From assembly GCA_050008355.1 (NCBI GenBank), contig JBEKMT010000001.1:72-64071 (forward strand): DNA of 64,000 nt, given 5' to 3'. A program made the position numbers and the translations under genes. Below the pieces are notes generated by a model. The model made no database searches. It saw only the letters and a list, made by a program, of their open reading frames with translations, and was not told the DNA's origin. This document shows positions 1 to 64,000 of the stretch, piece after piece. Positions within the stretch are counted from its first letter, which is position 1; each line of letters opens with the position of its first letter. The DNA comes from Verrucomicrobiota bacterium. GTDB taxonomy: Bacteria > Verrucomicrobiota > Verrucomicrobiia > Limisphaerales > UBA11358.

Positions 1-687
1 CGGATTATTCAAGCCATTGTAGCCGGTCTGGACAAATGGCCCAGGCAAAGGCGGATTTTGGGAAACTTGCTGCAAGCCATAGAAGGCGTCCAGACATTGG
101 CCATCATAATTCAAATCCATGCTGATGATGTACGGATTGCCCCAAGGATCGAGATACTGCAAATCCTGCCCGACCCCCGGCAGAGGAGTGCCGCCCTTGG
201 CCGGATCGTAGCCAGACATTTTCGCATTCAGGAAAAGCGTTCTCTGCGGATTCTTTTGATGGTTGGTATTGGCGGTGGAGGTGCCAAAAGCGGGATCCGG
301 ATAGTTGGTAATATCCATCAAAATCGCGATGACGTCTGAATTGCTGGGGATATAAGCACCCGCCACCGAAACCGGACTCGGCCAAAGGATTCCTGCTCCG
401 TTGGTATAAGTCCCACTGTAAGTGATGTCACCGCCCGTGGCCGCAGCAGCCAATTGGGCAGCGGGCGTCACCGGGAACCGTCCGTAGGCCGAATCATAAG
501 CCTGGATGGCCGTGGCAATGTCATTGGCCTGCACGCGGGCCTGGGTTTTCAGCGCGGTCAGTTTGACCCGGGACAGCACGGGCAGGAGCATTGAGGCCAG
601 AATGGCGATGATGGCAATCACCGTGAGCAGTTCCACCAGGGTGAAACCGGACTGAAACCGGCGCGGGCTGGACGATTTCTTCTTCAT
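1..687 (-). CDS. prepilin-type N-terminal cleavage/methylation domain protein (pseudopilin / type IV pilin-like); C-terminus runs off the window
   Basis: It is missing from the ORF track because it is open to the window edge. The frame from ATG at 687-685 down to nt 1 has no stop (checked triplet by triplet). The N-terminus MKKKSSSPRRFQSG|FTLVELLTVIAIIAILASMLLP has a basic leader, Gly-1, Phe+1, Glu+5 and a hydrophobic helix, which is a class III signal peptide. Confidence 0.85.
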   Translation of the reverse strand, partial: MKKKSSSPRRFQSGFTLVELLTVIAIIAILASMLLPVLSRVKLTALKTQARVQANDIATAIQAYDSAYGRFPVTPAAQLAAAATGGDITYSGTYTNGAGILWPSPVSVAGAYIPSNSDVIAILMDITNYPDPAFGTSTANTNHQKNPQRTLFLNAKMSGYDPAKGGTPLPGVGQDLQYLDPWGNPYIISMDLNYDGQCLDAFYGLQQVSQNPPLPGPFVQTGYNGLNNP

Positions 688-899
688 AAGCTTGTTAAAC
701 AGGGATTGGCGCCGGGCAGGATGCTCGAAAGACACCAATCGCGGCAACCGTTTTATGCAGCGCGACGGGCGGCGCGCGAGGCGGCGCTCAAGGCCATAGG
801 GCTGGCGAATCGCTGGCTGCCACCGGCAGTCATGCCATTCCACCGGCAACGTCAGTTTTCCGCCGTTCAATGCAATTGTGTCTTCGGTCGGCATATAAA

Positions 900-1619
900 T
901 CAAGGCATAGGGCTGTTGTGCAACACCCGCTGGCTCCAGTTACAAATGAGATAGTGATTGGGAGCGGAAGCAGTTGAGTTAATCGCGAGCTGCACCCACA
1001 AATCATACGAGTTGGGATTGTTCGTTCCCGGATAGACATAGCGAAAGGGATTGCCACCGATACCCGCCGGATTGTAATTCAAGTCCGGGCCGCCCACGGA
1101 CGTCACCAAATATGTGAAATTAATGCCGCTGCCATTCGTCGCCGTGGCCGTTTGGGTCGGCTTCAGACCGGGCAAAAAATCCTTGGCAAACGCCGTGTCT
1201 TCGCCACTGCCCTGAGTGCAATTCACAACGCCACCGATGTTAAATTGACTTTTATAATCAATGGCCTTAACCGAGGTAACGGAATCCAAAGTCTGATAAG
1301 TTCCGGCGGCACTATTAAGCGTGACACCGGATAATTCGTAGTACAACTGGTTGAGCATGGAATTGTCAGGATTGGACGGCGGATACACCCCGTGCGCGGC
1401 CTTGTAACTTTCCAGTGCCGTCTCGATTTGTTGGAGTTCAGCCTGAGCGGTGTTCTCTTTCTTGACGCGGGATACGTTGGTTGCCACCGGGAGGATCAGC
1501 GCTGCGAGCACGGCGATGATGGAAATCACGACGAGCAACTCCACCAGGGTGAAAGCTTCGCGCCGACGCTCATTCCGGTTCTGCCAATTCATATTCAAGG
1601 GTGTCATTTTTCGAGCCAT
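900..1619 (-). CDS. prepilin-type N-terminal cleavage/methylation domain protein (pseudopilin)
   Basis: The 239-aa ORF has an ATG start. Its N-terminus ...NRNERRREA|FTLVELLVVISIIAVLAALILP is a pilin-like methylation motif with Glu+5, but with Ala rather than Gly at -1. Confidence 0.85.
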   Translation of the reverse strand: MARKMTPLNMNWQNRNERRREAFTLVELLVVISIIAVLAALILPVATNVSRVKKENTAQAELQQIETALESYKAAHGVYPPSNPDNSMLNQLYYELSGVTLNSAAGTYQTLDSVTSVKAIDYKSQFNIGGVVNCTQGSGEDTAFAKDFLPGLKPTQTATATNGSGINFTYLVTSVGGPDLNYNPAGIGGNPFRYVYPGTNNPNSYDLWVQLAINSTASAPNHYLICNWSQRVLHNSPMP

Positions 1620-1632
1620 TATTCTCGAGCCA

Positions 1633-1908
1633 TTATTTCTCGCGCAGTTCCTGCTCCATCCGCTCGCTCAACCATTGCTTGACCATGCTTTGGTAATTCA
1701 AATACCGCGACCGGGCCAACCGCTTGATCCGAGCCAGCATCCGGGGGTCGAACCGCAAGGTCACGGTGACCGACTCGGAGGACTCCGCGTTCCCGGCGGT
1801 TGCCGCCTCCATCAACCGGAGGTCAGGCCGGTTCTCGCCCCAAAAATCCGCCTCCGCCTCCTCACTGTCGAAGAGCGGCACTTCCTCCCAATTTGCAAAC
1901 GTCCGCAT
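1633..1908 (-). CDS. brnA: BrnA-type antitoxin (CopG/RHH-like, COG3514 family)
   Basis: The 91-aa protein has the C-terminal segment VTLRFDPRMLARIKRLARSRYLNYQSMVKQWLSERM, typical of BrnA-family antitoxins. It lies 20 nt downstream of a DUF497-like ORF. Confidence 0.7.
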   Translation of the reverse strand: MRTFANWEEVPLFDSEEAEADFWGENRPDLRLMEAATAGNAESSESVTVTLRFDPRMLARIKRLARSRYLNYQSMVKQWLSERMEQELREK

Positions 1909-1928
1909 GACTCGTACTTTTACTAAGA

Positions 1929-2210
1929 TTAGGACAAATTCTGGTCCATTTTGCGCTGGTAAAAGAATCGTTCCTCAGGTTCAAAAGGTCGAGCCTGCAG
2001 CACGCGCACCTGGCGTCCATTGGTCCGGTAGACGCTGAATATGCCGATGCCACCCGCGGACATGCCGAGATTGAAAAATCGCGTCTGCACCCCGAATCGC
2101 GGGGAGTCCGGCAGCAGCCGAACGGCAAACGCATCTTCAAACGATTCCTCGATTTCCCGATGCGTCAAAGAGCCCATGTCGAATGGCGCATTGTTCCAAT
2201 CAAACTCCAT
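1929..2210 (-). CDS. brnT: BrnT-type toxin (DUF497 family ribonuclease toxin), divergent
   Basis: The 93-aa protein starts MEFDWN and contains ...GRQVRVLQARPFEPEERFFY, matching the DUF497 pattern (FEWD ... RIISARxAxxxExxxY). It sits upstream of brnA, as in BrnTA modules. Confidence 0.6.
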   Translation of the reverse strand: MEFDWNNAPFDMGSLTHREIEESFEDAFAVRLLPDSPRFGVQTRFFNLGMSAGGIGIFSVYRTNGRQVRVLQARPFEPEERFFYQRKMDQNLS

Positions 2211-2341
2211 AATGGCTCAATTGTAAACAATTCGCACATGCAATGTAACTACAATGTATTTACCAAACAGCAGCATACTTGTCAATAGTTCTTATCAATA
2301 GCTCTTCTGATTTCAGCTGAAACTGCCCGAGCAGACCCGAT

Positions 2342-3652
2342 TTATTCGCCTTTGCCGCCGCCAGAGTCCCCGGACATATTGCTAATCATCTGGATGAGAG
2401 GCAAAAACATCGCAATGACGATGCTACCGACGATTACGGCAAGAAAAATGATCATAATTGGCTCCAACAGGGAGGTCATGGCGGAAACCGCGTTATCGAC
2501 CTGTTCGTCATAGTCGTCGGCGATACGCATGAGCATTTCCGGCAAGGCGCCGGTTTGTTCGCCGACGTCCACCATGCTGACGACCATGGGTGGAAACACG
2601 CCGGAACCTTCCATGGGAGCGGTGATGGTCTCGCCTTCCTTGACGCTTTCATGAATCTTATTGACGGCGCCGGCGATAATGACATTGCCGGCCGTTTCGC
2701 GAACGATGGTCAGGGCCTGCAAAATGGGCACACCGCTGCTGACGAGCGTACCCAAGGTGCGGGTGAAACGGGAGATGGCCACCTTGCTGATGACGGGACC
2801 GAGGGCGGGCATGTGGAGTTTGAACTTATCCCAGAGATGACGTCCGAAATTGGTCTTGATGAACAACAGAAACGCGATCACGCACAGCGCCAGGACACCC
2901 GCCGTAGCCAGGATGTTGTTCTTAATGATATCGCTGACACCCATGACGAACAGGGTAAAACCAGGCAGCTTGAACCCCATGCCGGCAAATACGTCCTTGA
3001 ACTTGGGCACGACAAAGCACATGAGCAAAATCATGATGCCGATGGCGACGATCAACACGGCGATGGGATAAAAGAGTGCGGCCTTGACCTTGCCTTTGAT
3101 CTTTTGCGCCTTTTCGGAGAATTCCGCGAGCCGCTTGAGCACGACTTCGAGCACACCGCCGAGTTCGCCGGCCTTGACCATGTTGACAAAGAGGCGGTTG
3201 AAAACTTTAGGATGTTGCGCCAGGGCTTCCGAGAAGGTACTGCCACCTTCAATCGAAACGGCCAACTGGCCAAGAATATCCTTCAGCGTGGCATTGCGTT
3301 CCTGCTTCTCCAACACACGCAGCCCGCGCAACAGCGGCAGGCCGGCATCCACCAGCGTTGCCAGCTGGCGGGTGAAAGTCGTCAACACTTTTGGTTTCAC
3401 CTTCCCGCTGAGGAAGGGAATCTTGATGTTGATGTTCATCGCGGCACCCTTCTTGCCGGCTTTGGGTTTGGCGGCCTTGGCTTTTCCCTTCTTGGCGGGA
3501 GACTTATCCTCCTTGTCCGCCTCGGTGATCTTGGTCGGGAACAGGTTCATCTCCTTGACGCGCCCGATGGCCTCGTTCTGGCTGCCGACCTCGATGCTGC
3601 CCTTGGTTTCGTTCCCGCGGGAATCCAAAGCTACGTAATTATATCTGGGCAT
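2342..3652 (-). CDS. pilC: type IV pilus / T2SS platform protein (PilC/GspF family)
   Basis: The 436-aa protein has two T2SSF-like repeats (LATLVDAGLPLLRGLRVL... and LGTLVSSGVPILQALTIV...), three TM segments and the N-terminal Y-x-Y-x-A-x-D-x-x-G motif. Confidence 0.9.
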   Translation of the reverse strand: MPRYNYVALDSRGNETKGSIEVGSQNEAIGRVKEMNLFPTKITEADKEDKSPAKKGKAKAAKPKAGKKGAAMNINIKIPFLSGKVKPKVLTTFTRQLATLVDAGLPLLRGLRVLEKQERNATLKDILGQLAVSIEGGSTFSEALAQHPKVFNRLFVNMVKAGELGGVLEVVLKRLAEFSEKAQKIKGKVKAALFYPIAVLIVAIGIMILLMCFVVPKFKDVFAGMGFKLPGFTLFVMGVSDIIKNNILATAGVLALCVIAFLLFIKTNFGRHLWDKFKLHMPALGPVISKVAISRFTRTLGTLVSSGVPILQALTIVRETAGNVIIAGAVNKIHESVKEGETITAPMEGSGVFPPMVVSMVDVGEQTGALPEMLMRIADDYDEQVDNAVSAMTSLLEPIMIIFLAVIVGSIVIAMFLPLIQMISNMSGDSGGGKGE

Positions 3653-3664
3653 AACAAATACGGG

Positions 3665-5368
3665 TTAAGTGTATTTAACTACTTCTTCAATGGTTGTATC
3701 ACCGTCGAATATACTCCGCAAGCCGTCTTCGCGCAACGTGACCATGCCCAGTTCCACGGCTTTCTGGCGCACGACCACGGTGGGGGCGCGTTCATTGATC
3801 AAAGTACGGATGGCATCGCTGACGACCAGCAGCTCGTAAATGCCCTTGCGCCCCTTGTAACCGGTGTCGTTGCAAACGGAACAACCGCGTCCGTAATGAA
3901 AAACCTTATCGCCCAGGTCATGCGGCGAGAGGTTGAGCATGGCGAGCTGGTCCTCGGTCGGTTCAAAGGGTGTGCGGCAGTTTTTACAAGTGGTCCGCAC
4001 CAGGCGCTGCCCGAGCACGGCCATCAGGGTTGAAGAAATGAGGAAGGGTTCGACGCCCATGTCCACCAGACGGGTTACGGCACCCGGCGAATCGTTGGTG
4101 TGAAGGGTGCTCAAGACCAAGTGGCCGGTCAGCGACGCCTGGATGGAAATCTGGGCCGTTTCAAGGTCGCGCATTTCACCGACCATGATGATATCGGGAT
4201 CCTGACGCAAAAATGATTTCAACGCCTTGGCAAACGTCATCCCCGCCGCCTCGTTGATGGCCACCTGCATGATACCTTCGATATCGAATTCGACGGGATC
4301 CTCCGCGGTGAGCAATTTGGAATCGATTGTGTTAACCCGGCGCAGGCAGGAATACAGGGTCGTGGTTTTGCCCGAACCTGTCGGGCCGGTGACCACGAAG
4401 ATCCCATTGGGGCGCTGGATGACTTCGCTCACGAATTCGTGAACATATTTCGGAAAACCAAGCGCCTCGAGCTCAAGGTTCACCGAGCCGCGATCCAACA
4501 CGCGCAGCACGACCGATTCGCCGAACGCGGTGGGGAGGGTGCTGACGCGCAAATCGACCTGGCGGTTGTTGATGTGGTGGGTGATGCGCCCGTCCTGCGG
4601 CAGTCTTTTTTCCGAGATGTTCAACCCCGCCATGACCTTGATACGCGAAATCACCGGCAGGGAGAGATATTTTGGCGGGGGCGCCATTTCATAGAGGGCG
4701 CCGTCGACGCGATACCGGATGCGAAACTCGGTTTCGAAGGGTTCGAAGTGAATGTCGGAGGCGCGGTCGATCACGGCCTGTTGCAAGACGAGGTTGACGA
4801 ACTTTACGATGGGGACCTCATTGGCCAGCGCTTCGGCGGCCCGGGCGTCATCGGCGGCCTCGTCCACCTCGCGGGCGATATTTTTGTCCGCACCGATCTC
4901 CTTGAGGATTTCGGAGAAACTTTCGCTTTCCTGCTGACCGTAAAAGCGTTCAATGGCCTTCTGAATGTCGGCCGGGTCGGCCACGACGACCTGCACATCG
5001 CGCTTGATGGCAAATTGGATTTCATCCGGGCGGGACGGATCGAGAGGTTCGGCCAGGGCAATCTGCACCGAGCCGTTTTTCGTGCCGACCGGCAAACAGT
5101 TATACATCTGGGCGACTTTGACGGGAACCAGATTGAGTACTTCCTGCGGAATCTCGCGGTCGCGCAAAGACACCACCTCGGTCCCCAGCGCGTGGGCCTC
5201 GGTTTGCAAGATATCCTCCAGCTTCATGATGCCGAAGTCCTGCAAAATCTGGATCACCGGCGTGGCATTGCGCTTGAACTCGGCGACGACGCCTTCAAAT
5301 TGCAAATCATCAATCATCCCCTGCTCTTGGATCAGGTTCAGCAACGGACTGGAAACTTCTTCGGGCAT
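3665..5368 (-). CDS. pilB: type IV pilus assembly ATPase (PilB/GspE family)
   Basis: The 567-aa protein has an N-terminal T2SSE_N-like domain, Walker [11 protein letters not shown], Walker B/Asp box IMVGEMRD, His box [14 protein letters not shown] and a tetracysteine CKNC...CSVC motif. Confidence 0.9.
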
Positions 5369-5374
5369 GAAAAA

Positions 5375-6481
5375 TTATTTCTTTTGACGGCCCTGCTCCA
5401 CCGCGGCCGCGAGGTCGAGTTCCTGGAGTTTGGACATGATGGTGGTGGGATCCTGTGACTTGTTAATGACTTCTTCGCGGGCAATCCAGCCTTTGATGTA
5501 TTGGTCGATCAACCACGAGTCCAGGGTCACCATGCCATATTTTGATCCGGTTTGGATGTCGGATTGGATACGGAAGGTTTTATTATCGCGGATGAGCGCG
5601 GCGATGGAGGGGGTATTGACCATGATTTCAAACGCGGCCACGCGGCCCGGCTTGTCAATGCGCGGAATGAGCAACTGCGAAATCACCGCCTGCAAGACAG
5701 TGGAGAGCTGGATGCGAACCATTTCCTGCTGGTTCGTGGGGAAGGCATTGGTCAGACGGTCAATGGTCTTGGCCGCACCGGTGGTGTGCAGGGTGCCGAA
5801 AACCAAGTGGCCCGTTTCCGCCGCGGTGATGGCGGCTTCAATGGTTTCCAAGTCACGCATTTCGCCGACGAGGATCATGTCCGGGTCCTGCCGCAAGGCG
5901 CGGCGCAAGGCTTCGGCGAAATTCGGCACGTCGACGTGGACTTCGCGCTGGGTGATGAGGGCCTTCTTGTGTTTGTGATAATACTCGATCGGGTCTTCAA
6001 TGGTGATGAGGTGAACTTCATCGCGCGTCTCATTGACGATGTTCAAGAGCGAGGCGAGAGTGGTTGACTTGCCGGAACCGGTCGGGCCGGTAACGAGAAT
6101 CAGACCGCGCGGCTTGAACAAAAGCTCCTTCACCGATTCCGGCAGGCCAATTTGCTCGAAGGTGAGCATCTTGCTGGGGATCTGGCGGAGCACCATGCCG
6201 AAATTTCCCTTTTCCTTGAACACGCTCACGCGAAAACGCGCGGCATCACCGAAAGCGAAGGCGAAGTCCGCACCGCCGCGCTCGCGCACCTGCTGGATGT
6301 GTTCCTCGGAGGTAATGCTGCGCATCAATTCCTCGGCGGATTCCGGGGTGAGGGAGGGCCCCTCAACACGGTGCAGAATACCGTGCACGCGAATCGTCGG
6401 CGCCGTGCCGACACGGACGTGCAAATCGGACGCACCTTCGGACACCACCAACTGCAATAGGTCGGACATCGAGTAGGACAT
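5375..6481 (-). CDS. pilT: type IV pilus retraction ATPase PilT
   Basis: The 368-aa protein contains GASDLHV, Walker [30 protein letters not shown] and AAFEIMV, which are PilT-type motifs. It has no N-terminal T2SSE_N domain. Confidence 0.92.
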
Positions 6482-6576
6482 AAAAAATCAAATAAACCGG
6501 CGGGCAGCCGTCGCCGGGAAGGCGATCACGGCCGCGGTGGTTGTGCGCATCGTCATACTATCTTTCACCGGGTGGC

Positions 6577-8283
6577 TCATGCTTCATCGCCGACCGTCGC
6601 GCGGATGACCTCTTCCGGGGTCGTCAGGCCGGCGAGCACTTTGCGGATGCCGTCCTCGCGCAAGGTACGCATGCCCATTTCGCGGGCGCGCTGGCGCAAC
6701 ACACTGGTGGGCACGCGATCGTAAATCAGTTTGCGCCCCTCATCATCCACGACGAAAATTTCAAAGATGCCGAAACGCCCGCGGTTGCCGGAATTGTTGC
6801 AATTGTTGCAGCCGCGGCCTTTCTGGATGTTCGCGTTTTTCAAATCATCCGTCGTGATGCCGAGCACGCGCATTTCCGCCTCGGTTGGCTCGTAAGGGGC
6901 GGCGCATTTCTTGCAAATTTTGCGGACGAGGCGCTGGGCCATGAGGCAGCGGGTGGAGGAGGCAATCAAAAACGGTTTCACGCCAATATCCACCAAACGG
7001 GTGACCGCGCCGGGGGCGTCGTTGGTATGAAGCGTGGAAAATACGAGGTGACCGGTGAGGGAGGCATTAATGGCGATGGACGCGGTTTCCAGGTCACGAA
7101 TTTCCCCGATCATCACGATGTTCGGCGCCTGGCGCAAGATGGCGCGCAAGGCGGAGGCGAACGAGAAACCCACCTGATCGTTGACCTGCACCTGGTTGAT
7201 GCCGGCCAGGACATACTCGACCGGGTCTTCAACGGTGATGATTTTGCGGTCCGGCCGGTTGATGAAATTCAAGCAGGAATAAAGCGTCGTCGTCTTGCCG
7301 GAACCGGTGGGTCCGGTCACGAGCAGAATTCCATCCGGCAAAGCGATGATGCGTTCGAAGGTCGCCTGGTCGTCGCTCAAAAATCCGAGTTCCGGCAGAC
7401 CAAGCCGCAGGCCTTCCTTGTCCAAAATACGCATCACGATGCTTTCGCCGTGGTTCGTGGGCAGACAGGACACGCGCAAGTCGATCATTTTGGTACCGAC
7501 TTTTGACTGGATGCGTCCGTCCTGCGGCACACGATGTTCGGAGATGATCATGCCGGCCTGAATTTTGAGCCGGGCGATGATGGCCGACTGCAACTGCTTG
7601 GGAGGGGATTTCATCTCCTGCAAGATGCCGTCAATCCGGTAGCGCAGGCGAAATCGTTTGCCGAGCGGTTCGAGGTGAATATCCGAGGCGCGGATTTTGA
7701 AGGCCTCCACGATGATCTGGTTGACCAACCGGATCAGGGGCGCGTCCGCGTCGACATCCGCACCGTCGTCGGCGTTCTTGATTTCGACGTTGTCCTGGGT
7801 GAGTTCCTGAATGACGTCCTTGAAGGCCCCGTCGGCCATCGCCTTTTTGTCGCCGCCGTAGTATTTGTTGAGCGCCTGTTCGATGTCCGGTTCGGACGCG
7901 ACGCGCAATTCGATTTCGGCGTGCAAAAGGTGGGTCAGCGAATCAATCGTGTTCAAGTCCGACGGATCGGAGATGGCAACGACCACTTTATCCTCGGTCC
8001 GGAAAACGGGAATGACGCGATATTTTTTGGCGACGTCCCGGGGAACGATGGAAATGACGTCGTCCTCAATCTTCATCCCACTGAGCGTCACGACTTCCGC
8101 GCCGAATTGGGCCGCCTTGGCCTGGGTCACGTCAGCAGGCCGGATCACCTTGTTGGCCACGAGCAGATCCACGACGCCCACGCCGGCGGCGGTGGCCTCC
8201 TCGCGGGCCTTGGCAACCACTTCAGAGTTGGTGAACCCGAGGTCAACCAGAAGGTCCAGTAAATAATCGTCTTTTTCTGCCAC
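6577..8283 (-). CDS. second PilB/GspE-family secretion/assembly ATPase
   Basis: The 568-aa protein has a T2SSE_N-like N-terminus, [32 protein letters not shown] and the tetracysteine CKKC...CNNC. It is clearly paralogous to 3665..5368. Confidence 0.9.
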   Translation of the reverse strand: MAEKDDYLLDLLVDLGFTNSEVVAKAREEATAAGVGVVDLLVANKVIRPADVTQAKAAQFGAEVVTLSGMKIEDDVISIVPRDVAKKYRVIPVFRTEDKVVVAISDPSDLNTIDSLTHLLHAEIELRVASEPDIEQALNKYYGGDKKAMADGAFKDVIQELTQDNVEIKNADDGADVDADAPLIRLVNQIIVEAFKIRASDIHLEPLGKRFRLRYRIDGILQEMKSPPKQLQSAIIARLKIQAGMIISEHRVPQDGRIQSKVGTKMIDLRVSCLPTNHGESIVMRILDKEGLRLGLPELGFLSDDQATFERIIALPDGILLVTGPTGSGKTTTLYSCLNFINRPDRKIITVEDPVEYVLAGINQVQVNDQVGFSFASALRAILRQAPNIVMIGEIRDLETASIAINASLTGHLVFSTLHTNDAPGAVTRLVDIGVKPFLIASSTRCLMAQRLVRKICKKCAAPYEPTEAEMRVLGITTDDLKNANIQKGRGCNNCNNSGNRGRFGIFEIFVVDDEGRKLIYDRVPTSVLRQRAREMGMRTLREDGIRKVLAGLTTPEEVIRATVGDEA

Positions 8284-8525
8284 GAGATTAATTCAGCGCC
8301 AGCCAACTATTGGATTAAGGGATGGCACGCTGCGAAAAGGTTTCACTTGTGCCTGCAAAAGTCAATGCAGACAAGAAATATTTTAACGGTGGAAGGCCGG
8401 TGGGCGTCCGGAATGGCGAGCTTCGAGCCACCACATGTCGGCGATACTTTGTTGTGCCGGCAGGCCCACCACGCGAATTCTGGCGGAGGAGTAAAGTCGA
8501 AGGCCCGGCATCGCACCGGTTTAAT

Positions 8526-11500
8526 TTAGCGCCGTTTTTTCAAGGAGAGCGCGGCTTCCTCGAGCCACTTGCCGTCCGGCTGGGCATAAGGGCGGAAGGT
8601 TTCGAGATGGCCTTCGCGATCGTTGTAATAGAGCGCACGGTGCAGGCCGAGGGCCGAGCCATTGGGCGCGTCAATCAAGCTGGCGGAGTCGGTGGCACTC
8701 ATCTGGAAGACGACGCGCATCTCAAACTCCGTGAGCATCTTCCGGCCGAGGAACCGGCTGACATTATTGTAAGTGTCGCAAGTGATAATGACATGCATGC
8801 CGCGCGCCGGGCCCTCGGTGATGAGTTTCAAGAGGATGGCGGCGGGGCTGGCGGAGCCGCCGGTGTCGCTGCTCGAAAAGCTGAACTCGTCTTCCTGCCG
8901 GAGCTTCTTGAAATTCTGCAGGCTGTGAACCAGGAGAAAAATCTCCATGCCAGAGGATTCGTTCTCGGTGCGCTGGTTTAACTCTTCCGCCAGGCCGTTC
9001 ATGACGTCCGCCAGACCGGCATTGCCGGCCTGAACCGTTTCATGCGGCACGGAACTGATGACGCGGCGCAAAAATTCGCGAGGGGGAGATCCGGCGGGAG
9101 CGTTGTCGAGCACCACAAACCGGACGCCGGTTTTGGGAAACTGGGAAGCGAGGGAAATCATGGCGACGGACAAAATTGTCAAAGTGCGTTCGTCACTCTG
9201 TCCGACCACAAGCAGATTGCCGCCACTCTGCCGACGGAAGACGGCTTCGGTGGGGCCTTTGATGGAATTGGGTGCACCCAGCCAGGCGCCAACCCGGGCG
9301 GGTGGGGAGACGCTGGTTTCCCTGAGACCGGCGAGCAAAGCATAATTTTCCGACACATCCGCGGGCGCGTTGCCTTCGAATACAATCGGCCCGGGATAAT
9401 CCGGGCCAGCCTGATCGGCGTGCTCCCGGATTTTTGCAAGATAAACGTCCCGCTCCCGGTCGGAGAGCCATACTGCTTGAAAAGGACTGTTGCCCTCGAT
9501 GGCACCGGCGGCGTCATTGTAAATTCCCTCGCCGGGGCGCGAGAGGAGGCGGGGCGCAGGGTTATCCTGATCCATGATGAGGAGGGCGTCGGCTTCGTTG
9601 CATTGAAGCGCGATGCGAATGACCATTTGACCGATGGTGGCCCGGGCGAGAGTGTAAGCGCCGCCCAGTGTCTGGGAGCCGAGCAAGACATGGATGCCGA
9701 AGGCGCGGCCCTGGCGGACAATGCGATCCAGGAGCACGGCGGCTCCCTGTGAAATGTGATCTTCTTCGGTGAAAAACTCCTGGAACTCATCAATCATTAA
9801 CAAGGTGCGGGGAACGGATCCGCCAGCGCGGCGGTAGCCGGCCAAGTCCTGAGCGCCCACTTTGCGGAACAAATCACCGCGGCGACGCAGTTCTTCGTCG
9901 ACCCGCTGGAGAACGCTCAAACCGAATTCGCGATCACTCTCAATGGCAACGACCCGGGCATGCGGGAGGCGGCGGCTGGCGTAACATTTGAACTCGACGC
10001 CCTTTTTGAAATCCACCAGATAAAATTCAACCTGATCCGGGCTGCACCGGAGCGCCAGGTTGGTGATCATGACATGGAACAAGGTGGATTTTCCCGAACC
10101 GGTTTTACCGGCGATCAAAACGTGCTGGCGGGTACCGCTTCCGATCTCAAGATATTGCGATTTGGTGGCACCGGAACGGCCGATGGGAACGCGCAACAAT
10201 TCGGTGGTTTCATCCTTCCAGATTTCCGATTCCGGCGGCGCAATCTGTGAGAACGGCACCTCGACCCGATTGGCGTTCTTGCTGCTCTGGCCGATGCGTT
10301 GAAGGAACCCGGTGGCGAATTCCGGGGGGGGTGGCGGATCCAGGAGCAAATGGATGCCGGGAGCCCGCCAGCCGGACAACTCATAACCGCGGCCGTTATG
10401 AACCAGGCAAGTGCTGTTTTGACGCAGCTCATCGGGAACAAAATCGGTCGGTGTGGCATTGCGCTGATCCCAATGCACGAGCAAGTGGACACCGCAACGG
10501 GCACCACTCGCGGCGATGTTGCGCAACCGGCGCGCGGCGTTGTCGTTGAAGTTCACCGGGAAAGAGGCGATGACGAGGAAATGATATTTTTCCGCGACAC
10601 TGCCAGCCTCGGCGTTGTAATCGGCGATGGTGGCATATTCGTTGCGGAGATACATCTGGATGATCTTCTCCATGTGCTCATTCAGCTCGGCCAGCTTTTC
10701 CTCGAACTGCGCGGTTTGCGTCCAAATGCGGCTGTTGATGCAACCCTCCTCGTAATCGGCGAGATGCATGAGGGTGGCGAAATTCTGCCCCAGCCCGACC
10801 GGGTCAAAGATGGTGAAACTCAAACGGCCGGGCGGCGAAGAGGACAGCAGGCGGAATATAATATTGTTGATCACACCGAAAGCTTCGTCGCCACTGGTCT
10901 TACCGCTTTCGAACAGAATGGATCCTTGCAACGGGCAAACCAACGAGAGCGGAAGGGAAAGGGTTGCCGGACCGGGCCAAGCCAGGCGTTTATCCTTCGG
11001 CATCACCTCCACAAATTTTTCCACGGCCACCTCGAGGCACCCAAATTTCACGGTGTTCTGAAAATTCGCCGGCGGGGTCCACTTTTCCCAGTCGGCGGCG
11101 CTCCAGGCTGGAAAGAGCTTCTTCGCCGTGACAATGGCGGCCTCGAGCTGATCGCACAACGATTGGATCCCGCGGTTCCAATCCGCCACCAGTTCCCGCC
11201 AGCGGAGTTGATTTTTCCCGCCGAGCTCCGCTATGCGCGCGTCGTGGGCCTGAGTGACCTGCTGGACGCGGGCGAAGTCCGCCCTTTTCAATTCCGCGAG
11301 GACGGCGGCCTGATGCCGCTCAAGGCGTTCCTGTTCGCGGTGGTGCCACCGCTCCAATTTACCTTCCAGGCGGGCAACTTTTTCGGCAATGGTCGCCGGC
11401 CACATTTCACGTTGATAATTAATATCCCGAACGGCCTGCCGCCATTCCTGATTGACCGAATGTTTGTTGTTTTCGAATTGCGCCTTGATCCGTTCCTGTT

Positions 11501-12404
11501 CCTGCTGGTAATGCACCTCGGATTTTTCGCGACCGGCAGCGATCAAGCGTCCGGCGAGGGCAATATGGCCGGCGATGGAGCGAGCCAGCGGAGCCGCGCT
11601 GCGACCACCGAGCCAGTGGACCACGGTGAGCAACACCAACAGGATTACGGCGGTAGCGGCTTCAAAATGGGAAATGTCGTTCCGGCCAAAATGAACCAGG
11701 ACCGGGTCCGCCGCCGCCACGCCCAGCAACAATATCCCGATCAGCCAGACGGGGAGGAATTTGAAAATGACGGGGAACAAAAACTTTTTGAAGCTGGTCA
11801 GCTCCTCGTTGATTTTTGACTGGAGGCCGCGGAATTCATCATAGAGACCATTGTGATTTGCGGAGAGGTCCGGCTCAGGCCACGCACGTCCGGGAGCGAG
11901 GAGCCGCCGGAACCGGCCATAGCCGCGGAATGCACGGCGCGCTGCTTCCTTCAATTGCGCCAAACTGACTTCCGCCGCATCCAGATTTTGCTGGAAATTT
12001 TCGCGATCGCCGGCGGCCTGGGCGAGGCCTTTTTCCTGCTGCTGCTCCAATTCCACCGCCACCTGCCGGGTGCGCTCGCTCCACCGGCGGTCGTGATCGC
12101 TGATTTCGGTGAGTCCTCGTTCGCTCAGACGGGCATGAGCGCGGCTGATCCGGTCCCGGCGTTTTGCGAAACGGGTCTGCAGTTGTTCTTTTTCAGTTTC
12201 CAGTATGGCTTCCGCGTTCGTCAGTTGCACGGAGGCCAGGGATTCCTGCTGTTCGTTCCGGGCAGCAAATTCATTGTCTGCGGCAGCGGTCTGAACGCGA
12301 AACTCGCCATTCAATTTCTCTTCGCGCGCGACGAAATCCCGGACGGTATTCTTCAACGTCTCCAGCAATGCAAGCATTTCCCTGACCCCTGGCTGGCTAT
12401 TCAC
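8526..12404 (-). CDS. FtsK/SpoIIIE-family membrane ATPase, EssC/EccC-like (type VII-like secretion ATPase)
   Basis: The protein is 1292 aa. Residues 1-205 are heptad-rich and charged (coiled-coil-like). Two hydrophobic segments follow (FLFPVIFKFLPVWLIGILLLGVAAA, AATAVILLVLLTVVHWLGG), then a second coiled-coil stretch. Three FtsK-like modules come last. Module 2 has canonical Walker A AGKTGSGKST (nt ~10083-10109), Walker B LLMIDEF (nt ~9783-9803) and RQGRAFGIHVLLGSQ. Modules 1 and 3 keep the fold signatures (ARCGVHLLV, ARGMHVIIT) but have degenerate Walker motifs. The track start at 12404 is GTG; an in-frame ATG lies at 12377. Confidence 0.85.
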   Translation of the reverse strand: MNSQPGVREMLALLETLKNTVRDFVAREEKLNGEFRVQTAAADNEFAARNEQQESLASVQLTNAEAILETEKEQLQTRFAKRRDRISRAHARLSERGLTEISDHDRRWSERTRQVAVELEQQQEKGLAQAAGDRENFQQNLDAAEVSLAQLKEAARRAFRGYGRFRRLLAPGRAWPEPDLSANHNGLYDEFRGLQSKINEELTSFKKFLFPVIFKFLPVWLIGILLLGVAAADPVLVHFGRNDISHFEAATAVILLVLLTVVHWLGGRSAAPLARSIAGHIALAGRLIAAGREKSEVHYQQEQERIKAQFENNKHSVNQEWRQAVRDINYQREMWPATIAEKVARLEGKLERWHHREQERLERHQAAVLAELKRADFARVQQVTQAHDARIAELGGKNQLRWRELVADWNRGIQSLCDQLEAAIVTAKKLFPAWSAADWEKWTPPANFQNTVKFGCLEVAVEKFVEVMPKDKRLAWPGPATLSLPLSLVCPLQGSILFESGKTSGDEAFGVINNIIFRLLSSSPPGRLSFTIFDPVGLGQNFATLMHLADYEEGCINSRIWTQTAQFEEKLAELNEHMEKIIQMYLRNEYATIADYNAEAGSVAEKYHFLVIASFPVNFNDNAARRLRNIAASGARCGVHLLVHWDQRNATPTDFVPDELRQNSTCLVHNGRGYELSGWRAPGIHLLLDPPPPPEFATGFLQRIGQSSKNANRVEVPFSQIAPPESEIWKDETTELLRVPIGRSGATKSQYLEIGSGTRQHVLIAGKTGSGKSTLFHVMITNLALRCSPDQVEFYLVDFKKGVEFKCYASRRLPHARVVAIESDREFGLSVLQRVDEELRRRGDLFRKVGAQDLAGYRRAGGSVPRTLLMIDEFQEFFTEEDHISQGAAVLLDRIVRQGRAFGIHVLLGSQTLGGAYTLARATIGQMVIRIALQCNEADALLIMDQDNPAPRLLSRPGEGIYNDAAGAIEGNSPFQAVWLSDRERDVYLAKIREHADQAGPDYPGPIVFEGNAPADVSENYALLAGLRETSVSPPARVGAWLGAPNSIKGPTEAVFRRQSGGNLLVVGQSDERTLTILSVAMISLASQFPKTGVRFVVLDNAPAGSPPREFLRRVISSVPHETVQAGNAGLADVMNGLAEELNQRTENESSGMEIFLLVHSLQNFKKLRQEDEFSFSSSDTGGSASPAAILLKLITEGPARGMHVIITCDTYNNVSRFLGRKMLTEFEMRVVFQMSATDSASLIDAPNGSALGLHRALYYNDREGHLETFRPYAQPDGKWLEEAALSLKKRR

Positions 12405-12609
12405 AATCGCTCCTCACCTTTCTCAACAATGCCTCAAGCTTATCCACAATGATGAGTGTACGATCCACGCTGGCAGTGAGCTCCGCCATGTGCCGGCTTT
12501 CGAATTCCCGGCTCTTGGCGTCCTGCCAATGGTTCTTGGTATCCGACCATTTCAGCAAAAGTTCCCGGGTCAACCCGGTCAGGCGGGCTTTGTTGCCATT
12601 CAAATTCAT
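12397..12609 (-). CDS. small helical WXG100-like protein (70 aa, W-Q-D variant)
   Basis: This is the C-terminal 70 codons of track ORF 12397..12981: MNLNGNKARLTGLTRELLLKWSDTKNHWQDAKSREFESRHMAELTASVDRTLIIVDKLEALLRKVRSDCE. Its ATG (12609-12607) overlaps the TGA of the upstream gene (ATGA). Its stop overlaps the ATPase GTG start by 8 nt. The central HWQDxxxxEF resembles the WxGxxxxxF motif of Esx proteins. Confidence 0.55.
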   Translation of the reverse strand: MNLNGNKARLTGLTRELLLKWSDTKNHWQDAKSREFESRHMAELTASVDRTLIIVDKLEALLRKVRSDCE

Positions 12610-13136
12610 CCTGGATTCTCCGTTTCGTCCGTGTGGTTTGCGGGGCCGGGCGAGGCGTGGGCAGGCGTCACATTCCGGTAGGCGGCCAGCGCGTTGAGAA
12701 TCTGGTCGAGATAGGCGACGGCGCGGCCCATGTCCATGACCAGGAACCCCTGCAATTGTTCCACCTGCTTGGTCAACGGAGCGGAGCGGTCCTCCAGATC
12801 GCGGTTCCATTTTTTGATGGCCGCGAGTTTGCCTTCCGCCTCCTGAACCGCGCGTTGCGCGCGTTGCACCGCCATGTAGTGCAGTGACGAGGCTTCCTGC
12901 AGAGAGGATAGTTTGGCGGCAAACAGTTCCTGCCTGGCTTCCTCCAGTTTCCGCTGCCGGCGGCGCAGTTCCAGGTCCCAAAGCCGACGCTGGTCATTTT
13001 GGAGCCAGAGTCTGGTCTGAACCGCCTCATGGCTGATCTCCTCCAGCAGAGGACGGGCCTGGCTCAGATACACAATCAGGCTGGCCCTGAAGGATTCAAT
13101 GGCCTCCACCGAAGTGATCTGGGCTTGTTGCGGCAT
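12606..13136 (-). CDS. hypothetical all-helical protein of the WXG-like cassette (176 aa)
   Basis: The ORF has an ATG start 4 nt after the stop of the 90-aa gene. Its composition is helical and charged (LELRRRQRKLEEARQELFAAKLSSLQEA...). It has Trp-centred motifs (LWLQND, KKWNRDLED) and an acidic/Pro-rich tail. I recognise no family. Confidence 0.6.
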   Translation of the reverse strand: MPQQAQITSVEAIESFRASLIVYLSQARPLLEEISHEAVQTRLWLQNDQRRLWDLELRRRQRKLEEARQELFAAKLSSLQEASSLHYMAVQRAQRAVQEAEGKLAAIKKWNRDLEDRSAPLTKQVEQLQGFLVMDMGRAVAYLDQILNALAAYRNVTPAHASPGPANHTDETENPG

Positions 13137-13140
13137 CGGG

Positions 13141-13413
13141 TCAACGCTGGTTCAGATACTCCTCGATGCGCTGCGCCTTTCGCAAAAGAAACGGGGTGTG
13201 TTCCTTGGAAAGTTCGGTGAATTTTTTCAAGGCTTTGAGCGCCTGCCTGAATTCCTCGGAAAACTTTTCGTGTTCCTGGTCCTGCCAGGTGTCGCCCAGG
13301 GCCATAAAGCGGGCATGCAAAAGAACCATCCGGTTCTCGATATCGGTGTTAAAACGTTGCAGTTCTTCAGCGAAGCGCCGCACCTTTTCCGGATCCATGA
13401 TTGCCTGGGCCAT
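13141..13413 (-). CDS. WXG100-like small helical protein (90 aa, W-Q-D variant)
   Basis: The sequence is MAQAIMDPEKVRRFAEELQRFNTDIENRMVLLHARFMALGDTWQDQEHEKFSEEFRQALKALKKFTELSKEHTPFLLRKAQRIEEYLNQR. Length, predicted helix-turn-helix layout and the central TWQDQEHEKFSEEF mirror the W-x-G-x-x-x-x-x-F-x-x-x-F core of EsxA-type proteins, with G replaced by D. Confidence 0.65.
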   Translation of the reverse strand: MAQAIMDPEKVRRFAEELQRFNTDIENRMVLLHARFMALGDTWQDQEHEKFSEEFRQALKALKKFTELSKEHTPFLLRKAQRIEEYLNQR

Positions 13414-13815
13414 AATACTTTTTTATCGGCAGGGTCTTGATCTCGACAGTAGACTGACCGTTTACCGGGTGGTTTTGGCGCTCACTGACCGCCACCGCCC
13501 AACCAAAACACTGCGATTTTGTTCCATTGTTCGATCAGTTGCTCGCCGCAAGATGCTTCATCCGGCCAACGTTCGCAAACAGTTCTATCGCAATTCCGCA
13601 TGCCGGTTCCAGCCAAATTGTTCCGGACCCAACCCGATGTTGCCGCGGAAACATTCGCGCGGAGCGAACTGTTGCAGGAGCATCTCGTTGGCCCGGCAGC
13701 CTCGCGTGGCCACATGAGTCATCACTGGAAAAATCCTCGATTTGAAAACCGGGGTGGCATCAGCTATTCTAGCTGAACAATTGGCCCATACCGCCAGCGC
13801 CTGAAAGATTTGTCC

Positions 13816-14448
13816 ATGAAGCAACTCAATAAGCCAGCCAGCCGAATTGCCATTGCCCTGCTCTGCCTCGGGTTCACCGGCTGCCAAACACACAAAACCA
13901 TCGCGCCCCTGGGCGGCGGTTATGAGGAAATCAACCATCCTGTGCACAGTTTGCTCCCCGACTCCACGCCTTCGCGCACGTCGCTTGAATACAAGGATCC
14001 CGACGGGAAGACCATCACGGTATGGCCATCCCTGTATTGCTTCAACGAAGTGGTGAAAGGCGACCTGGCGATTTTTGTTGCGGAAAAAGCTTACCTGAAT
14101 GACGGCGACCGGGGCGTTCATCCCCGGCTCTTCGCGGTGAGGTCACCAGCCATACCACTGGACATCACGGACGAAGTCTTGTGGCGGTGGTCGAAGGCGA
14201 ACGGGAAGGACCTGAATAAAACCTTTAACCGGTTCAACGTCGCGACACCGAAGGAACAAAACGGTGAGTTGGAGGTGCATCTGGAATTCTGGCAGGGAAG
14301 CTATATGACGGACGAGGACTGGCCTGACACGGGTGATATACAACTGGACTGGCAACAAGTCTCGGAAATCATGCAGGCGGTTGAAAAGAAGGGTGTATTG
14401 CAAAAAGATTTGCGGTGGAACACCTCGTATATCGGGGAAAAATTCTAA
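13816..14448 (+). CDS. hypothetical lipoprotein
   Basis: The ATG at 13816 is in frame with the track's TTG at 13810. The signal peptide carries a lipobox: MKQLNKPASRIAIALLCLGFTG|C. I recognise no family. Confidence 0.65.
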   Translation: MKQLNKPASRIAIALLCLGFTGCQTHKTIAPLGGGYEEINHPVHSLLPDSTPSRTSLEYKDPDGKTITVWPSLYCFNEVVKGDLAIFVAEKAYLNDGDRGVHPRLFAVRSPAIPLDITDEVLWRWSKANGKDLNKTFNRFNVATPKEQNGELEVHLEFWQGSYMTDEDWPDTGDIQLDWQQVSEIMQAVEKKGVLQKDLRWNTSYIGEKF

Positions 14449-14641
14449 CCATTAGATGCAACGGGCTGCCTCGATCCGTGACCCAGCCGGCGAAAGCAGG
14501 CGTGAGAATCAGTAGCATCTCCGACGGTTTGGCCGTTGATGCTGAGGCTCCGTCGCCCAAAGTCACAAAACTGTAACCTGTTCGCCATTTGATCGAAACC
14601 TGCAGGCGTGAACGTTTTAAACTGATAATAATCATCAATAT

Positions 14642-15352
14642 ATGAAACGCATTTGCTTGAATTCCAATTCCGGTCGGGCATCGATTTTGATTTCGCTTTT
14701 CCTGGCCGTCGCGCCGCTGCGCGCTGCTGAAAGCGCGTTAAACTATCTCCCGCCGGACGAGCCGCAGGCAGTGGATTTGCTGGCGCCGCCGCCGCTGCCG
14801 GATTCCGCAGAGCAAGCTGCGGATTTGGCCGAGGTTGAGGCCGTTGATCACGCCGCCCCGGTTGATGAAAAGAATGCGGCGCTTTCCGAGAGGAAATTCA
14901 ACATCTTCAATTTCACTCCGGCGATCGGTGATTTCTTTCAATCTGACAACCTGCCCAAAACCAAAGCGTTTTTTCACCGGGTACAGAACGATGCCGAAAG
15001 CGTGGTGGACAATGCCAAGAATTTTTACAAGCGCCCTCGCCCATATGTAATTGATCCCAGCCTCGCAGTCGGAAAGCTGGAAACCAGTTACAGTTATCCC
15101 AGCGGCCATTCCACGGAAACCATGACGCTCGGCCTGGTATTGGCCGAGGTGTTTCCCGACAAGCACGACGCCATCCTGGCGCATGCCCGTTTGATGGGCT
15201 GGCATCGGGTAGAGATTGGGCGGCATTATCCGACGGACATTTACGCCGGGCGCGTGCTCGCCCAGGCCATTGTCCGTGAGATGAACGCGAATGCCGATTT
15301 TCGGCGCGACCTGGCTGAAGTCAAAGCTGAAGTGACCGCGGCACAGAAATAA
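14642..15352 (+). CDS. PAP2-family (class A) acid phosphatase, secreted
   Basis: The protein has a signal peptide plus the PAP2 motifs KRPRP, YPSGHS and HRVEIGRHYPTD. Confidence 0.85.
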   Translation: MKRICLNSNSGRASILISLFLAVAPLRAAESALNYLPPDEPQAVDLLAPPPLPDSAEQAADLAEVEAVDHAAPVDEKNAALSERKFNIFNFTPAIGDFFQSDNLPKTKAFFHRVQNDAESVVDNAKNFYKRPRPYVIDPSLAVGKLETSYSYPSGHSTETMTLGLVLAEVFPDKHDAILAHARLMGWHRVEIGRHYPTDIYAGRVLAQAIVREMNANADFRRDLAEVKAEVTAAQK

Positions 15353-15367
15353 AGGGCCCGACGAAAA

Positions 15368-15910
15368 TTATATTTCCGCCGACGCGGGCTTTTCCGCCCA
15401 ACGCGCGAAGAGCCAGAGCAGATCGGACAACCGGTTCAGGAAAATCAGAATCAGGGAGTTTGGCAATTCACCGGCCGACTGCAAATCGCACACCCGCCGT
15501 TCGGCGCGGCGGCAAGTTGTGCGGGCCACATCCAGCGTAGCGGATCCCAAGTTGGCACCCGGGGTCGCCCAGCCGTTGAAACTGATGTTCTGCGCCTCGA
15601 TTTCCTGCACGAGCTTTTCCAATTTTGCCACCTGCTCCGGCGCGACCAGCGGGTAACCTTGTTTGAGGTAACGCGGCAAGTCCTCAGGAAGCACGCCCAC
15701 TTCACCCATCACATCCACCAGACTTTTCTGAATCCAGAACAGATTTTCCCGCACGAACTCCTGCGGTACGGTCGCTCGCGCCAGCCCAAGAGCGGCGTTC
15801 AGTTCATCCAGTGCCCCGCATGCCTCGACGCGGGGATGATTCTTCGGCACGCGTCGACCAAACATCAGACCCGTCAGCCCGGCGTCCCCGGTTTTGGTAA
15901 CAATGCTCAT
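15368..15910 (-). CDS. ATP:cob(I)alamin adenosyltransferase, PduO type
   Basis: The N-terminus TKTGDAGLTGLMFGRRVPKNHPRVEACGALDELNAALG is the typical PduO/MMAB-type signature. Confidence 0.85.
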   Translation of the reverse strand: MSIVTKTGDAGLTGLMFGRRVPKNHPRVEACGALDELNAALGLARATVPQEFVRENLFWIQKSLVDVMGEVGVLPEDLPRYLKQGYPLVAPEQVAKLEKLVQEIEAQNISFNGWATPGANLGSATLDVARTTCRRAERRVCDLQSAGELPNSLILIFLNRLSDLLWLFARWAEKPASAEI

Positions 15911-15987
15911 TCAAATTTATTGCCGCAAAATGTCATCCGCCAGGGCGGTCGGACACTTGGCCGCCGGAAGATTTGCGGCAGGAACCA

Positions 15988-17097
15988 TTATTGTGGATAT
16001 TCATGCTTAATCCGGCGCGAATGTTCCGCAATTGGAACTCCGGCGAAGGGTTCGGTCAATTTCGAATAGTTCAGGATACCCTTCACAATCGCCGCCGCCA
16101 TCTCCTGGCGATATGAGGAGTCAAAAATTTTGCGGCCTTCGGCAGGGTTGGTCATATAACCGCCCTCGATCAAAATTGCCGGCATGGTGGCGTCGCGCAG
16201 GACGGCGAACCTCGCCCGACGCACACTGCGGTCCTCCGCATGGAGTTTCTGGACGAGCGATTTCTCCATTTCATAGGCGAGGAGCAAGCTCTTTTGCTCG
16301 TTGCGATTAGCCAGCGTGGAGCCGGTATCGGCGATGCCGCCGAATTCACTGCTTTCGCCGTGATCGTTTGAAGACTTCGCGCCGGCGGGAGTAATGCAAT
16401 AGGTTTCCGGTCCGGCCACATCAGCCTTGTCGACCTGCGATGCGTTGAAATGCAGACTGACAAACAAATCTGCACTGCGGGCATTCGCCAGCGCGGGACG
16501 CGCGGGCAATGGAACAAAAACATCCCTGTTGCGGGTGAGGATGACATTGAAGCCCAGCCTTTCCAGTTGCCGCCGCAACTCCTGCGCCAGATCGAGGGTG
16601 TAGGTTTTTTCACTATGCGCCAGATAGCCGAAGCCAACGCGGTTGCCGGAATCCTTTCCACCGTGGCCGGGGTCAAGGCAGATGGTCATGATTTTTTTAA
16701 ACGAAGGCTTCTGCGGATAGATCAGGGGACGCAGCGCGGTGCGAACATCCAGTTCGGAGATAAAAGGCAGGTCTTTCTGACTGGCCACCGGAAACGAAAG
16801 CCGCACGTTCACACCGTTGATCTCCGCCTCCGCCGAGTCCACGTGAAAAACCAGGCGCGAATTTTCCAGACGCGCATCTTCGCCGGTCAAAACGATTTCC
16901 CGGCCGTGATCGCTGGCAGACCCCTCAAAGCCATTGGCACGCGCCCAGGCTGCGAGCGGAATATAAGTCTGGCCGTTGATGAAAGCGAGCTCCGAGCAGG
17001 ACGCGACACAGACACCGCCAAACAGGATCAAGCAAGCAACCAAAATCCGGAATGGACAGCCATGGGCATTTATTTTCGAGCACATCATTAATTGCAA
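15988..17097 (-). CDS. N-acetylmuramoyl-L-alanine amidase (Amidase_3, AmiC-like)
   Basis: It contains ICLDPGHGGKDSGN ... DLFVSLHFNAS ... PAILIEGGYMTNPAEG, preceded by an N-terminal signal/AMIN-like region. Confidence 0.85.
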   Translation of the reverse strand: MQLMMCSKINAHGCPFRILVACLILFGGVCVASCSELAFINGQTYIPLAAWARANGFEGSASDHGREIVLTGEDARLENSRLVFHVDSAEAEINGVNVRLSFPVASQKDLPFISELDVRTALRPLIYPQKPSFKKIMTICLDPGHGGKDSGNRVGFGYLAHSEKTYTLDLAQELRRQLERLGFNVILTRNRDVFVPLPARPALANARSADLFVSLHFNASQVDKADVAGPETYCITPAGAKSSNDHGESSEFGGIADTGSTLANRNEQKSLLLAYEMEKSLVQKLHAEDRSVRRARFAVLRDATMPAILIEGGYMTNPAEGRKIFDSSYRQEMAAAIVKGILNYSKLTEPFAGVPIAEHSRRIKHEYPQ

Positions 17098-17233
17098 ATC
17101 GTTTGCAATGTATCATGCGAATGGATGGCGGCAAGTTTTATCCGGCGAGCGGGGTTGCCACAAACAAACATTCCATTTCGGCGCAAGTTGCCCGCGTCAT
17201 CTCATTAATTCAAGGGAAATGGCGCGGCGAAAT

Positions 17234-18148
17234 TCACTCCTTTCCGGGCAAGGTCGTGAGGACTACTCCCGCGAGAATGACGGCTGCCGCCCAGATGGTT
17301 TGCCGGCCCAGCGGCTCATCCAACAGGAGCCGCCCGAGCAAGACGGCGATCACCGGGTTCACATAAGCATAAGTCGATACCCGTGCCGGCGTGGTAACTT
17401 TGAGCAGCCAGACATATGCGCTGAACCCGATCCAGGAACCAAACACCACCAGATATAACAGAGACCACCATGAATGTGGCGAAGCCCGGGCGAAATGAAA
17501 ATGCATCGGTTCGCCGCGGAAGAGCGAGAGCATCAGCAACGCCACGCCGCCGCAAAGCATCTGCAACGCTGCGTTCATCCACGGTGATTCCGGTTTTTCA
17601 TGGTAGCGCGACCACAAAGAGCCCGCCGCCCAGGATAACCCGGCCACCACCAGTGCCACCACTCCCCATGGATTTTTTGTGACATTCGCTCCGGAAGCAT
17701 CGTGACCAGTGACCAATAAAGCCACGCCTGCAAAACCCACCAGAATGCCAGCCCAGGTATAGGCCGCCGGGCTTTTGCCTCCCGGACGAAGCCAGTCCAG
17801 CAGGACAAACCACACTGGCGTCAATGCCACCAGGAGTGCCGCCAAACTGGATGAAACAGTTTGCTCCGCCCAGACAACCAGCCCGTTGCCGCCGAGCAAC
17901 ATCAGCACGCCTGCAATGGCACTGTTGCGCCATTGATTTTTCGAGGGCAGAGACACGCCTCGCAGGCGCATCCAGGCGAACAAGAGTGCTCCGGCAAATA
18001 AAAATCTCGTGGCCGCCAGCAGAAATGGCGGCAGCGTTTCAACCGCCACGCGAATGGCCAGGTAGGTTGACCCCCAAACAACATACACCATCGCGAACGC
18101 TACAATGATCCAGGTTCGCCGGGGAGCGATTTGCGAGGATGTGTTCAT
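17234..18148 (-). CDS. EamA/DMT-superfamily transporter
   Basis: It has about 10 TM segments forming two EamA-like halves. I chose the ATG at 18148; the track start at 18181 is GTG. Confidence 0.8.
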   Translation of the reverse strand: MNTSSQIAPRRTWIIVAFAMVYVVWGSTYLAIRVAVETLPPFLLAATRFLFAGALLFAWMRLRGVSLPSKNQWRNSAIAGVLMLLGGNGLVVWAEQTVSSSLAALLVALTPVWFVLLDWLRPGGKSPAAYTWAGILVGFAGVALLVTGHDASGANVTKNPWGVVALVVAGLSWAAGSLWSRYHEKPESPWMNAALQMLCGGVALLMLSLFRGEPMHFHFARASPHSWWSLLYLVVFGSWIGFSAYVWLLKVTTPARVSTYAYVNPVIAVLLGRLLLDEPLGRQTIWAAAVILAGVVLTTLPGKE

Positions 18149-18185
18149 TAATAAGTTTGTGTTTTTTAGGGGCCCTGGCACCGCG

Positions 18186-18224
18186 GCGAAAAAATAAAAA
18201 CCCGCCGGGGTTTCCAGCGGGTTT
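18186..18224 (-). terminator. putative rho-independent terminator downstream of 18442..19074
   Basis: On the minus strand the sequence reads aaacccgc-tggaaaccccg-gcgggttt followed by ttatttttt: an 8-bp perfect stem and an 11-nt loop (18198-18224) plus a T-tract (18186-18197). Confidence 0.45.
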
Positions 18225-18441
18225 CAGAAAAAAAAGCAATCAAATCGTTCGAAAATCCCGCCGGCACAGCGTGAAAAGCCAGGCAACGCTTTTCAGTGCG
18301 CTCATGGCGAACAGCGGCAGGATGGGTTTTTCGAACATCGGGATGAATGCTGCGGAAATCACATCAAGCGGTCAATAAATTTGATGTCTGCCTTCATCAG
18401 AAAACTGCGATAGAACAGCCAAGAAAAGCCTCCCGAGAAAT

Positions 18442-19074
18442 TCAAGGCCGGGTGACGGTCTGATTGGTGGTTTCCAGCCGGGCCTTGATATCAGCCAGTT
18501 CACCCTGGATTTGAACGAGGTCATCGGCCATTTGTTTACGGCGGGCAATTTCATCGTCGTCGGGCGTCGACGCCAATTTGATTTGTTTCAGCAAGGATTC
18601 ACTCAGATCGGCGTTTTGCTGCCGGGTTTCCGAGATGATACTGTCCTGGATGGCCTTCTGCTGGTCAGACATGGCGTCCTCGATTTGGGCGGTGCAAAGA
18701 TACATTGTGCCGATTTGATTGGTATGGAAACTGTACGCTAGGGAGTTCTGCGTTTGGCGCTCGGTACCGGCCAATTGGAGTTGCGTCTCGATTTGTTTGC
18801 CGATCGTCAACAGCAGAAACAGCGTATTGGTATGGAAGAAAAGTGCGTCGTCCCGGTTTCGCTCAAAATAGGAGCTGTTCACTTTGTTTAACTCAGGCGC
18901 GAGCGAGTTTAATTCAGCTTGAAGCACATCCATTTGCTTCGCCTGGGCTTTCTCAAGTTGATTAATTCTCTGCGACAAAGCATCAATCTTTTGGCTGTTT
19001 ATCCTGGCTTGTTTATTGCAGCCGCAAAGGAGGACAACGCCGACCAAAGAGCATAAAAGATATATTTTTTGCAT
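18442..19074 (-). CDS. hypothetical coiled-coil lipoprotein
   Basis: It has the lipobox MQKIYLLCSLVGVVLLCG|C followed by heptad-like Q/E/L-rich sequence. Confidence 0.6.
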   Translation of the reverse strand: MQKIYLLCSLVGVVLLCGCNKQARINSQKIDALSQRINQLEKAQAKQMDVLQAELNSLAPELNKVNSSYFERNRDDALFFHTNTLFLLLTIGKQIETQLQLAGTERQTQNSLAYSFHTNQIGTMYLCTAQIEDAMSDQQKAIQDSIISETRQQNADLSESLLKQIKLASTPDDDEIARRKQMADDLVQIQGELADIKARLETTNQTVTRP

Positions 19075-19345
19075 ATTAAATCACGATCCGATTCCGCCGG
19101 ACATTCCCGATGATAGAACACCGTGCCGCGCGATTCGTCAACGCGATTCAAAGTTTTTCATCATCCGTTCGAAGGGCGGTCACAACCGCAACGAAGCGGG
19201 ACCAGAGTCGAACTCGGACGGTCGCTGATACCCGCGCCACCGGGCAAACCCATTCCACCATGCGAAACGTAAACCAGGGCCCCCGTAAATTCTTAAAAGT
19301 TGATTTCCGGCGGCAATGGTCTTTAATTCGTATTTCAATTTTGAA

Positions 19346-20551
19346 ATGAACATTCACGAATACCAGGCCAAGCAGTTGCTTGCCAAATACGGCGTCGCCG
19401 TGCCGCTTGAGATCCCTGCCAGGTCACTCGCCGAAGTACGGCCGGCCGCCGACCAGATCGCCGCCGCCGGCAGCACGAAGATTGTGGTCAAATCACAGAT
19501 CCATGCAGGCGGCCGGGGCAAAGGAACATTCAAGACCGGTTTCCAGGGCGGGGTGAAAGTTGCATCGTCGGTGGACGAAGCCGTTTCAGTTGCCGAAAAG
19601 ATGCTTGGCAATGTGCTCGTCACCAAGCAAACGGGCGCGGAAGGCCGGAAAGTGCAGACGCTCCTGATCTCCGAAGGCGCGAAGATCAAGAAGGAATTTT
19701 ATCTTGCGGTTCTACTCGACCGCGCCGATTCGCGGCCGCTCATCATGGCCAGCACCGAGGGCGGCATGGATATTGAGGAAGTGGCCGCGCATCACCCCGA
19801 CAAGATTTTCCGGGAACACATTGACCCCGCCACCGGCATCATGCCGTTCCAGGCGCGCAAGATTTCCACCGCGCTCGGCCTGAAGGGCGATTTGTTCAAT
19901 CTGGCGGTAAAATTGATCACGGGCGTTTACAACACCTGGTGGGAATGTGACGCGGCGATGGTGGAGTTGAACCCGCTGGCGGTCGTCGAACTGCGTGATG
20001 GGAAAGAAATTGTCGTTGCGCTGGACGCCAAAATTTCCTTGGACGACAATGCGCTCTACCGCCACAAAGATATTCAAGAGATGCGCGACTTGAACGAGGA
20101 GGCACCGCTGGAAATCGAGGCCTCGAAATTTTCGCTCAATTACATCAAGCTCGACGGCAGCATCGCTTGTCTGGTGAACGGCGCCGGCCTGGCGATGGCA
20201 ACGATGGACATTATCCAGCATTTCGGCGGTAGCCCGGCCAACTTCCTTGACGTGGGCGGCGGCGCGAGCAAGGAGCAAGTCACGGCGGCCTTCAAGATCA
20301 TTTTGAGCGACCCGAACGTGAAGGGCATCCTGGTGAACATTTTTGGCGGGATCATGGATTGCAACGTGATCGCCACCGGCATCATCGCGGCGGTTAAGGA
20401 GACGGGATTGAAACTGCCGCTGGTGGTCCGGCTGGAAGGCAACAACGTCGCTGCCGGCAAAAAGACCCTGGCGGAGTCCGGAGTCGCCATCATTACCGGC
20501 GACTCCATGGCCGATGCAGCCCAGAGGGTGGTCAAAGCGGTCAGCCAATGA
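19346..20551 (+). CDS. sucC: succinate--CoA ligase (ADP-forming) beta subunit
   Basis: It has the canonical SucC N-terminus [17 protein letters not shown] and an ATP-grasp region. I chose the ATG at 19346 within track ORF 19316..20551. Confidence 0.92.
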
Positions 20552-20572
20552 ATTGAATCAGAAAGGTCGAAT

Positions 20573-20932
20573 ATGATTACCGAAATAGCGTTCACTGGCG
20601 TGCCGGTCACCGACATAAAGCGTGCCCGCACATTTTATGAAGGCACGCTCGGTTTCAAGCCGGCCATGGAATCCGCCGGCGGCATGTGGGTCGAATACGA
20701 AATCGGCAACGGAACGTTCGCCATCGGCTGTTTCGGCGATGTCTGGAAGCCGTCGGCTGGCGGCACCTGCATCGCCTTTGAAGCCGACGATTTCGACGCG
20801 GAAGTGGCGCGGTTGAAATCGCAGGGCGTCACATTCGCCATGGAGCCGACGCCCACACCCCTGTGCCATCTTGCGTTCATCAACGACCCTGTCGGCAATA
20901 GAATCATGATCCATAAACGCAAAGCGAATTAA
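20573..20932 (+). CDS. VOC (glyoxalase/bleomycin-resistance/dioxygenase) family protein
   Basis: The 119-aa protein has a VOC-like N-terminus, [22 protein letters not shown], and a beta-alpha-beta-beta-beta style repeat. Confidence 0.7.
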
Positions 20933-20940
20933 TTTTTCCC

Positions 20941-21843
20941 ATGTCTATCCTTGTCAAACCGCATACCAAAGTTCTTATCCAGGGCATCACCGGCAGTTTC
21001 GGCGCAAGACACGCCCAGCTTTCCATTGATTACGGGACGGCTGTGGTCGCCGGCGTCACGCCCGGCAAAGGCGGCCAATGTTTCGAGCATGGGGGCAAAA
21101 AAATTCCGATCTTCGATATTGTGGCCGATGCCGTACAGCAAACCGGCGCGACGGCCAGCGCAGTTTTTGTTCCCCCGCCCTTTGCCGCAGACGCCATCCT
21201 TGAAGGCGCGGACGCCGGGCTCGAATTGGTCGTGGCCATTACGGAAGGTATTCCGGTGCGAGATATGATCCGGGTCAAGCGCGCGATGCAAGGCAACACC
21301 CGGACACGGCTGATCGGGCCGAATTGTCCCGGCCTGGTAACTCCCGGTGAAGGCAAGGATTCCCGGGGCGGTTGCCGCATCGGCATCGCACCCGGTTACA
21401 TCCACAAGAAAGGTAACATCGGGGTGGTGTCGCGCAGTGGCACGTTGACGTATGAAGCGGTGTGGCAATTGACGTCGCGCGGGGTTGGCCAGTCCACTTG
21501 TGTGGGCATTGGCGGTGACCCGGTGAACGGCACTTCGCATCTGGACGTGATCAAACTGTTCAGCGACGACCCCGAAACGACCGGCATCATCATGATTGGC
21601 GAAATCGGCGGGAGCGCGGAAGAAGAAGCCGCTGAGTGGATCAAGAAGAACTGCAAAAAGCCGGTGGCTGGATTTATTGCCGGCGCCACGGCGCCGCCCG
21701 GACGCCGGATGGGTCACGCCGGCGCGATTGTCAGTGGTGGCAAAGGCACGGCTGAGGCCAAAATCGCCGCGTTCAAGGCCGCCGGCATCGGCATTGCCGT
21801 GACACCGAGCGAAATGGCCGACACACTTTTGAAAATGATGTGA
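20941..21843 (+). CDS. sucD: succinate--CoA ligase alpha subunit
   Basis: It contains [20 protein letters not shown] and the catalytic His region [14 protein letters not shown]. Confidence 0.92.
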
Positions 21844-21922
21844 TGCGGGTCGCATGGTGAATCGTTTCATCGTCAAAACCGGCCGGTGATTCACGGTGCA
21901 GCGATTCCACGGTGTAAACGCA

Positions 21923-22753
21923 ATGGGCATTGTTGATCTCATACTGAACGTAGCCGGATTGCTGTTATGGTTGAACTGGCGTTCGATTCGATTTGACCCG
22001 CTGACCCGGCGACGGCCGGCGACATTGATGGGGACCCTGCGTCCGGCCTCGCCACAAAAACTCCACCGCTGGCACTTCCTTTTTCTTATTGCCGGACTGT
22101 TGCTGCTGCGGGCATTAATCTACCGCTGGATTGGCTCGGCGACTGGCAGTACGACATCCTATCTGGATTTCGGCGCCACCTCGCAAGGTTTCCGCCACGA
22201 CATTTTTCGGCAGGCGCTCGCCTTTTCATTTTTCAGCTTTGCCCGCGCATTGGCAATTTTATATATCTGGCTATTATTTTTTTCCATGTTGTCCGGCCCG
22301 GAGCCGATCCGTAGCCTGGTGAAAATTCCGCTGGGCCGCGTGGATGGCTGGCCGCGCTGGGTGAAGGTCATCCTCCCCTTCCTGGTTATCGCCGTGTCGT
22401 GGTGGCTGGCCAGCTGGATCTTCGCGAGATTGCCACCGCAGATGGCCACCACGCCTGCCCAAAAATTTCAGGGATCGGTGGTCATCGGGTTGAGCAGTTA
22501 CCTGGTGTGGAGATTTCCCGCCTGCGCCATTTTGTTGCTGCATTTGTTGAGCAGCTACATCTATTTCGGCAAACATCCCCTTTGGAATTATGTCAACCAA
22601 ACCGCGCAAACAATGCTCCAGCCATTGAAGCCCATCCCCTTGCGGGTGGCGCGGGTGGATTTTGCGCCGGTGCTGGCAATTGCGATGGTATTCCTGGCGA
22701 GTGAATTGGCAGAACGCGGGCTGGTGTGGCTTTACGCGCACCGGATTTTTTGA
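21923..22753 (+). CDS. hypothetical polytopic membrane protein
   Basis: I chose the ATG at 21923 (MGIVDLILNVAGLLLWLNW). It has multiple hydrophobic segments. I recognise no confident family, though it may be YggT-like. Confidence 0.55.
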   Translation: MGIVDLILNVAGLLLWLNWRSIRFDPLTRRRPATLMGTLRPASPQKLHRWHFLFLIAGLLLLRALIYRWIGSATGSTTSYLDFGATSQGFRHDIFRQALAFSFFSFARALAILYIWLLFFSMLSGPEPIRSLVKIPLGRVDGWPRWVKVILPFLVIAVSWWLASWIFARLPPQMATTPAQKFQGSVVIGLSSYLVWRFPACAILLLHLLSSYIYFGKHPLWNYVNQTAQTMLQPLKPIPLRVARVDFAPVLAIAMVFLASELAERGLVWLYAHRIF

Positions 22754-22759
22754 AACCAG

Positions 22760-23869
22760 TCAGTTGGTCGCTGCCAATGGCAGCCTGACCGTGATCGTTG
22801 AGCCGGTGCCCTTTTTGCCCTCGATGACGAGCGTACCGCCGTGAAGTTCGACGAGTTTCTTGGCAATGGTCAGCCCCAACCCCAATCCTTCCTGATCCTG
22901 CATTTTGCGCTCGAATTGCACATAGGCATCGATGCGGCGGATGTGTTCGGTGGAAAAACCACGTCCCTGGTCGCGGACGGAAAACTCGAGTTTATCACCA
23001 GTCGAAGTCAGCCGCACGCGCACGGGCGAGCCGCTTTCGGAAAATTTGAAAGCGTTCTGCACGAGTTCCGTAACGATCTTCTTGAAGTAATCCTCGGCAA
23101 TCGCCGCGGGGAAGTCCGCGGCTTCAACCACGAGATCAGGCAGCCGGCCGCTGTGGTCGGCATCATTGATGGCGGTAGAGCGGGCGATTTCCGCCGGCTT
23201 GAAAGTCGTGGCCGCCCGGAGAGCCGCGATGCTTTCGGGATCGTTGGCCACGATTTCCAGTTGGGCATAAATGAGAAAATTCTCGATCAGGCGTTCGAGG
23301 CGCTGCCCGGACTGGGAGATCTCGCGGCCCATCTCCGCAATTTCCGCAGGCCTGAGCGCGCTGGCGGATACCGACAGCAACTCGGCATTCGAAATGATGC
23401 CGTTCAACGGGGTGCGCATCTCGTGCGGCAGCATCAACGTAATCTGGCTGCGAAGGTGAGAGAGCTTGCGTTCTGCCTCCTCACGGACGGTCTGCACCTT
23501 ACGAAGACGCGCGTCCACTGCGGCGTAAAGCTCCTCGATCTTGAACGGTTTGGGCAGGTAATCATCAGCCCCCAACTCCATGCCGTGGCGCATGCCTTTG
23601 GCGTCGGCGAGCCCGGTCATCAGGATAAATGGAATCGCTGCGGTGGCATTGTCTTCACGCAATTTTTCCAGCGTCACATAACCAGCGCCCGCCTTGTCCA
23701 TGTTGACATCGCAGATAATGAGATCCGGCAATTCGTTGTGAGCCATGGCCAAGCCCTCCTCGCTGTTGGCAGCTTCAATGACATCAAAGCCATGTTGCCC
23801 TAGTGCCAGGCGAATCATTTCCCGGAGCCAGGCCTCATCATCTATGACCAAAATTTTCCTCATTAACAA
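22760..23869 (-). CDS. response-regulator receiver fused to histidine kinase (REC-HisKA-HATPase_c)
   Basis: The REC domain shows ILVIDDE...DLIICDVNM...PFILMTG. The H-box is HEMRTPLNGI. The G-boxes are DQGRGF and GLGLTIAKKLVELHGG. Confidence 0.85.
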   Translation of the reverse strand: MLMRKILVIDDEAWLREMIRLALGQHGFDVIEAANSEEGLAMAHNELPDLIICDVNMDKAGAGYVTLEKLREDNATAAIPFILMTGLADAKGMRHGMELGADDYLPKPFKIEELYAAVDARLRKVQTVREEAERKLSHLRSQITLMLPHEMRTPLNGIISNAELLSVSASALRPAEIAEMGREISQSGQRLERLIENFLIYAQLEIVANDPESIAALRAATTFKPAEIARSTAINDADHSGRLPDLVVEAADFPAAIAEDYFKKIVTELVQNAFKFSESGSPVRVRLTSTGDKLEFSVRDQGRGFSTEHIRRIDAYVQFERKMQDQEGLGLGLTIAKKLVELHGGTLVIEGKKGTGSTITVRLPLAATN

Positions 23870-23975
23870 CCCGTCGCAAAAAAAGCATTTATTGTTCCTT
23901 CCTACGCCGGAGTGACAGATTTATATTCCCACCGGTTACAAATAGGGTTACAAAAGAACCTGTCAAAAAGGCACT

Positions 23976-25271
23976 TCAGGTCCGTTCATCCACCGGAATA
24001 TAATGATTCAGGGTACGGCCGGTATAGATCTGCCGCGGGCGGTAAATGCGGCTCTTCGGTTCTTCCATGATTTCCTTGTAATTGGCAATCCATCCCGGCA
24101 TCCGGCCAATCGCAAAAATAACGGTGAACATCTCCATGGGAATCCCAATGGCCCGCATGATAATGCCGCTATAAAAATCCACATTGGGATATAATTTTCG
24201 TTCGACGAAGTAGGAATCCTTCAGAGCCGCTTCTTCCAATTTCTTCGCGATGTCCAATAATGGGTCACTGATATGCAGTTTCGCTAGGACATCGTCACAT
24301 GCTTTCTTGATAATCTTGGCCCGCGGATCATGGTTTTTGTAGACGCGATGGCCGAAGCCCATCAATTTCTTGCCGCTGTTCTTGTCTTTTGCCGAGGCAA
24401 TGAATTTGGAACCATCATCCCCTTCGCGATGGATTTGTTCCAGCATTTCGAGCACAGCCTGGTTAGCCCCGCCGTGCAAAGGCCCCCACAAAGCACAGAC
24501 GCCGGCGGCGCAACTGGCGAACAGGTTCGCCTGGCTGGAGGCGACCATGCGCACGGTCGAGGTGGAACAATTCTGTTCGTGATCCGCGTGCAACAGGAAG
24601 ATCATGTCGAGGGCCTTCACCACTTCCGGTTTCAACTCGAAATCTTCGTACGGCATCGAAAACAGCATGTGCAGGAAGTTCGCCGTGTATTTGTATGTTT
24701 GCTTCGGATATATCAGCGGCAGCCCGTGGGATTTGCGATAGGAATAGGCCGCGATGGTCCGAACTTGTGAAATCAGCTTCGCCACGTAAACGTCGAATTG
24801 CTTCATCTTGCCCCACTGCCACTTCATCAAATCTTCGTCGAAACAGCTCGCCGCGTTGATCATCGAGGATAGGATCGCCATCGGATGGGCGCCGGTGGGA
24901 AAGCCCTCGAAATGATATTTCATGTCCTCATGCAGGAACTGGTGCTCCGACAGCAAATTGGAAAAGTGTTTCAACTGGCCGCGGTTCGGCAGCGCACCGT
25001 AAATCACCAGAAATGCCGTCTCGATAAAATTAGATTTTTCCGCGAGCTCCTCGATCGGGATTCCGCGATAGCGCAGGATACCCTGGTCGCCATCGATGAA
25101 TGTCACTTTGCTCGAGCAGGAGCCGGTGTTGCCGTAGCCGTCATCCAATGTGATGTAGCCGGTGTTTGTGCGCAATGACGAGACATCCACGGCGCGTTCG
25201 CCTTCGGTGCCGACAACGGTCGGCAATGTGAAAGTTTTCCCCTCGATTTCAAGTTTGGATTCGTTGCTCAT
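23976..25271 (-). CDS. gltA: citrate synthase
   Basis: It contains [21 protein letters not shown] and [15 protein letters not shown] chose the ATG at 25271 (MSNESKLEI). Confidence 0.9.
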
Positions 25272-25415
25272 ATTCCTCTTGTACGGCGTTGAATTGAAAT
25301 TCCTGCCCAACTTTGCCGGTGAACTGAAAACTTGGCAAGCCGCGAAAGTGGATTTCGGAAGAATTCATGCACCATATTTTGGGGTTCGGTGTTGGAAATG
25401 GGACAGATTGGTATT

Positions 25416-26210
25416 ATGAAACGCTGGGCCATTCTCACGGTGTTCCTGTATGCACTGGCTTTGCTCGTGCTTACTTTGCCTGTCATCCTCATCGGCTTCG
25501 GCAATTGGGGGCTGAAGAATGACAGCGTCGGGATCAAGGACGCACTGGCCATTTACGCGAATTGGGCTTATTGGGTTTGGCTGATTGTACTGCTGGCCGG
25601 GCAATTCCTGCTCTTGTTGGTCCCCATTGACCTCTCTGAACGACGATTGCCCTCCCGTCGAAATCTGAAGGTTCCCGTCATCGTCACCACCTTTTTTCTG
25701 ATGAATCTCTTCCTGGGCGGTTTGCTGTCAATGCTATGCGCCATCTTCAAAGATGATGGTTTCGCGATCTTTGACTTGAGTGGCTTGATCCGGTGGCTGA
25801 TGAACTTGATGAGTCATACCCCGAATGAAGCGGTTCAAAATTCCAACTGGCAATCTGCGCTGGGCTTACTCTTTCCGGTCGTGCTTTTTTGGCTGATCTG
25901 GGGATTCATTTTCCAGCGCGCCACCCGGTCGGACAATCCCGACGCGCTCTTGAAGCGCGCGAAATGCTGGTTGCTGCGCGGCAGCATTCTCGAACTCATC
26001 ATCGCCGTCCCGAGCCATGTCATTGCCCGGCGACGCGATGACTGCTGCGCGCCGTCAGGTACTTTTTGGGGTATTGCCACCGGCATTTCCATAATGCTCC
26101 TGTGCTTCGGACCCGGGGTTTATTTCTTATTTGTTGAGCGGATCGGGAGATTGCAGCCAAAATCAAACAAATCTATCGAGGTCCCCCCTGCAGCGTGGCC
26201 AAAAAAATGA
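25416..26210 (+). CDS. hypothetical membrane protein
   Basis: I chose the ATG at 25416 (MKRWAILTVFLYALALLVL). It has at least 6 hydrophobic segments and no recognised family. Confidence 0.5.
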   Translation: MKRWAILTVFLYALALLVLTLPVILIGFGNWGLKNDSVGIKDALAIYANWAYWVWLIVLLAGQFLLLLVPIDLSERRLPSRRNLKVPVIVTTFFLMNLFLGGLLSMLCAIFKDDGFAIFDLSGLIRWLMNLMSHTPNEAVQNSNWQSALGLLFPVVLFWLIWGFIFQRATRSDNPDALLKRAKCWLLRGSILELIIAVPSHVIARRRDDCCAPSGTFWGIATGISIMLLCFGPGVYFLFVERIGRLQPKSNKSIEVPPAAWPKK

Positions 26211-26224
26211 GTCTGCCGCCGGAC

Positions 26225-26851
26225 TCAGCCCGCAATCCGGTATGCGAAATAACCGCTCACGCCAATGGATATGACGAACATTCCGCCGACTGAGCCAAAC
26301 ATAACAAACAACGTCCCGCAGGTCGCCAGGACGGCAATAGCGGCCGAAATGCCCCCAAGCGTAGAATCCGTCCCCTTGTATAGAATCCGCGCGCCCAGGC
26401 CTGTCAACGCGCCGATGCACGTGCCCATGAGGGGAAACCGGAAGTCGGCCCAAAGAAAAAAAGCGTACATCAATCCAGCGCCAAGGCCCGCTCCCAAAAA
26501 CGCGCCTAAAATACCCAGTCCAATGTTAAACTCACCCGAAGCCTTGGACTTGCCGACGAGTCTGGACGTCGGAAGCAAAGGAGCACCGGGTAATGCTGTT
26601 TGCGGTAACGCCGACACAGGAGCCTCCGTCCGATGAATTCGCAACGCACCGGGGGGAGGCTCGATGGGCGGGGATGCCACGAACGCAGGCGTCGGAGAAG
26701 CAGCAAGGCGTTCAGTGATCATCGAATTGGCCGTTTCCGTTGCGTCCAAGTTGCAGACCGGGCAAGCCACCGTGAAAGGCATCCGCCCGTCGGCCGGTTC
26801 CACGTCGAATTTGAATTTCTGTCCGCAATCGCACAAGACCTTGAGTTCCAT
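26225..26851 (-). CDS. hypothetical protein: N-terminal CxxC...CxxC zinc-ribbon-like motif + C-terminal Gly-zipper TM region
   Basis: The N-terminus is MELKVLCDCGQKFKFDVEPADGRMPFTVACPVCN. A Pro/Ala linker follows, then GLGILGAFLGAGLGAGLMYAF... I chose the ATG at 26851. Confidence 0.5.
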   Translation of the reverse strand: MELKVLCDCGQKFKFDVEPADGRMPFTVACPVCNLDATETANSMITERLAASPTPAFVASPPIEPPPGALRIHRTEAPVSALPQTALPGAPLLPTSRLVGKSKASGEFNIGLGILGAFLGAGLGAGLMYAFFLWADFRFPLMGTCIGALTGLGARILYKGTDSTLGGISAAIAVLATCGTLFVMFGSVGGMFVISIGVSGYFAYRIAG

Positions 26852-27117
26852 GGCTGATTCCTTTCTGATTCTCTCGCGTCGCTGCAAAAGCTGAGTGGGT
26901 TTGAGCAAATTTAATTTTTCCCGTCAAGCGTGTCCATCGATTTCTTGGTGAACTTCATTTTTGCACAATGGACTTTAAGTTGACTCAGGAAGCGATCGGC
27001 AACGGACGGTAGCGAAGCCGGCAAATACTCCAGGGCTCTCTTCGCGTTCTTTACACCATAAGTCACGACAAATTGCTTTTGCTTTCGCGTCGCAAAGTTT
27101 AATTTTCGCATCAGAAA

Positions 27118-28521
27118 ATGTCGCTGAAACTGTTCAACACGCTGTCCCGCTCCGTGGAGGAGTTCGTGCCGCTCGACCCGCGAAAGAAAAAAATCGGCCT
27201 CTATTGCTGCGGTCCAACCGTTTATGACTATGCGCACATCGGGAACTGGCGCACGTTCGTCTTCGCCGATCTCGTCCGCCGCACGCTGGAATTCTCCGGA
27301 TACGACGTGAAGCATGTGATGAACATCACGGACGTCGAGGACCGGATTATCAAACTCGTCCGTGAAAACAGAACGACGATCCAGGAGTTCACCGGAAAAT
27401 TCGCCGCCGCGTTCCTTGACGATTTGAAACAGCTTGGCTGTCTGGAACCACATGTCACGCCGCGCGCCACCGGGCACATTCCCGAAATCATCGCGATTAT
27501 TGAAAAGCTCGTCGCCCGCGGCATCGCCTATCAAGCCGGCGATGGCTCAGTCTATTTCTCCATCGAAAAATACCGGGGCTGCGGATGTCATTACGGCCAG
27601 TTGTTGAAATTGAATTTCGACGAGATGCGTGTTGGTGAACGCGTGTCGGCGGATGAGTACGAAAAGGAATCCGTTGCCGATTTCGCACTCTGGAAAGCTC
27701 GTGTGCCGGAAGATGGCGAAGTGTCCTGGCCAAGTCCATTCGGCGAAGGCCGGCCCGGCTGGCACATCGAATGTTCCGCAATGAGCATCAAGGCCCTCGG
27801 TGAGACGTTTGACCTGCATCTCGGCGGCGAGGACTTGAAATTTCCGCATCACGAGGACGAGATCGCCCAAAGCGAGGGCGCGACCGGCAAACCCTTTGTG
27901 AAATACTGGCTGCATGGCGCACACCTGCTGGTTGAAGGCAAGAAGATGAGCAAGCGGCTGGGCAATTATTTCACGCTACGCGACCTGGTGGCCAAAGGCT
28001 TTACGGGACGGGAAGTGCGTTATCTGTTGCTGACGGCACATTACCGCGAGACGTTCAATTTCACGCTGGAAGGTTTGAACAGTGCGAAAGCCGCGCTGGC
28101 GCGCATCGATGAATGCGTTGGAAAGTTGCGTGAACTCGCCGGTCCGACCACCGCTGCGCCGGAATCCAAACTGCTGAACGCTTTCACCGCCGCCATCGAG
28201 GACGATCTTAACGTATCCGCCGCGTGGGGCGAAGTGTTCAAGTGGGTAACGGACACGAACACGCGCATGGCGGAGAATTCCCTGACGGCGAGTGCGGCGG
28301 CTGCGGCTTTGGCCGCTTGGAACAAAGTGGATGCCGTGCTCGGTATCGGCTCGAAGGGCGAAACGGAAATTCCGGAGGAGATCTTTGCTCTGGCCGAAGC
28401 GCGCGCGGCGGCAAAAAAGGCCAGGGATTTCAAGAAATCAGATGCCATCCGGGACGAATTGAAAGTCAGGGGCTGGATCATTGAAGACACACCGAAGGGG
28501 ATCAAATTGAAAAAAATTTGA
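27118..28521 (+). CDS. cysS: cysteine--tRNA ligase
   Basis: It has the HIGH-type motif CGPTVYDYAHIGN, the KMSKS-type motif KMSKRLGN, and WPSPFGEGRPGWHIEC. Confidence 0.93.
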   Translation: MSLKLFNTLSRSVEEFVPLDPRKKKIGLYCCGPTVYDYAHIGNWRTFVFADLVRRTLEFSGYDVKHVMNITDVEDRIIKLVRENRTTIQEFTGKFAAAFLDDLKQLGCLEPHVTPRATGHIPEIIAIIEKLVARGIAYQAGDGSVYFSIEKYRGCGCHYGQLLKLNFDEMRVGERVSADEYEKESVADFALWKARVPEDGEVSWPSPFGEGRPGWHIECSAMSIKALGETFDLHLGGEDLKFPHHEDEIAQSEGATGKPFVKYWLHGAHLLVEGKKMSKRLGNYFTLRDLVAKGFTGREVRYLLLTAHYRETFNFTLEGLNSAKAALARIDECVGKLRELAGPTTAAPESKLLNAFTAAIEDDLNVSAAWGEVFKWVTDTNTRMAENSLTASAAAAALAAWNKVDAVLGIGSKGETEIPEEIFALAEARAAAKKARDFKKSDAIRDELKVRGWIIEDTPKGIKLKKI

Positions 28522-28545
28522 ATCATACGGCAAAAATGGAAGAAA

Positions 28546-29202
28546 ATGGCGAAAGGCTTGTTCATCACATTCGAAGGCACCGAAGGCTGCGGCAAGTCAA
28601 CGCAAGTCAGCATCCTTGCAGAAAAGTTACGGGCACTGGGCCTTCGCGTGCGCACCCTGCGCGAGCCGGGCGGCACATCCATCGGCGAGGAGATCCGCCA
28701 TACGCTGAAGCACAGCCAGCAGAATCAGGCAATGACTCCCGAGGCCGAACTGCTCTTGATGAACGCGAGCCGTGCGCAGCTCGTGCGCGAAATCATCCGA
28801 CCGGCGCTGGCTAATGGCGAGATCGTGGTGTGCGATCGTTTTTACGATTCCTCGACAGCATATCAAGGTTACGGCCGGGAACTCGATCTTGAAATGGTGA
28901 AGGCGATCATCGAATTTGCCGTGGGTGAAACGAAACCGGATGTGACCTTGCTTTTGCATGTCCCGGCGGAAATCAGCGCGGAAAGGCTGCGCTCGCGCCA
29001 AGCCCAGCTACCGTTCGTGCGCGACCGCATTGAGGAGGCGGACCAGAGATTTTTCGAGCGGGTCGCGCATGGCTTCGAGGTCGTGGCCGCGAATGAACCG
29101 CAGCGTGTGAAATTCTTTGATGGCGCGCAACCCGTGGAAACTGTCTCCGCCAAAATCTGGGAATCGGTCCAACCGTTGCTGCCGAAGGTCGGCCGGTGGT
29201 GA
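28546..29202 (+). CDS. tmk: dTMP (thymidylate) kinase
   Basis: It has the P-loop FEGTEGCGKSTQ and DRFYDSSTAYQG. Confidence 0.9.
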   Translation: MAKGLFITFEGTEGCGKSTQVSILAEKLRALGLRVRTLREPGGTSIGEEIRHTLKHSQQNQAMTPEAELLLMNASRAQLVREIIRPALANGEIVVCDRFYDSSTAYQGYGRELDLEMVKAIIEFAVGETKPDVTLLLHVPAEISAERLRSRQAQLPFVRDRIEEADQRFFERVAHGFEVVAANEPQRVKFFDGAQPVETVSAKIWESVQPLLPKVGRW

Positions 29203-29247
29203 ATTTGTTTGCGGGTTTCAAACGGCGGGTTAATTTGCTTGCAGAAC

Positions 29248-29580
29248 ATGATCGAAAAAACCATCAGTGAGATCGAGGCGAAGGTTCGGAGCACGGAAGC
29301 CGTCAACGACGCGCACAAGCAGGACTTACTTGGCTTGCTCGGCAAATTGAAGGCCGAAATCGGCGCTCTGGAGCAAACACACAGCGAAGAAGCCAAGACC
29401 ATCGCCGCTTCGGTTCACGCCAGCACGCAGGAGGCCACGCGTGAAAATCAGAACCCGGAATCACTCCAGAATTCTGTGGCCGGCTTGCGTTCGTCGGTGG
29501 AAGGTTTTGAACAATCGCATCCCAAACTCGTGCAGGTCGTCAACAGCTTGAGCAACATGCTGTCAAATTTGGGTATTTAG
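29248..29580 (+). CDS. hypothetical helical protein (DUF4404-like)
   Basis: I chose the ATG at 29248 (MIEKTISEIEAK...). It is small, helical and Q/E/L-rich. The family assignment is from memory only. Confidence 0.45.
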   Translation: MIEKTISEIEAKVRSTEAVNDAHKQDLLGLLGKLKAEIGALEQTHSEEAKTIAASVHASTQEATRENQNPESLQNSVAGLRSSVEGFEQSHPKLVQVVNSLSNMLSNLGI

Positions 29581-29610
29581 GATCTCCGGAACTGGAAAAC
29601 CGGACCAGAG

Positions 29611-30249
29611 TCAGTCCGCCTTTGGCTCCAGTTTGGCAATTGCCGCCATGATTTCATCGGCAACCTCCTGGTAAATCTGTTTCAGCCGCGACTTGTCGCA
29701 CGTCTTTGCCTCGGCACGGAGCTTTTCAAATAACATCGGCTTACCGTATTTCACGGCGAGTTGTTTTGGCAGGTGAATCCGCAGTCTCCGGCTGTAGCAC
29801 TCAAACGTGCCGAAGGTCCGGGCCGGTATCACGACGGCGTCCGACTTAATCACTGTGAGCCCGATGCCGGAACGGGCCGGCTGCAATTTGCCGTCCTTTG
29901 TGCGCGTGCCCTCTGGGAATAAAATGATTGCGCCGCCGTCGAGCAGCCGGCCCAGAATGGCTTTCAAGCCCGCGGCGCCGCCGCCATCACGGTCCACCGG
30001 CACAGCGTTCCACTTGCGGAACAGCCAGCCGACGCCGGGATAACGAAACAGGCTGGCACGGGCAAGATAATTGATCGGCCGATGCAGTCCCGAGCCGACG
30101 ATGGGTGGGTCGAGAAAACTCGCATGGTTCGAGGCCAGAATCACGCCACCTTTCAACGGTACCCGTTCGGGATTATAAACGCGCCAGCGGAAATAAACCT
30201 TGTACATCAACCTGAATAAACACCAGCCCAGAAAATAGGTCACGTTCAT
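29611..30249 (-). CDS. plsC: 1-acyl-sn-glycerol-3-phosphate acyltransferase
   Basis: It has the HX4D motif NHASFLDP and FPEGTRT. Confidence 0.85.
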   Translation of the reverse strand: MNVTYFLGWCLFRLMYKVYFRWRVYNPERVPLKGGVILASNHASFLDPPIVGSGLHRPINYLARASLFRYPGVGWLFRKWNAVPVDRDGGGAAGLKAILGRLLDGGAIILFPEGTRTKDGKLQPARSGIGLTVIKSDAVVIPARTFGTFECYSRRLRIHLPKQLAVKYGKPMLFEKLRAEAKTCDKSRLKQIYQEVADEIMAAIAKLEPKAD

Positions 30250-30280
30250 AGCAGCAAAAATTCAATCATGATGCTGCAAC

Positions 30281-30940
30281 TCACTTCTCCGGCGGTAACA
30301 TTTTGCGGATCTCCGCCAGTAGCAGTCCGCTGGTTTGTTCCGAGGTCATTTTGGAATTATCGATCACCTTCGCCCCCAGCGCGATCATCAATGGCGCGGC
30401 AGCCCGTTGACTGTCGCGCTGGTCGCGTGCGGCCAGGTTTTCGTGAACACCGTCGGCAGCGCGGCGCGCGGAGCGTTCTTCCAGTTTCGCATCCAGATAA
30501 AATTTGAAATCGGTTTCCGGAAAGACATTCGTGCCGATGTCGCGTCCTTCCATCACGAGGTTGCCGAACTGGATGCAATTGCGCTGCGTTTTCTTCATCC
30601 ACTCCCGCACTTTCGGCACGGCGGCGACCTGTGCCACGGCAGCAGCCGTTTCGGGGGTGCGGATCTCTTTTTCGGGGAAATATTCGTCCACGAGAAGATG
30701 CACCGCGCGCAGACCGTTTTTCTCATCGCACTCCAGCCTGGTTTTCCATTTGCGGCAGGCTGTGGCAACCTCCTTTTCCTCCCGCACATCCACATGTTTC
30801 TTCAGGCAATACCATGCCAGTGTGCGATACATCGCCCCAGTGTCCACATAAACAAAATTCAGCGCGCGCGCCACGAGCTTCGCGTTCGTACTCTTGCCGC
30901 TTGCGCTGGTGCCGTCTATGGCAATGACAATATTTTTCAA
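30281..30940 (-). CDS. cmk: cytidylate kinase
   Basis: It has the P-loop IAIDGTSASGKST and VMEGRDIGT. Confidence 0.9.
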   Translation of the reverse strand: MKNIVIAIDGTSASGKSTNAKLVARALNFVYVDTGAMYRTLAWYCLKKHVDVREEKEVATACRKWKTRLECDEKNGLRAVHLLVDEYFPEKEIRTPETAAAVAQVAAVPKVREWMKKTQRNCIQFGNLVMEGRDIGTNVFPETDFKFYLDAKLEERSARRAADGVHENLAARDQRDSQRAAAPLMIALGAKVIDNSKMTSEQTSGLLLAEIRKMLPPEK

Positions 30941-30997
30941 AGTGAGATCTCTGTGATGGTGGTCTTTGGTCGTCGGGACAGGCCCGCTCGGCGGACT

Positions 30998-32503
30998 TCA
31001 ATCCGCGAACAATTCTTCGGCGCTCAATTTCCGCCCCGATTTCGCGTCCAAAATCGACGCCCCAAGGCCGTTCGGCGGCGGCGCGGCCAGCTTCTGGAAA
31101 AAATTGGGAAACGTCTTTTTCACGCAGGCTGGATTTTTAATTTTTATACCGGGAATTTTCAATCCCAAAATGGCGAAACACATGGCCATGCGATGGTCGT
31201 TGTAGGTTTCAATCTCGGTTCCATGCAAGGCATCCGGCTTCGACGGATGAACGGTCAGAGTGTCACCCTGCTCGGTCACTTGCGCACCAAGTTTAGTTAG
31301 CTCCGTCCGCAGCGCCACGACGCGCTCGCACTCCTGGACGCGCAAGCGACCGAGGTCGGTGAACTTGACCGGCCGGGCATTAAAAGGAGCCAGCACAATG
31401 GCAGTCATAATACTGTCTCCCAAATCATGTGCCCGTGATACTTCAATTGGGATTGCGTGGGTTGCGGTTTGAATAAATACTGCGAAATCAGTATCTATCT
31501 GCCAACGACTGTCCGGCCACATTGCCACGTCGACATGCGTCATTTCTAAACGCAGGTCTCGTATTTCTTCCGGCCGCAACCCGGGCTTCAATTTTTTGAA
31601 TTCCTTAACCAATTCGTCCAAATTCTTGAAGAGCAACCATCCGGCTCCCAAAAAATAGCTTCCGCTGGAAGCATCCGGCTCGATTGAAAGTAAACCGCCG
31701 TTCCATGGAAAAACCCCCATCAATTTCGAGGTCATCGCCACATATGGCGACTCATCCTCGTTCACGCCGAAGATTTCAATTTTCCATCCACCGGTTTTTG
31801 ATGAGAGCAACAATGCCGATGCGAACTGCGAACTTTGCTGAATACTGACGCGACACTTTTTAATTGCGGGAGACGCCGGGAGAAGTCTCTGACTTTCTGG
31901 TTCAGTTTGCGACTCGTCACCTCGTCTCCTGCAACCAAAAATTTTGGCCGGCAATTTGTCATTCCCGTTTTCGGATTCGACGCGATAGCCTAATTCTCGC
32001 AACGCCAGGAACAAGGCAGCCTGCGGACGTTCGTGCATGCGCGGCACGCCGCTCAAGCGATAAACCCCGTCGCCCAAACAAACGAAGGCTGCCAAAAATC
32101 GTGCCGCCGTGCCGGCATTGCCAACAAAAAGCTCCAGCGGTTGTTCCGCCGAGCCGGCTTTGGGAATTTTACCGCCTAATCCTTTGACCGTGATGGTGCG
32201 GTTGCAAAATTCAGCTTGGTCTTCCTTCACGCTGATGTGAAAGCCGAGCTTTAGCAGTGCTTCGGTCATTACCTGCGTGTCTTCGCTCCAAAGCGCGCCC
32301 CGGAGCGTCACTTCGCCATTCGCCAACGCAGCCAAAATCAGAGCGCGGTTCGTGATGCTCTTCGAACCGGGCACGGTGATTTCTGCCCGCACTGGTTGAG
32401 TGAGAGGGACGATTTCGATGAGTTCGGGAAGTGCCATTTTATCCACGGATGAGTCCAAACGGACGCGGACATTGAAAAATGCCGGCTTGGAATTCTCCAA
32501 CAC
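30998..32503 (-). CDS. aroA: 3-phosphoshikimate 1-carboxyvinyltransferase (EPSP synthase), unusually long
   Basis: It contains PGSKSITNRALILAALA, VGNAGTAARFL, SSQFASALLL, and NDHRMAMCFAILGL. At 501 aa it looks longer than I expect for this family. The start may instead be Met23 (MALPELIEI). Confidence 0.88.
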   Translation of the reverse strand: MLENSKPAFFNVRVRLDSSVDKMALPELIEIVPLTQPVRAEITVPGSKSITNRALILAALANGEVTLRGALWSEDTQVMTEALLKLGFHISVKEDQAEFCNRTITVKGLGGKIPKAGSAEQPLELFVGNAGTAARFLAAFVCLGDGVYRLSGVPRMHERPQAALFLALRELGYRVESENGNDKLPAKIFGCRRRGDESQTEPESQRLLPASPAIKKCRVSIQQSSQFASALLLSSKTGGWKIEIFGVNEDESPYVAMTSKLMGVFPWNGGLLSIEPDASSGSYFLGAGWLLFKNLDELVKEFKKLKPGLRPEEIRDLRLEMTHVDVAMWPDSRWQIDTDFAVFIQTATHAIPIEVSRAHDLGDSIMTAIVLAPFNARPVKFTDLGRLRVQECERVVALRTELTKLGAQVTEQGDTLTVHPSKPDALHGTEIETYNDHRMAMCFAILGLKIPGIKIKNPACVKKTFPNFFQKLAAPPPNGLGASILDAKSGRKLSAEELFAD

Positions 32504-32530
32504 AAACGGATTTCCTCTCTGGTCGCTGCT

Positions 32531-33538
32531 TCATTCGGAAGAAATTAATGCCGAGTTAGCATGCCATTGGTCACGCCGGTTTTTTGCCGTGGCGAAAAAA
32601 ATCTCGATCGCCGACGCATCACTGGCTTTGACGACTGACTGGAATTTTTTTAGTTCCGCCAGATACAAGTCCAACGACCGGACGACATTTTTGCGGTTCG
32701 CCAGGACGATGTCGCGCCACATTTCGGGCGAACCGGAGGCGACACGAGTGGTGTCACGAAAGCCGGTCGCGCAAAGTTCAGCCTGCAACCTGGATTGTGT
32801 CGGGTCCAAAACCAACCCAGCCAGCGCCGCGGCTGCGACGTGCGGCAGGTGGCTCGAACGACTGACCAGCAAGTCATGCTGCGCGGCGTTCAACTTCAAA
32901 ACCCGGGCGCCGAGTGTTTTCCAGAATCGTTCCAGTTTGCGAACCGCGCCTGCAGGCGAATTCTTTGTCGGGGTAAGCACGCAAACCGCTTTTTCAAAGA
33001 GATTTCCGCGCGCGGCAGCAACGCCAGTTTTTTCCCCGCCCGCCATCGGGTGGCTCCCGATGAACTGCGCGCCGGCTTTTTTTACGAGCGGCTCGAGCTC
33101 ACGGACGACATCGGCTTTTACACTGCCGACGTCGGTGACCAGCGCACCGGGTTTAAGCGCGGGGAGAAACTGTTCGGCCAGCAAGCGCATCTGCGCCAAA
33201 GGTGTGCAGAGGATCACGAGATCCGCTTGGGAAACCGCTGCGAGCAAGTCGGTCGTGGCGTAATCGGCCGCACCCGACTTCTCGCAATTGGCGACCGCTT
33301 TCTGACTGCGGACATAGCCGGCGATTTCATCGGCGAGACCGAGCCGCCGGACAGCCAGCCCGACGGAACCGCCGAGCAAACCAACGCCAACAACAGTGAT
33401 TTTCCGAAATTGCACGCGCGAAAGATAGCGGATGGAACGGGATTCGTGAATTGCTAAATCACCGACTTGCGGCCACGAGCTCCGCGCAACGAGCGGACGT
33501 TCACAATATGATCGTCTGGCCGAGCAAGGCCGCGTCAT
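32531..33538 (-). CDS. tyrA: prephenate dehydrogenase
   Basis: It has the Rossmann motif ITVVGVGLLGGS, plus GSHPMAG and HDLLVSRSSHLPH. The track start overlaps the upstream gene by 38 nt, so a GTG at 33415 (VQFRKITVVG) is a more likely start. Confidence 0.85.
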   Translation of the reverse strand: MTRPCSARRSYCERPLVARSSWPQVGDLAIHESRSIRYLSRVQFRKITVVGVGLLGGSVGLAVRRLGLADEIAGYVRSQKAVANCEKSGAADYATTDLLAAVSQADLVILCTPLAQMRLLAEQFLPALKPGALVTDVGSVKADVVRELEPLVKKAGAQFIGSHPMAGGEKTGVAAARGNLFEKAVCVLTPTKNSPAGAVRKLERFWKTLGARVLKLNAAQHDLLVSRSSHLPHVAAAALAGLVLDPTQSRLQAELCATGFRDTTRVASGSPEMWRDIVLANRKNVVRSLDLYLAELKKFQSVVKASDASAIEIFFATAKNRRDQWHANSALISSE

Positions 33539-34577
33539 GACACGCGTCCATGACTTTTTGCGTTTTTAACGACCACATCGGCCAGTCCTCGTTCAGGGTG
33601 CCGGAAGCAATCTGGTTCGCAAAATTGCGCCACATGGTTGCATCCTGTGCAGCGGCATGGCCTTGCACAGACGGGTCCGCGCCCGGTGGACATTCCGCGC
33701 CGCTGCTGACCGTGACCCATTTCTCGTTCACCTCGAACGCGGGTTTGAAACTGTTGAACGGGTGGATGAAATCCGGCAACAACAGCCAGCCTTTTTGGCC
33801 GCTCACATGGATCCATTGCTGGCGTGCGGCAATAAACGAGCAGTAAAATGCGACGGAAACACCGTCATCAAAAAACAGCTCAGCGGAAAAATCGATCGGT
33901 GCCGGCGGGCGGTTTGGTAAAGCCTGGGACGCGGCGAGAATTCTGGCAGAGACGGTGTGGGGCAACCGCCAGTTCAGCGTCCACAGCGCAAAGCGGATGG
34001 AATACCAGCCAAGATCCCCCAGGCAACCGGCGGGTTCAAGCGCGCCGTTCACGCGAATGTTACCGCGAAAGAATTCCTCGCCAGAGTAAAAACTGAAGCT
34101 CGATGAAATGCGCCGCAGAGCGCCGACACTTTCATCATCCTGCAAAACCTCACGGACTTTTGCCTGGCGGGGATTGTGCATAAACATCACGCCGTCCATG
34201 AATTGCACATTATTCTTCCGGCAGGCGGAAATCATTTCCGCCAATTCAGCACTGTCGATCGCACACGGCTTCTCACAAACGACATGCTTATGATTTTCTG
34301 CGGCGCGAAGGACAAAGCCTTTGCGCAGGGCGGTCGGCAGCGGAATATAGACTGCATCCAGCGTTTCGGACGCGAGCAATTCCTCGTAACTGCCGAAGGC
34401 GAGCGGCGGTTGCTCAAAGCCAAATTCACGCTGGCATTCGTCGATATATTTGCGGCTTTTCGCAATATCGCGACTGGCGACAGCCGAAACCACGCAGTTT
34501 CCGGAGTTGAAGATTGCCTTCCAATTTTTCCGTCCGATGCCGGCGGTGCTTAAAAAGCCGATCCGTAATTTATTCAT
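33501..34577 (-). CDS. Gfo/Idh/MocA-family oxidoreductase
   Basis: It has the N-terminal Rossmann region LRIGFLSTAGIGRKNW and the EKP motif (VVCEKPCA). Confidence 0.85.
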   Translation of the reverse strand: MNKLRIGFLSTAGIGRKNWKAIFNSGNCVVSAVASRDIAKSRKYIDECQREFGFEQPPLAFGSYEELLASETLDAVYIPLPTALRKGFVLRAAENHKHVVCEKPCAIDSAELAEMISACRKNNVQFMDGVMFMHNPRQAKVREVLQDDESVGALRRISSSFSFYSGEEFFRGNIRVNGALEPAGCLGDLGWYSIRFALWTLNWRLPHTVSARILAASQALPNRPPAPIDFSAELFFDDGVSVAFYCSFIAARQQWIHVSGQKGWLLLPDFIHPFNSFKPAFEVNEKWVTVSSGAECPPGADPSVQGHAAAQDATMWRNFANQIASGTLNEDWPMWSLKTQKVMDACHDAALLGQTIIL

Positions 34578-34581
34578 AAGT

Positions 34582-35448
34582 TTATTTTGCCGCTTCGATC
34601 ACGCGTTCCAAAATCACGGAGGCCATGAGCGGTTCCGTGCCGACAGACGACGAATACCAGACATATTTGCCGTTTTTTTCCGTGGGATTGCGCCAGGTTG
34701 GCTGGCCGGCGGCGAGACGTTGTTTGACGATACGCTCCGCCTCCCCGAGCAAGACGGGGATGTCCTCGACCGTGTGCAATCCATCGCTGATGAGAAACGG
34801 TACAACGACCAAGTTTTTCGTCTGCGCGATTTGATAACAGTCTGCAATGTGCGGGCATTCTTCCATAAAAATCGCATGGACACCCGCGAAGACATTCTGT
34901 GCGCGAATCAGCTCCACCTGCCGTTCGATGGCCAGGCGCGAGTTCTTATTTCGTTCCGTGCCATGGCCGGCGATGAAGAGAGTAGTTTCCGACGGTTTCG
35001 GAGCACGGGGAAACGGAAATTGTTTAACGATGTCGGCCGCTCGCGACAAAATGACCCTGGTCATGCCCGCATGCGAGCCAACGGGACGACAATAGTAAAC
35101 TAATGAGCTGCGGGTGGTGAGCGACAAGTGCCCGGGATAATCAAATCCCAGCTCGCGCGGAATCACTTCGCTGGCGAAATAACCCTCACTAATGAAAAGC
35201 GGCGCGATAAAGATTCTTGGGGCAGATATTTCCGCAAGCACTTGTTTGACTTGAGGTTCCTGCTTCCAAAAAGCCTCGCGGACTTCACGGAAAATCTTCC
35301 GGCGGCGCAACTCCGCGACGTGCCGCAACACCGGCGCAGACGATTGGTCGTTCAGAGTCGTGCCGTGGCCGAGCACCACCAACACGGAGTCAGAAAAAAC
35401 TTCAATACACACACCTGAAGTTAGCCAAAGAACGACCTGACCGCGCAA
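34582..35448 (-). CDS. CbiX-type sirohydrochlorin chelatase (two-domain form)
   Basis: It has two repeats: LVVLGHGT...PLFISEGYF and LFIAGHGT...VPFLISDGLH. The track start is TTG, so the start is uncertain. Confidence 0.7.
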   Translation of the reverse strand: MRGQVVLWLTSGVCIEVFSDSVLVVLGHGTTLNDQSSAPVLRHVAELRRRKIFREVREAFWKQEPQVKQVLAEISAPRIFIAPLFISEGYFASEVIPRELGFDYPGHLSLTTRSSLVYYCRPVGSHAGMTRVILSRAADIVKQFPFPRAPKPSETTLFIAGHGTERNKNSRLAIERQVELIRAQNVFAGVHAIFMEECPHIADCYQIAQTKNLVVVPFLISDGLHTVEDIPVLLGEAERIVKQRLAAGQPTWRNPTEKNGKYVWYSSSVGTEPLMASVILERVIEAAK

Positions 35449-35527
35449 AGGAAATTTTTACTTGAAACTTTCCGTCGGTTCAGGCGTCTTACTCAGGAAT
35501 TGAGCGTTCAAACACAACCGATTTGAC

Positions 35528-35953
35528 ATGAAAATGATGCACAAATTATCCTTTACCGCGGCGGTCGCTACCGTATCCCTTACAGCCCTTACGCCGGCTG
35601 CACGCGCCGACGATGCCACGGCCAATTCCCTTCCGCCGGCATCGACGAAAGCCGGCCTCACGTACGACACGGACATACAACCGATTTTTAAGAGCAACTG
35701 TTTGAACTGCCATGACAGCCAAAAACCGCGACAGGGCGGCAAGTTGTCACTTGATACGCTCGCTGGTGCGCTAAAAGGCGGGCGTGACGGCAAGGTCATC
35801 ACTCCCGGCGACAGCTCCCACAGCGATCTCGTTTTGAGCATTGCCCACGTTGGCGACCCAGATAGTTTCATGCCGCGCGGCAAAAATCCAAAGAAGCTGA
35901 CGGATGACCAGATTGGTTTGATCCGTGCATGGATTGACCAGGGCGCGAAATAA
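35528..35953 (+). CDS. secreted planctomycete-type cytochrome c domain (PSCyt1-like) protein
   Basis: It has a signal peptide, then IQPIFKSNCLNCHDSQKPRQGGKLSLDT (CxxCH heme site) and ...MPRGKNPKKLTDDQIGLIRAWIDQGA, the typical PSCyt1 pattern. Confidence 0.7.
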   Translation: MKMMHKLSFTAAVATVSLTALTPAARADDATANSLPPASTKAGLTYDTDIQPIFKSNCLNCHDSQKPRQGGKLSLDTLAGALKGGRDGKVITPGDSSHSDLVLSIAHVGDPDSFMPRGKNPKKLTDDQIGLIRAWIDQGAK

Positions 35954-35972
35954 TGGTCACTTCAGTTCAAGA

Positions 35973-36003
35973 GGGACGCCGAAAAGGCATCCCGTTTTAT
36001 TTT
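35973..36003 (+). terminator. putative rho-independent terminator after 35528..35953
   Basis: The sequence gggacgcc-gaaaa-ggcatccc pairs at 7 of 8 positions with a 5-nt loop and is followed by gttttatttt. A second perfect hairpin, ggggacg-gtgg-cgtcccc, follows at 36004-36021, between convergent genes. Confidence 0.5.
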
Positions 36004-36030
36004 GGGGACGGTGGCGTCCCCCCTGGCCGG

Positions 36031-37836
36031 TTACAAGAGTGAGAGCGAGGTGCGTTTTTGTTCGCGCAGCCTTTGTTGCTCGCGCATGAGGCTGATTTTT
36101 TCCTCGTCAGCGATCTCCGGCTGGCTGATTTTCTGGGTGAGAGTGGCAACCTGCCGATCCAGAAAATGATTCCGCAGCTTCAGGACCAAGTCCGACAGCT
36201 GGAGTTCAGGATTCGGAATTTTGCGCTCCTCAGCGGCGGCTTCGGTAATCAAGCTGCGAACAACCGGCGATTCGCATTCATCCAGAAACGCGGCCAGACT
36301 TTGCCAGGTTTCCTCCTTCTGTGCGGCGAGCCGCCGGGAAATGATTTGCCGGACGAAAGGATTTTGAACCCACTCCGGATCCAGGTGCAATGCGGCCGGA
36401 GCAGCCAATTCTTCGTGCAGCATCAGAAGTTTCAGCAGATGAAATTCATGGGGCGGTGGACGCACAACTGTTTCAAGTTCAGGGTCCAAAGCCGTATCAT
36501 CATTTTCCGCTGCCGAAACTCGAAGCTCCGGGTTTTTGAATTTTACAAATTCGACGCGGACGGATTCTGGCGAAACGCCCAGCCTCAATGCGGTTTTCTG
36601 GGCATAGGTATCAATCAAAACGACGTTGCCGGTTTTGTGGACGGCTTCTGCCATCGCGCGCAAAACGGCGAGACGGCCCTTGTCAGAAGTGATTTCGTTG
36701 GTCGAGCAAAGCCGATCCAAATAATAGTCAAAAAAGCCCTGGGCGTGGCTGACGAGTTCGCGGAACTTTTCGCCACCAGAATTCTTGATGAAACTGTCCG
36801 GGTCATGAGGTGCCGGCACGACGGCGACGCGGACGGCGACACCGGAAGCGAGCAGATGGTCCAGTGAACGAACGATGGCATTTTGGCCGGCATTATCGGA
36901 ATCGAAACAGAGCACGGCTTCATTCGCGTAGCGCTTGAGAATGCGCGCGTGCTGGTCCGTAAATGCCGTGCCTTGCGGGGCGATGATATTCTGCACCCCG
37001 TTCATGAAACAGGCGATCAGGTCGAGCTGGCCTTCGCAAATGATGGCGTAACCGGCGTCGAGAATCGCGCGCTTTGATTTGTCGAGGCCGAAAAAGATCT
37101 TACTCTTGGTGAAAATCGGCGTTTCCGGTGAGTTGACGTACTTGGCGGTTTTTTCATCCCCGGCCAAGATGCGTCCGCTAAAGCCGACCACCCGGCCTTG
37201 TTCGTCGCAGATGGGAAATATCAGGCGACCGCGGAAACGGTCGTAGTAATTTCCGGTTTCCTCCTTGCGGATGATCAGACCGGCCTTTTCAACGAGTTCG
37301 GGGGGATAATTTTTACCCCTGGCCCAGTTGACCGTGTCATCCCAGGTTTCGGGTGCGGCGCCAAGGCGAAACAATTTAATGGCCTCAGGCGGGACGCCGC
37401 GTTTTTTAAGATAATCGCGCGCGGATTGGCCGGCGGCCTCGTTCGCCAGGACATTTTGCCAGCGTTGCGCGATTTGGTCGTGGATCTCGAGCAGTTGGTC
37501 CTTGAGATGTCGCGATTGTTGTTCACCGGGGGAGCTTTCAAACTCGAGCGGAATTTTCGCGCGCTCGGCCAACCGGCGCACGGCGTCCATGAAGCCGATG
37601 TTCTCGTATTCCTTGACGAAGGTAAAAACATCTCCGCCCTTGTGGCAACCGAAACAATGAAAGATCTGTTTGTGCGGATTGACGTTGAAACTGGGCGACT
37701 TTTCCTTGTGGAAGGGGCAGAGGGCGGTGAAGTTTGCGCCCGCGCGTTTCAGCGGCAAATAACCGCCAATGACATCTACGATGTCGCTGGCAGCGCGGAT
37801 GCGTTCGCGGGTTGCGGGTGATAAAAATCCGGCCAT
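36031..37836 (-). CDS. dnaG: DNA primase
   Basis: It has the zinc finger CPFHKEKSPSFNVNPHKQIFHCFGC and the TOPRIM region ICEGQLD...CFDSDNAG. Confidence 0.92.
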   Translation of the reverse strand: MAGFLSPATRERIRAASDIVDVIGGYLPLKRAGANFTALCPFHKEKSPSFNVNPHKQIFHCFGCHKGGDVFTFVKEYENIGFMDAVRRLAERAKIPLEFESSPGEQQSRHLKDQLLEIHDQIAQRWQNVLANEAAGQSARDYLKKRGVPPEAIKLFRLGAAPETWDDTVNWARGKNYPPELVEKAGLIIRKEETGNYYDRFRGRLIFPICDEQGRVVGFSGRILAGDEKTAKYVNSPETPIFTKSKIFFGLDKSKRAILDAGYAIICEGQLDLIACFMNGVQNIIAPQGTAFTDQHARILKRYANEAVLCFDSDNAGQNAIVRSLDHLLASGVAVRVAVVPAPHDPDSFIKNSGGEKFRELVSHAQGFFDYYLDRLCSTNEITSDKGRLAVLRAMAEAVHKTGNVVLIDTYAQKTALRLGVSPESVRVEFVKFKNPELRVSAAENDDTALDPELETVVRPPPHEFHLLKLLMLHEELAAPAALHLDPEWVQNPFVRQIISRRLAAQKEETWQSLAAFLDECESPVVRSLITEAAAEERKIPNPELQLSDLVLKLRNHFLDRQVATLTQKISQPEIADEEKISLMREQQRLREQKRTSLSLL

Positions 37837-37861
37837 GCGCTAATATCGGCGCGCGTGCCGG

Positions 37862-38569
37862 TCAATTACCCATGTGGATGACCGGCTGCTTTTTTGCCGT
37901 GGCGTGCTTTATGTCAAATTCGTCAGTATTGATCAACAACACGCTGAGATTATTTTTTATGGCAGGCCCGAGCAAAGAATTTTTAAACACGCCGGCCTGA
38001 ACTTCATCAATACTGGGAATAAAATCCCCGCTATAGCCTTCCAGCCCACCGCCAAACCAGCGATTGTTGAATTCCTGACGGTTATGAACGTCCGCCAGCG
38101 TATAGACCGGGGCGTTTAAGAGCGCCAAAAAGAAGACCGTCATGCACGCATAACGGACAGTTCCTGACAACATGCCCAAATAATACTCACCGCTCCCGAA
38201 GGCGTTGCTGCCGTCAACTTTTTCCCGGAATGCGTTTTTAATGAGACAAAAGATCGCGTACACAACGAGCGCAATGGCCAGGTAGGCAGTGACAAATGCC
38301 GCCGTTTGCTCCTTAAAAAAGTTACCGAACAAACTTTTGACGATGCCCCATTGGATAAACATTCCGCCGAGCCAGGCGTAGCCCAGGGTGCAAGCCGCCA
38401 CCAAGACCACCCATTTGATCGCCGGCAGGATTTCCTTGGTCATGCCGTTCTTGCGTCCGCGCCAGAATCCGAAACAAAGGATTCCGGCCAACGCCAGGTC
38501 AAAAAAATTGAATCCCAGGCCGCTGGCCGTCCACCAAGACTTTGTCGTTTGAACTGCTGCTGCAATCAT
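37862..38569 (-). CDS. CvpA-family membrane protein
   Basis: It has an N-terminal CvpA-like pattern (FNFFDLALAGILCFGFWRGRKNGMTKE) and about 4 TM segments. Confidence 0.6.
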   Translation of the reverse strand: MIAAAVQTTKSWWTASGLGFNFFDLALAGILCFGFWRGRKNGMTKEILPAIKWVVLVAACTLGYAWLGGMFIQWGIVKSLFGNFFKEQTAAFVTAYLAIALVVYAIFCLIKNAFREKVDGSNAFGSGEYYLGMLSGTVRYACMTVFFLALLNAPVYTLADVHNRQEFNNRWFGGGLEGYSGDFIPSIDEVQAGVFKNSLLGPAIKNNLSVLLINTDEFDIKHATAKKQPVIHMGN

Positions 38570-38707
38570 GTTAAAATAGTAAAATTACTGATTTACCGCC
38601 AACCAACTACAGCGAAATTCGTGCCAATGATTATGCCTTTTTCCCCCAAACCCCCGTATTTCAGAAACGTGCTTGACGCGTGGAGTGTTTTAGGTTGCTC
38701 TATTTTC

Positions 38708-39109
38708 ATGATGAAGAAGACAATTTTAGCAGCGCTTTCGGGCGCAGCCGTCCTCGCTGCCGCGGGCTGCGTCGGCACGGTCAGCAACACCCATGCTTTT
38801 GCCACCAGCTGGAACACTGATTCCGTTTCCGGTCGTTATGCGCGGACTCTCGATGAGGTTTATCAGGCCTCCGTCCAAGTCATCCAACATAACGGGGTGT
38901 TGCTCACGGAGTATATTCCGCACGACAGCACGAACGACGTCCGTTCCCTTGAAGGCCGAGTTAATGACGAGAAAGTCTGGGTTCGCGTTGAGGCCGTCGA
39001 CCCCAAGACCACGCAGGTGGATGTACAAGCGCGGTCAACGTGGGGTGCGACGGATGTAGACCTGGTTCACGAACTGGAGAAGGAAATCGCGCTACAACTT
39101 TCGCGGTGA
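38708..39109 (+). CDS. hypothetical lipoprotein (DUF3568-like)
   Basis: I chose the ATG at 38708, giving MMKKTILAALSGAAVLAAAG|C with a lipobox. The upstream part of track ORF 38306..39109 is antisense to cvpA and was discarded. Confidence 0.6.
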   Translation: MMKKTILAALSGAAVLAAAGCVGTVSNTHAFATSWNTDSVSGRYARTLDEVYQASVQVIQHNGVLLTEYIPHDSTNDVRSLEGRVNDEKVWVRVEAVDPKTTQVDVQARSTWGATDVDLVHELEKEIALQLSR

Positions 39110-40315
39110 CCCGTATTTCAGGCCGATATTTTGTTCGTAAGTACCGAGCTTCACGCCCGCTGCTTTTTCTTTGCCCTTGAACTCCGAATTAATCCGCATC
39201 AAGCGCCGGCGTGTGATTTCCGCCAACGGGAGATCCGGATAACGGTCAACAATGTGCTGCAACGTCGCAGTGACCGTTGCGACGTCCGCACCCGCCTCGA
39301 TCTGCAAATTCGCCAGCAAGTTCAACCAACCCGCGATCTGCTTCGGAGAATGTCTCGGTTCATTGATCAACTGCTGCAGTTCCATGGTTGCCAAGTCCAG
39401 CCGCTGGAAATCTTTCGCATAAATCAAAGCCAGTTTTTCGCGCACCTCGGCATCGTGCGGGTGGGTCTCGAGATGTTTGACGTGCGCCGCGGCCAGTTTG
39501 CCCGGCTCAATTTCCTGCGGCTTCATAAATTCCGTGGAATCCAGCAATCCCAAATTCTTCACACCCTCCGGCACGGTGATCGTCGGACGGTCGTGTTGAT
39601 CCATCAAGATCTTTTCCGTGCCGACCAGATGAGCGATGCGGTTTTCCGCCCGCAAGGCCAGCTCCGTTCCGGGAAAGCGTTCGACGATTTTTTGCAGCGA
39701 TGCGCGGGCTGAGTACACGTCCACGCCGATCTTTAAATGCCAGTCCGCGAGGGTTGTCCACGCAGCCGCAATTTGTTTTTCCGGGGAATCCGCCTGGGCG
39801 CAAAAATGATCCAGCGTGGTCTCCGCGCTCGGCAAATCCTTCATATCTTCAGCCTGGATGCTCGCCAGCAACATAATACCCTCGAAATCATCGGGAAAGT
39901 TGGCGAGTTGTTCGCGAATGGCGACAATGGCGTCAAGATATTGGCCACGTTTCCGGCGGGCCGTGGCGGTGGAATAGTATGGCTTCCTTTCCGGCGGCAG
40001 GTTGCCACCATCGAAAATTGACGTGAACGGATTTATGAGGCTTTCAATAAGGCTGCTCCGCCAGACTAAGGCGAGAATGACCATGCCCACGGCCGCCATC
40101 AACATTCCCGCGATCGTATCGGCGCCGCCCTCTGGAATCATGGGCCCGATTTTAAGCCATAAAAATGCGACAACGGGTATAGTCATTGCCCATTTAAAAA
40201 TTAATAGTCCCGGGGATTCACTGTTTTTGAAGGAAAGAATAAAGAGCCAGATCACGAACGCCGTGACAATGGTGACCCAGAAAACATCAACGGCAATATG
40301 CCAGCGCGATGCCAT
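39092..40315 (-). CDS. hypothetical membrane-anchored TPR-like repeat protein
   Basis: It has 3-4 N-terminal TM segments followed by helical repeat sequence. Its 3' end overlaps the convergent lipoprotein gene by 18 nt. Confidence 0.6.
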   Translation of the reverse strand: MASRWHIAVDVFWVTIVTAFVIWLFILSFKNSESPGLLIFKWAMTIPVVAFLWLKIGPMIPEGGADTIAGMLMAAVGMVILALVWRSSLIESLINPFTSIFDGGNLPPERKPYYSTATARRKRGQYLDAIVAIREQLANFPDDFEGIMLLASIQAEDMKDLPSAETTLDHFCAQADSPEKQIAAAWTTLADWHLKIGVDVYSARASLQKIVERFPGTELALRAENRIAHLVGTEKILMDQHDRPTITVPEGVKNLGLLDSTEFMKPQEIEPGKLAAAHVKHLETHPHDAEVREKLALIYAKDFQRLDLATMELQQLINEPRHSPKQIAGWLNLLANLQIEAGADVATVTATLQHIVDRYPDLPLAEITRRRLMRINSEFKGKEKAAGVKLGTYEQNIGLKYGSPRKL

Positions 40316-40379
40316 AACTGATGAATCAAAACTCTGCCCGTTTGGACGTCAAGGCAAGCAAAATTGGGCCCGTCAAACC

Positions 40380-40808
40380 TTAACTGTAACGATATGGTTT
40401 GCTCAAAGGGAATGTGTTGGGCAAATGGCGAATTTCACGGACAGCTCCGTCCGCGAGCAGGACTTCCACAATGTCGAACCGGAATTTCACGAGAGGATTT
40501 TTGAGAAGTTTCATATAATCCAGCGCTGTGAGAGAGAGTAACTTACGTTTGCGGGCGTCCACGGCCGCCGCCGGACGGGACCATTCCTCCGATGAACGGG
40601 TTTTCACCTCAACAAACACCAGGCAGTCACCGTCGCGAAAAACCAAGTCAATCTCGCCACGGGCTGAGCGAAAATTCGCGGTCAAAAATTTCAGGCCGGA
40701 GCGCTGCAAAAACTTTCTGGCCGAGCGTTCGCCCGCCATGCCACGCCGCAGATGCTCCGGTTTTTCTCCGCCGGCCAGTCGCGCCCTGAGCTTGTCGAAT
40801 AATTTCAC
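40380..40808 (-). CDS. yraN: YraN-family (UPF0102) endonuclease
   Basis: It contains GERSARKFLQRSGLKFLTANFRSARGEIDLVFRDGDCLVFVEVKTR. Confidence 0.8.
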   Translation of the reverse strand: MKLFDKLRARLAGGEKPEHLRRGMAGERSARKFLQRSGLKFLTANFRSARGEIDLVFRDGDCLVFVEVKTRSSEEWSRPAAAVDARKRKLLSLTALDYMKLLKNPLVKFRFDIVEVLLADGAVREIRHLPNTFPLSKPYRYS

Positions 40809-40815
40809 CAGAGAA

Positions 40816-41481
40816 TCAAAACAATCCGGGTTCCTCAGATCTCAACGGTCGGAAGGTTTTTCGATGAATGGGACAGGCGCCAAATTTCGCAATCGCCGCC
40901 AGATGCATGGGCGTGCCGTAGCCTTTGTGGTCGGCAAAACCATATTCGGGAAAATGCCTGTGGAACTCGTTCATCAGGCGGTCGCGGGTGACCTTGGCCA
41001 AGACGCTCGCGGCGGCGATGGAATAACTTCGCGCGTCACCCTTGACGATGGCCGTCTGCGGCACCTGCAAGGCGTTCACCGGACGGCCATCAACCAGTGC
41101 ATGCAGCGGCAGCGGGATCAATTCTGCAAGCGCATGATTCATCGCCCGATGGGTCGCCTGCAAAATATTGATCTCGTCAATCAAGGTCGCGTCCACGGCG
41201 TTGACGCCGAACTCGATCTCGCCGCAGGCAGTGATAAAACTGAAAAACTTTTCCCGTTGGGTCTCCGTGAGCTGTTTGGAATCGTTTAAACCGGAAAGCT
41301 CGGCCGGCAGTCCGGTTTCCGCCCAACGAGCGGGCAGAATTGCTGCTGCCGCCACCACCGGTCCCGCCAGCGGGCCGCGGCCGGCCTCATCCACCCCCGC
41401 AACGCGCGTGATACCCTGCCGCCAGACCATTCGCTCGAATTCGAAACTATTTGAGAATTTGGCGGCCATGGAACGAATCAA
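40816..41481 (-). CDS. rnhB: ribonuclease HII
   Basis: It contains AGVDEAGRGPLAGPVV and DSKQL, and shows the conserved rnhB-yraN pairing. Confidence 0.9.
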   Translation of the reverse strand: MIRSMAAKFSNSFEFERMVWRQGITRVAGVDEAGRGPLAGPVVAAAAILPARWAETGLPAELSGLNDSKQLTETQREKFFSFITACGEIEFGVNAVDATLIDEINILQATHRAMNHALAELIPLPLHALVDGRPVNALQVPQTAIVKGDARSYSIAAASVLAKVTRDRLMNEFHRHFPEYGFADHKGYGTPMHLAAIAKFGACPIHRKTFRPLRSEEPGLF

Positions 41482-41646
41482 TTACTTATTTGTAAAAAGG
41501 AGCCTATCCCGTTTTCCTAAACTTGTCGCCTCGATTTTTAACCGCAGCCATGCCACGCACTCTTCGCCCGCCTAAAAAGCACACTGCTCGTCTGCGTTGA
41601 TCCCTCCTTCGCTGCTTGCCTCAACGAGGCGAGGCGTGGTTAAATT

Positions 41647-42186
41647 TTGGATATGAAAATTGAATCGCTTCGCATTGGGATGAAGGTACGTCATCCCCAA
41701 TACGGCTCCGGGACCGTCAAATCTGTTTCCGAATCCGTCGCTGACATCATGTTCGACGACGGCAGTAAGCGCGCGGTCGCCCCGGAACCAAGCGGCTTGG
41801 AACCCGCGGAGCCGCAAACATCCGTCAGCGGGTTGAGCGTGCCGCTGACGCAATTCGTAAGCGAAATCCTGGACGCGGCGATTGCAAAACTGGGTTTGCA
41901 AAAACCGGATTCAACCGTGGAAGAACTTGGTTTACGCTGGCACGGCGGGAAACTGGTCTTGCATCCGGCTGATCCAACACTCCAGACCAAGGAGGTGCCG
42001 CTGGAAGTATTTTTTCACAAGATCATCATGGTGCGAAACAACTTGCGGGTGCTGGAACAGAAAATCAACGCGCACGAGAAATTGTCCGACGGCGAAAAAG
42101 TGGAGATGCAGCAGTACATTACCAAGAGCTATGGTTCCTTCACGACCTTCAATGTGCTGTTCAAGGAGAAGGAAGACCAGTTCTGA
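41647..42186 (+). CDS. hypothetical protein
   Basis: The 179-aa protein has an N-terminal SH3/Tudor-like GMKVRHPQYGSGTV motif of the kind seen in DUF3553-type domains. The rest is unrecognised. Confidence 0.5.
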   Translation: MDMKIESLRIGMKVRHPQYGSGTVKSVSESVADIMFDDGSKRAVAPEPSGLEPAEPQTSVSGLSVPLTQFVSEILDAAIAKLGLQKPDSTVEELGLRWHGGKLVLHPADPTLQTKEVPLEVFFHKIIMVRNNLRVLEQKINAHEKLSDGEKVEMQQYITKSYGSFTTFNVLFKEKEDQF

Positions 42187-42209
42187 GTCTGATTAAAACA
42201 CGGTGGGAC

Positions 42210-42422
42210 TCAACGCACCGGCGCGGCGAGAAATTCCGCAGCATCGGCGACTCCGTCTTCCGGCACTTCAATGCGCAGGGTGGTGGCATTTGACATGCCG
42301 CCCAGCCAGGCGGCGGAGTTTTCGTTGGCGAGGAAGGGATGAAAATTCGCGGCCTCAAGGCGCGAACGCACTAGTTGCGCGTCGGCCTGGTTAAAAGTCT
42401 TGAAGATGGCGACGGATTTCAT
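42210..42422 (-). CDS. DUF2007-like small protein (putative signal-transducing fold)
   Basis: The 70-aa protein contains VAIFKTFNQADAQLVRSRLEAANF...LRIEVPEDGVADAAEFL. Its start overlaps the stop of the upstream gene by 4 nt. Confidence 0.55.
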   Translation of the reverse strand: MKSVAIFKTFNQADAQLVRSRLEAANFHPFLANENSAAWLGGMSNATTLRIEVPEDGVADAAEFLAAPVR

Positions 42423-43438
42423 TTGGCACCTTCGGTTTGGACCTGGCCAAAAACCAGGACGCCAGCGCCGGTTTGAACGGTGCTTTGAATCTGCACTTCC
42501 GCGCTCTTGCCAACGAGTGCCTGGGCGTTGTTAACCACCACCATTGTACCGTCGGGCATGTAGCCGATACCCTGCCCTTTTTCGCGGCCTTCCCGGACAA
42601 TTTTCAACTGCACGATTTCGCCGGGGATCATCTCGACTTTCATGCAGTGGGCAACCTCGTTGAGATTCACACAGGCGACACTCTGCAGGCCGGCAATTTT
42701 GGCGAGATTATAGTCGTTGGTGAATAGCTTCGCATTCAGATTGCGCGCCAGGCGAACAAGTTTGGAGTCCACGCCCTTTTCCTCGGGAAAATCGCCATCA
42801 TGGATGCGGACTTCCAGCTTCGGGTTATGCTGGAGCCGGTTGAGCATTTCAAACCCTCGCCGGCCGCGGGCGCGCTTGATTTCATCGGGCGAATCGGCAA
42901 TCTGCTGCAATTCAATCAGGACGAAGCGCGGCACGACCACCAGCCCCTCGACAATCCGGGATTCGATTAAATCAGCGATGCGTCCATCAATGATGACGCT
43001 GGTATCAAGCAGCAGCAAATTATCTGGTTTGTTTTGCGGCGAAAAACGGACGTAAGGAATGATGAGTGAAAAATCCTCCTTGTTGCTGCGCATGGCGAGC
43101 ACGATGCCGATGTAGCCGAAGCCCAGGAACAGGCACAGGCGGATGAGCCAGCGAACTTTTTCCTCGGTGTTCTCAAACAGTCCGGAATGGTCGACTAAAG
43201 AGGCCACCGCCGTGCCGAGCAGCAGGCCGAAGGTGGTTGCGGAAAATGCGCGCAGCGAAAAGCCCTTCAACATTTCGTCGATGGCGATAAGCAGGCCACC
43301 AAAGCCAAAACCGACCATCATGCCGGTAATTTCACCGTGCTGCTGGCTGATAAACTCAGGTCGCACCTGGCTGATGGCGTAACCGCCCGCAATGCACAGG
43401 CCGAGGAATAATACACGTATGGGCCAAAGTGGATTCAT
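42419..43438 (-). CDS. membrane-anchored PIN/TRAM domain protein (YacL-like)
   Basis: It has 4 N-terminal TM segments. The PIN region is LLLLDTSVIIDGRI...VVPRFVLIELQQIADS...RGRRGFEML...TNDYNLAKIA. The TRAM region is GQGIGYMPDGTMVVV...VQIQSTVQTGAGVLVFG. Confidence 0.8.
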   Translation of the reverse strand: MNPLWPIRVLFLGLCIAGGYAISQVRPEFISQQHGEITGMMVGFGFGGLLIAIDEMLKGFSLRAFSATTFGLLLGTAVASLVDHSGLFENTEEKVRWLIRLCLFLGFGYIGIVLAMRSNKEDFSLIIPYVRFSPQNKPDNLLLLDTSVIIDGRIADLIESRIVEGLVVVPRFVLIELQQIADSPDEIKRARGRRGFEMLNRLQHNPKLEVRIHDGDFPEEKGVDSKLVRLARNLNAKLFTNDYNLAKIAGLQSVACVNLNEVAHCMKVEMIPGEIVQLKIVREGREKGQGIGYMPDGTMVVVNNAQALVGKSAEVQIQSTVQTGAGVLVFGQVQTEGAK

Positions 43439-44400
43439 GGGTGCGTGCTACTGTCGGTGTTGGTTGCCGGTGCCTTATGCGACCACAAAATGCCCCATAA
43501 TCCGTGACGATTCAAGTTACTGCTGGTGATGGCCAGATTGGCGGCGATAATCTGGACATTCGTCGCCAGTTCTTCATTTTGCAATACGGTTCCTGCCAGT
43601 CCCTTGCCGGCTTGAAGGTCGGCGGACATCTGTTTGAGATTTACGGAAATCTCCTGAATGTTCTTGGTGGCAGCGTTGAGATTCTGGCCGTTGGTCGTCA
43701 AGATGGTTTGGGCCGAGTTGGCGAGCTGTGTCAGTTCCGTCGAGAAATAAACAAAGTTGCTAAAGGCTGTGTCGATTTGCGGACCGTTGGTCGCGACAAT
43801 GGTCTGGATCCCGTGCACAGCCTCCAGCGCCTGCTCTGTAACCGCCCGCATATTCGTCATGGCCACACCGAAACTGGAAAGCGTCTGGGCATTCAAGACC
43901 TGCGCGCGTAAATCCGTAACGGATGCATCCAGCTTTTTCGCCGTGCCGTCAATTTGCTGGATGAAGCCGGACGCCGAACGGGCGACTTCCTGGAGGTTGA
44001 ACGGCGCATCGCAGGGCACCTCGGCATTGTTGGTCAGCAACGGCAGTTCGTTGTCAGTCGGATTGACCGAGACGTATTGGTCACCCAAAAACCCGGACTG
44101 CTCGATCACAAAATGCGCGTCATGATAGATCGGGTAATCCTTGTAGATTTTCAAGATCATCGTAACGCTTTTGCCGTCAGCGGCGAGTTGGATGTCCGTG
44201 ACCGTGCCGACCTGCACACCGGCAAGTAACACCGCCGCGCGCGGCTTGATACCGCCAACATTGGCCGCGTGCAGATGCAGTTCATAAGTGCCGCGGAAAA
44301 GGCTCGTGCCTTTGCTGAATTGGATCAGCAACACCGCCAATAGCGCCAGTCCCAAAAAGACGAACAGCCCGACTTTGATTTCCAATCGCGATTTTTGCAT
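43435..44400 (-). CDS. mlaD: MlaD/MCE-family lipid-transport substrate-binding protein
   Basis: It has an N-terminal TM segment and an MCE domain (AANVGGIKPRAAVLLAGVQVGTV), then a long helical C-terminus. It sits in an mlaE-mlaF-mlaD operon. Confidence 0.8.
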   Translation of the reverse strand: MQKSRLEIKVGLFVFLGLALLAVLLIQFSKGTSLFRGTYELHLHAANVGGIKPRAAVLLAGVQVGTVTDIQLAADGKSVTMILKIYKDYPIYHDAHFVIEQSGFLGDQYVSVNPTDNELPLLTNNAEVPCDAPFNLQEVARSASGFIQQIDGTAKKLDASVTDLRAQVLNAQTLSSFGVAMTNMRAVTEQALEAVHGIQTIVATNGPQIDTAFSNFVYFSTELTQLANSAQTILTTNGQNLNAATKNIQEISVNLKQMSADLQAGKGLAGTVLQNEELATNVQIIAANLAITSSNLNRHGLWGILWSHKAPATNTDSSTHP

Positions 44401-44403
44401 GAG

Positions 44404-45159
44404 TTAGAATGATTCGAGTTGAAATTCCTGAGGATCCGCCACCCCGTCAATAAACTGCCGCACGATGGGATCAGCTGAAGCAAACAACGATTCGGGCGTA
44501 CAGTTCGCATAGATTTTTCTGTCGTGCAACATGAGCACGTGGTTACCCACGCGCCGGGCGCTGCGCATATCGTGGGTCACGACCACACTGGTCACCTTCA
44601 AGTGGTCGCGCACGCGCATGATTAATTTATCAATGCTGTCAGAGACGATCGGATCGAGCCCGGTCGTCGGCTCATCGTAAAGCACAATCTGCGGTTCGTA
44701 AATGATGGCCCGCGCCAGACCGACGCGCTTGCGCATACCCCCGGAAAGCTCCGCTGGATTCTTTCGTTCCGTTCCCGGTAAATCCACGAGCTCAAGGGTT
44801 TTCGCCACTCGTTGGGCGACCTCCGCCTCGGTAAAATGTTCGTGCCGTCTCAATCCGAATGCCACATTTTCCGCGACGGTCATGGAATCGAACAACGCCG
44901 CGCCCTGAAATACCATGCCGAACTTCCGGCGAACGCGCAGCAATTGACGTTCGTCCATTCCGACGATGTTTTCCCCGTCAATCGAAACCGAGCCGGAATC
45001 CGGTTGCAACAGGCCGATGATGTGCTTGAGCAAGACACTTTTGCCGCCGCCGCTGCGCCCAATGATGACAACAGATTCACCGTTCTCGATTTGGAAACTG
45101 ACGTCATCCAGAATCGCCTGTGCGCCGAAACTCTTTTTCAATCCGCGCACCTCGATCAT
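44404..45159 (-). CDS. mlaF: ABC transporter ATP-binding protein MlaF-like
   Basis: It has Walker A GRSGGGKS, the ABC signature LSGGMRKRVGLARA and Walker B IVLYDEP. Confidence 0.88.
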   Translation of the reverse strand: MIEVRGLKKSFGAQAILDDVSFQIENGESVVIIGRSGGGKSVLLKHIIGLLQPDSGSVSIDGENIVGMDERQLLRVRRKFGMVFQGAALFDSMTVAENVAFGLRRHEHFTEAEVAQRVAKTLELVDLPGTERKNPAELSGGMRKRVGLARAIIYEPQIVLYDEPTTGLDPIVSDSIDKLIMRVRDHLKVTSVVVTHDMRSARRVGNHVLMLHDRKIYANCTPESLFASADPIVRQFIDGVADPQEFQLESF

Positions 45160-45989
45160 AAGTCAAGGATGACACACAGCTGTTCCAGGACCATGGTCAG
45201 GAAAAAGTTTGTGATCAGGATCGTGATGGAGGCATAAACCACGGCCTCGGTGGTTGCACGTCCGACGCCTTCAGCGCCGACTTTGCACGAAAGCCCCTTG
45301 TAACAGCCGATGAGGGCGATAATGCCGCCGTAAACGACGGATTTGGCCAGGCCGATCATCACATCCGAGTCATGTGAGTATTTGAGCATGTTCCACCATG
45401 CATAAGTCGGCTCGATTCCGAGGAGATAAACGCCAACAAAATAGCTTGCGCCGATGCCGATGCACATTGATTCCACCGTCAGCAGGGGCAACGCAATATT
45501 GGCGGCAATCAAACGTGGCACAACCAGATAATCGACCGGATGCGTGGCCAAGGTCCGGAGCGCGTCAATCTGCTCCGTCACGCGCATGGTACCCAGTTCC
45601 GCCGCGATGGCGGCACCAACACGGCCCGCCACCATCAATGCCGTCAAGACCGGCCCCAATTCGCTGCACATCGAAACGCTCACGACGGCAAGCGTCGCTG
45701 TATCCATTTTGACTTTATGGAACTGGAAATAAGTTTGGGCCGCCAGGACCATTCCTGTGAAGGCACCCGTCACCAGCACAACCGATTGCGACTTGATGCC
45801 GATGAAATAAATCTGGTAGAGCAAATCGCGCCAGGCGACCTTGAAAGTGAGGCATGAAGCAATTGCATCGCGCGTCAAGAGCGTGATCCGGCCTAATCCG
45901 CCGAACCAGTCAACAACCCAGGATTTGCCCAAAAAATTCATGGAAATGGAGCCTACCAGAGCGCCAGTGCCAAAGCCAAGATTTTGCAA
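45156..45989 (-). CDS. mlaE: ABC transporter permease MlaE-like
   Basis: It shows the MlaE pattern (QIYFIGIKSQSVVLVTGAFTGMVLA, RVTEQIDALRTL...). Confidence 0.88.
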   Translation of the reverse strand: MQNLGFGTGALVGSISMNFLGKSWVVDWFGGLGRITLLTRDAIASCLTFKVAWRDLLYQIYFIGIKSQSVVLVTGAFTGMVLAAQTYFQFHKVKMDTATLAVVSVSMCSELGPVLTALMVAGRVGAAIAAELGTMRVTEQIDALRTLATHPVDYLVVPRLIAANIALPLLTVESMCIGIGASYFVGVYLLGIEPTYAWWNMLKYSHDSDVMIGLAKSVVYGGIIALIGCYKGLSCKVGAEGVGRATTEAVVYASITILITNFFLTMVLEQLCVILDL

Positions 45990-46004
45990 TGAATTCCGGA
46001 CAGC

Positions 46005-47270
46005 TCAGGGAACGGTGATTTGAAGAATTTTACCATCCTGCATCAGGGCATACAATTCACCGTCGTTGTCTTCGGCAAAACTGTCGATGTTGTCGGTCTG
46101 TTGCAATAATTTGCCCTGCACGCTGACCTTTTGCGCAACGCGGTCATAACGAAATCCCCAGATCGTACCCAAGCTGTAATCGCCATAGAGGTAGACGCCC
46201 TCCAGTGCCGGAAACTGTTTGCCGCGATATACATAGCCGCCGATGATACACAAGCCGATCGTGTGATCAGGAAAAAGCGATTCCGCAAGGAGTTCGGGAC
46301 GGTGCGGATATTCCATTACGGGATCAATATACTGCGCGCCAACGGGTCCGGGCTTAAAATGGTGCGCACCTTCGCGGATGCTCCACCCGTAGTTACCGCC
46401 ATTAGTCACGAGATCAACTTCCTCCCATAAATCCTGGCCGACGTCCCCGACCCACAAGTCTCCCGTGGCACGATCAAAACTATAACGCCACGGATTGCGC
46501 AAGCCGTAGGCAAAGATTTCCTTGTGCGCGCCGAAGCCGTCCATAGCCGGTTCTTTGATAAACGGGTTGTCTGATGGAAAGCCGTATCCCAACTCATGTT
46601 TGTGACGGCCTTCGCCCCACGTTGCGCGGGAATTCACGTCAATGCGCAACATTTTCGCCAGCAATGTCGCGGTGTTCTGTCCGCTGCCGAAGGGATCATC
46701 ACCCGCGCCGCCATCGCCGAGGCCAAGATAGAGGTACCCATCGGGACCGAACAGCAGTTCGCCGCCCTTGTGATTGGAAAAGGGTTGTTGGACCTGGAGC
46801 ACGATGCGCTCGGAACCCATGTCAGCCTTGTCGGGATCCTCGGCTGAAACTTTGAATTCGCTGATGATACTGCGAAAAGGATAATTCTGCGGCTGCGAAT
46901 TCTGGTCGACGGGATTCTTCCGGTTATAATAGACGTAGAACAAACCGTTCGTCAGGAAGCCTGGATGAAAGGCGATGCTCAGCAAACCGTCTTCATTGTC
47001 GAAATTCGGCTGGCGGTCTTCAATGTCCAGGAAAACCTTCGCATCGCCGCCGTCGGAGCCCTTTTTCAAGACGAGGATTTTGCCTTTTTGGTAAACGATG
47101 AAGCATCGTCCCGAGCCATCCGGGGCTTCGCTCATCCAGACCGGACGTTCATCCGTTAATTTTTCAAAGACCGGCTTTAGCGAGATTGACGGGAGCGGTG
47201 GTGCGGGGGAGGAAAATGCCAGTGCGCACAGGGCGGAAAGAATCAATGCGGTCATCGCAAATTTTTTCAT
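46005..47270 (-). CDS. PQQ-dependent sugar (glucose/sorbosone) dehydrogenase family protein, secreted
   Basis: It has the signal peptide MKKFAMTALILSALCALA, plus HKGGELLFGPDGYLYLGLGDGG and GLRNPWRYSFD. I chose the ATG at 47270. Confidence 0.8.
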   Translation of the reverse strand: MKKFAMTALILSALCALAFSSPAPPLPSISLKPVFEKLTDERPVWMSEAPDGSGRCFIVYQKGKILVLKKGSDGGDAKVFLDIEDRQPNFDNEDGLLSIAFHPGFLTNGLFYVYYNRKNPVDQNSQPQNYPFRSIISEFKVSAEDPDKADMGSERIVLQVQQPFSNHKGGELLFGPDGYLYLGLGDGGAGDDPFGSGQNTATLLAKMLRIDVNSRATWGEGRHKHELGYGFPSDNPFIKEPAMDGFGAHKEIFAYGLRNPWRYSFDRATGDLWVGDVGQDLWEEVDLVTNGGNYGWSIREGAHHFKPGPVGAQYIDPVMEYPHRPELLAESLFPDHTIGLCIIGGYVYRGKQFPALEGVYLYGDYSLGTIWGFRYDRVAQKVSVQGKLLQQTDNIDSFAEDNDGELYALMQDGKILQITVP

Positions 47271-47424
47271 GGTTGGAAAGCAAAGCGAGGAACCAGCGAA
47301 ATGTAAAGGCGTTCTTTCAAATTGATACAAAACGTCTTGAAGACAGAGACTGACGCGCGGTTGTTTTCTGGCGAGGTTCCGCGAATTTTGAGGTGCCCCA
47401 TTTTCAAATCGCGGAATCCACGGT

Positions 47425-48753
47425 TTGTGCTATGTTTCCCGCCGCACAAGTTTGAAAGCACTGGTCAAAATCGAAAGAACGCGACTGGAAAAGGTTTTCC
47501 TCGTCGGCGTGGAGCTCAAATCACAGGGGACGGCGGACATTCGCGAATCGCTCGCGGAACTGGCGGAGCTTTCGCAAACCGCCGGCGCGGAAGTGGCCGG
47601 CGAGGGCATTCAAAAAATGGAATCTTTGAATCCCGCGACTTTCATCGGCAAAGGGAAGGCGGAGGAATTTTCGCAATGGTGCAAGGCCAATGTCGTGGAC
47701 ACAGTGATTTTTGACGATGAACTCTCGCCCGCTCAAAGCCGCAACCTTGAAAAAATCTTCAACTGCAAAATCCTGGATCGCACGGCGCTGATCCTGGATA
47801 TTTTTGCGCAGCGCGCCCGCACCCGTGAGGGCAAGTTGCAGATCGAGCTGGCCCAGTTGCAACATTTACTCCCGCGTCTGACTCGGTTCTGGGGCCACTT
47901 GTCGCGTCAATCGGGCGGCATCGGGATGCGCGGGGGCGAGGGCGAATCCCAGCTCGAGGCCGACCGCCGGAAGGTTTCGGAACGCATCGACCGCATCGAA
48001 CGCGACCTCGACGCCGTGCGCCGCCAGCGCGAGACCCAGCGCGCCGGGCGTCAACGCAGCCAATGGCCGCTTGCGTCGATCGTCGGTTACACCAATGCCG
48101 GTAAATCCACATTGCTCAATCTGCTCACCGGCGCGGACGTCCTGGCGAAAGATATCTTGTTCGCCACACTTGACCCAACCACGCGCCGTTTGAAATTGCC
48201 GACAAACCAAAATGTGCTATTGACGGACACTGTCGGTTTCATCAAAAAGCTGCCGCACGGCCTCGTCGAGGCGTTCAAGGCGACACTGGAGGAAGTCGTG
48301 CAAGCCGATTTACTGCTGCACGTCGTGGACATCAGCCACCCGCAGGCCGAGGAGCAGATTGCGGCGGTGAACGCCGTGCTGGCGGAAATCGGCGCGGCGG
48401 AAAAATCCACCATCATGGTCCTCAACAAAGTGGACCAACTTAACGGCGGCGGAGGCGCCCTAATCCGCTTGCGCGAAAAGTTTTCCAACGCGGTAGCCAT
48501 TTCCGCCAAGACCGGCGAGGGCGCACCGGCCCTGCTCGCGGAATTGGGCACGCAACTTCGGCCCGTGCGCGAATTTCTGGAACTGAAAATTCCGCACGAA
48601 AACGCGGCCGTGATCGCACGTCTGCATAAATTGGGTCAAGTCATCGAACGCCGCTACACCGGGAGGAGCGCCCGGTTCAAGGCCAGAATTCCGCCTCATC
48701 ACCTCGCCGAGTTTGCGGCCTTCATCGTGCCGGAAAAGCCGGTGGCGCAATAA
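47425..48753 (+). CDS. hflX: GTPase HflX
   Basis: It contains VFLVGV..., IFAQRARTREGKLQIELAQL, G1 GYTNAGKSTLLN, DTVGF and NKVD. The track start is TTG, so the start is uncertain. Confidence 0.9.
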   Translation: MCYVSRRTSLKALVKIERTRLEKVFLVGVELKSQGTADIRESLAELAELSQTAGAEVAGEGIQKMESLNPATFIGKGKAEEFSQWCKANVVDTVIFDDELSPAQSRNLEKIFNCKILDRTALILDIFAQRARTREGKLQIELAQLQHLLPRLTRFWGHLSRQSGGIGMRGGEGESQLEADRRKVSERIDRIERDLDAVRRQRETQRAGRQRSQWPLASIVGYTNAGKSTLLNLLTGADVLAKDILFATLDPTTRRLKLPTNQNVLLTDTVGFIKKLPHGLVEAFKATLEEVVQADLLLHVVDISHPQAEEQIAAVNAVLAEIGAAEKSTIMVLNKVDQLNGGGGALIRLREKFSNAVAISAKTGEGAPALLAELGTQLRPVREFLELKIPHENAAVIARLHKLGQVIERRYTGRSARFKARIPPHHLAEFAAFIVPEKPVAQ

Positions 48754-48845
48754 CACATTGAATATAGAACAAAAGTGCAACTGCCGCTTGCTTTGCCATT
48801 GCAGTCCGCTTAAATCTTTGGCAAACATCTAACGAAGGCCATTAT

Positions 48846-50153
48846 ATGTCACACACCGGCAGACAATCGGCAAACACCAGCAAAGTGCTCAGCGTCATCA
48901 TGGGCGGCGGCCAGGGAACACGCCTTTTTCCGCTCACCAAGGACCGCGCGAAACCGGCCGTGCCGCTGGCGGGCAAATACCGGCTGGTAGACATCCCGAT
49001 CTCGAATTGCATCAACTCCGGTTTCCGCCGGATTTACATTCTGACGCAGTTCAATTCCGCCTCGCTGCACGGGCACATTTCACGCACCTACAAGTTTGAC
49101 CATTTTTCCAGCGGCTTTGTGGAAATCCTCGCCGCCCAGCAAACCTTCACCAATACATCGTGGTATGAGGGAACGGCGGACGCCGTGCGGAAAAACCTGA
49201 TGCACTTCCTGGATCACGATTTCGATTATCTGGTGATTTTGAGCGGTGACCAACTGTACCGGATGGATTTCCGCGAAATGGTGGAACAACATGTTGAAAC
49301 CGGTGCTGAGATCACCGTCGCCACCATCCCGGTCACCCGGGCGGAATGCCATGCGCTCGGCATCATGCAAATGGACCCCGACCGGCGCATTCGAAATTTC
49401 GTGGAAAAACCCAAGGATGCAGCATTGCTGGATCCGTTGAAATTGTCCGAGGAAATGCGCCTGCAACTCGGCATCAAGATCAATGGCGACGCATTTCTCG
49501 CCTCGATGGGCATATATGTTTTCAACCGAGACGTCATCTGCGAACTGCTGGACAACCCGCTTTCTGATTTCGGCAAGCACATCATCCCCCACGCCATCAA
49601 ATCGCGCCGTGTTTTCTCTTATGTTTACCAAGGCTATTGGGAGGACATCGGCACGATCCGCTCGTTTTTCGAGGCCAATCTCGACCTCGTTTCCGAACTG
49701 CCGCGTTTCAATTTCTTTGACATGAGCGCGCCGATCTTTTCGCGGCCGCGCTACCTGCCCGGTTCGAAAATCAACGGTGCGCAGATTGACCATGCGGTCA
49801 TTTCCGACGGCTGCATCATCAACCACGCGATCATCAACCGCACCATCATCGGCCTGCGTACGCTCGTCGGGGCCGGCACGCAGTTGAACCGGGTGATCGT
49901 GATCGGCAGTGACTATTACGAATCGCAGGAGTCGGTCGAACGCAATCAACGCGAAGGCCGGCCGCGCCTCGGGATCGGCGAGAATTGCAAGATCGAGAAC
50001 GCGATCATCGATAAAAACGCGCGCATCGGCCATAATGTGAACATCACCCCTGCTGGCAAGGCCGAGAACCTCGACCACGAGCGGTACTACATCCGCGATG
50101 GTATCGTCATCATCCCAAAAGACGCCGTGATTCCGGACGGCACGGTGATTTGA
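48846..50153 (+). CDS. glgC: glucose-1-phosphate adenylyltransferase
   Basis: It contains MGGGQGTRLFPLTKDRAKPAVPLAGKYRLVDIPISNC and YWEDIGT, plus a C-terminal left-handed beta-helix region. Confidence 0.9.
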   Translation: MSHTGRQSANTSKVLSVIMGGGQGTRLFPLTKDRAKPAVPLAGKYRLVDIPISNCINSGFRRIYILTQFNSASLHGHISRTYKFDHFSSGFVEILAAQQTFTNTSWYEGTADAVRKNLMHFLDHDFDYLVILSGDQLYRMDFREMVEQHVETGAEITVATIPVTRAECHALGIMQMDPDRRIRNFVEKPKDAALLDPLKLSEEMRLQLGIKINGDAFLASMGIYVFNRDVICELLDNPLSDFGKHIIPHAIKSRRVFSYVYQGYWEDIGTIRSFFEANLDLVSELPRFNFFDMSAPIFSRPRYLPGSKINGAQIDHAVISDGCIINHAIINRTIIGLRTLVGAGTQLNRVIVIGSDYYESQESVERNQREGRPRLGIGENCKIENAIIDKNARIGHNVNITPAGKAENLDHERYYIRDGIVIIPKDAVIPDGTVI

Positions 50154-50188
50154 TTTGCGCGTGGCGCGCCAGTCGTTAAAACTTCCGC

Positions 50189-51001
50189 GTGCTTGATTCC
50201 GCCACCATTTGGAAAAGACTCAATTCGCCACGCCAGCTGTTTTTGTTCGCCGGGCCATGTGTAATTGAGAATGAAAAACTTTGCCGGCGGGTCGCCGCGT
50301 CCCTCGTCAAAACCTGCCGGCAACTGGGCATTTTCTACGTTTTCAAAGCCAGTTTTGATAAAGCCAATCGCACCTCCGGCAAAGCCTTTCGCGGGCCGGG
50401 CGTGGAGGCCGGGCTGAAGACACTGGCCAGGATCCGCGAGGAATTCGGAGTGCCCGTTTTGACCGACATCCACAACGAGGCGCAGGCCGCCGCCGCGGGC
50501 GAAGTAGTGGATGTTCTGCAAATCCCCGCCTTTCTTTGCCGCCAGACCGATTTGATCGAAGCGGCCGTGGCCACCGGAAAAATTGTGAACCTGAAAAAGG
50601 GTCAGTTCCTGTCCCCGACCGAGATGGGGCGGGTTGCGGAAAAGGCAAGAATCGCGGGCGGGAAAAAAATTCTCCTGACGGAACGCGGCACCACTTTCGG
50701 CTACAACAACCTCGTCGCCGACATGCGTTCGATTCCGATTATGAAATCTTTCGGTTTTCCGGTGGTCTTTGACGCCACGCATTCGGTCCAGCTTCCCGGC
50801 GGCGGCGGCGACAAGTCAGCCGGGCAACGGGAGTTTGCTCCGGTGCTGGCGCGGGCGGCTTTGGCGGTGGGTGCGAACGGCCTGTTCATTGAAACCCATC
50901 CGGATCCGGACAAGGCCCTGAGTGACGGGCCCAATATGATTCCACTGGGTGAAATGGGTGCCAACCTTAAAGGTCTACTCAAAATTTTCAACGCCCGCTG
51001 A
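50189..51001 (+). CDS. kdsA: 3-deoxy-8-phosphooctulonate synthase
   Basis: It contains [32 protein letters not shown] and [12 protein letters not shown]. The start is GTG. Confidence 0.9.
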
Positions 51002-51002
51002 C

Positions 51003-51545
51003 ATGCCAAAACCCGTTTCCATTGCGCTAAAAAAAAGGCTGGCGCGCATCAAACTCTTTCTCTGCGACGTGGACGGCGTGCTGACGGACGGATCCGTGTA
51101 CATCGGCGGCGCGCAGGAGATCAAACGCTTCAACATCCGCGATGGACTTGGCCTGGTCCTGGCCCGCCGGGCCGGATTGAAGGTCGGTTGGGTTTCCGCC
51201 CGTCCCTCGGTGGCGACCAAACTGCGCGCGGATGAATTGAAAATTGATTTTCTTGTGCAGCAGGGGGATGGCACCAGTAAAACCGCAGCCGTGGAGCAAT
51301 TGCTGGTGCAGGAAAAGCTGACCTGGGCAGACACGTGTTTTGTCGGGGACGACATCATTGACCTGGGGCCGCTGACACGAGCCGGCTTCGCGGTCGTCGT
51401 CGGCGACGGCGTAACCGAGGCCAAGGCGGCAGCGCACTACGTCACCGGCAATGCCGGCGGACGAGGGGCGGTGCGTGAAACGGTGGAATTGATTTTGAAA
51501 ACCCAGGGCAAGTGGGTGCAATTTCAGAAAAAATACTCCGAATGA
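51003..51545 (+). CDS. kdsC: KDO 8-phosphate phosphatase (HAD family)
   Basis: It contains LFLCDVDGVLTDG and FVGDDIIDL. I chose the ATG at 51003, 1 nt after the kdsA stop. Confidence 0.85.
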   Translation: MPKPVSIALKKRLARIKLFLCDVDGVLTDGSVYIGGAQEIKRFNIRDGLGLVLARRAGLKVGWVSARPSVATKLRADELKIDFLVQQGDGTSKTAAVEQLLVQEKLTWADTCFVGDDIIDLGPLTRAGFAVVVGDGVTEAKAAAHYVTGNAGGRGAVRETVELILKTQGKWVQFQKKYSE

Positions 51546-52057
51546 AAAGCAGCGGGAGCAACCTTGGGTTCATATTATTAAGCGTGGTTTCAAGGCACCG
51601 AAGATTCATCGCCGCATTTTGGTTAATCTTCTTTACCACTGTGCCCGGTGAGTTTGCGCAGACGACGATGCTTGTTCCGGTGAAGGGTTTCAGTTCGGGA
51701 GAATTCACCTCGGATCAATTCTTTGAGCCGCCCAATGAACAACTGGTCCACATGAGATTGTCGGGTGCATCCGCCTCGCCTTTGCCTGGCGGCGCCTTGG
51801 ACATCACGGATTTGAAGATCAAGACATTTTATATAAGCGGCAAAACGCAATCGATCCTCCAGGCGCCGCAATGCACCTACATGGTGTTGGACGGAATCGC
51901 CAGCTCGCCGGGGCACCTGGAATTGCAAAGCGGCGACGGCAACATGGACACCACAGGAGACGGATTTTTGTGGCGGCAAAGTGACTACTCGCTCACCATC
52001 TCCAACAATGTGCATACCGTGATAAAAACAGGGTTTTTCAAATTGATCGCCCCATGA
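51542..52057 (+). CDS. LptC-like LPS export protein (weak)
   Basis: It sits between kdsC and lptA, with an ATGA overlap with kdsC. It has one N-terminal TM segment and a beta-rich periplasmic part. The call rests mainly on synteny. Confidence 0.5.
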   Translation: MKSSGSNLGFILLSVVSRHRRFIAAFWLIFFTTVPGEFAQTTMLVPVKGFSSGEFTSDQFFEPPNEQLVHMRLSGASASPLPGGALDITDLKIKTFYISGKTQSILQAPQCTYMVLDGIASSPGHLELQSGDGNMDTTGDGFLWRQSDYSLTISNNVHTVIKTGFFKLIAP

Positions 52058-52644
52058 AAAGGTTTTTGATTCTATTATTGGCCGCGATTGGCGCGACTGC
52101 TGCCTGGGGGCAGACGAATGCAACGAATGCCGCGGCCGGAAAGCCCCCGGAGCAAAAACCGGCGCAACAGGAAATCGGGTTGACCTCGGGGCATTTCATT
52201 TATGATGGGAGTAAACGGGTGGTGATTTATTTCGATCATGTCGTGGTCACCAATTTTCAGGGTAGATTGACATGTGAACGGCTGACGATTGATTTGCCCC
52301 CGGAAGGGTCGACGAACAACCAGCCCACGAATGCCGTGGCGGAAACCAATGTCGTGATCAATTTCATTAATAAGGGTGACACGAATCATGTCACGTGTGA
52401 CAGGGCGGTATACGCCTACAGCGTCGTAAACGCGGTGACCAACAATACGATTACGTTTCACGGCTCCACCAACAGCCCCGCCGAGGTGCAAAATTCCAAA
52501 GGCACGACGACGGGCGAACCCCTGGTGTACGACCTCGTGAGCGGGCAATTTTCAGGCGTGAATACGGTGATGCATTTCCTGGTCCCTTCCGGTACGGGCA
52601 ATGGAACGAATTCATCGCCGCTCAACTTGTTCAATGCGCATTGA
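52054..52644 (+). CDS. lptA: LptA/OstA-family periplasmic LPS transport protein
   Basis: It has a signal peptide and OstA-like beta-jellyroll repeats. It overlaps the preceding gene by 4 nt and lies immediately upstream of lptB. Confidence 0.7.
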   Translation: MKRFLILLLAAIGATAAWGQTNATNAAAGKPPEQKPAQQEIGLTSGHFIYDGSKRVVIYFDHVVVTNFQGRLTCERLTIDLPPEGSTNNQPTNAVAETNVVINFINKGDTNHVTCDRAVYAYSVVNAVTNNTITFHGSTNSPAEVQNSKGTTTGEPLVYDLVSGQFSGVNTVMHFLVPSGTGNGTNSSPLNLFNAH

Positions 52645-53380
52645 GGCAACAGTAAATGGGCCGCTGCTCGCGACGGAAAAACTGGCGAAGGAGTACCGCA
52701 GCCGGCGCGTGGTCAATGGCGTTTCCGTGGATGTCAGCGCAGGAGAAATCGTCGGTTTGCTCGGGCCGAATGGCGCGGGCAAAACGACAACCTTCAACAT
52801 GGTGGTCGGGGTGGTAAAACCGGATGAAGGATCCGTCACGTTTCAATCCCAAGAAATCACCAACCTGCCGATGCACCAACGCGCGCGGCTGGGCATCGGT
52901 TACCTGACGCAGGAACCGTCAGTGTTCCGCAAGTTGAGTGTGGAGGAAAATATTCTCGCGATTTTAGAGACGTGCAAATTATCGCGCAGCGAGCGAGAGG
53001 TGCGGCTCAAGTACCTGCTGGAAGAGCTGGACCTGACTCCCATCCGCAAGAGCAAGGCCTACCAATTGAGCGGCGGCGAAAAACGGCGCCTGGAAATCAC
53101 CCGTGCGCTGGTCACCAGCCCCAAATTGCTCCTGCTCGACGAACCGTTCAGCGGCATTGACCCGATCGCCGTCTATGAGGTTCAAAAAATCGTTCGTCGG
53201 CTGAAGGAACGCGGCCTGGGCATATTGATCACGGATCACAACGTGCGCGAGACGTTGAAATTGATTGATCGCGGCTACATAATCCACAAAGGTCAGGTAT
53301 TGGTGGCGGGCAGCGCAGAGTTTCTGGCGAACGACCCGAAGGCGCGCGAGATTTATCTAGGGCCGGAGTTTAATTTGTGA
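52634..53380 (+). CDS. lptB: LPS export ABC transporter ATP-binding protein
   Basis: It contains GLLGPNGAGKTTTF, LSGGEKRRLEITRAL, LLLDEPFSGIDP and ITDHNVRETL. I chose the ATG at 52634. Confidence 0.9.
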   Translation: MRIEATVNGPLLATEKLAKEYRSRRVVNGVSVDVSAGEIVGLLGPNGAGKTTTFNMVVGVVKPDEGSVTFQSQEITNLPMHQRARLGIGYLTQEPSVFRKLSVEENILAILETCKLSRSEREVRLKYLLEELDLTPIRKSKAYQLSGGEKRRLEITRALVTSPKLLLLDEPFSGIDPIAVYEVQKIVRRLKERGLGILITDHNVRETLKLIDRGYIIHKGQVLVAGSAEFLANDPKAREIYLGPEFNL

Positions 53381-53479
53381 AAGCAAAGTGCAGATGCTGG
53401 GCTCGCTGAGGCGCTGCCAGACATCCTTTCCCACGGGATGCCGGGCAAGGCTTCACGATTCAACCATTGAACGAAATTT

Positions 53480-54448
53480 ATGGAACGTCCATCCGTCACG
53501 GTCGAACAATTATTCAAAGAACACGCCGCGTCGTTGCAGATGAAGTTGATTGCGGGGGAGGATAAATTAAAACGCATCATCCGCGAACCGACGGTGAACC
53601 GACCCGGTCTGGCGTTGAGCGGTTTCACTCGTTACTTCGCCTACAAACGTGTGCAGGTGATGGGACACGCGGAAGTTTACTATTTGCGCGAGTTGCGCAC
53701 CGAGGAGCGCGAGGCGCGTTATGCATATCTCTTTGCATATAAAATCCCATGCGTGGTGTTCAGCCGCGGGTTGAAACCGGATAAGGAATTCCTCACGGCG
53801 GCGGAGCAGGCGTCGGTACCAATTTTTCAGACACCGCTCGTGACCATGAAGTTCATTAATCTGGCCACCCTCGCGGTGGAGACGTTGTTCGCGCCGCGCG
53901 GCACGGAACTCGGGAGCATGGTAGACATTCTTGGGGTGGGCGTGATCATCCGAGGCGAAAGTGGTATCGGAAAAAGCGAAGCAGTGCTGGCCCTGATCGA
54001 ACGCGGTTACAGCCTGGTGGCCGACGATGTGGTGAAAGTTGTGCTCTCGGACAACCGTGAAGTGATCTGCACGAGTGCCGAGCTGACGCGAGACCACATG
54101 GAGGTGCGCGGCATTGGCATCATCAACGTCGCACAAATGTTCGGAGTCAAGGCCATCCGCAAGGAAAAAAGCCTCGACCTCATCGTTTCGCTCAAGCACT
54201 GGGACGAGGTCAAGGATGTGGACCGCTTGGGTCTGGAGCAGGAATACGTGAAAGTGCTCGGCGTGGACATTCCGCATGTGACCATTCCCGTGCGGACGGG
54301 ACGCGATCTCGGCCGATTGGTCGAAGTTGCTGCTTTTCAGGTGAAATTGCGCAAATCCGGGTATAATGCAGCCGAGGATTTGAACCAACGGCTGCTCGCG
54401 CAGATGGCCCAAAAAGCCGCGGAATCCCCCGCTCCGCCCGCAATATAA
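53480..54448 (+). CDS. hprK: HPr kinase/phosphorylase
   Basis: It has the P-loop GESGIGKSEAVLALIERG, plus LVADD and EVRGIGIINV. Confidence 0.9.
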   Translation: MERPSVTVEQLFKEHAASLQMKLIAGEDKLKRIIREPTVNRPGLALSGFTRYFAYKRVQVMGHAEVYYLRELRTEEREARYAYLFAYKIPCVVFSRGLKPDKEFLTAAEQASVPIFQTPLVTMKFINLATLAVETLFAPRGTELGSMVDILGVGVIIRGESGIGKSEAVLALIERGYSLVADDVVKVVLSDNREVICTSAELTRDHMEVRGIGIINVAQMFGVKAIRKEKSLDLIVSLKHWDEVKDVDRLGLEQEYVKVLGVDIPHVTIPVRTGRDLGRLVEVAAFQVKLRKSGYNAAEDLNQRLLAQMAQKAAESPAPPAI

Positions 54449-54499
54449 GAATTTTCCATTGGCGCAAATACCAAATCCAAATTAACTTGCCCCCGTTAA

Positions 54500-54796
54500 A
54501 TGAGTGCCAAAACCATTGCCAGCGGTGAATTCCTCACGCGGGAACTCGTCATCGCCAATAAGTCAGGCATCCACGCGCGGCCGGCAGCGATGTTTGTGAA
54601 AACCGCCAACCGGTTTGCGTGCGATATTTTCGTCGAGAAAGATGGTGAAAAAATCAACGGCAAAAGCATTATGGGTTTGATGATGCTCGCCGCCGGTCCG
54701 GGAAGCAAAGTGACACTGCATGTCAAAGGTGCGGACGCGTCCAACGCCATTGCCGAGCTTGAAGCCCTCGTCAAACGCAAGTTCGACGAGGAATGA
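54500..54796 (+). CDS. ptsH: HPr-family phosphocarrier protein
   Basis: The His15 region is NKSGIHARPAAMFV. The Ser46 region is INGKSIMGLMML. Confidence 0.85.
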   Translation: MSAKTIASGEFLTRELVIANKSGIHARPAAMFVKTANRFACDIFVEKDGEKINGKSIMGLMMLAAGPGSKVTLHVKGADASNAIAELEALVKRKFDEE

Positions 54797-54897
54797 GGCT
54801 CATTCCGGCACCCATTCCGGGTTGTCGACCTGAATTCCTGTGGAATCCACGCAAGTTGAACTTGAAATGTTCTTCCTGAAACTGGAAACTAGCCCAC

Positions 54898-55185
54898 ATG
54901 GCTTTCGCGGAAATTGATGTAAAATACGTTGCACAACTGGCGCGGATCGCCCTCACCCCCGACGAGGAAAGGAAGCTCGGCTCGCAACTGGGCAATATTC
55001 TTGGTTACATCGAAAAACTGCGCGAGCTTGACGTTTCCAATATCGAACCGACCGCGCACGCCGTCCCATTGGTCAATATCTCCCGCCCCGATGCCGCCAT
55101 AGCCTCTTTGCCGCAGGCGGAAGCGCTGCGCAACGCGCCGAGCCAGGCCAATGGCCTTTTCATCGTCCCAAAAATCGTCGAATGA
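54898..55185 (+). CDS. gatC: Asp-tRNA(Asn)/Glu-tRNA(Gln) amidotransferase subunit C
   Basis: The 95-aa protein contains VAQLARIALTPDEE...LDVSNIEPTAH. Confidence 0.88.
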   Translation: MAFAEIDVKYVAQLARIALTPDEERKLGSQLGNILGYIEKLRELDVSNIEPTAHAVPLVNISRPDAAIASLPQAEALRNAPSQANGLFIVPKIVE

Positions 55186-55273
55186 ACCTGCTTTCTCGCG
55201 CCCAACCGCATATTCCGCCCGGGAGAACCCGTTGCCGGCGCCACGAGGTGCCGGGTCGGACTGAAATATTTTC

Positions 55274-56749
55274 ATGCTGAATCAACTGACCATTTCCGAG
55301 CTGACCGCGAGGCTGGCGAAACGCGAAGTGTCGGCACGCGAGATTATGCAATCATGCCTGGATCAAATCCGGCGTGTGGATGACAGAATCCATGCTTTTT
55401 TGAGTTATGACGCGGCGGACGCGCTCGCGCAAGCGGATGCGGCCGACAAATTACTCCGTGAAAACGCCGGCTTTGCCGAACGCCCCCTCCTGGGAATACC
55501 TGTGGCCGTTAAAGATGTCCTGGCGGTCAAAAACCAGCCGCTGAATTGCGCGTCGAAAATTTTGGGCAAATTCAGTTCGCCTTACGATGCGACCGCGGTT
55601 GAAAAATTGAAGGCGGCGGGCGCGATCATTTTTGGCCGCTTGAACATGGACGAGTTCGCGATGGGCAGTTCGACGGAAAACTCCGCGTTCGGGGTCACAC
55701 ATAATCCTTGGGATACGACACGGATCCCCGGCGGCTCCTCCGGTGGTTCGGCCGCAGCGGTCGCGGCGGACGAATGCATCGCCAGTTTAGGAACCGACAC
55801 CGGGGGTTCGATCCGCCAACCGGCGGCCCTTTGCGGCTGCGTCGGCCTCAAACCAACCTACGGCCGGATTTCGCGCTATGGTTTGGTGGCGTTCGCGAGT
55901 TCGCTGGATCAAATCGGGCCATTCACCAAAGATGTGCGTGATTCGGCAACACTGCTTGGCGCCATGAGTGGACAGGATTTGCGCGATTCGACCAGCATTC
56001 CGCAGCCGGTACCCGATTACACCAAATCCCTGACCGGTGACATCGAAGGGTTGAAACTCGGGGTGCCCAGGGAATACATGATCGGCGGCCTCGATGCGGA
56101 AGTAAAAACGGCCGTGGACGCCGCCGTCAAAAAGTTTCAGGACCTCGGCGCCGAAATCGTGGAGATTTCCCTGCCGCACACGGACTACGCCGTGGCCACT
56201 TACTATATCGTAGCAACCGCGGAAGCTTCGGCCAACCTCGCGCGCTTCGACGGCATCCGCTATGGTGCCCGGGTTGACGGCAAGGATCCGATCGAGCTTT
56301 ATAGCAAAACGCGCGGGGAAGGTTTCGGCGCAGAGGTAAAGCGGCGGATTATTCTCGGGACTTACGTGTTGAGTAGCGGCTATTACGATGCTTATTATCT
56401 GCGGGCGCAGAAAGTCCGCACATTGATCCGCAACGACTTCTTGAAGGCGTTTGAAACCGTGGATGCGATCGTCACACCGACCACGCCAACCGCCGCGTTT
56501 AAGATCGGAGCGAAGTCAGACGATCCATTGCAAATGTACCTTTCCGACATCTTCACGATCTCGTGCAATCTGGCGGGCATCTGCGGCATTAGCGTTCCGT
56601 GCGGATTCACCAAAAACCCGAAGTTGCCCATCGGTTTGCAGTTGCTGGGCAAACCATTTGGAGAAGAGACATTGTTCCGCGCCGCGCACGCCTTTGAACA
56701 GAACACATTGTGGCACAAGGAAAGAGCCGTTCTCCAAGCCATGGCATAA
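55274..56749 (+). CDS. gatA: Asp-tRNA(Asn)/Glu-tRNA(Gln) amidotransferase subunit A
   Basis: It has the amidase signature [13 protein letters not shown]...[13 protein letters not shown]. Confidence 0.93.
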
Positions 56750-56764
56750 TTATATAAAACGCCA

Positions 56765-64000: not shown

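Follow-up and report, generated by a model that had tools for sequence, protein, structure and literature searches.

In a Verrucomicrobiota bacterium, four genes on the minus strand (13413->8526) encode proteins of 90, 176, 70 and 1292 aa, in that order. We propose that they form a stand-alone, toxin-free, membrane-anchored minimal type VII-like system, a statement which, taken whole and with its mechanism, is somewhat likelier to hold than to fail. The assignment of the genes to the operon class "WXG100 plus three-module EssC-like ATPase" is very probably correct. All coordinates refer to the window, that is, the whole stretch of 64,000 nucleotides analysed (Table 1). The gene packing in the original prediction (a 4-nt gap, an ATGA overlap and an 8-nt overlap) matches the coordinates of the open reading frames exactly; the ATGA serves both the stop of the 176-aa gene and the start of the 70-aa gene. 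An LPS outer membrane and an Mla system had also been read from the window. KdsA-like, KdsC-like and LptB-like genes are indeed present at 50189-53380, and MlaD, an ABC ATPase and MlaE are encoded at 43435-45989, but the predicted LptA has no Pfam hit within the window.

Table 1. Genes of the cassette and regions of its ATPase (positions in the window)
Feature	Position	Strand	Description
90-aa gene	13413..13141	-	start ATG
176-aa gene	13136..12606	-	start ATG; 4-nt gap to the 90-aa gene
70-aa gene	12609..12397	-	start is an internal ATG of a longer open frame
1292-aa ATPase gene	12404..8526	-	start GTG; 8-nt overlap with the 70-aa gene
ATPase aa 1-205	11790..12404	-	helix-rich, charged, poorly conserved N-terminal region
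ATPase TM hairpin	11592..11786	-	aa 207-271; predicted two helices with a short periplasmic loop
ATPase aa 272-470	10995..11591	-	second helix-rich stalk region
Module D1	10230..10994	-	aa 471-725; degenerate FtsK-like P-loop module
Module D2	9405..10229	-	aa 726-1000; sole module with Walker A/B
Module D3	8529..9404	-	aa 1001-1292; degenerate FtsK-like module

Of the 142 informative related loci, i.e., those with enough upstream DNA, 134 carry all four genes with order and strand unchanged, while their flanks are unrelated. The 8-nt overlap of the 70-aa and ATPase genes is identical in 121 of the 134 intact loci. Thus, the arrangement is not a matter of chance, and the cassette is conserved as a unit, as had been predicted. 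At the other loci (8/142), the ATPase is present but the small genes are partly or wholly missing. The cassette ranges over Verrucomicrobiota subdivision 3 and a Phycisphaerales genome (Planctomycetota, L084); one member (L083) has an identity of ~40%. Near the cassette, there are no conserved outer-membrane, toxin, immunity or mobility genes. Partners similar to EccB/D/E, MycP, EssA/B or EsaA are not conserved there either. The flanks examined carry largely ordinary metabolic and housekeeping genes, and the divergence of the four genes is correlated (r = 0.66-0.84). Because of this correlated divergence, the mostly ordinary flanks and the lack of recurrent mobility genes, the cassette looks vertically inherited.

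Judged by profile comparison, the 90-aa protein is a bona fide member of the WXG100 family, in a WxD variant. It scores 32.7 bits against Pfam PF06013 (WXG100), where the gathering score is 27.3, and its motif is LGDTW43-Q-D45, i.e., WxD and not WxG. Its best solved relative is Helicobacter pylori HP0062 (3fx7/2gts; E 3e-5, full length), and S. aureus EsxA comes next. At the 68 loci compared, the protein is invariably 90 aa long, its identity is 68-93%, and its conservation exceeds that of the ATPase in every case (68/68). No signal peptide or hydrophobic segment was detected in the 90-, 176- or 70-aa proteins, which is consistent with Sec-independent substrates.

Three WXG100-like proteins had been predicted. 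The 90-aa protein is one, the 70-aa protein is suggestive of one, and the 176-aa protein had to be rejected. The 70-aa protein has no match to Pfam or, by sequence, to the PDB. Comparison with the WXG100 subfamily (hhalign) gave E 3.7e-4 to 1.6e-3 and a probability of 16-37%, with the motifs in register. None of the 32 homologues deviates from a length of 70 aa, and W21, W28, D30, S33, E35, F36 and RSDCE are invariant among them. These residues include the motif W28-x-D30...E35-F36 and the acidic ...D-C-E at the C-terminus. The DCE tail is retained at loci where the 70-aa and ATPase genes do not overlap and is thus constrained at the protein level. It is possible that this protein is a soluble, WXG100-like hairpin with a shortened first helix. 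The AlphaFold2 model of the 176-aa protein (48 sequences, mean pLDDT 77) contains helices at residues 3-78 and 84-156 and a tail that is disordered from residue 157. In this model, the protein, a soluble one, folds into a single long helical hairpin whose tail is disordered. It was rejected as WXG100 because it gives no WXG100 signal, its turn has no Trp and its helices are of about 75 residues. It matches no Pfam or NCBIfam family and has no toxin or enzymatic domain; none of its 590 homologues is informatively named, and a Foldseek search with the model returned nothing but non-specific coiled coils (E > 0.3). Its gene lies in the slot that variable cargo/toxin genes occupy in proteobacterial versions.

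The motifs quoted for the ATPase are all present: AGKTGSGKST (Walker A, aa 765-774, with the lysine K772), LLMIDEF (aa 868-874) and RAFGIHVLLGSQ (aa 900-911). The N-terminal region consists of A/E/L/R/Q/K by 59% and has Pro/Gly-free runs of up to 63 residues. Its identity across the diverse ATPase family is 14%, and it is probably a cytoplasmic coiled coil. Two strongly hydrophobic segments follow (aa 207-240 and 243-271), whose Kyte-Doolittle 19-residue windows peak at 2.38 and 2.12. The hairpin is at the same position in 35/35 diverse family members with an identity of only about 17%; the Caballeronia ATPase lacks it, and in the Helicobacter and Rhodococcus plasmid versions it is marginal. 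In the stalk region behind it (family identity 17%), a helical structure is favoured by the composition and by two Pro/Gly-free runs (44 and 46 residues).

Module D1 has neither the Walker A lysine nor the Walker B acid, and its motif-equivalent positions are degenerate family-wide. It aligns with D3 (hhalign probability 95.5%, E 1.6e-8), and the predicted model gives it a beta-alpha-beta succession. In D2, the Walker A G766-K-T-G-S-G-K772-S lies at 10086-10109 and the Walker B LLMIDEF at 9783-9803. Among 35 diverse sequences, neither the Walker A nor the D872-E873-F874 triad varies, and the family identity of D2 (66%) is the highest among the ATPase regions. In the PDB sequence comparison, D2 aligns with all three EccC ATPase domains, best with EccC D1. 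By these motifs, D2 is the only one of the three modules predicted to hydrolyse ATP. D3 carries VVGQSDERTL without a lysine in place of Walker A and aligns with D2 (hhalign probability 97.2%, E 4.4e-11). It is the most confidently predicted part of an ATPase model of low-to-moderate confidence (pLDDT 62). By analogy with the EccC D3-EsxB signal (PDB 4n1a), D3 is a candidate substrate-docking domain.

The cassette belongs to an already described class, since both Zhang et al. 2012 and Bell et al. 2024 describe it. Zhang et al. (Biol Direct, PMC3482391, Table 1 footnote 6) list a solo WXG with a YueA-like ATPase of three domains, only the middle one active, and name Verrucomicrobia and Planctomycetes. 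Bell et al. (eLife, PMC11090510) again described the class computationally, citing Anantharaman et al. 2012 for it, and reported a long N-terminal coiled coil in this ATPase class. The novelty claimed in the original prediction was therefore overstated; we found no experimental test of this cassette class in the literature. The present cassette shares with the 2012 class the solo WXG100, the three FtsK-like modules with the central one alone active, and the phyla. However, the footnote terms the class "mobile versions of T7SS", whereas our cassette looks vertically inherited, and it does not mention the two further conserved small genes and the conserved TM hairpin. Central-only activity and the long N-terminal coiled coil are likewise common to the cassette and the class of Bell et al., exemplified by the Caballeronia plasmid pSBC2-5 (L166). 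In this plasmid, a WXG100 gene with the motif and a motif-less small gene directly upstream of the ATPase are also present, with a coiled-coil protein encoded between them, and the WXG100 proteins are clearly homologous (E 9e-24). In contrast to the membrane-anchored PVC version, the Caballeronia ATPase is shorter (927 aa) and has no transmembrane helices. VWA, CARF, PP2C and kinase genes flank the Caballeronia module, and none of them flank the PVC version. Bell et al. assign a nuclease domain to the coiled-coil protein, another difference; the 436-aa protein in this slot of L166 has no Pfam hit. The closest described relatives are in defence islands, lack TM helices and may not secrete, which counts against our explanation.

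Helicobacter offers a second comparison, with a diderm host and with the HP0062/HP0066 locus of H. pylori, where HP0062 is W-x-D like the 90-aa protein; WxG plus FtsK has been termed a minimal T7SS set (PMC4978471). Its plasmid pNHP190012_1 (L168) carries a WXG gene, variable genes, a 77-aa gene and the ATPase gene, in this order. It differs in having a WHH nuclease toxin and SUKH immunity, an ATPase of 823 aa in which no more than one hydrophobic segment, a marginal one, occurs, and no homologue of the 176-aa protein. This positional analogy with the Helicobacter and Caballeronia plasmid modules counts in favour of our explanation. With the canonical systems T7SSa (ESX; EccB/C/D/E, MycP) and T7SSb (EssA/B/C, EsaA/B), the cassette shares a WXG100 gene beside a membrane-anchored, two-TM, three-module FtsK/SpoIIIE ATPase whose fold is nearest to EccC and EssC, and candidate substrates without signal peptides. 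It departs from them in having WxD instead of WxG, an LPS-type envelope host, no conserved nearby equivalent of their other components, and catalysis by the middle module alone, where they use D1, or D1 and D2. The probable N-terminal coiled coil stands in place of the FHA domains of EssC.

The nearest named and solved relatives of the ATPase are EccC and EssC, rather than DNA translocases. Against Pfam FtsK_SpoIIIE it scores 110.7 bits. Against NCBIfam it scores 110 bits for EccCa, 91 for EccCb and 88 for EssC, all far under the EccC/EssC cut-offs, and 27 for FtsK, where the equivalog cut-off is 1566. By sequence against the PDB, EccC gives 109 bits and FtsK 40. Foldseek returned EccC 4nh0 at E 3.5e-24 and EssC at about 1e-14 to 1e-15; TcpA (about 1e-8) and FtsK (about 3e-7) trail EccC by about 16 orders of magnitude. 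Thus, sequence, fold and membrane anchor agree with the predicted EssC/EccC-like ATPase, but the scores under the cut-offs do not, and the catalytic layout is not EccC/EssC-like because only the central module has Walker A/B. The same values make it extremely improbable that the protein is a DNA translocase (FtsK/TraB/TcpA) for segregation or conjugation with the small proteins as accessories, even though it is within the FtsK/SpoIIIE superfamily and its homologues are sometimes labelled "DNA segregation ATPase FtsK/SpoIIIE". Moreover, three modules with degenerate flanking ones are a T7SS-ATPase trait, and a WXG100 gene accompanies the ATPase near-universally. No relaxase, integrase or replication gene recurs; relaxase/integrase flanks had been named as a sign against the type VII reading.

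Alternatively, the ATPase could serve as a sensor or effector in conflicts with invaders such as phages, working on the WXG100 and coiled-coil proteins in the cytoplasm or at the membrane and not exporting them, like the TerY-P/CoCoNuT-associated versions. The Caballeronia plasmid module, which lies between VWA genes and near CARF/Card1, PP2C, Ser/Thr kinase and AAA ATPase genes, points in this direction. Bell et al. favour a mechanism other than classical secretion for the defence-island versions (PMC11090510), and there are partial PADLOC hits to SspH and mad8 FtsK-like domains. We consider such a role rather unlikely. The PADLOC hits are limited to the generic P-loop module, a recurrent defence neighbour was found in 0/165 loci, with mostly metabolic or housekeeping flanks where examined, and the TM hairpin conserved in the PVC ATPase is missing from the defence-island version. 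In addition, the WXG100 protein keeps an identity of about 85% within a clade of order rank, unlike fast-evolving defence genes. That the cassette delivers a polymorphic toxin in antagonism between bacteria, and that the toxin it exports is the 176-aa protein, appears improbable. WXG/T7SS is seen as a toxin-trafficking route by Zhang et al. 2012 (PMC3482391), and in the Helicobacter plasmid the equivalent slot is occupied by genes for a WHH-family HNH nuclease toxin and, after it, an SMI1/KNR4 (SUKH) immunity protein. However, the 176-aa protein is nothing more than a helical hairpin; with an identity of 38-66% and divergence in step with the ATPase (r = 0.84), it is not polymorphic. Its gene is followed by the conserved 70-aa gene and not by an immunity-like gene, and no evident path leads over the outer membrane or into a target cell. 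Vipp1/PspA hairpins among the Foldseek matches of the 176-aa model bring to mind envelope stress and membrane remodelling, with a PspA/Vipp1-like hairpin organised by the ATPase on the inner membrane. These matches are no better than those to generic coiled coils (chemoreceptors, colicin, BAR domains), there is no sequence signal, and the link to the WXG100 protein is left unexplained; we hold this role to be highly improbable.

For the minimal type VII-like system, protein export across the inner membrane is the best-supported mechanism, which we infer at about even likelihood. The ATPase would be a hexamer in the inner membrane, where 12 transmembrane helices would form or gate the sole conduit; that two helices per protomer serve as the only channel is unproven. 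The 90-aa WXG100 protein may form a helical bundle, either as an HP0062-like homodimer or paired with the 70-aa truncated partner. Either the invariant acidic tail that ends the 70-aa protein or the last helix of the WXG100 protein would dock on one of the degenerate modules, with D3 the likeliest site, by analogy with EsxB and EccC D3. ATP turnover in the central module would drive the folded bundle out to the periplasm, and the 176-aa hairpin, encoded in the proteobacterial cargo/toxin slot, may be co-exported. Since no outer-membrane partner or partner like EccB/D/E, MycP, EssA/B or EsaA is conserved nearby, the periplasm would be the end-point, or unlinked genes would take part. Given how strongly the WXG100 protein is conserved, a housekeeping role in the envelope is favoured over antagonism.

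The original prediction took this locus for a minimal type VII-like cassette, and it turned out to be right in kind: a WXG100 protein is encoded beside an EssC/EccC-like ATPase, and the cassette is conserved as a unit. The four minus-strand ORFs agree with the prediction in their coordinates and lengths and in the gap and overlaps at their junctions. The locus is a well-delimited PVC member of a class that is already known computationally, and its value is that of a testable instance rather than of a discovery.

Genes of the cassette and of the adjoining pilus-type block, in coordinates of the window
Feature	Position	Strand	Remarks
90-aa gene	13413..13141	minus	ORF, Pfam WXG100
176-aa gene	13136..12606	minus	ORF, 4-nt gap behind 90-aa gene
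70-aa gene	12609..12397	minus	ORF, ATGA stop/start overlap with 176-aa gene
1292-aa ATPase gene	12404..8526	minus	GTG start, 8-nt overlap with 70-aa gene
PilB/GspE-like	6577-8283	minus	Directly downstream of the cassette
PilT-like	5375-6481	minus	Type IV pilus/T2SS-like block, window 900-8283
Second PilB/GspE-like	3665-5368	minus	Same type IV pilus/T2SS-like block
PilC/GspF-like	2342-3652	minus	Type IV pilus/T2SS-like block
Prepilin-type protein	900-1619	minus	Type IV pilus/T2SS-like block

The ATPase motifs quoted in the original prediction are present in the translated 1292-aa protein, the Walker A lysine being K772. The protein scores 110.7 bits against Pfam FtsK_SpoIIIE. With the NCBIfam models it reaches 110 bits for EccCa, 91 for EccCb, 88 for EssC and 27 for FtsK; these scores lie far below the curated equivalog cut-offs for EccC and EssC (509, 347 and 778, respectively). 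Among PDB sequences, EccC of T. curvata (109 bits), EccC5 and B. subtilis YukB rank ahead of FtsK (40 bits) and TcpA. Two strongly hydrophobic segments, aa 207-240 and 243-271, anchor the protein in the membrane and are kept in all 35 diverse members compared. The regions on either side of this hairpin (aa 1-205 and 272-470) are weakly conserved, charged and helix-prone. In the N-terminal 205 residues, A, E, L, R, Q and K make up 59%, and runs free of Pro and Gly extend up to 63 residues.

The remainder of the ATPase consists of three FtsK-like modules, D1 (aa 471-725), D2 (aa 726-1000) and D3 (aa 1001-1292). Using hhalign with a diverse alignment, D1 matched D3 with a probability of 95.5% (E 1.6e-8), and D3 matched D2 with a probability of 97.2% (E 4.4e-11). 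The direct comparison of D1 with D2 was non-significant with the diverse alignments as well, and gave nothing with alignments of close relatives. The AlphaFold2 model of aa 440-1292 contains three successive beta-alpha-beta modules at moderate confidence (pLDDT 62). The alignment behind it is shallow (75-89% identity to the query), its domain orientations and TM-scores (0.28) are not meaningful, and we used the ranking of matches alone. The top Foldseek match is the three-ATPase EccC structure 4nh0 (E 3.5e-24), aligned along the whole chain, followed by EccC D2-D3 and EssC (1e-14 to 1e-17), TcpA (about 1e-8) and FtsK (about 3e-7). Hairpin, hhalign results, model and the EccC/EssC top folds together describe the tandem-module, membrane-anchored ATPase of a generic T7SS core. 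The catalytic layout, in contrast, departs from the EccC-like one that the original prediction implied. Walker A (GxxxxGK[ST]) and the D-E of Walker B are invariant in D2 only, and D1 and D3 are degenerate in all 35 aligned members, whereas in EccC and EssC it is D1 that is catalytic and the later modules have nucleotide-binding motifs. Three HerA/FtsK domains of which the middle one alone is active are a feature of the stand-alone operon class of WXG100 gene and EssC-like ATPase (Zhang 2012; Bell 2024), and the ATPase shares it.

The 90-aa protein passes the curated Pfam threshold for WXG100 (PF06013; 32.7 bits, gathering score 27.3, residues 6-85). Its nearest full-length relative of solved structure in the PDB is HP0062 of H. 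pylori (E 3e-5), followed by S. aureus EsxA. The turn motif is W43-Q-D45 in place of a literal W-x-G; HP0062 has the same W-x-D variant (WRD) at the turn, and the Trp and the Asp are each kept in at least 90% of 67 family members. Over 68 loci the WXG100 protein has a mean identity of 85%; the ATPase (60%), the 176-aa protein (55%) and the 70-aa protein (54%) have lower values, and the WXG100 protein is more conserved than the ATPase in every one of the 68.

The original prediction counted three WXG100-like proteins. This stands for the 90-aa protein and not for the 176-aa protein, which has no link to WXG100 by profile comparison; for the 70-aa protein the evidence is suggestive. With broader alignments, hhalign against the WXG100 subfamily brings W-x-D...E-F of the 70-aa protein into register with the corresponding motif of the 90-aa protein; the probability is 16-37% and E lies between 3.7e-4 and 1.6e-3, which is suggestive of kinship at the sequence level. 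With alignments of close relatives only, hhalign found nothing between the small proteins and the WXG100 family, and the 70-aa protein has no match in Pfam or among PDB sequences. Its length is constant at 70 aa among the homologues compared, its gene lies directly upstream of the ATPase gene in 134 loci, and W21, W28-x-D30, S33, E35, F36 and the C-terminal R-S-D-C-E are invariant. We considered whether this C-terminus is an artefact of the overlapping ATPase start and ribosome-binding site. This explanation was rejected because D-C-E is also kept where the two genes do not overlap; the tail is constrained at the protein level and not by the overlapping start site alone.

The 176-aa protein has 590 homologues, none informatively named, and no domain. 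It is predicted to fold into a single long hairpin of helices 3-78 and 84-156, followed by a disordered tail (pLDDT 77). Foldseek with this hairpin returned generic coiled coils only, and a PspA/Vipp1-like identity was dropped. Pfam, NCBIfam and PADLOC gave nothing meaningful for the 70-aa and 176-aa proteins, and the Prominin and LRP6 'YWTD' matches of the small proteins are chance motif matches. There is no signal peptide or hydrophobic segment in the 90-, 176- or 70-aa protein, and the small proteins have no paralogues in the window or flanks.

The ATPase has many homologues at 65-82% identity, of which the few with an organism name belong to Verrucomicrobiota MAGs. When one genome per GTDB species was scanned, at least 194 encoded a relative; the best 80 of these 194 come almost entirely from Verrucomicrobia subdivision 3, Limisphaerales or Pedosphaera. 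Among 1.84 billion cluster representatives, searched exhaustively, more than 150 are proteins of about 1300 aa that align over nearly their full length at 40-57% identity (clusters counted at the 50% identity level), with Phycisphaerales and Planctomyces among the named members. The complete set of four genes, with order and strand unchanged, occurs in 134 of 165 loci; 23 others are cut off upstream, and 8 are without some or all of the small genes. The layout is kept in L083 (90/229/70/1369 aa), whose ATPase is only about 40% identical, and in the Phycisphaerales locus L084 (90/211/72/1306 aa); at a Planctomyces locus only the ATPase gene is present. Across 68 loci the four genes diverge in a correlated way (r = 0.66-0.84).

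Several loci deviate from this layout. Full-length ATPase genes at six of them (L032, L095, L096, L155, L135 and L085) are orphans with no small gene within 3-8 kb upstream, and some small genes, not all, are missing from L058 and L115. The unrelated genes upstream of L032 and L096 are the same in both, suggesting a paralogous ATPase lineage. One MAG has the full cassette twice, at L027 and L061. At L037, L105 and L094 the 70-aa and ATPase genes lie 650-2356 bp apart, yet the start context of the ATPase gene still resembles the usual overlapping '...TGTGA..' junction, which suggests an insertion at this point. Eleven MAG records bearing a Verrucomicrobia-type cassette (L005, L016, L019, L026, L027, L031, L032, L042, L053, L055 and L066) have titles that name Bifidobacteriaceae, Sulfotelmatobacter, Sulfopaludibacter, Acidoferrum, Acidiferrales or Limnocylindrales, and mislabelling or contamination of the bins is the probable cause.

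In the 6-10 kb flanking the cassette on each side, no family beyond the four genes recurs in more than 11 of the 165 loci. No accessory membrane component of T7SSa or T7SSb (EccB/D/E and MycP, or EssA/EssB/EsaA/EsaB) is conserved in these flanks. The cassette does not behave like a mobile element: integrase, transposase and relaxase genes do not recur across the 165 loci, the GC content of the region (0.57-0.60) is near the window average, and the four genes diverge together. In the window it is directly flanked by PilB/PilT/PilC-like genes, PAP2, an amidase and others. In related loci the four pilus ATPase/platform genes adjoin the cassette in only 7 of 82 cases and the prepilin-type gene in 4 of 82, and we rejected the PilB/PilT/PilC block as a conserved partner providing an outer-membrane route. 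The LPS and outer-membrane context of the original prediction was recovered, with KdsA-like, KdsC-like and LptB-like genes, MlaD, and MlaE with an ABC ATPase in the window. LptF/G adjoins the cassette in a related locus; because of these Kds, Lpt and Mla genes the host looks like a diderm with LPS machinery. The interval from the KdsC-like gene to the LptB-like ABC ATPase, which would be the expected place of LptC and LptA, holds two ORFs of 181 and 196 aa (51512-52644, plus strand); neither has a Pfam match at E <= 1e-5. An HPr kinase gene (53480-54448) follows the LptB-like region.

A consensus scan of the locus for promoters and terminators found nothing above shuffled expectation, and Rfam found no RNA family in 8000-14500. 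In relatives, a promoter-like element, TTGCGGAA-N(15-20)-GCGATAGT/GCAATAAT, lies 25-33 nt 5' of the WXG100 start (for example in L003, L013, L086 and L104) and accompanies the cassette in about one quarter to one third of loci. Of 126 unique upstream sequences, 28 carry both boxes, where shuffling predicts 0.4; kinship among the sequences inflates this count. The element is absent from 13414-13533 of the window, where the upstream region is of a different type. Divergent from the cassette, a plus-strand ORF of 212 aa (13810-14448) has a lipoprotein-like N-terminus (…LLCLGFTGC…); it belongs to no Pfam family, and its adjacency is not kept in relatives. Plus-strand ORFs of up to 506 aa lie opposite the ATPase gene (8322-12452, e.g. 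10299-11819). We rejected them as genes, since their 'conservation' in all loci is only a shadow of the ATPase coding sequence.

The novelty implied by the original prediction did not survive the literature. The class was recognised computationally in 2012 (Zhang et al.) and in 2024 (Bell et al.). According to Bell et al. 2024 (PMC11090510), the module also occurs within CoCoNuT/TerY-P defence loci, with an EssC homologue of which the central domain alone is active and which has an N-terminal coiled coil of more than 200 residues and no transmembrane helices. It is accompanied by two WXG100 proteins, one without the motif, and by a coiled-coil-nuclease fusion; stand-alone versions are noted elsewhere. 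HP0062/HP0066 of H. pylori have been termed a minimal T7SS set (PMC4978471). For LPS-type diderms, we found no experimental paper on any such system. We recovered more distant relatives of the class on plasmids. The Caballeronia plasmid carries, in order, VWA, WXG100 (89 aa), 436-aa, 113-aa and 76-aa proteins, the ATPase (927 aa), CARF/Card1, VWA, PP2C, a kinase and AAA. The Helicobacter plasmid carries WXG (89 aa), a WHH nuclease toxin, an SMI1/KNR4 immunity protein, a 77-aa protein and the ATPase (823 aa). Both WXG proteins are homologous to the 90-aa protein (E 9e-24 and 7e-16, respectively). A Rhodococcus plasmid (L167, 5492-10922) has an ATPase of the same class (1322 aa, D1-D3 31% identical), and its small genes follow the ATPase gene rather than precede it (314 aa, then 73 aa, then an 87-aa WXG); W-R-D stands in the 73-aa protein at the position of the motif of the 70-aa protein, and TerD-family genes adjoin. 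The PVC cassette differs from these relatives in two respects. The two-segment hydrophobic hairpin present in all 35 PVC ATPases is missing from the Caballeronia ATPase, and the Helicobacter and Rhodococcus ATPases have marginal segments only. The slot between the WXG100 and 70-aa genes encodes, in the PVC cassette, a conserved domain-less helical hairpin in place of a toxin or nuclease.

What the PVC cassette does can be approached by weighing these observations. One reading, less likely than not, is that it is a working housekeeping type VII-like export system of LPS-type diderms. A single membrane component, the hexameric two-TM ATPase active in its central module, would carry a folded WXG100 bundle (90 + 70 aa, with the 176-aa hairpin) to the periplasm for an envelope function. 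A non-secretory role in defence or conflict would fit the context of the described relatives, but the ATPase is anchored in the membrane, the flanking genes are ordinary cellular ones and conservation is strong, and we consider it unlikely. Delivery of a toxin is improbable, as there is no toxin domain, no immunity gene and no polymorphism. That the WXG100 protein is so unusually well conserved, and that no toxin is encoded, speaks for a physiological rather than an antagonistic role. The original prediction had itself set a DNA translocase against its own reading. FtsK ranks below EccC by NCBIfam, PDB sequence and Foldseek, and TcpA by the latter two; no relaxase or integrase gene is nearby, and with every similarity ranking and the gene context against it we give this possibility hardly any weight.

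In the mechanism that we consider most likely, the ATPase would form a hexamer in the inner membrane, by analogy with FtsK-superfamily motors, and its transmembrane hairpins may form or gate a conduit. The WXG100 protein would be part of a helical bundle, made up either of two copies of it, as in the HP0062 homodimer, or of it and the 70-aa protein. A conserved C-terminal element may dock on a degenerate module, as EsxB does on D3 of EccC (PDB 4n1a). The single active module would then drive export into the periplasm, and the 176-aa hairpin may be carried along. As no outer-membrane partner is conserved, the simplest assumption is that the cargo ends up in the periplasm or envelope.

The interest of the locus is moderate at present and would rise sharply if export were demonstrated. 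The cassette would then be the smallest T7SS known and the first shown to work in a diderm with a classical outer membrane. If protein export is real, a WXG100 protein and its ATPase alone would suffice for a translocon, which would bear on the minimal, ancestral type VII machine and on its channel-forming component. Type VII secretion would thus extend to bacteria with a classical outer membrane, among which the module is abundant and reaches the Planctomycetota.

What the first reader, a model, noticed from the sequence alone, without database searches (positions are those of the whole stretch)
12397..13413. Candidate substrates carry W-Q-D instead of W-x-G, and the 70-aa gene is hidden inside a longer spurious ORF
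Seen: the 90-aa protein has ...LGDTWQDQEHEKFSEEFRQAL... in the middle of the chain. The 70-aa protein has ...TKNHWQDAKSREFESRHMAEL... Both match W-x-[G->D]-x(5)-F-x(3)-[FM]. This is very close to the EsxA-type core W-x-G-x-x-x-x-x-F-x-x-x-F, but with Asp where the turn Gly normally sits. The 176-aa middle protein has related Trp motifs (LWLQND at aa 43-48, KKWNRDLED at aa 108-116). At roughly twice the hairpin length, it may be a tandem or fused version, or a chaperone/adaptor. The 70-aa ORF appears in the track only as the tail of a 194-aa ORF whose first 124 codons overlap the 176-aa gene out of frame, so automated annotation could easily miss or mis-start it.
Basis: partly seen in the sequence, partly recalled or inferred. 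Interest (0 to 1): 0.65.

Follow-up and report, generated by a model that had tools for sequence, protein, structure and literature searches.

The report
Verrucomicrobial WXG100-type secretion gene cassette
Three small helical-protein genes sit directly upstream of a membrane ATPase and form a conserved four-gene "type VII-like" cassette in peat-soil Verrucomicrobia; the Trp-x-Asp turn motif and the 70-codon gene are real and conserved, but the motif variant is already known from a solved Helicobacter protein, and gene callers already find the small gene.

Summary
The sequence observation holds. On the minus strand, four genes are packed together: a 90-aa, a 176-aa and a 70-aa gene, then a 1292-aa ATPase of the type VII secretion (EccC/EssC) kind.

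- **90-aa protein:** it passes Pfam's WXG100 threshold. Its closest solved relative is H. pylori HP0062, whose hairpin bend reads W-R-D. The G-to-D variant is therefore already known.
- **70-aa gene:** it is real.
  - It is under purifying selection (dN/dS about 0.13-0.22).
  - It is 70 aa in 68 of 69 related loci.
  - Its start overlaps the 176-aa stop as ATGA or GTGA in 62 of 69 loci.
  - Public gene calls already give it as 70 aa, so it is not hidden.
  - AlphaFold2 predicts a confident hairpin (pLDDT 92) with W-Q-D at the turn.
  - W-x-D-x5-F-x3-[Y/F] and a C-terminal Cys-Glu are near-invariant.
  - Sequence homology to WXG100 could not be shown.
- **176-aa protein:** it is one long hairpin, not a tandem. 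Its Trp residues lie mid-helix.
- **Cassette:** the four-gene order is kept in 68 of 70 Verrucomicrobiota (subdivision 3) loci, and no other neighbour is conserved.

Export itself is inferred, not shown.

The parts
13141..13413 (-). 90-aa WXG100-family gene (HP0062/EsxA-like helical hairpin), first gene of the cassette
   Evidence: Pfam PF06013 scores 32.7 bits against a cut-off of 27.3. PDB matches: HP0062 at E 3e-5 and S. aureus EsxA at E 6e-3. 3802 homologues, many named YukE/WXG100. Median 86% identity across 68 loci.
13279..13287 (-). Codons for W43-Q44-D45 of the 90-aa protein, which take the place of W-x-G
   Evidence: Aligned on the WRD of HP0062 and the WEG of EsxA. W and D are invariant in 66/66 distinct orthologues; x is Q, S, A, G or N.
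12606..13136 (-). 176-aa gene: long two-helix hairpin with a disordered, variable C-terminal tail. No Pfam family.
   Evidence: AlphaFold2 pLDDT 76, helices H5-78 and H84-156, tail 157-176 below 50. 590 homologues, none with a consistent functional name. Invariant W44, W53, W110, Y153. No significant PDB fold or sequence match.
12397..12609 (-). 70-aa gene: short helical hairpin with W-x-D at the turn and a conserved C-terminal tail
   Evidence: AlphaFold2 pLDDT 92.3, helices H3-28 and H31-69. 70 aa in 68/69 loci. dN/dS 0.13-0.22. 909 clusters at 50% identity in the representative search. Top Foldseek hits are WXG100 hairpins, but all have E above 1.
12520..12528 (-). Codons for W28-Q29-D30 of the 70-aa protein, at the predicted hairpin turn
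   Evidence: W and D are invariant in 69/69; x is R (53), K, H, Q or L. DSSP of the model shows non-helical residues 29-30 between the two helices.
12400..12408 (-). Codons for the C-terminal D68-C69-E70 of the 70-aa protein (candidate docking or export signal)
   Evidence: C69 in 69/69, E70 in 68/69, D68 in 60/69. The tail is x-C-E in 114 and x-C-x in 123 of the 149 cluster representatives examined. It is kept in L035 and L069, where the gene does not overlap the ATPase gene.
12606..12609 (-). ATGA overlap: the stop of the 176-aa gene lies inside the start of the 70-aa gene (translational coupling). GGAG lies 8 nt upstream.
   Evidence: Read from the sequence. An ATGA or GTGA overlap is found in 62/69 loci, and a Shine-Dalgarno-like element in 58/69.
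12610..12981 (-). Spurious upstream extension of the 70-aa reading frame (first 124 codons of the 194-aa ORF), out of frame over the 176-aa gene
   Evidence: The length of the open frame upstream of the conserved start varies from 71 to 388 codons among loci.
8526..12404 (-). 1292-aa membrane FtsK/SpoIIIE-family ATPase of the EccC/EssC type. Layout: N-terminal coiled coil, 2 TM helices (about 207-235 and 249-268), coiled coil, a degenerate P-loop domain, an active domain (Walker A at 766, GKTGSGKS; Walker B at 868, LLMIDE), and a C-terminal degenerate domain.
   Evidence: Pfam PF01580 at 9.5e-32. NCBIfam partial hits to EccCa, EccCb and EssC. PDB matches: T. curvata EccC 1.6e-30, EccC5 6e-25, YukB 5e-17, against FtsK at only 1e-9. 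Motifs and TM segments.
12397..12404 (-). 8-nt overlap (GTGAATAG) between the end of the 70-aa gene and the GTG start of the ATPase gene
   Evidence: Nearly all loci overlap by 8 nt, or by 11 nt in a minority.

Best explanation
The region is the front of a self-contained four-gene operon (90 aa, 176 aa, 70 aa, 1292-aa ATPase). It is a minimal type VII-like (WXG100 plus FtsK/SpoIIIE) system of Verrucomicrobiota subdivision 3.

Shown:
- The 90-aa protein is a WXG100-family hairpin of the HP0062/EsxA kind, in which Asp replaces the turn Gly.
- The 70-aa gene is a genuine, strongly constrained gene. It encodes a shorter hairpin with the same W-x-D-x5-F-x3-aromatic core at its turn and an almost invariant (R/K)-x-(D/E)-C-E carboxy-terminus.
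- The 176-aa protein is a single long hairpin, about twice the WXG100 length.
- The ATPase has EccC/EssC-like topology: a cytoplasmic N-domain, 2 TM helices and three P-loop domains, of which one is canonical.
- The four genes are inherited as a unit, with overlapping start and stop codons.

Inferred:
- The Asp acts as the N-cap of helix 2 (D30 immediately precedes H31-69), doing the job of the turn Gly.
- The small proteins assemble into helical bundles that are clients or co-factors of the ATPase.
- The 70-aa protein presents its conserved C-terminal tail to the ATPase, as EsxB does with EccC. The ATPase then moves the complex across the inner membrane.
- How, or whether, the outer membrane of these diderm bacteria is crossed is unknown.
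For: - Gene packing and overlaps.
- WXG100 membership of the 90-aa protein.
- HP0062 has WRD at its hairpin bend and is linked to an FtsK/SpoIIIE gene. [quoted passage not shown]
- 70-aa gene: length conservation, purifying selection, invariant W28, D30, F36, C69, confident hairpin with the turn at residues 29-30, and WXG100 hairpins as the best fold matches (TM 0.80-0.84, rmsd 1.4-1.8).
- 176-aa protein: long hairpin.
- ATPase closer to EccC/EssC than to FtsK. Topology.
- Synteny in 68/70 loci, with no other conserved neighbour within 6 kb.
- Weak transcript evidence across the 90/176 junction in a close relative.
Against: - No experiment or dataset here shows export.
- The 70-aa family has no Pfam hit. 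Profile-profile comparison with the 90-aa family is insignificant (probability 0.9%). Foldseek E-values are above 1, because two-helix hairpins are a trivial fold.
- None of the other T7SS membrane or ubiquitin-like components is conserved nearby.
- Only one of the ATPase's three P-loop domains has Walker motifs.
- The hosts are diderm, and no outer-membrane route is evident.
- No canonical YxxxD/E signal was seen by inspection.
- Mirror-tree partial correlations do not single out an interacting pair.
- One locus (L030) keeps the ATPase without the small genes.
Confidence: 0.6

Rival explanations
1. The three small helical proteins are not exported. They are cytoplasmic structural or regulatory subunits (stalk, adaptor or chaperone) of the membrane ATPase, whose true cargo is encoded elsewhere or is not a protein of this operon.
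For: - Tight translational coupling with the ATPase.
- The 90-aa protein is far more conserved (median 86%) than the ATPase (60%), as expected for a core machine part rather than an effector.
- The weak fold neighbours of the 176-aa hairpin include stalk and chaperone-type hairpins such as YscO and HP0958.
- HP0062 has been discussed as a possible transport chaperone or adaptor.
- No toxin or effector domain is present in the cassette.
Against: - In characterised T7SS the WXG100 proteins are both needed for the machine and secreted (established knowledge; for the shared EsxA/EssC core).
- The fold matches for the 176-aa protein are non-significant (E at or above 0.8).
- Nothing here discriminates export from retention.
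Confidence: 0.27
2. The large ATPase is a DNA translocase (FtsK/SpoIIIE or conjugation/competence type). It would work with the neighbouring type IV pilus genes, and the small proteins would be accessory DNA-handling factors.
For: - FtsK_SpoIIIE Pfam domain.
- In the window, PilB, PilT, PilB, PilC and a pilin gene follow on the same strand.
- PADLOC gives generic hits to SspH and mad8 P-loop domains.
Against: - Matches to EccC/EssC are about 20 orders of magnitude better than to FtsK.
- No FtsK gamma domain or any other DNA-binding domain was detected.
- Pilus genes lie within 6 kb of the cassette in only 6 of 80 loci, in varying positions and orientations.
- The first gene is a bona fide WXG100 protein.
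Confidence: 0.06
3. The 70-aa ORF is a chance or shadow ORF, or the true product is the 194-aa ORF. The W-Q-D resemblance to the 90-aa protein would then be coincidental.
For: - The ORF lister shows only the 194-aa ORF.
- BLASTP between the 90-aa and 70-aa proteins is weak (E 0.04). hhalign is insignificant.
Against: - dN/dS is 0.13-0.22 and third-codon-position diversity is the highest.
- The ORF is 70 aa in 68/69 loci, with ATG or GTG at the same place and a Shine-Dalgarno-like element upstream.
- The upstream open frame varies from 71 to 388 codons.
- The family has 909 clusters at 50% identity.
- The fold is predicted with high confidence.
Confidence: 0.01
4. The 176-aa protein is a tandem duplication or fusion of two WXG100 hairpins.
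For: - It is about twice the hairpin length.
- It contains invariant Trp residues.
- 2 of 36 members give a weak Pfam LXG hit (E 4e-4).
Against: - AlphaFold2 predicts two helices of about 73 residues with a single turn at 79-83. It does not predict four helices.
- W44, W53 and W110 are mid-helix and are not in a W-x-G/D context.
- hhalign against both small families is insignificant.
- Generic coiled-coil Pfam hits of the same strength are common in the family.
Confidence: 0.03

Closest known systems
Helicobacter pylori HP0062 (PDB 3FX7, 2GTS) and its HP0062/HP0066 'WXG100 secretion system' locus
   Same: - Best solved-structure match of the 90-aa protein (E 3e-5, aligned end to end).
- A small protein with no signal peptide, from a Gram-negative host.
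- A helical hairpin that forms an antiparallel dimer.
- W-R-D in place of W-x-G at the bend.
- Gene linked to an FtsK/SpoIIIE ATPase gene.
   Different: - The H. pylori island carries other companions: a DnaK homologue and an HNH/EndoVII nuclease.
- No 70-aa or 176-aa partner is described there. I could not fetch that locus to check.
- The function of HP0062 is itself unknown.
EsxA/EsxB (WXG100, PF06013) with EssC/EccC: type VII secretion systems T7SSa and T7SSb-j of Actinomycetota and Bacillota
   Same: - A WXG100 hairpin protein together with a membrane FtsK/SpoIIIE ATPase that has 2 TM helices and several P-loop domains. These are the two components shared by all T7SS subtypes.
- The W-x-[G/D]-x5-F-x3-F spacing is identical to that of S. 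aureus EsxA.
- Small helical partner proteins are encoded next to it.
- The conserved C-terminal tail on one small protein recalls the EsxB signal that docks on EccC (established knowledge, not tested here).
   Different: - Asp instead of Gly at the turn.
- Diderm Verrucomicrobiota host.
- No EccB/D/E, MycP, EssA/B, EsaA or YukD-like gene is conserved nearby.
- The ATPase N-terminus is a long coiled coil instead of an FHA or DUF domain, and only one P-loop domain has Walker motifs.
- The NCBIfam EccC/EssC models are matched only over part of their length and far below cut-off.
- The published subtype scheme covers Gram-positives only.
LXG domain with Lap1/Lap2 targeting factors, and PE/PPE pairs (long helical T7SS substrates with small hairpin partners)
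   Same: A long helical hairpin protein (176 aa) is encoded between two small hairpin proteins directly upstream of the ATPase. This is the same logic as a long helical substrate domain escorted by small WXG100-like partners (paper listed, PMC9600955).
   Different: - No toxin or other C-terminal domain on the 176-aa protein.
- The Pfam LXG model is matched by only 2/36 family members at E 4e-4, no better than generic coiled-coil noise.
- No L-x-G or YxxxD/E motif was seen.
- Complex formation was not tested.

Membership tests
WXG100 (Pfam PF06013), 90-aa protein | Scores at or above the family's curated HMM threshold | tested here: met
   PF06013 scores 32.7 bits against a cut-off of 27.3, covering residues 6-85. 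NCBIfam TIGR03930 is below cut-off (26 against 44.85).
WXG100 (Pfam PF06013), 90-aa protein | About 100 residues, helix-turn-helix hairpin | tested here: met
   90 aa. Aligns end to end with the crystallised hairpins HP0062 (E 3e-5) and S. aureus EsxA (E 6e-3). The 90-aa protein was not itself modelled.
WXG100 (Pfam PF06013), 90-aa protein | Trp-x-Gly at the hairpin turn | tested here: not met
   W43-Q-D45 aligns on the W-E-G of EsxA. Asp is invariant in 66/66 orthologues. The same deviation (WRD) exists in HP0062, which is accepted as ESAT-6-like.
WXG100 (Pfam PF06013), 90-aa protein | Gene linked to an FtsK/SpoIIIE-family ATPase gene | tested here: met
   Same operon in the window and in 68/70 loci.
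WXG100 (Pfam PF06013), 90-aa protein | Secreted without a signal peptide, dependent on the ATPase | not testable with these tools
   No secretome or proteome data. There is only weak metatranscriptome coverage of a close relative.
WXG100 superfamily, 70-aa protein | Detectable sequence homology to WXG100 models or members | tested here: not met
   No Pfam hit for the protein or for any of 32 family members. hhalign against the 90-aa family gives probability 0.9%. The profile search of PDB sequences finds no WXG100 protein.
WXG100 superfamily, 70-aa protein | Two-helix hairpin fold resembling Esx proteins | tested here: inconclusive
   AlphaFold2 gives a hairpin with pLDDT 92. The best Foldseek matches are EsxA/EsxB, HP0062 and CFP-10/ESAT-6 (TM up to 0.84), but all E-values are above 1.
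WXG100 superfamily, 70-aa protein | W-x-G at the turn; about 100 residues | tested here: not met
   W28-x-D30 lies at the predicted turn and is invariant. The length is fixed at 70 aa.
Type VII secretion system (as a system) | Membrane-anchored EccC/EssC-type ATPase with tandem FtsK/SpoIIIE P-loop domains | tested here: inconclusive
   The best PDB matches are EccC and YukB. The protein has 2 TM helices, one canonical P-loop domain and two degenerate ones. The equivalog models TIGR03924, TIGR03925 and TIGR03928 are matched only in part and far below cut-off.
Type VII secretion system (as a system) | Subtype-specific accessory membrane components (EccB/D/E/MycP, or EssA/EssB/EsaA and the YukD-like EsaB) | tested here: not met
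   Clustering of all ORFs of at least 90 aa within 6 kb on each side in 80 loci finds no conserved family besides the ATPase, the 176-aa and the 90-aa genes. Such components could still be encoded elsewhere in the genome.
Type VII secretion system (as a system) | Demonstrated export of WXG100 or partner proteins | not testable with these tools
   No experimental data are available. The full-text search found no paper on T7SS in Verrucomicrobiota.
LXG domain (PF04740), 176-aa protein | Match to the LXG model at the curated threshold; N-terminal targeting domain followed by a toxin domain | tested here: not met
   The window protein has no hit. Only 2/36 family members reach E 4e-4. The protein ends in a short disordered tail with no further domain.

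The most novel reading that the evidence does not exclude
The cassette is a working, streamlined type VII-like protein export system of diderm Verrucomicrobiota. This would be a further T7SS subtype outside the Gram-positive T7SSa-j scheme, built from only an EccC-like ATPase and three helical-hairpin proteins. Two of these are undescribed families: a fixed-length 70-aa W-x-D hairpin whose invariant ...D-C-E carboxy-terminus is the ATPase-docking signal, and a 176-aa long hairpin.
Probability: 0.4. Interest if true: 0.7.

Novelty: new variant of a known kind. Interest (0 to 1): 0.45.

Why it matters
Type VII secretion is treated as a Gram-positive and mycobacterial trait. The current subtype scheme (T7SSa-j) lists only Bacillota and Actinomycetota.

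WXG100 plus FtsK/SpoIIIE gene pairs in Gram-negative bacteria have been noted computationally. They have not been dissected.

This locus gives a compact and very widespread example. It has four genes and no other conserved partner, and it is present in most of the sampled subdivision-3 Verrucomicrobiota from peat and soil. It would let one ask three questions:
- What is the minimal set of parts for WXG100-type transport?
- What does the turn residue do, since Asp can replace the 'defining' Gly?
- How does such a system deal with an outer membrane?

It also adds two unannotated but large protein families as candidate T7SS-type partners.

Gene callers already handle the 70-codon gene correctly.

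Tried and rejected
- Profile-profile comparison (hhalign) of the 70-aa, 90-aa and 176-aa families gave no significant relation. The 70/90 pair aligns only over W-x-D...F, with probability 0.9%.
- The profile search of PDB sequences with the 70-aa family returned only YWTD-repeat proteins (LRP6) through the W..TK..W.D stretch, which is spurious.
  - The same artefact put a 1971-aa tandem-repeat protein at the top of the representative search.
  - That search lists only the best 150 hits, so it could not show whether WXG100 proteins appear in the weak tail.
- A 1149-aa '70-aa::ATPase fusion' (P0403) looked like a natural gene fusion. It lacks the DCE tail and ends in out-of-frame sequence, so it is a frameshifted contig.
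- Foldseek of the 176-aa model returned only generic long coiled coils, with E at or above 0.8. The PDB sequence profile search found nothing.
- Pfam scans of 176-aa family members showed that the LXG hit in 2/36 members is no stronger than many generic coiled-coil hits.
- PADLOC gave no defence-system assignment for the small proteins.
- Rfam found no RNA family in the window. The promoter and terminator scan was at chance level.
- Mirror-tree partial correlations to pick out the interacting pair were all weak (0.04-0.19).
- The link to the adjacent type IV pilus genes was rejected. It is not conserved (6/80 loci).
- Literature:
  - Searches for T7SS in Verrucomicrobiota found nothing relevant.
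  - Searches for the H. pylori HP0061 and HP0063-HP0066 genes found nothing relevant.
  - Sutcliffe 2011 (pmid 20852931), on the distribution of WXG100 systems, is not held.

Full report
**1. What is in the sequence**

Four ORFs lie head to tail on the minus strand:
- a 90-aa gene at 13413..13141;
- a 176-aa gene at 13136..12606, 4 nt downstream of the 90-aa gene;
- a 70-aa gene at 12609..12397;
- a 1292-aa gene at 12404..8526.

The 70-aa ATG overlaps the 176-aa TGA as ATGA, with GGAG 8 nt upstream. The GTG of the 1292-aa gene overlaps the end of the 70-aa gene by 8 nt (GTGAATAG).

The mechanical ORF list shows the 70-aa gene only as the tail of a 194-aa TTG ORF (12981..12397).

There is one slip. 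In the window's 70-aa protein the residue four positions after F36 is His40, and the Met is at +5. The motif F-x3-[FM] is therefore off by one. Family-wide, position 40 is Tyr or Phe in 68/69 sequences.

**2. The 90-aa protein is an ordinary WXG100 family member with a known motif variant**

It passes Pfam PF06013 (32.7 bits against a cut-off of 27.3). It has 3802 database homologues, many already named 'YukE' or 'WXG100 family type VII secretion target'.

Its best solved relative is H. pylori HP0062 (3FX7/2GTS, E 3e-5), where W-Q-D aligns on W-R-D. In the alignment with S. aureus EsxA, W43-Q-D45 lies on W-E-G, and F51 and F55 lie on the corresponding Phe residues.

[quoted passage not shown] The G-to-D replacement is therefore real and invariant here: W and D are present in 66/66 distinct orthologues. 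It is not new.

**3. The 70-aa gene is real, and annotators already find it**

- All 32 homologues from the 5.8-billion-protein search are exactly 70 aa, and the window's own product is in the collection as a 70-aa protein.
- A profile search of 1.84 billion cluster representatives finds 909 clusters at E up to 1e-3. Of the 149 best examined, 103 are exactly 70 aa.
- In 80 genomic loci recovered with the ATPase, the ORF is 70 aa in 68 of the 69 loci where it was found.
  - It starts with ATG or GTG in 66 of them.
  - It overlaps the 176-aa stop as ATGA or GTGA in 62.
  - It has a Shine-Dalgarno-like element upstream in 58.
- The open frame upstream of that start varies from 71 to 388 codons, so the long ORF is a shadow.
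- dN/dS is 0.13 (close pairs) to 0.22 (against the window), and third-position diversity is the highest.
- AlphaFold2 on the family alignment gives pLDDT 92.3 and a hairpin, H3-28 and H31-69. Q29 and D30 are the only non-helical internal residues.

Asp30 therefore sits at the N-cap position of helix 2. This is a plausible reason why Asp can replace the turn Gly (inference).

W21, W28, D30, F36 and C69 are invariant. The carboxy-terminus is (R/K)-x-(D/E)-C-E almost everywhere. This includes two loci where the gene does not overlap the ATPase gene (L035 and L069). The tail is therefore constrained at the protein level.

**4. Is the 70-aa protein a WXG100 protein?**

- By sequence this cannot be shown. 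There is no Pfam hit for any member. hhalign against the 90-aa family gives probability 0.9%, and BLASTP gives E 0.04.
- By fold, the top PDB neighbours are T. curvata EsxA/EsxB, B. anthracis EsxB, HP0062 and CFP-10/ESAT-6 (TM 0.65-0.84). Every E-value is above 1, as expected for such a simple fold.

I therefore describe it as WXG100-like in architecture, motif and context. I do not file it as a demonstrated member.

**5. The 176-aa protein**

It has 590 homologues and no Pfam family. AlphaFold2 (pLDDT 76) predicts one long hairpin, H5-78 and H84-156, followed by a disordered tail whose sequence varies between orthologues.

The invariant Trp residues (44, 53, 110) are mid-helix. W53 and W110 are roughly equidistant from the turn, so they probably face each other (inference).

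The protein is not a tandem of two WXG100 hairpins. No significant fold or sequence relative exists in the PDB. An LXG hit in 2 of 36 members is no better than generic coiled-coil noise.

**6. The ATPase**

PF01580 matches at 9.5e-32. The best solved relatives are T. curvata EccC (1.6e-30), EccC5 (6e-25) and B. subtilis YukB (5e-17), against FtsK at 1e-9.

The architecture runs as follows:
- an N-terminal coiled coil of about 200 aa;
- two TM helices;
- a second coiled coil;
- a degenerate FtsK-like domain (22.4 bits);
- a canonical domain (Walker A at 766, Walker B at 868);
- a C-terminal region that matches EccCb but lacks Walker motifs.

This is EccC/EssC-like in topology. It falls far below the equivalog cut-offs.

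**7. The unit and its distribution**

Of the 70 loci with enough upstream DNA, 68 carry 90-176-70-ATPase in this order. L030 lacks all three small genes and L056 lacks the 90-aa gene.

Clustering all flanking ORFs finds no other conserved neighbour. The type IV pilus genes that follow in the window (PilB, PilT, PilB, PilC and a pilin) lie within 6 kb of the cassette in only 6/80 loci.

Most loci are labelled as Verrucomicrobiota subdivision 3 (Limisphaerales, Pedosphaera) genomes assembled from metagenomes. Exceptions are listed under item 3 in section 11. The window sequence is found in peat, bog, wetland and soil metagenomes.

Median identity to the window is 86% for the 90-aa protein, 57% for the 176-aa protein, 54% for the 70-aa protein and 60% for the ATPase. 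The WXG100 protein is thus by far the most constrained part.

A wetland metatranscriptome holds two short contigs (90-95% identical) over the 90-aa gene and across the 90/176 junction. This is weak evidence for co-transcription in a relative. Nothing covers the 70-aa gene.

**8. Mechanism**

Shown: a vertically inherited, translationally coupled four-gene module that combines a WXG100 protein, two further hairpin proteins and an EccC/EssC-like membrane ATPase.

Inferred, by analogy with characterised T7SS:
- The hairpins form helical bundles.
- The 90-aa protein may be a homodimer, like HP0062 and EsxA.
- The 70-aa and 176-aa proteins, whose genes are coupled by the ATGA overlap, may pair with each other.
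- The invariant 70-aa tail is the best candidate for the element recognised by the ATPase.

Mirror-tree analysis could not identify the interacting pairs.

Whether the proteins are cargo, machine parts or both is open, as is passage of the outer membrane. The rival 'cytoplasmic subunits' reading gets substantial weight.

**9. Comparison with what is known, and novelty**

The T7SS subtype scheme (a-j) covers only Bacillota and Actinomycetota. It names EssC/EccC and EsxA as the two universal parts. The full-text search found no paper on T7SS in Verrucomicrobiota.

WXG100/FtsK pairs in Gram-negative bacteria are known from computational work. Sutcliffe 2011 is seen only as a reference, and I know its content only from memory.

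The finding's headline items are therefore already known (W-x-D) or not a problem (the 'hidden' gene). The conserved four-gene cassette with two undescribed partner families is a new variant of a known kind.

**10. Verdict**

- Interest is moderate (0.45).

**11. Noticed in passing**

1. A type IV pilus gene block with two PilB paralogues follows the ATPase on the same strand.
2. A promoter-like motif precedes the 90-aa gene in many loci but not in the window.
3. Several related loci come from metagenome-assembled genomes labelled as other phyla, probably through mis-binning or mislabelling.

Noticed in passing
window 900-8283, minus strand: A type IV pilus/T2SS-like gene block lies directly downstream of the ATPase on the same strand: PilB-like (8283..6577), PilT (6481..5375), a second PilB-like paralogue (5368..3665), PilC/GspF (3652..2342) and a prepilin-type N-methyl protein (1619..900). 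Pilus genes lie within 6 kb of the cassette in only 6 of 80 related loci, in varying positions and orientations.
   Followed up: partly
L001, L002, L004, L005, L007-L012 and other loci, about 25-65 nt upstream of the 90-aa ATG; window 13414-13480 for comparison: Many related loci share a promoter-like motif upstream of the 90-aa gene: TTGCG(G/A)A, then about 12-16 nt, then TTTGCGATA(G/T)TG. An AAAGG ribosome-binding-like element lies closer to the ATG. The window's own upstream region lacks this motif.
   Followed up: no
Loci L003, L014, L017, L024, L025, L029, L030, L040, L051, L053, L064: Contigs carrying clear orthologues of the Verrucomicrobial ATPase (50-71% identity) are labelled in their records as Bifidobacteriaceae, Candidatus Sulfopaludibacter, Sulfotelmatobacter, Acidiferrales, Acidoferrum or Limnocylindrales. 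All but L030 and L053 also show the small genes. This is probably mis-binning or mislabelling rather than cross-phylum distribution.
   Followed up: no
L030:5500-6000 and L056:4300-5300: L030 keeps the ATPase but has none of the three small genes upstream. An unrelated 92-aa coiled-coil ORF sits there instead. L056 keeps the 176-aa and 70-aa genes but lacks the 90-aa gene, and a prepilin-like gene lies further upstream.
   Followed up: partly
Protein P0403: A 1149-aa database protein fuses residues 1-66 of a 70-aa homologue to the ATPase. It lacks the DCE tail and ends in out-of-frame-looking sequence, so it is most likely a frameshifted assembly, not a natural fusion.
   Followed up: yes
Protein P0273 and PDB LRP6 chains: The 70-aa family profile gives spurious top hits to YWTD-type and other tandem repeats, through the W-x(2)-TK-x(2)-W-x-D stretch. 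This is a trap for automated family assignment.
   Followed up: yes
window 13810-14448, plus strand: A divergently transcribed 212-aa ORF has a lipoprotein-type signal (…LCLGFTGCQ) and no Pfam match. It lies just upstream of the cassette and is not conserved next to the cassette in other loci.
   Followed up: partly
window 60560 (-) and 28815 (+): Two further W-x-D-x5-F matches occur in the six-frame translation (GWGDVIGKYF and WRDRGVRSF). These are about what chance predicts (1.7 expected), and they show no similarity to the cassette proteins.
   Followed up: partly
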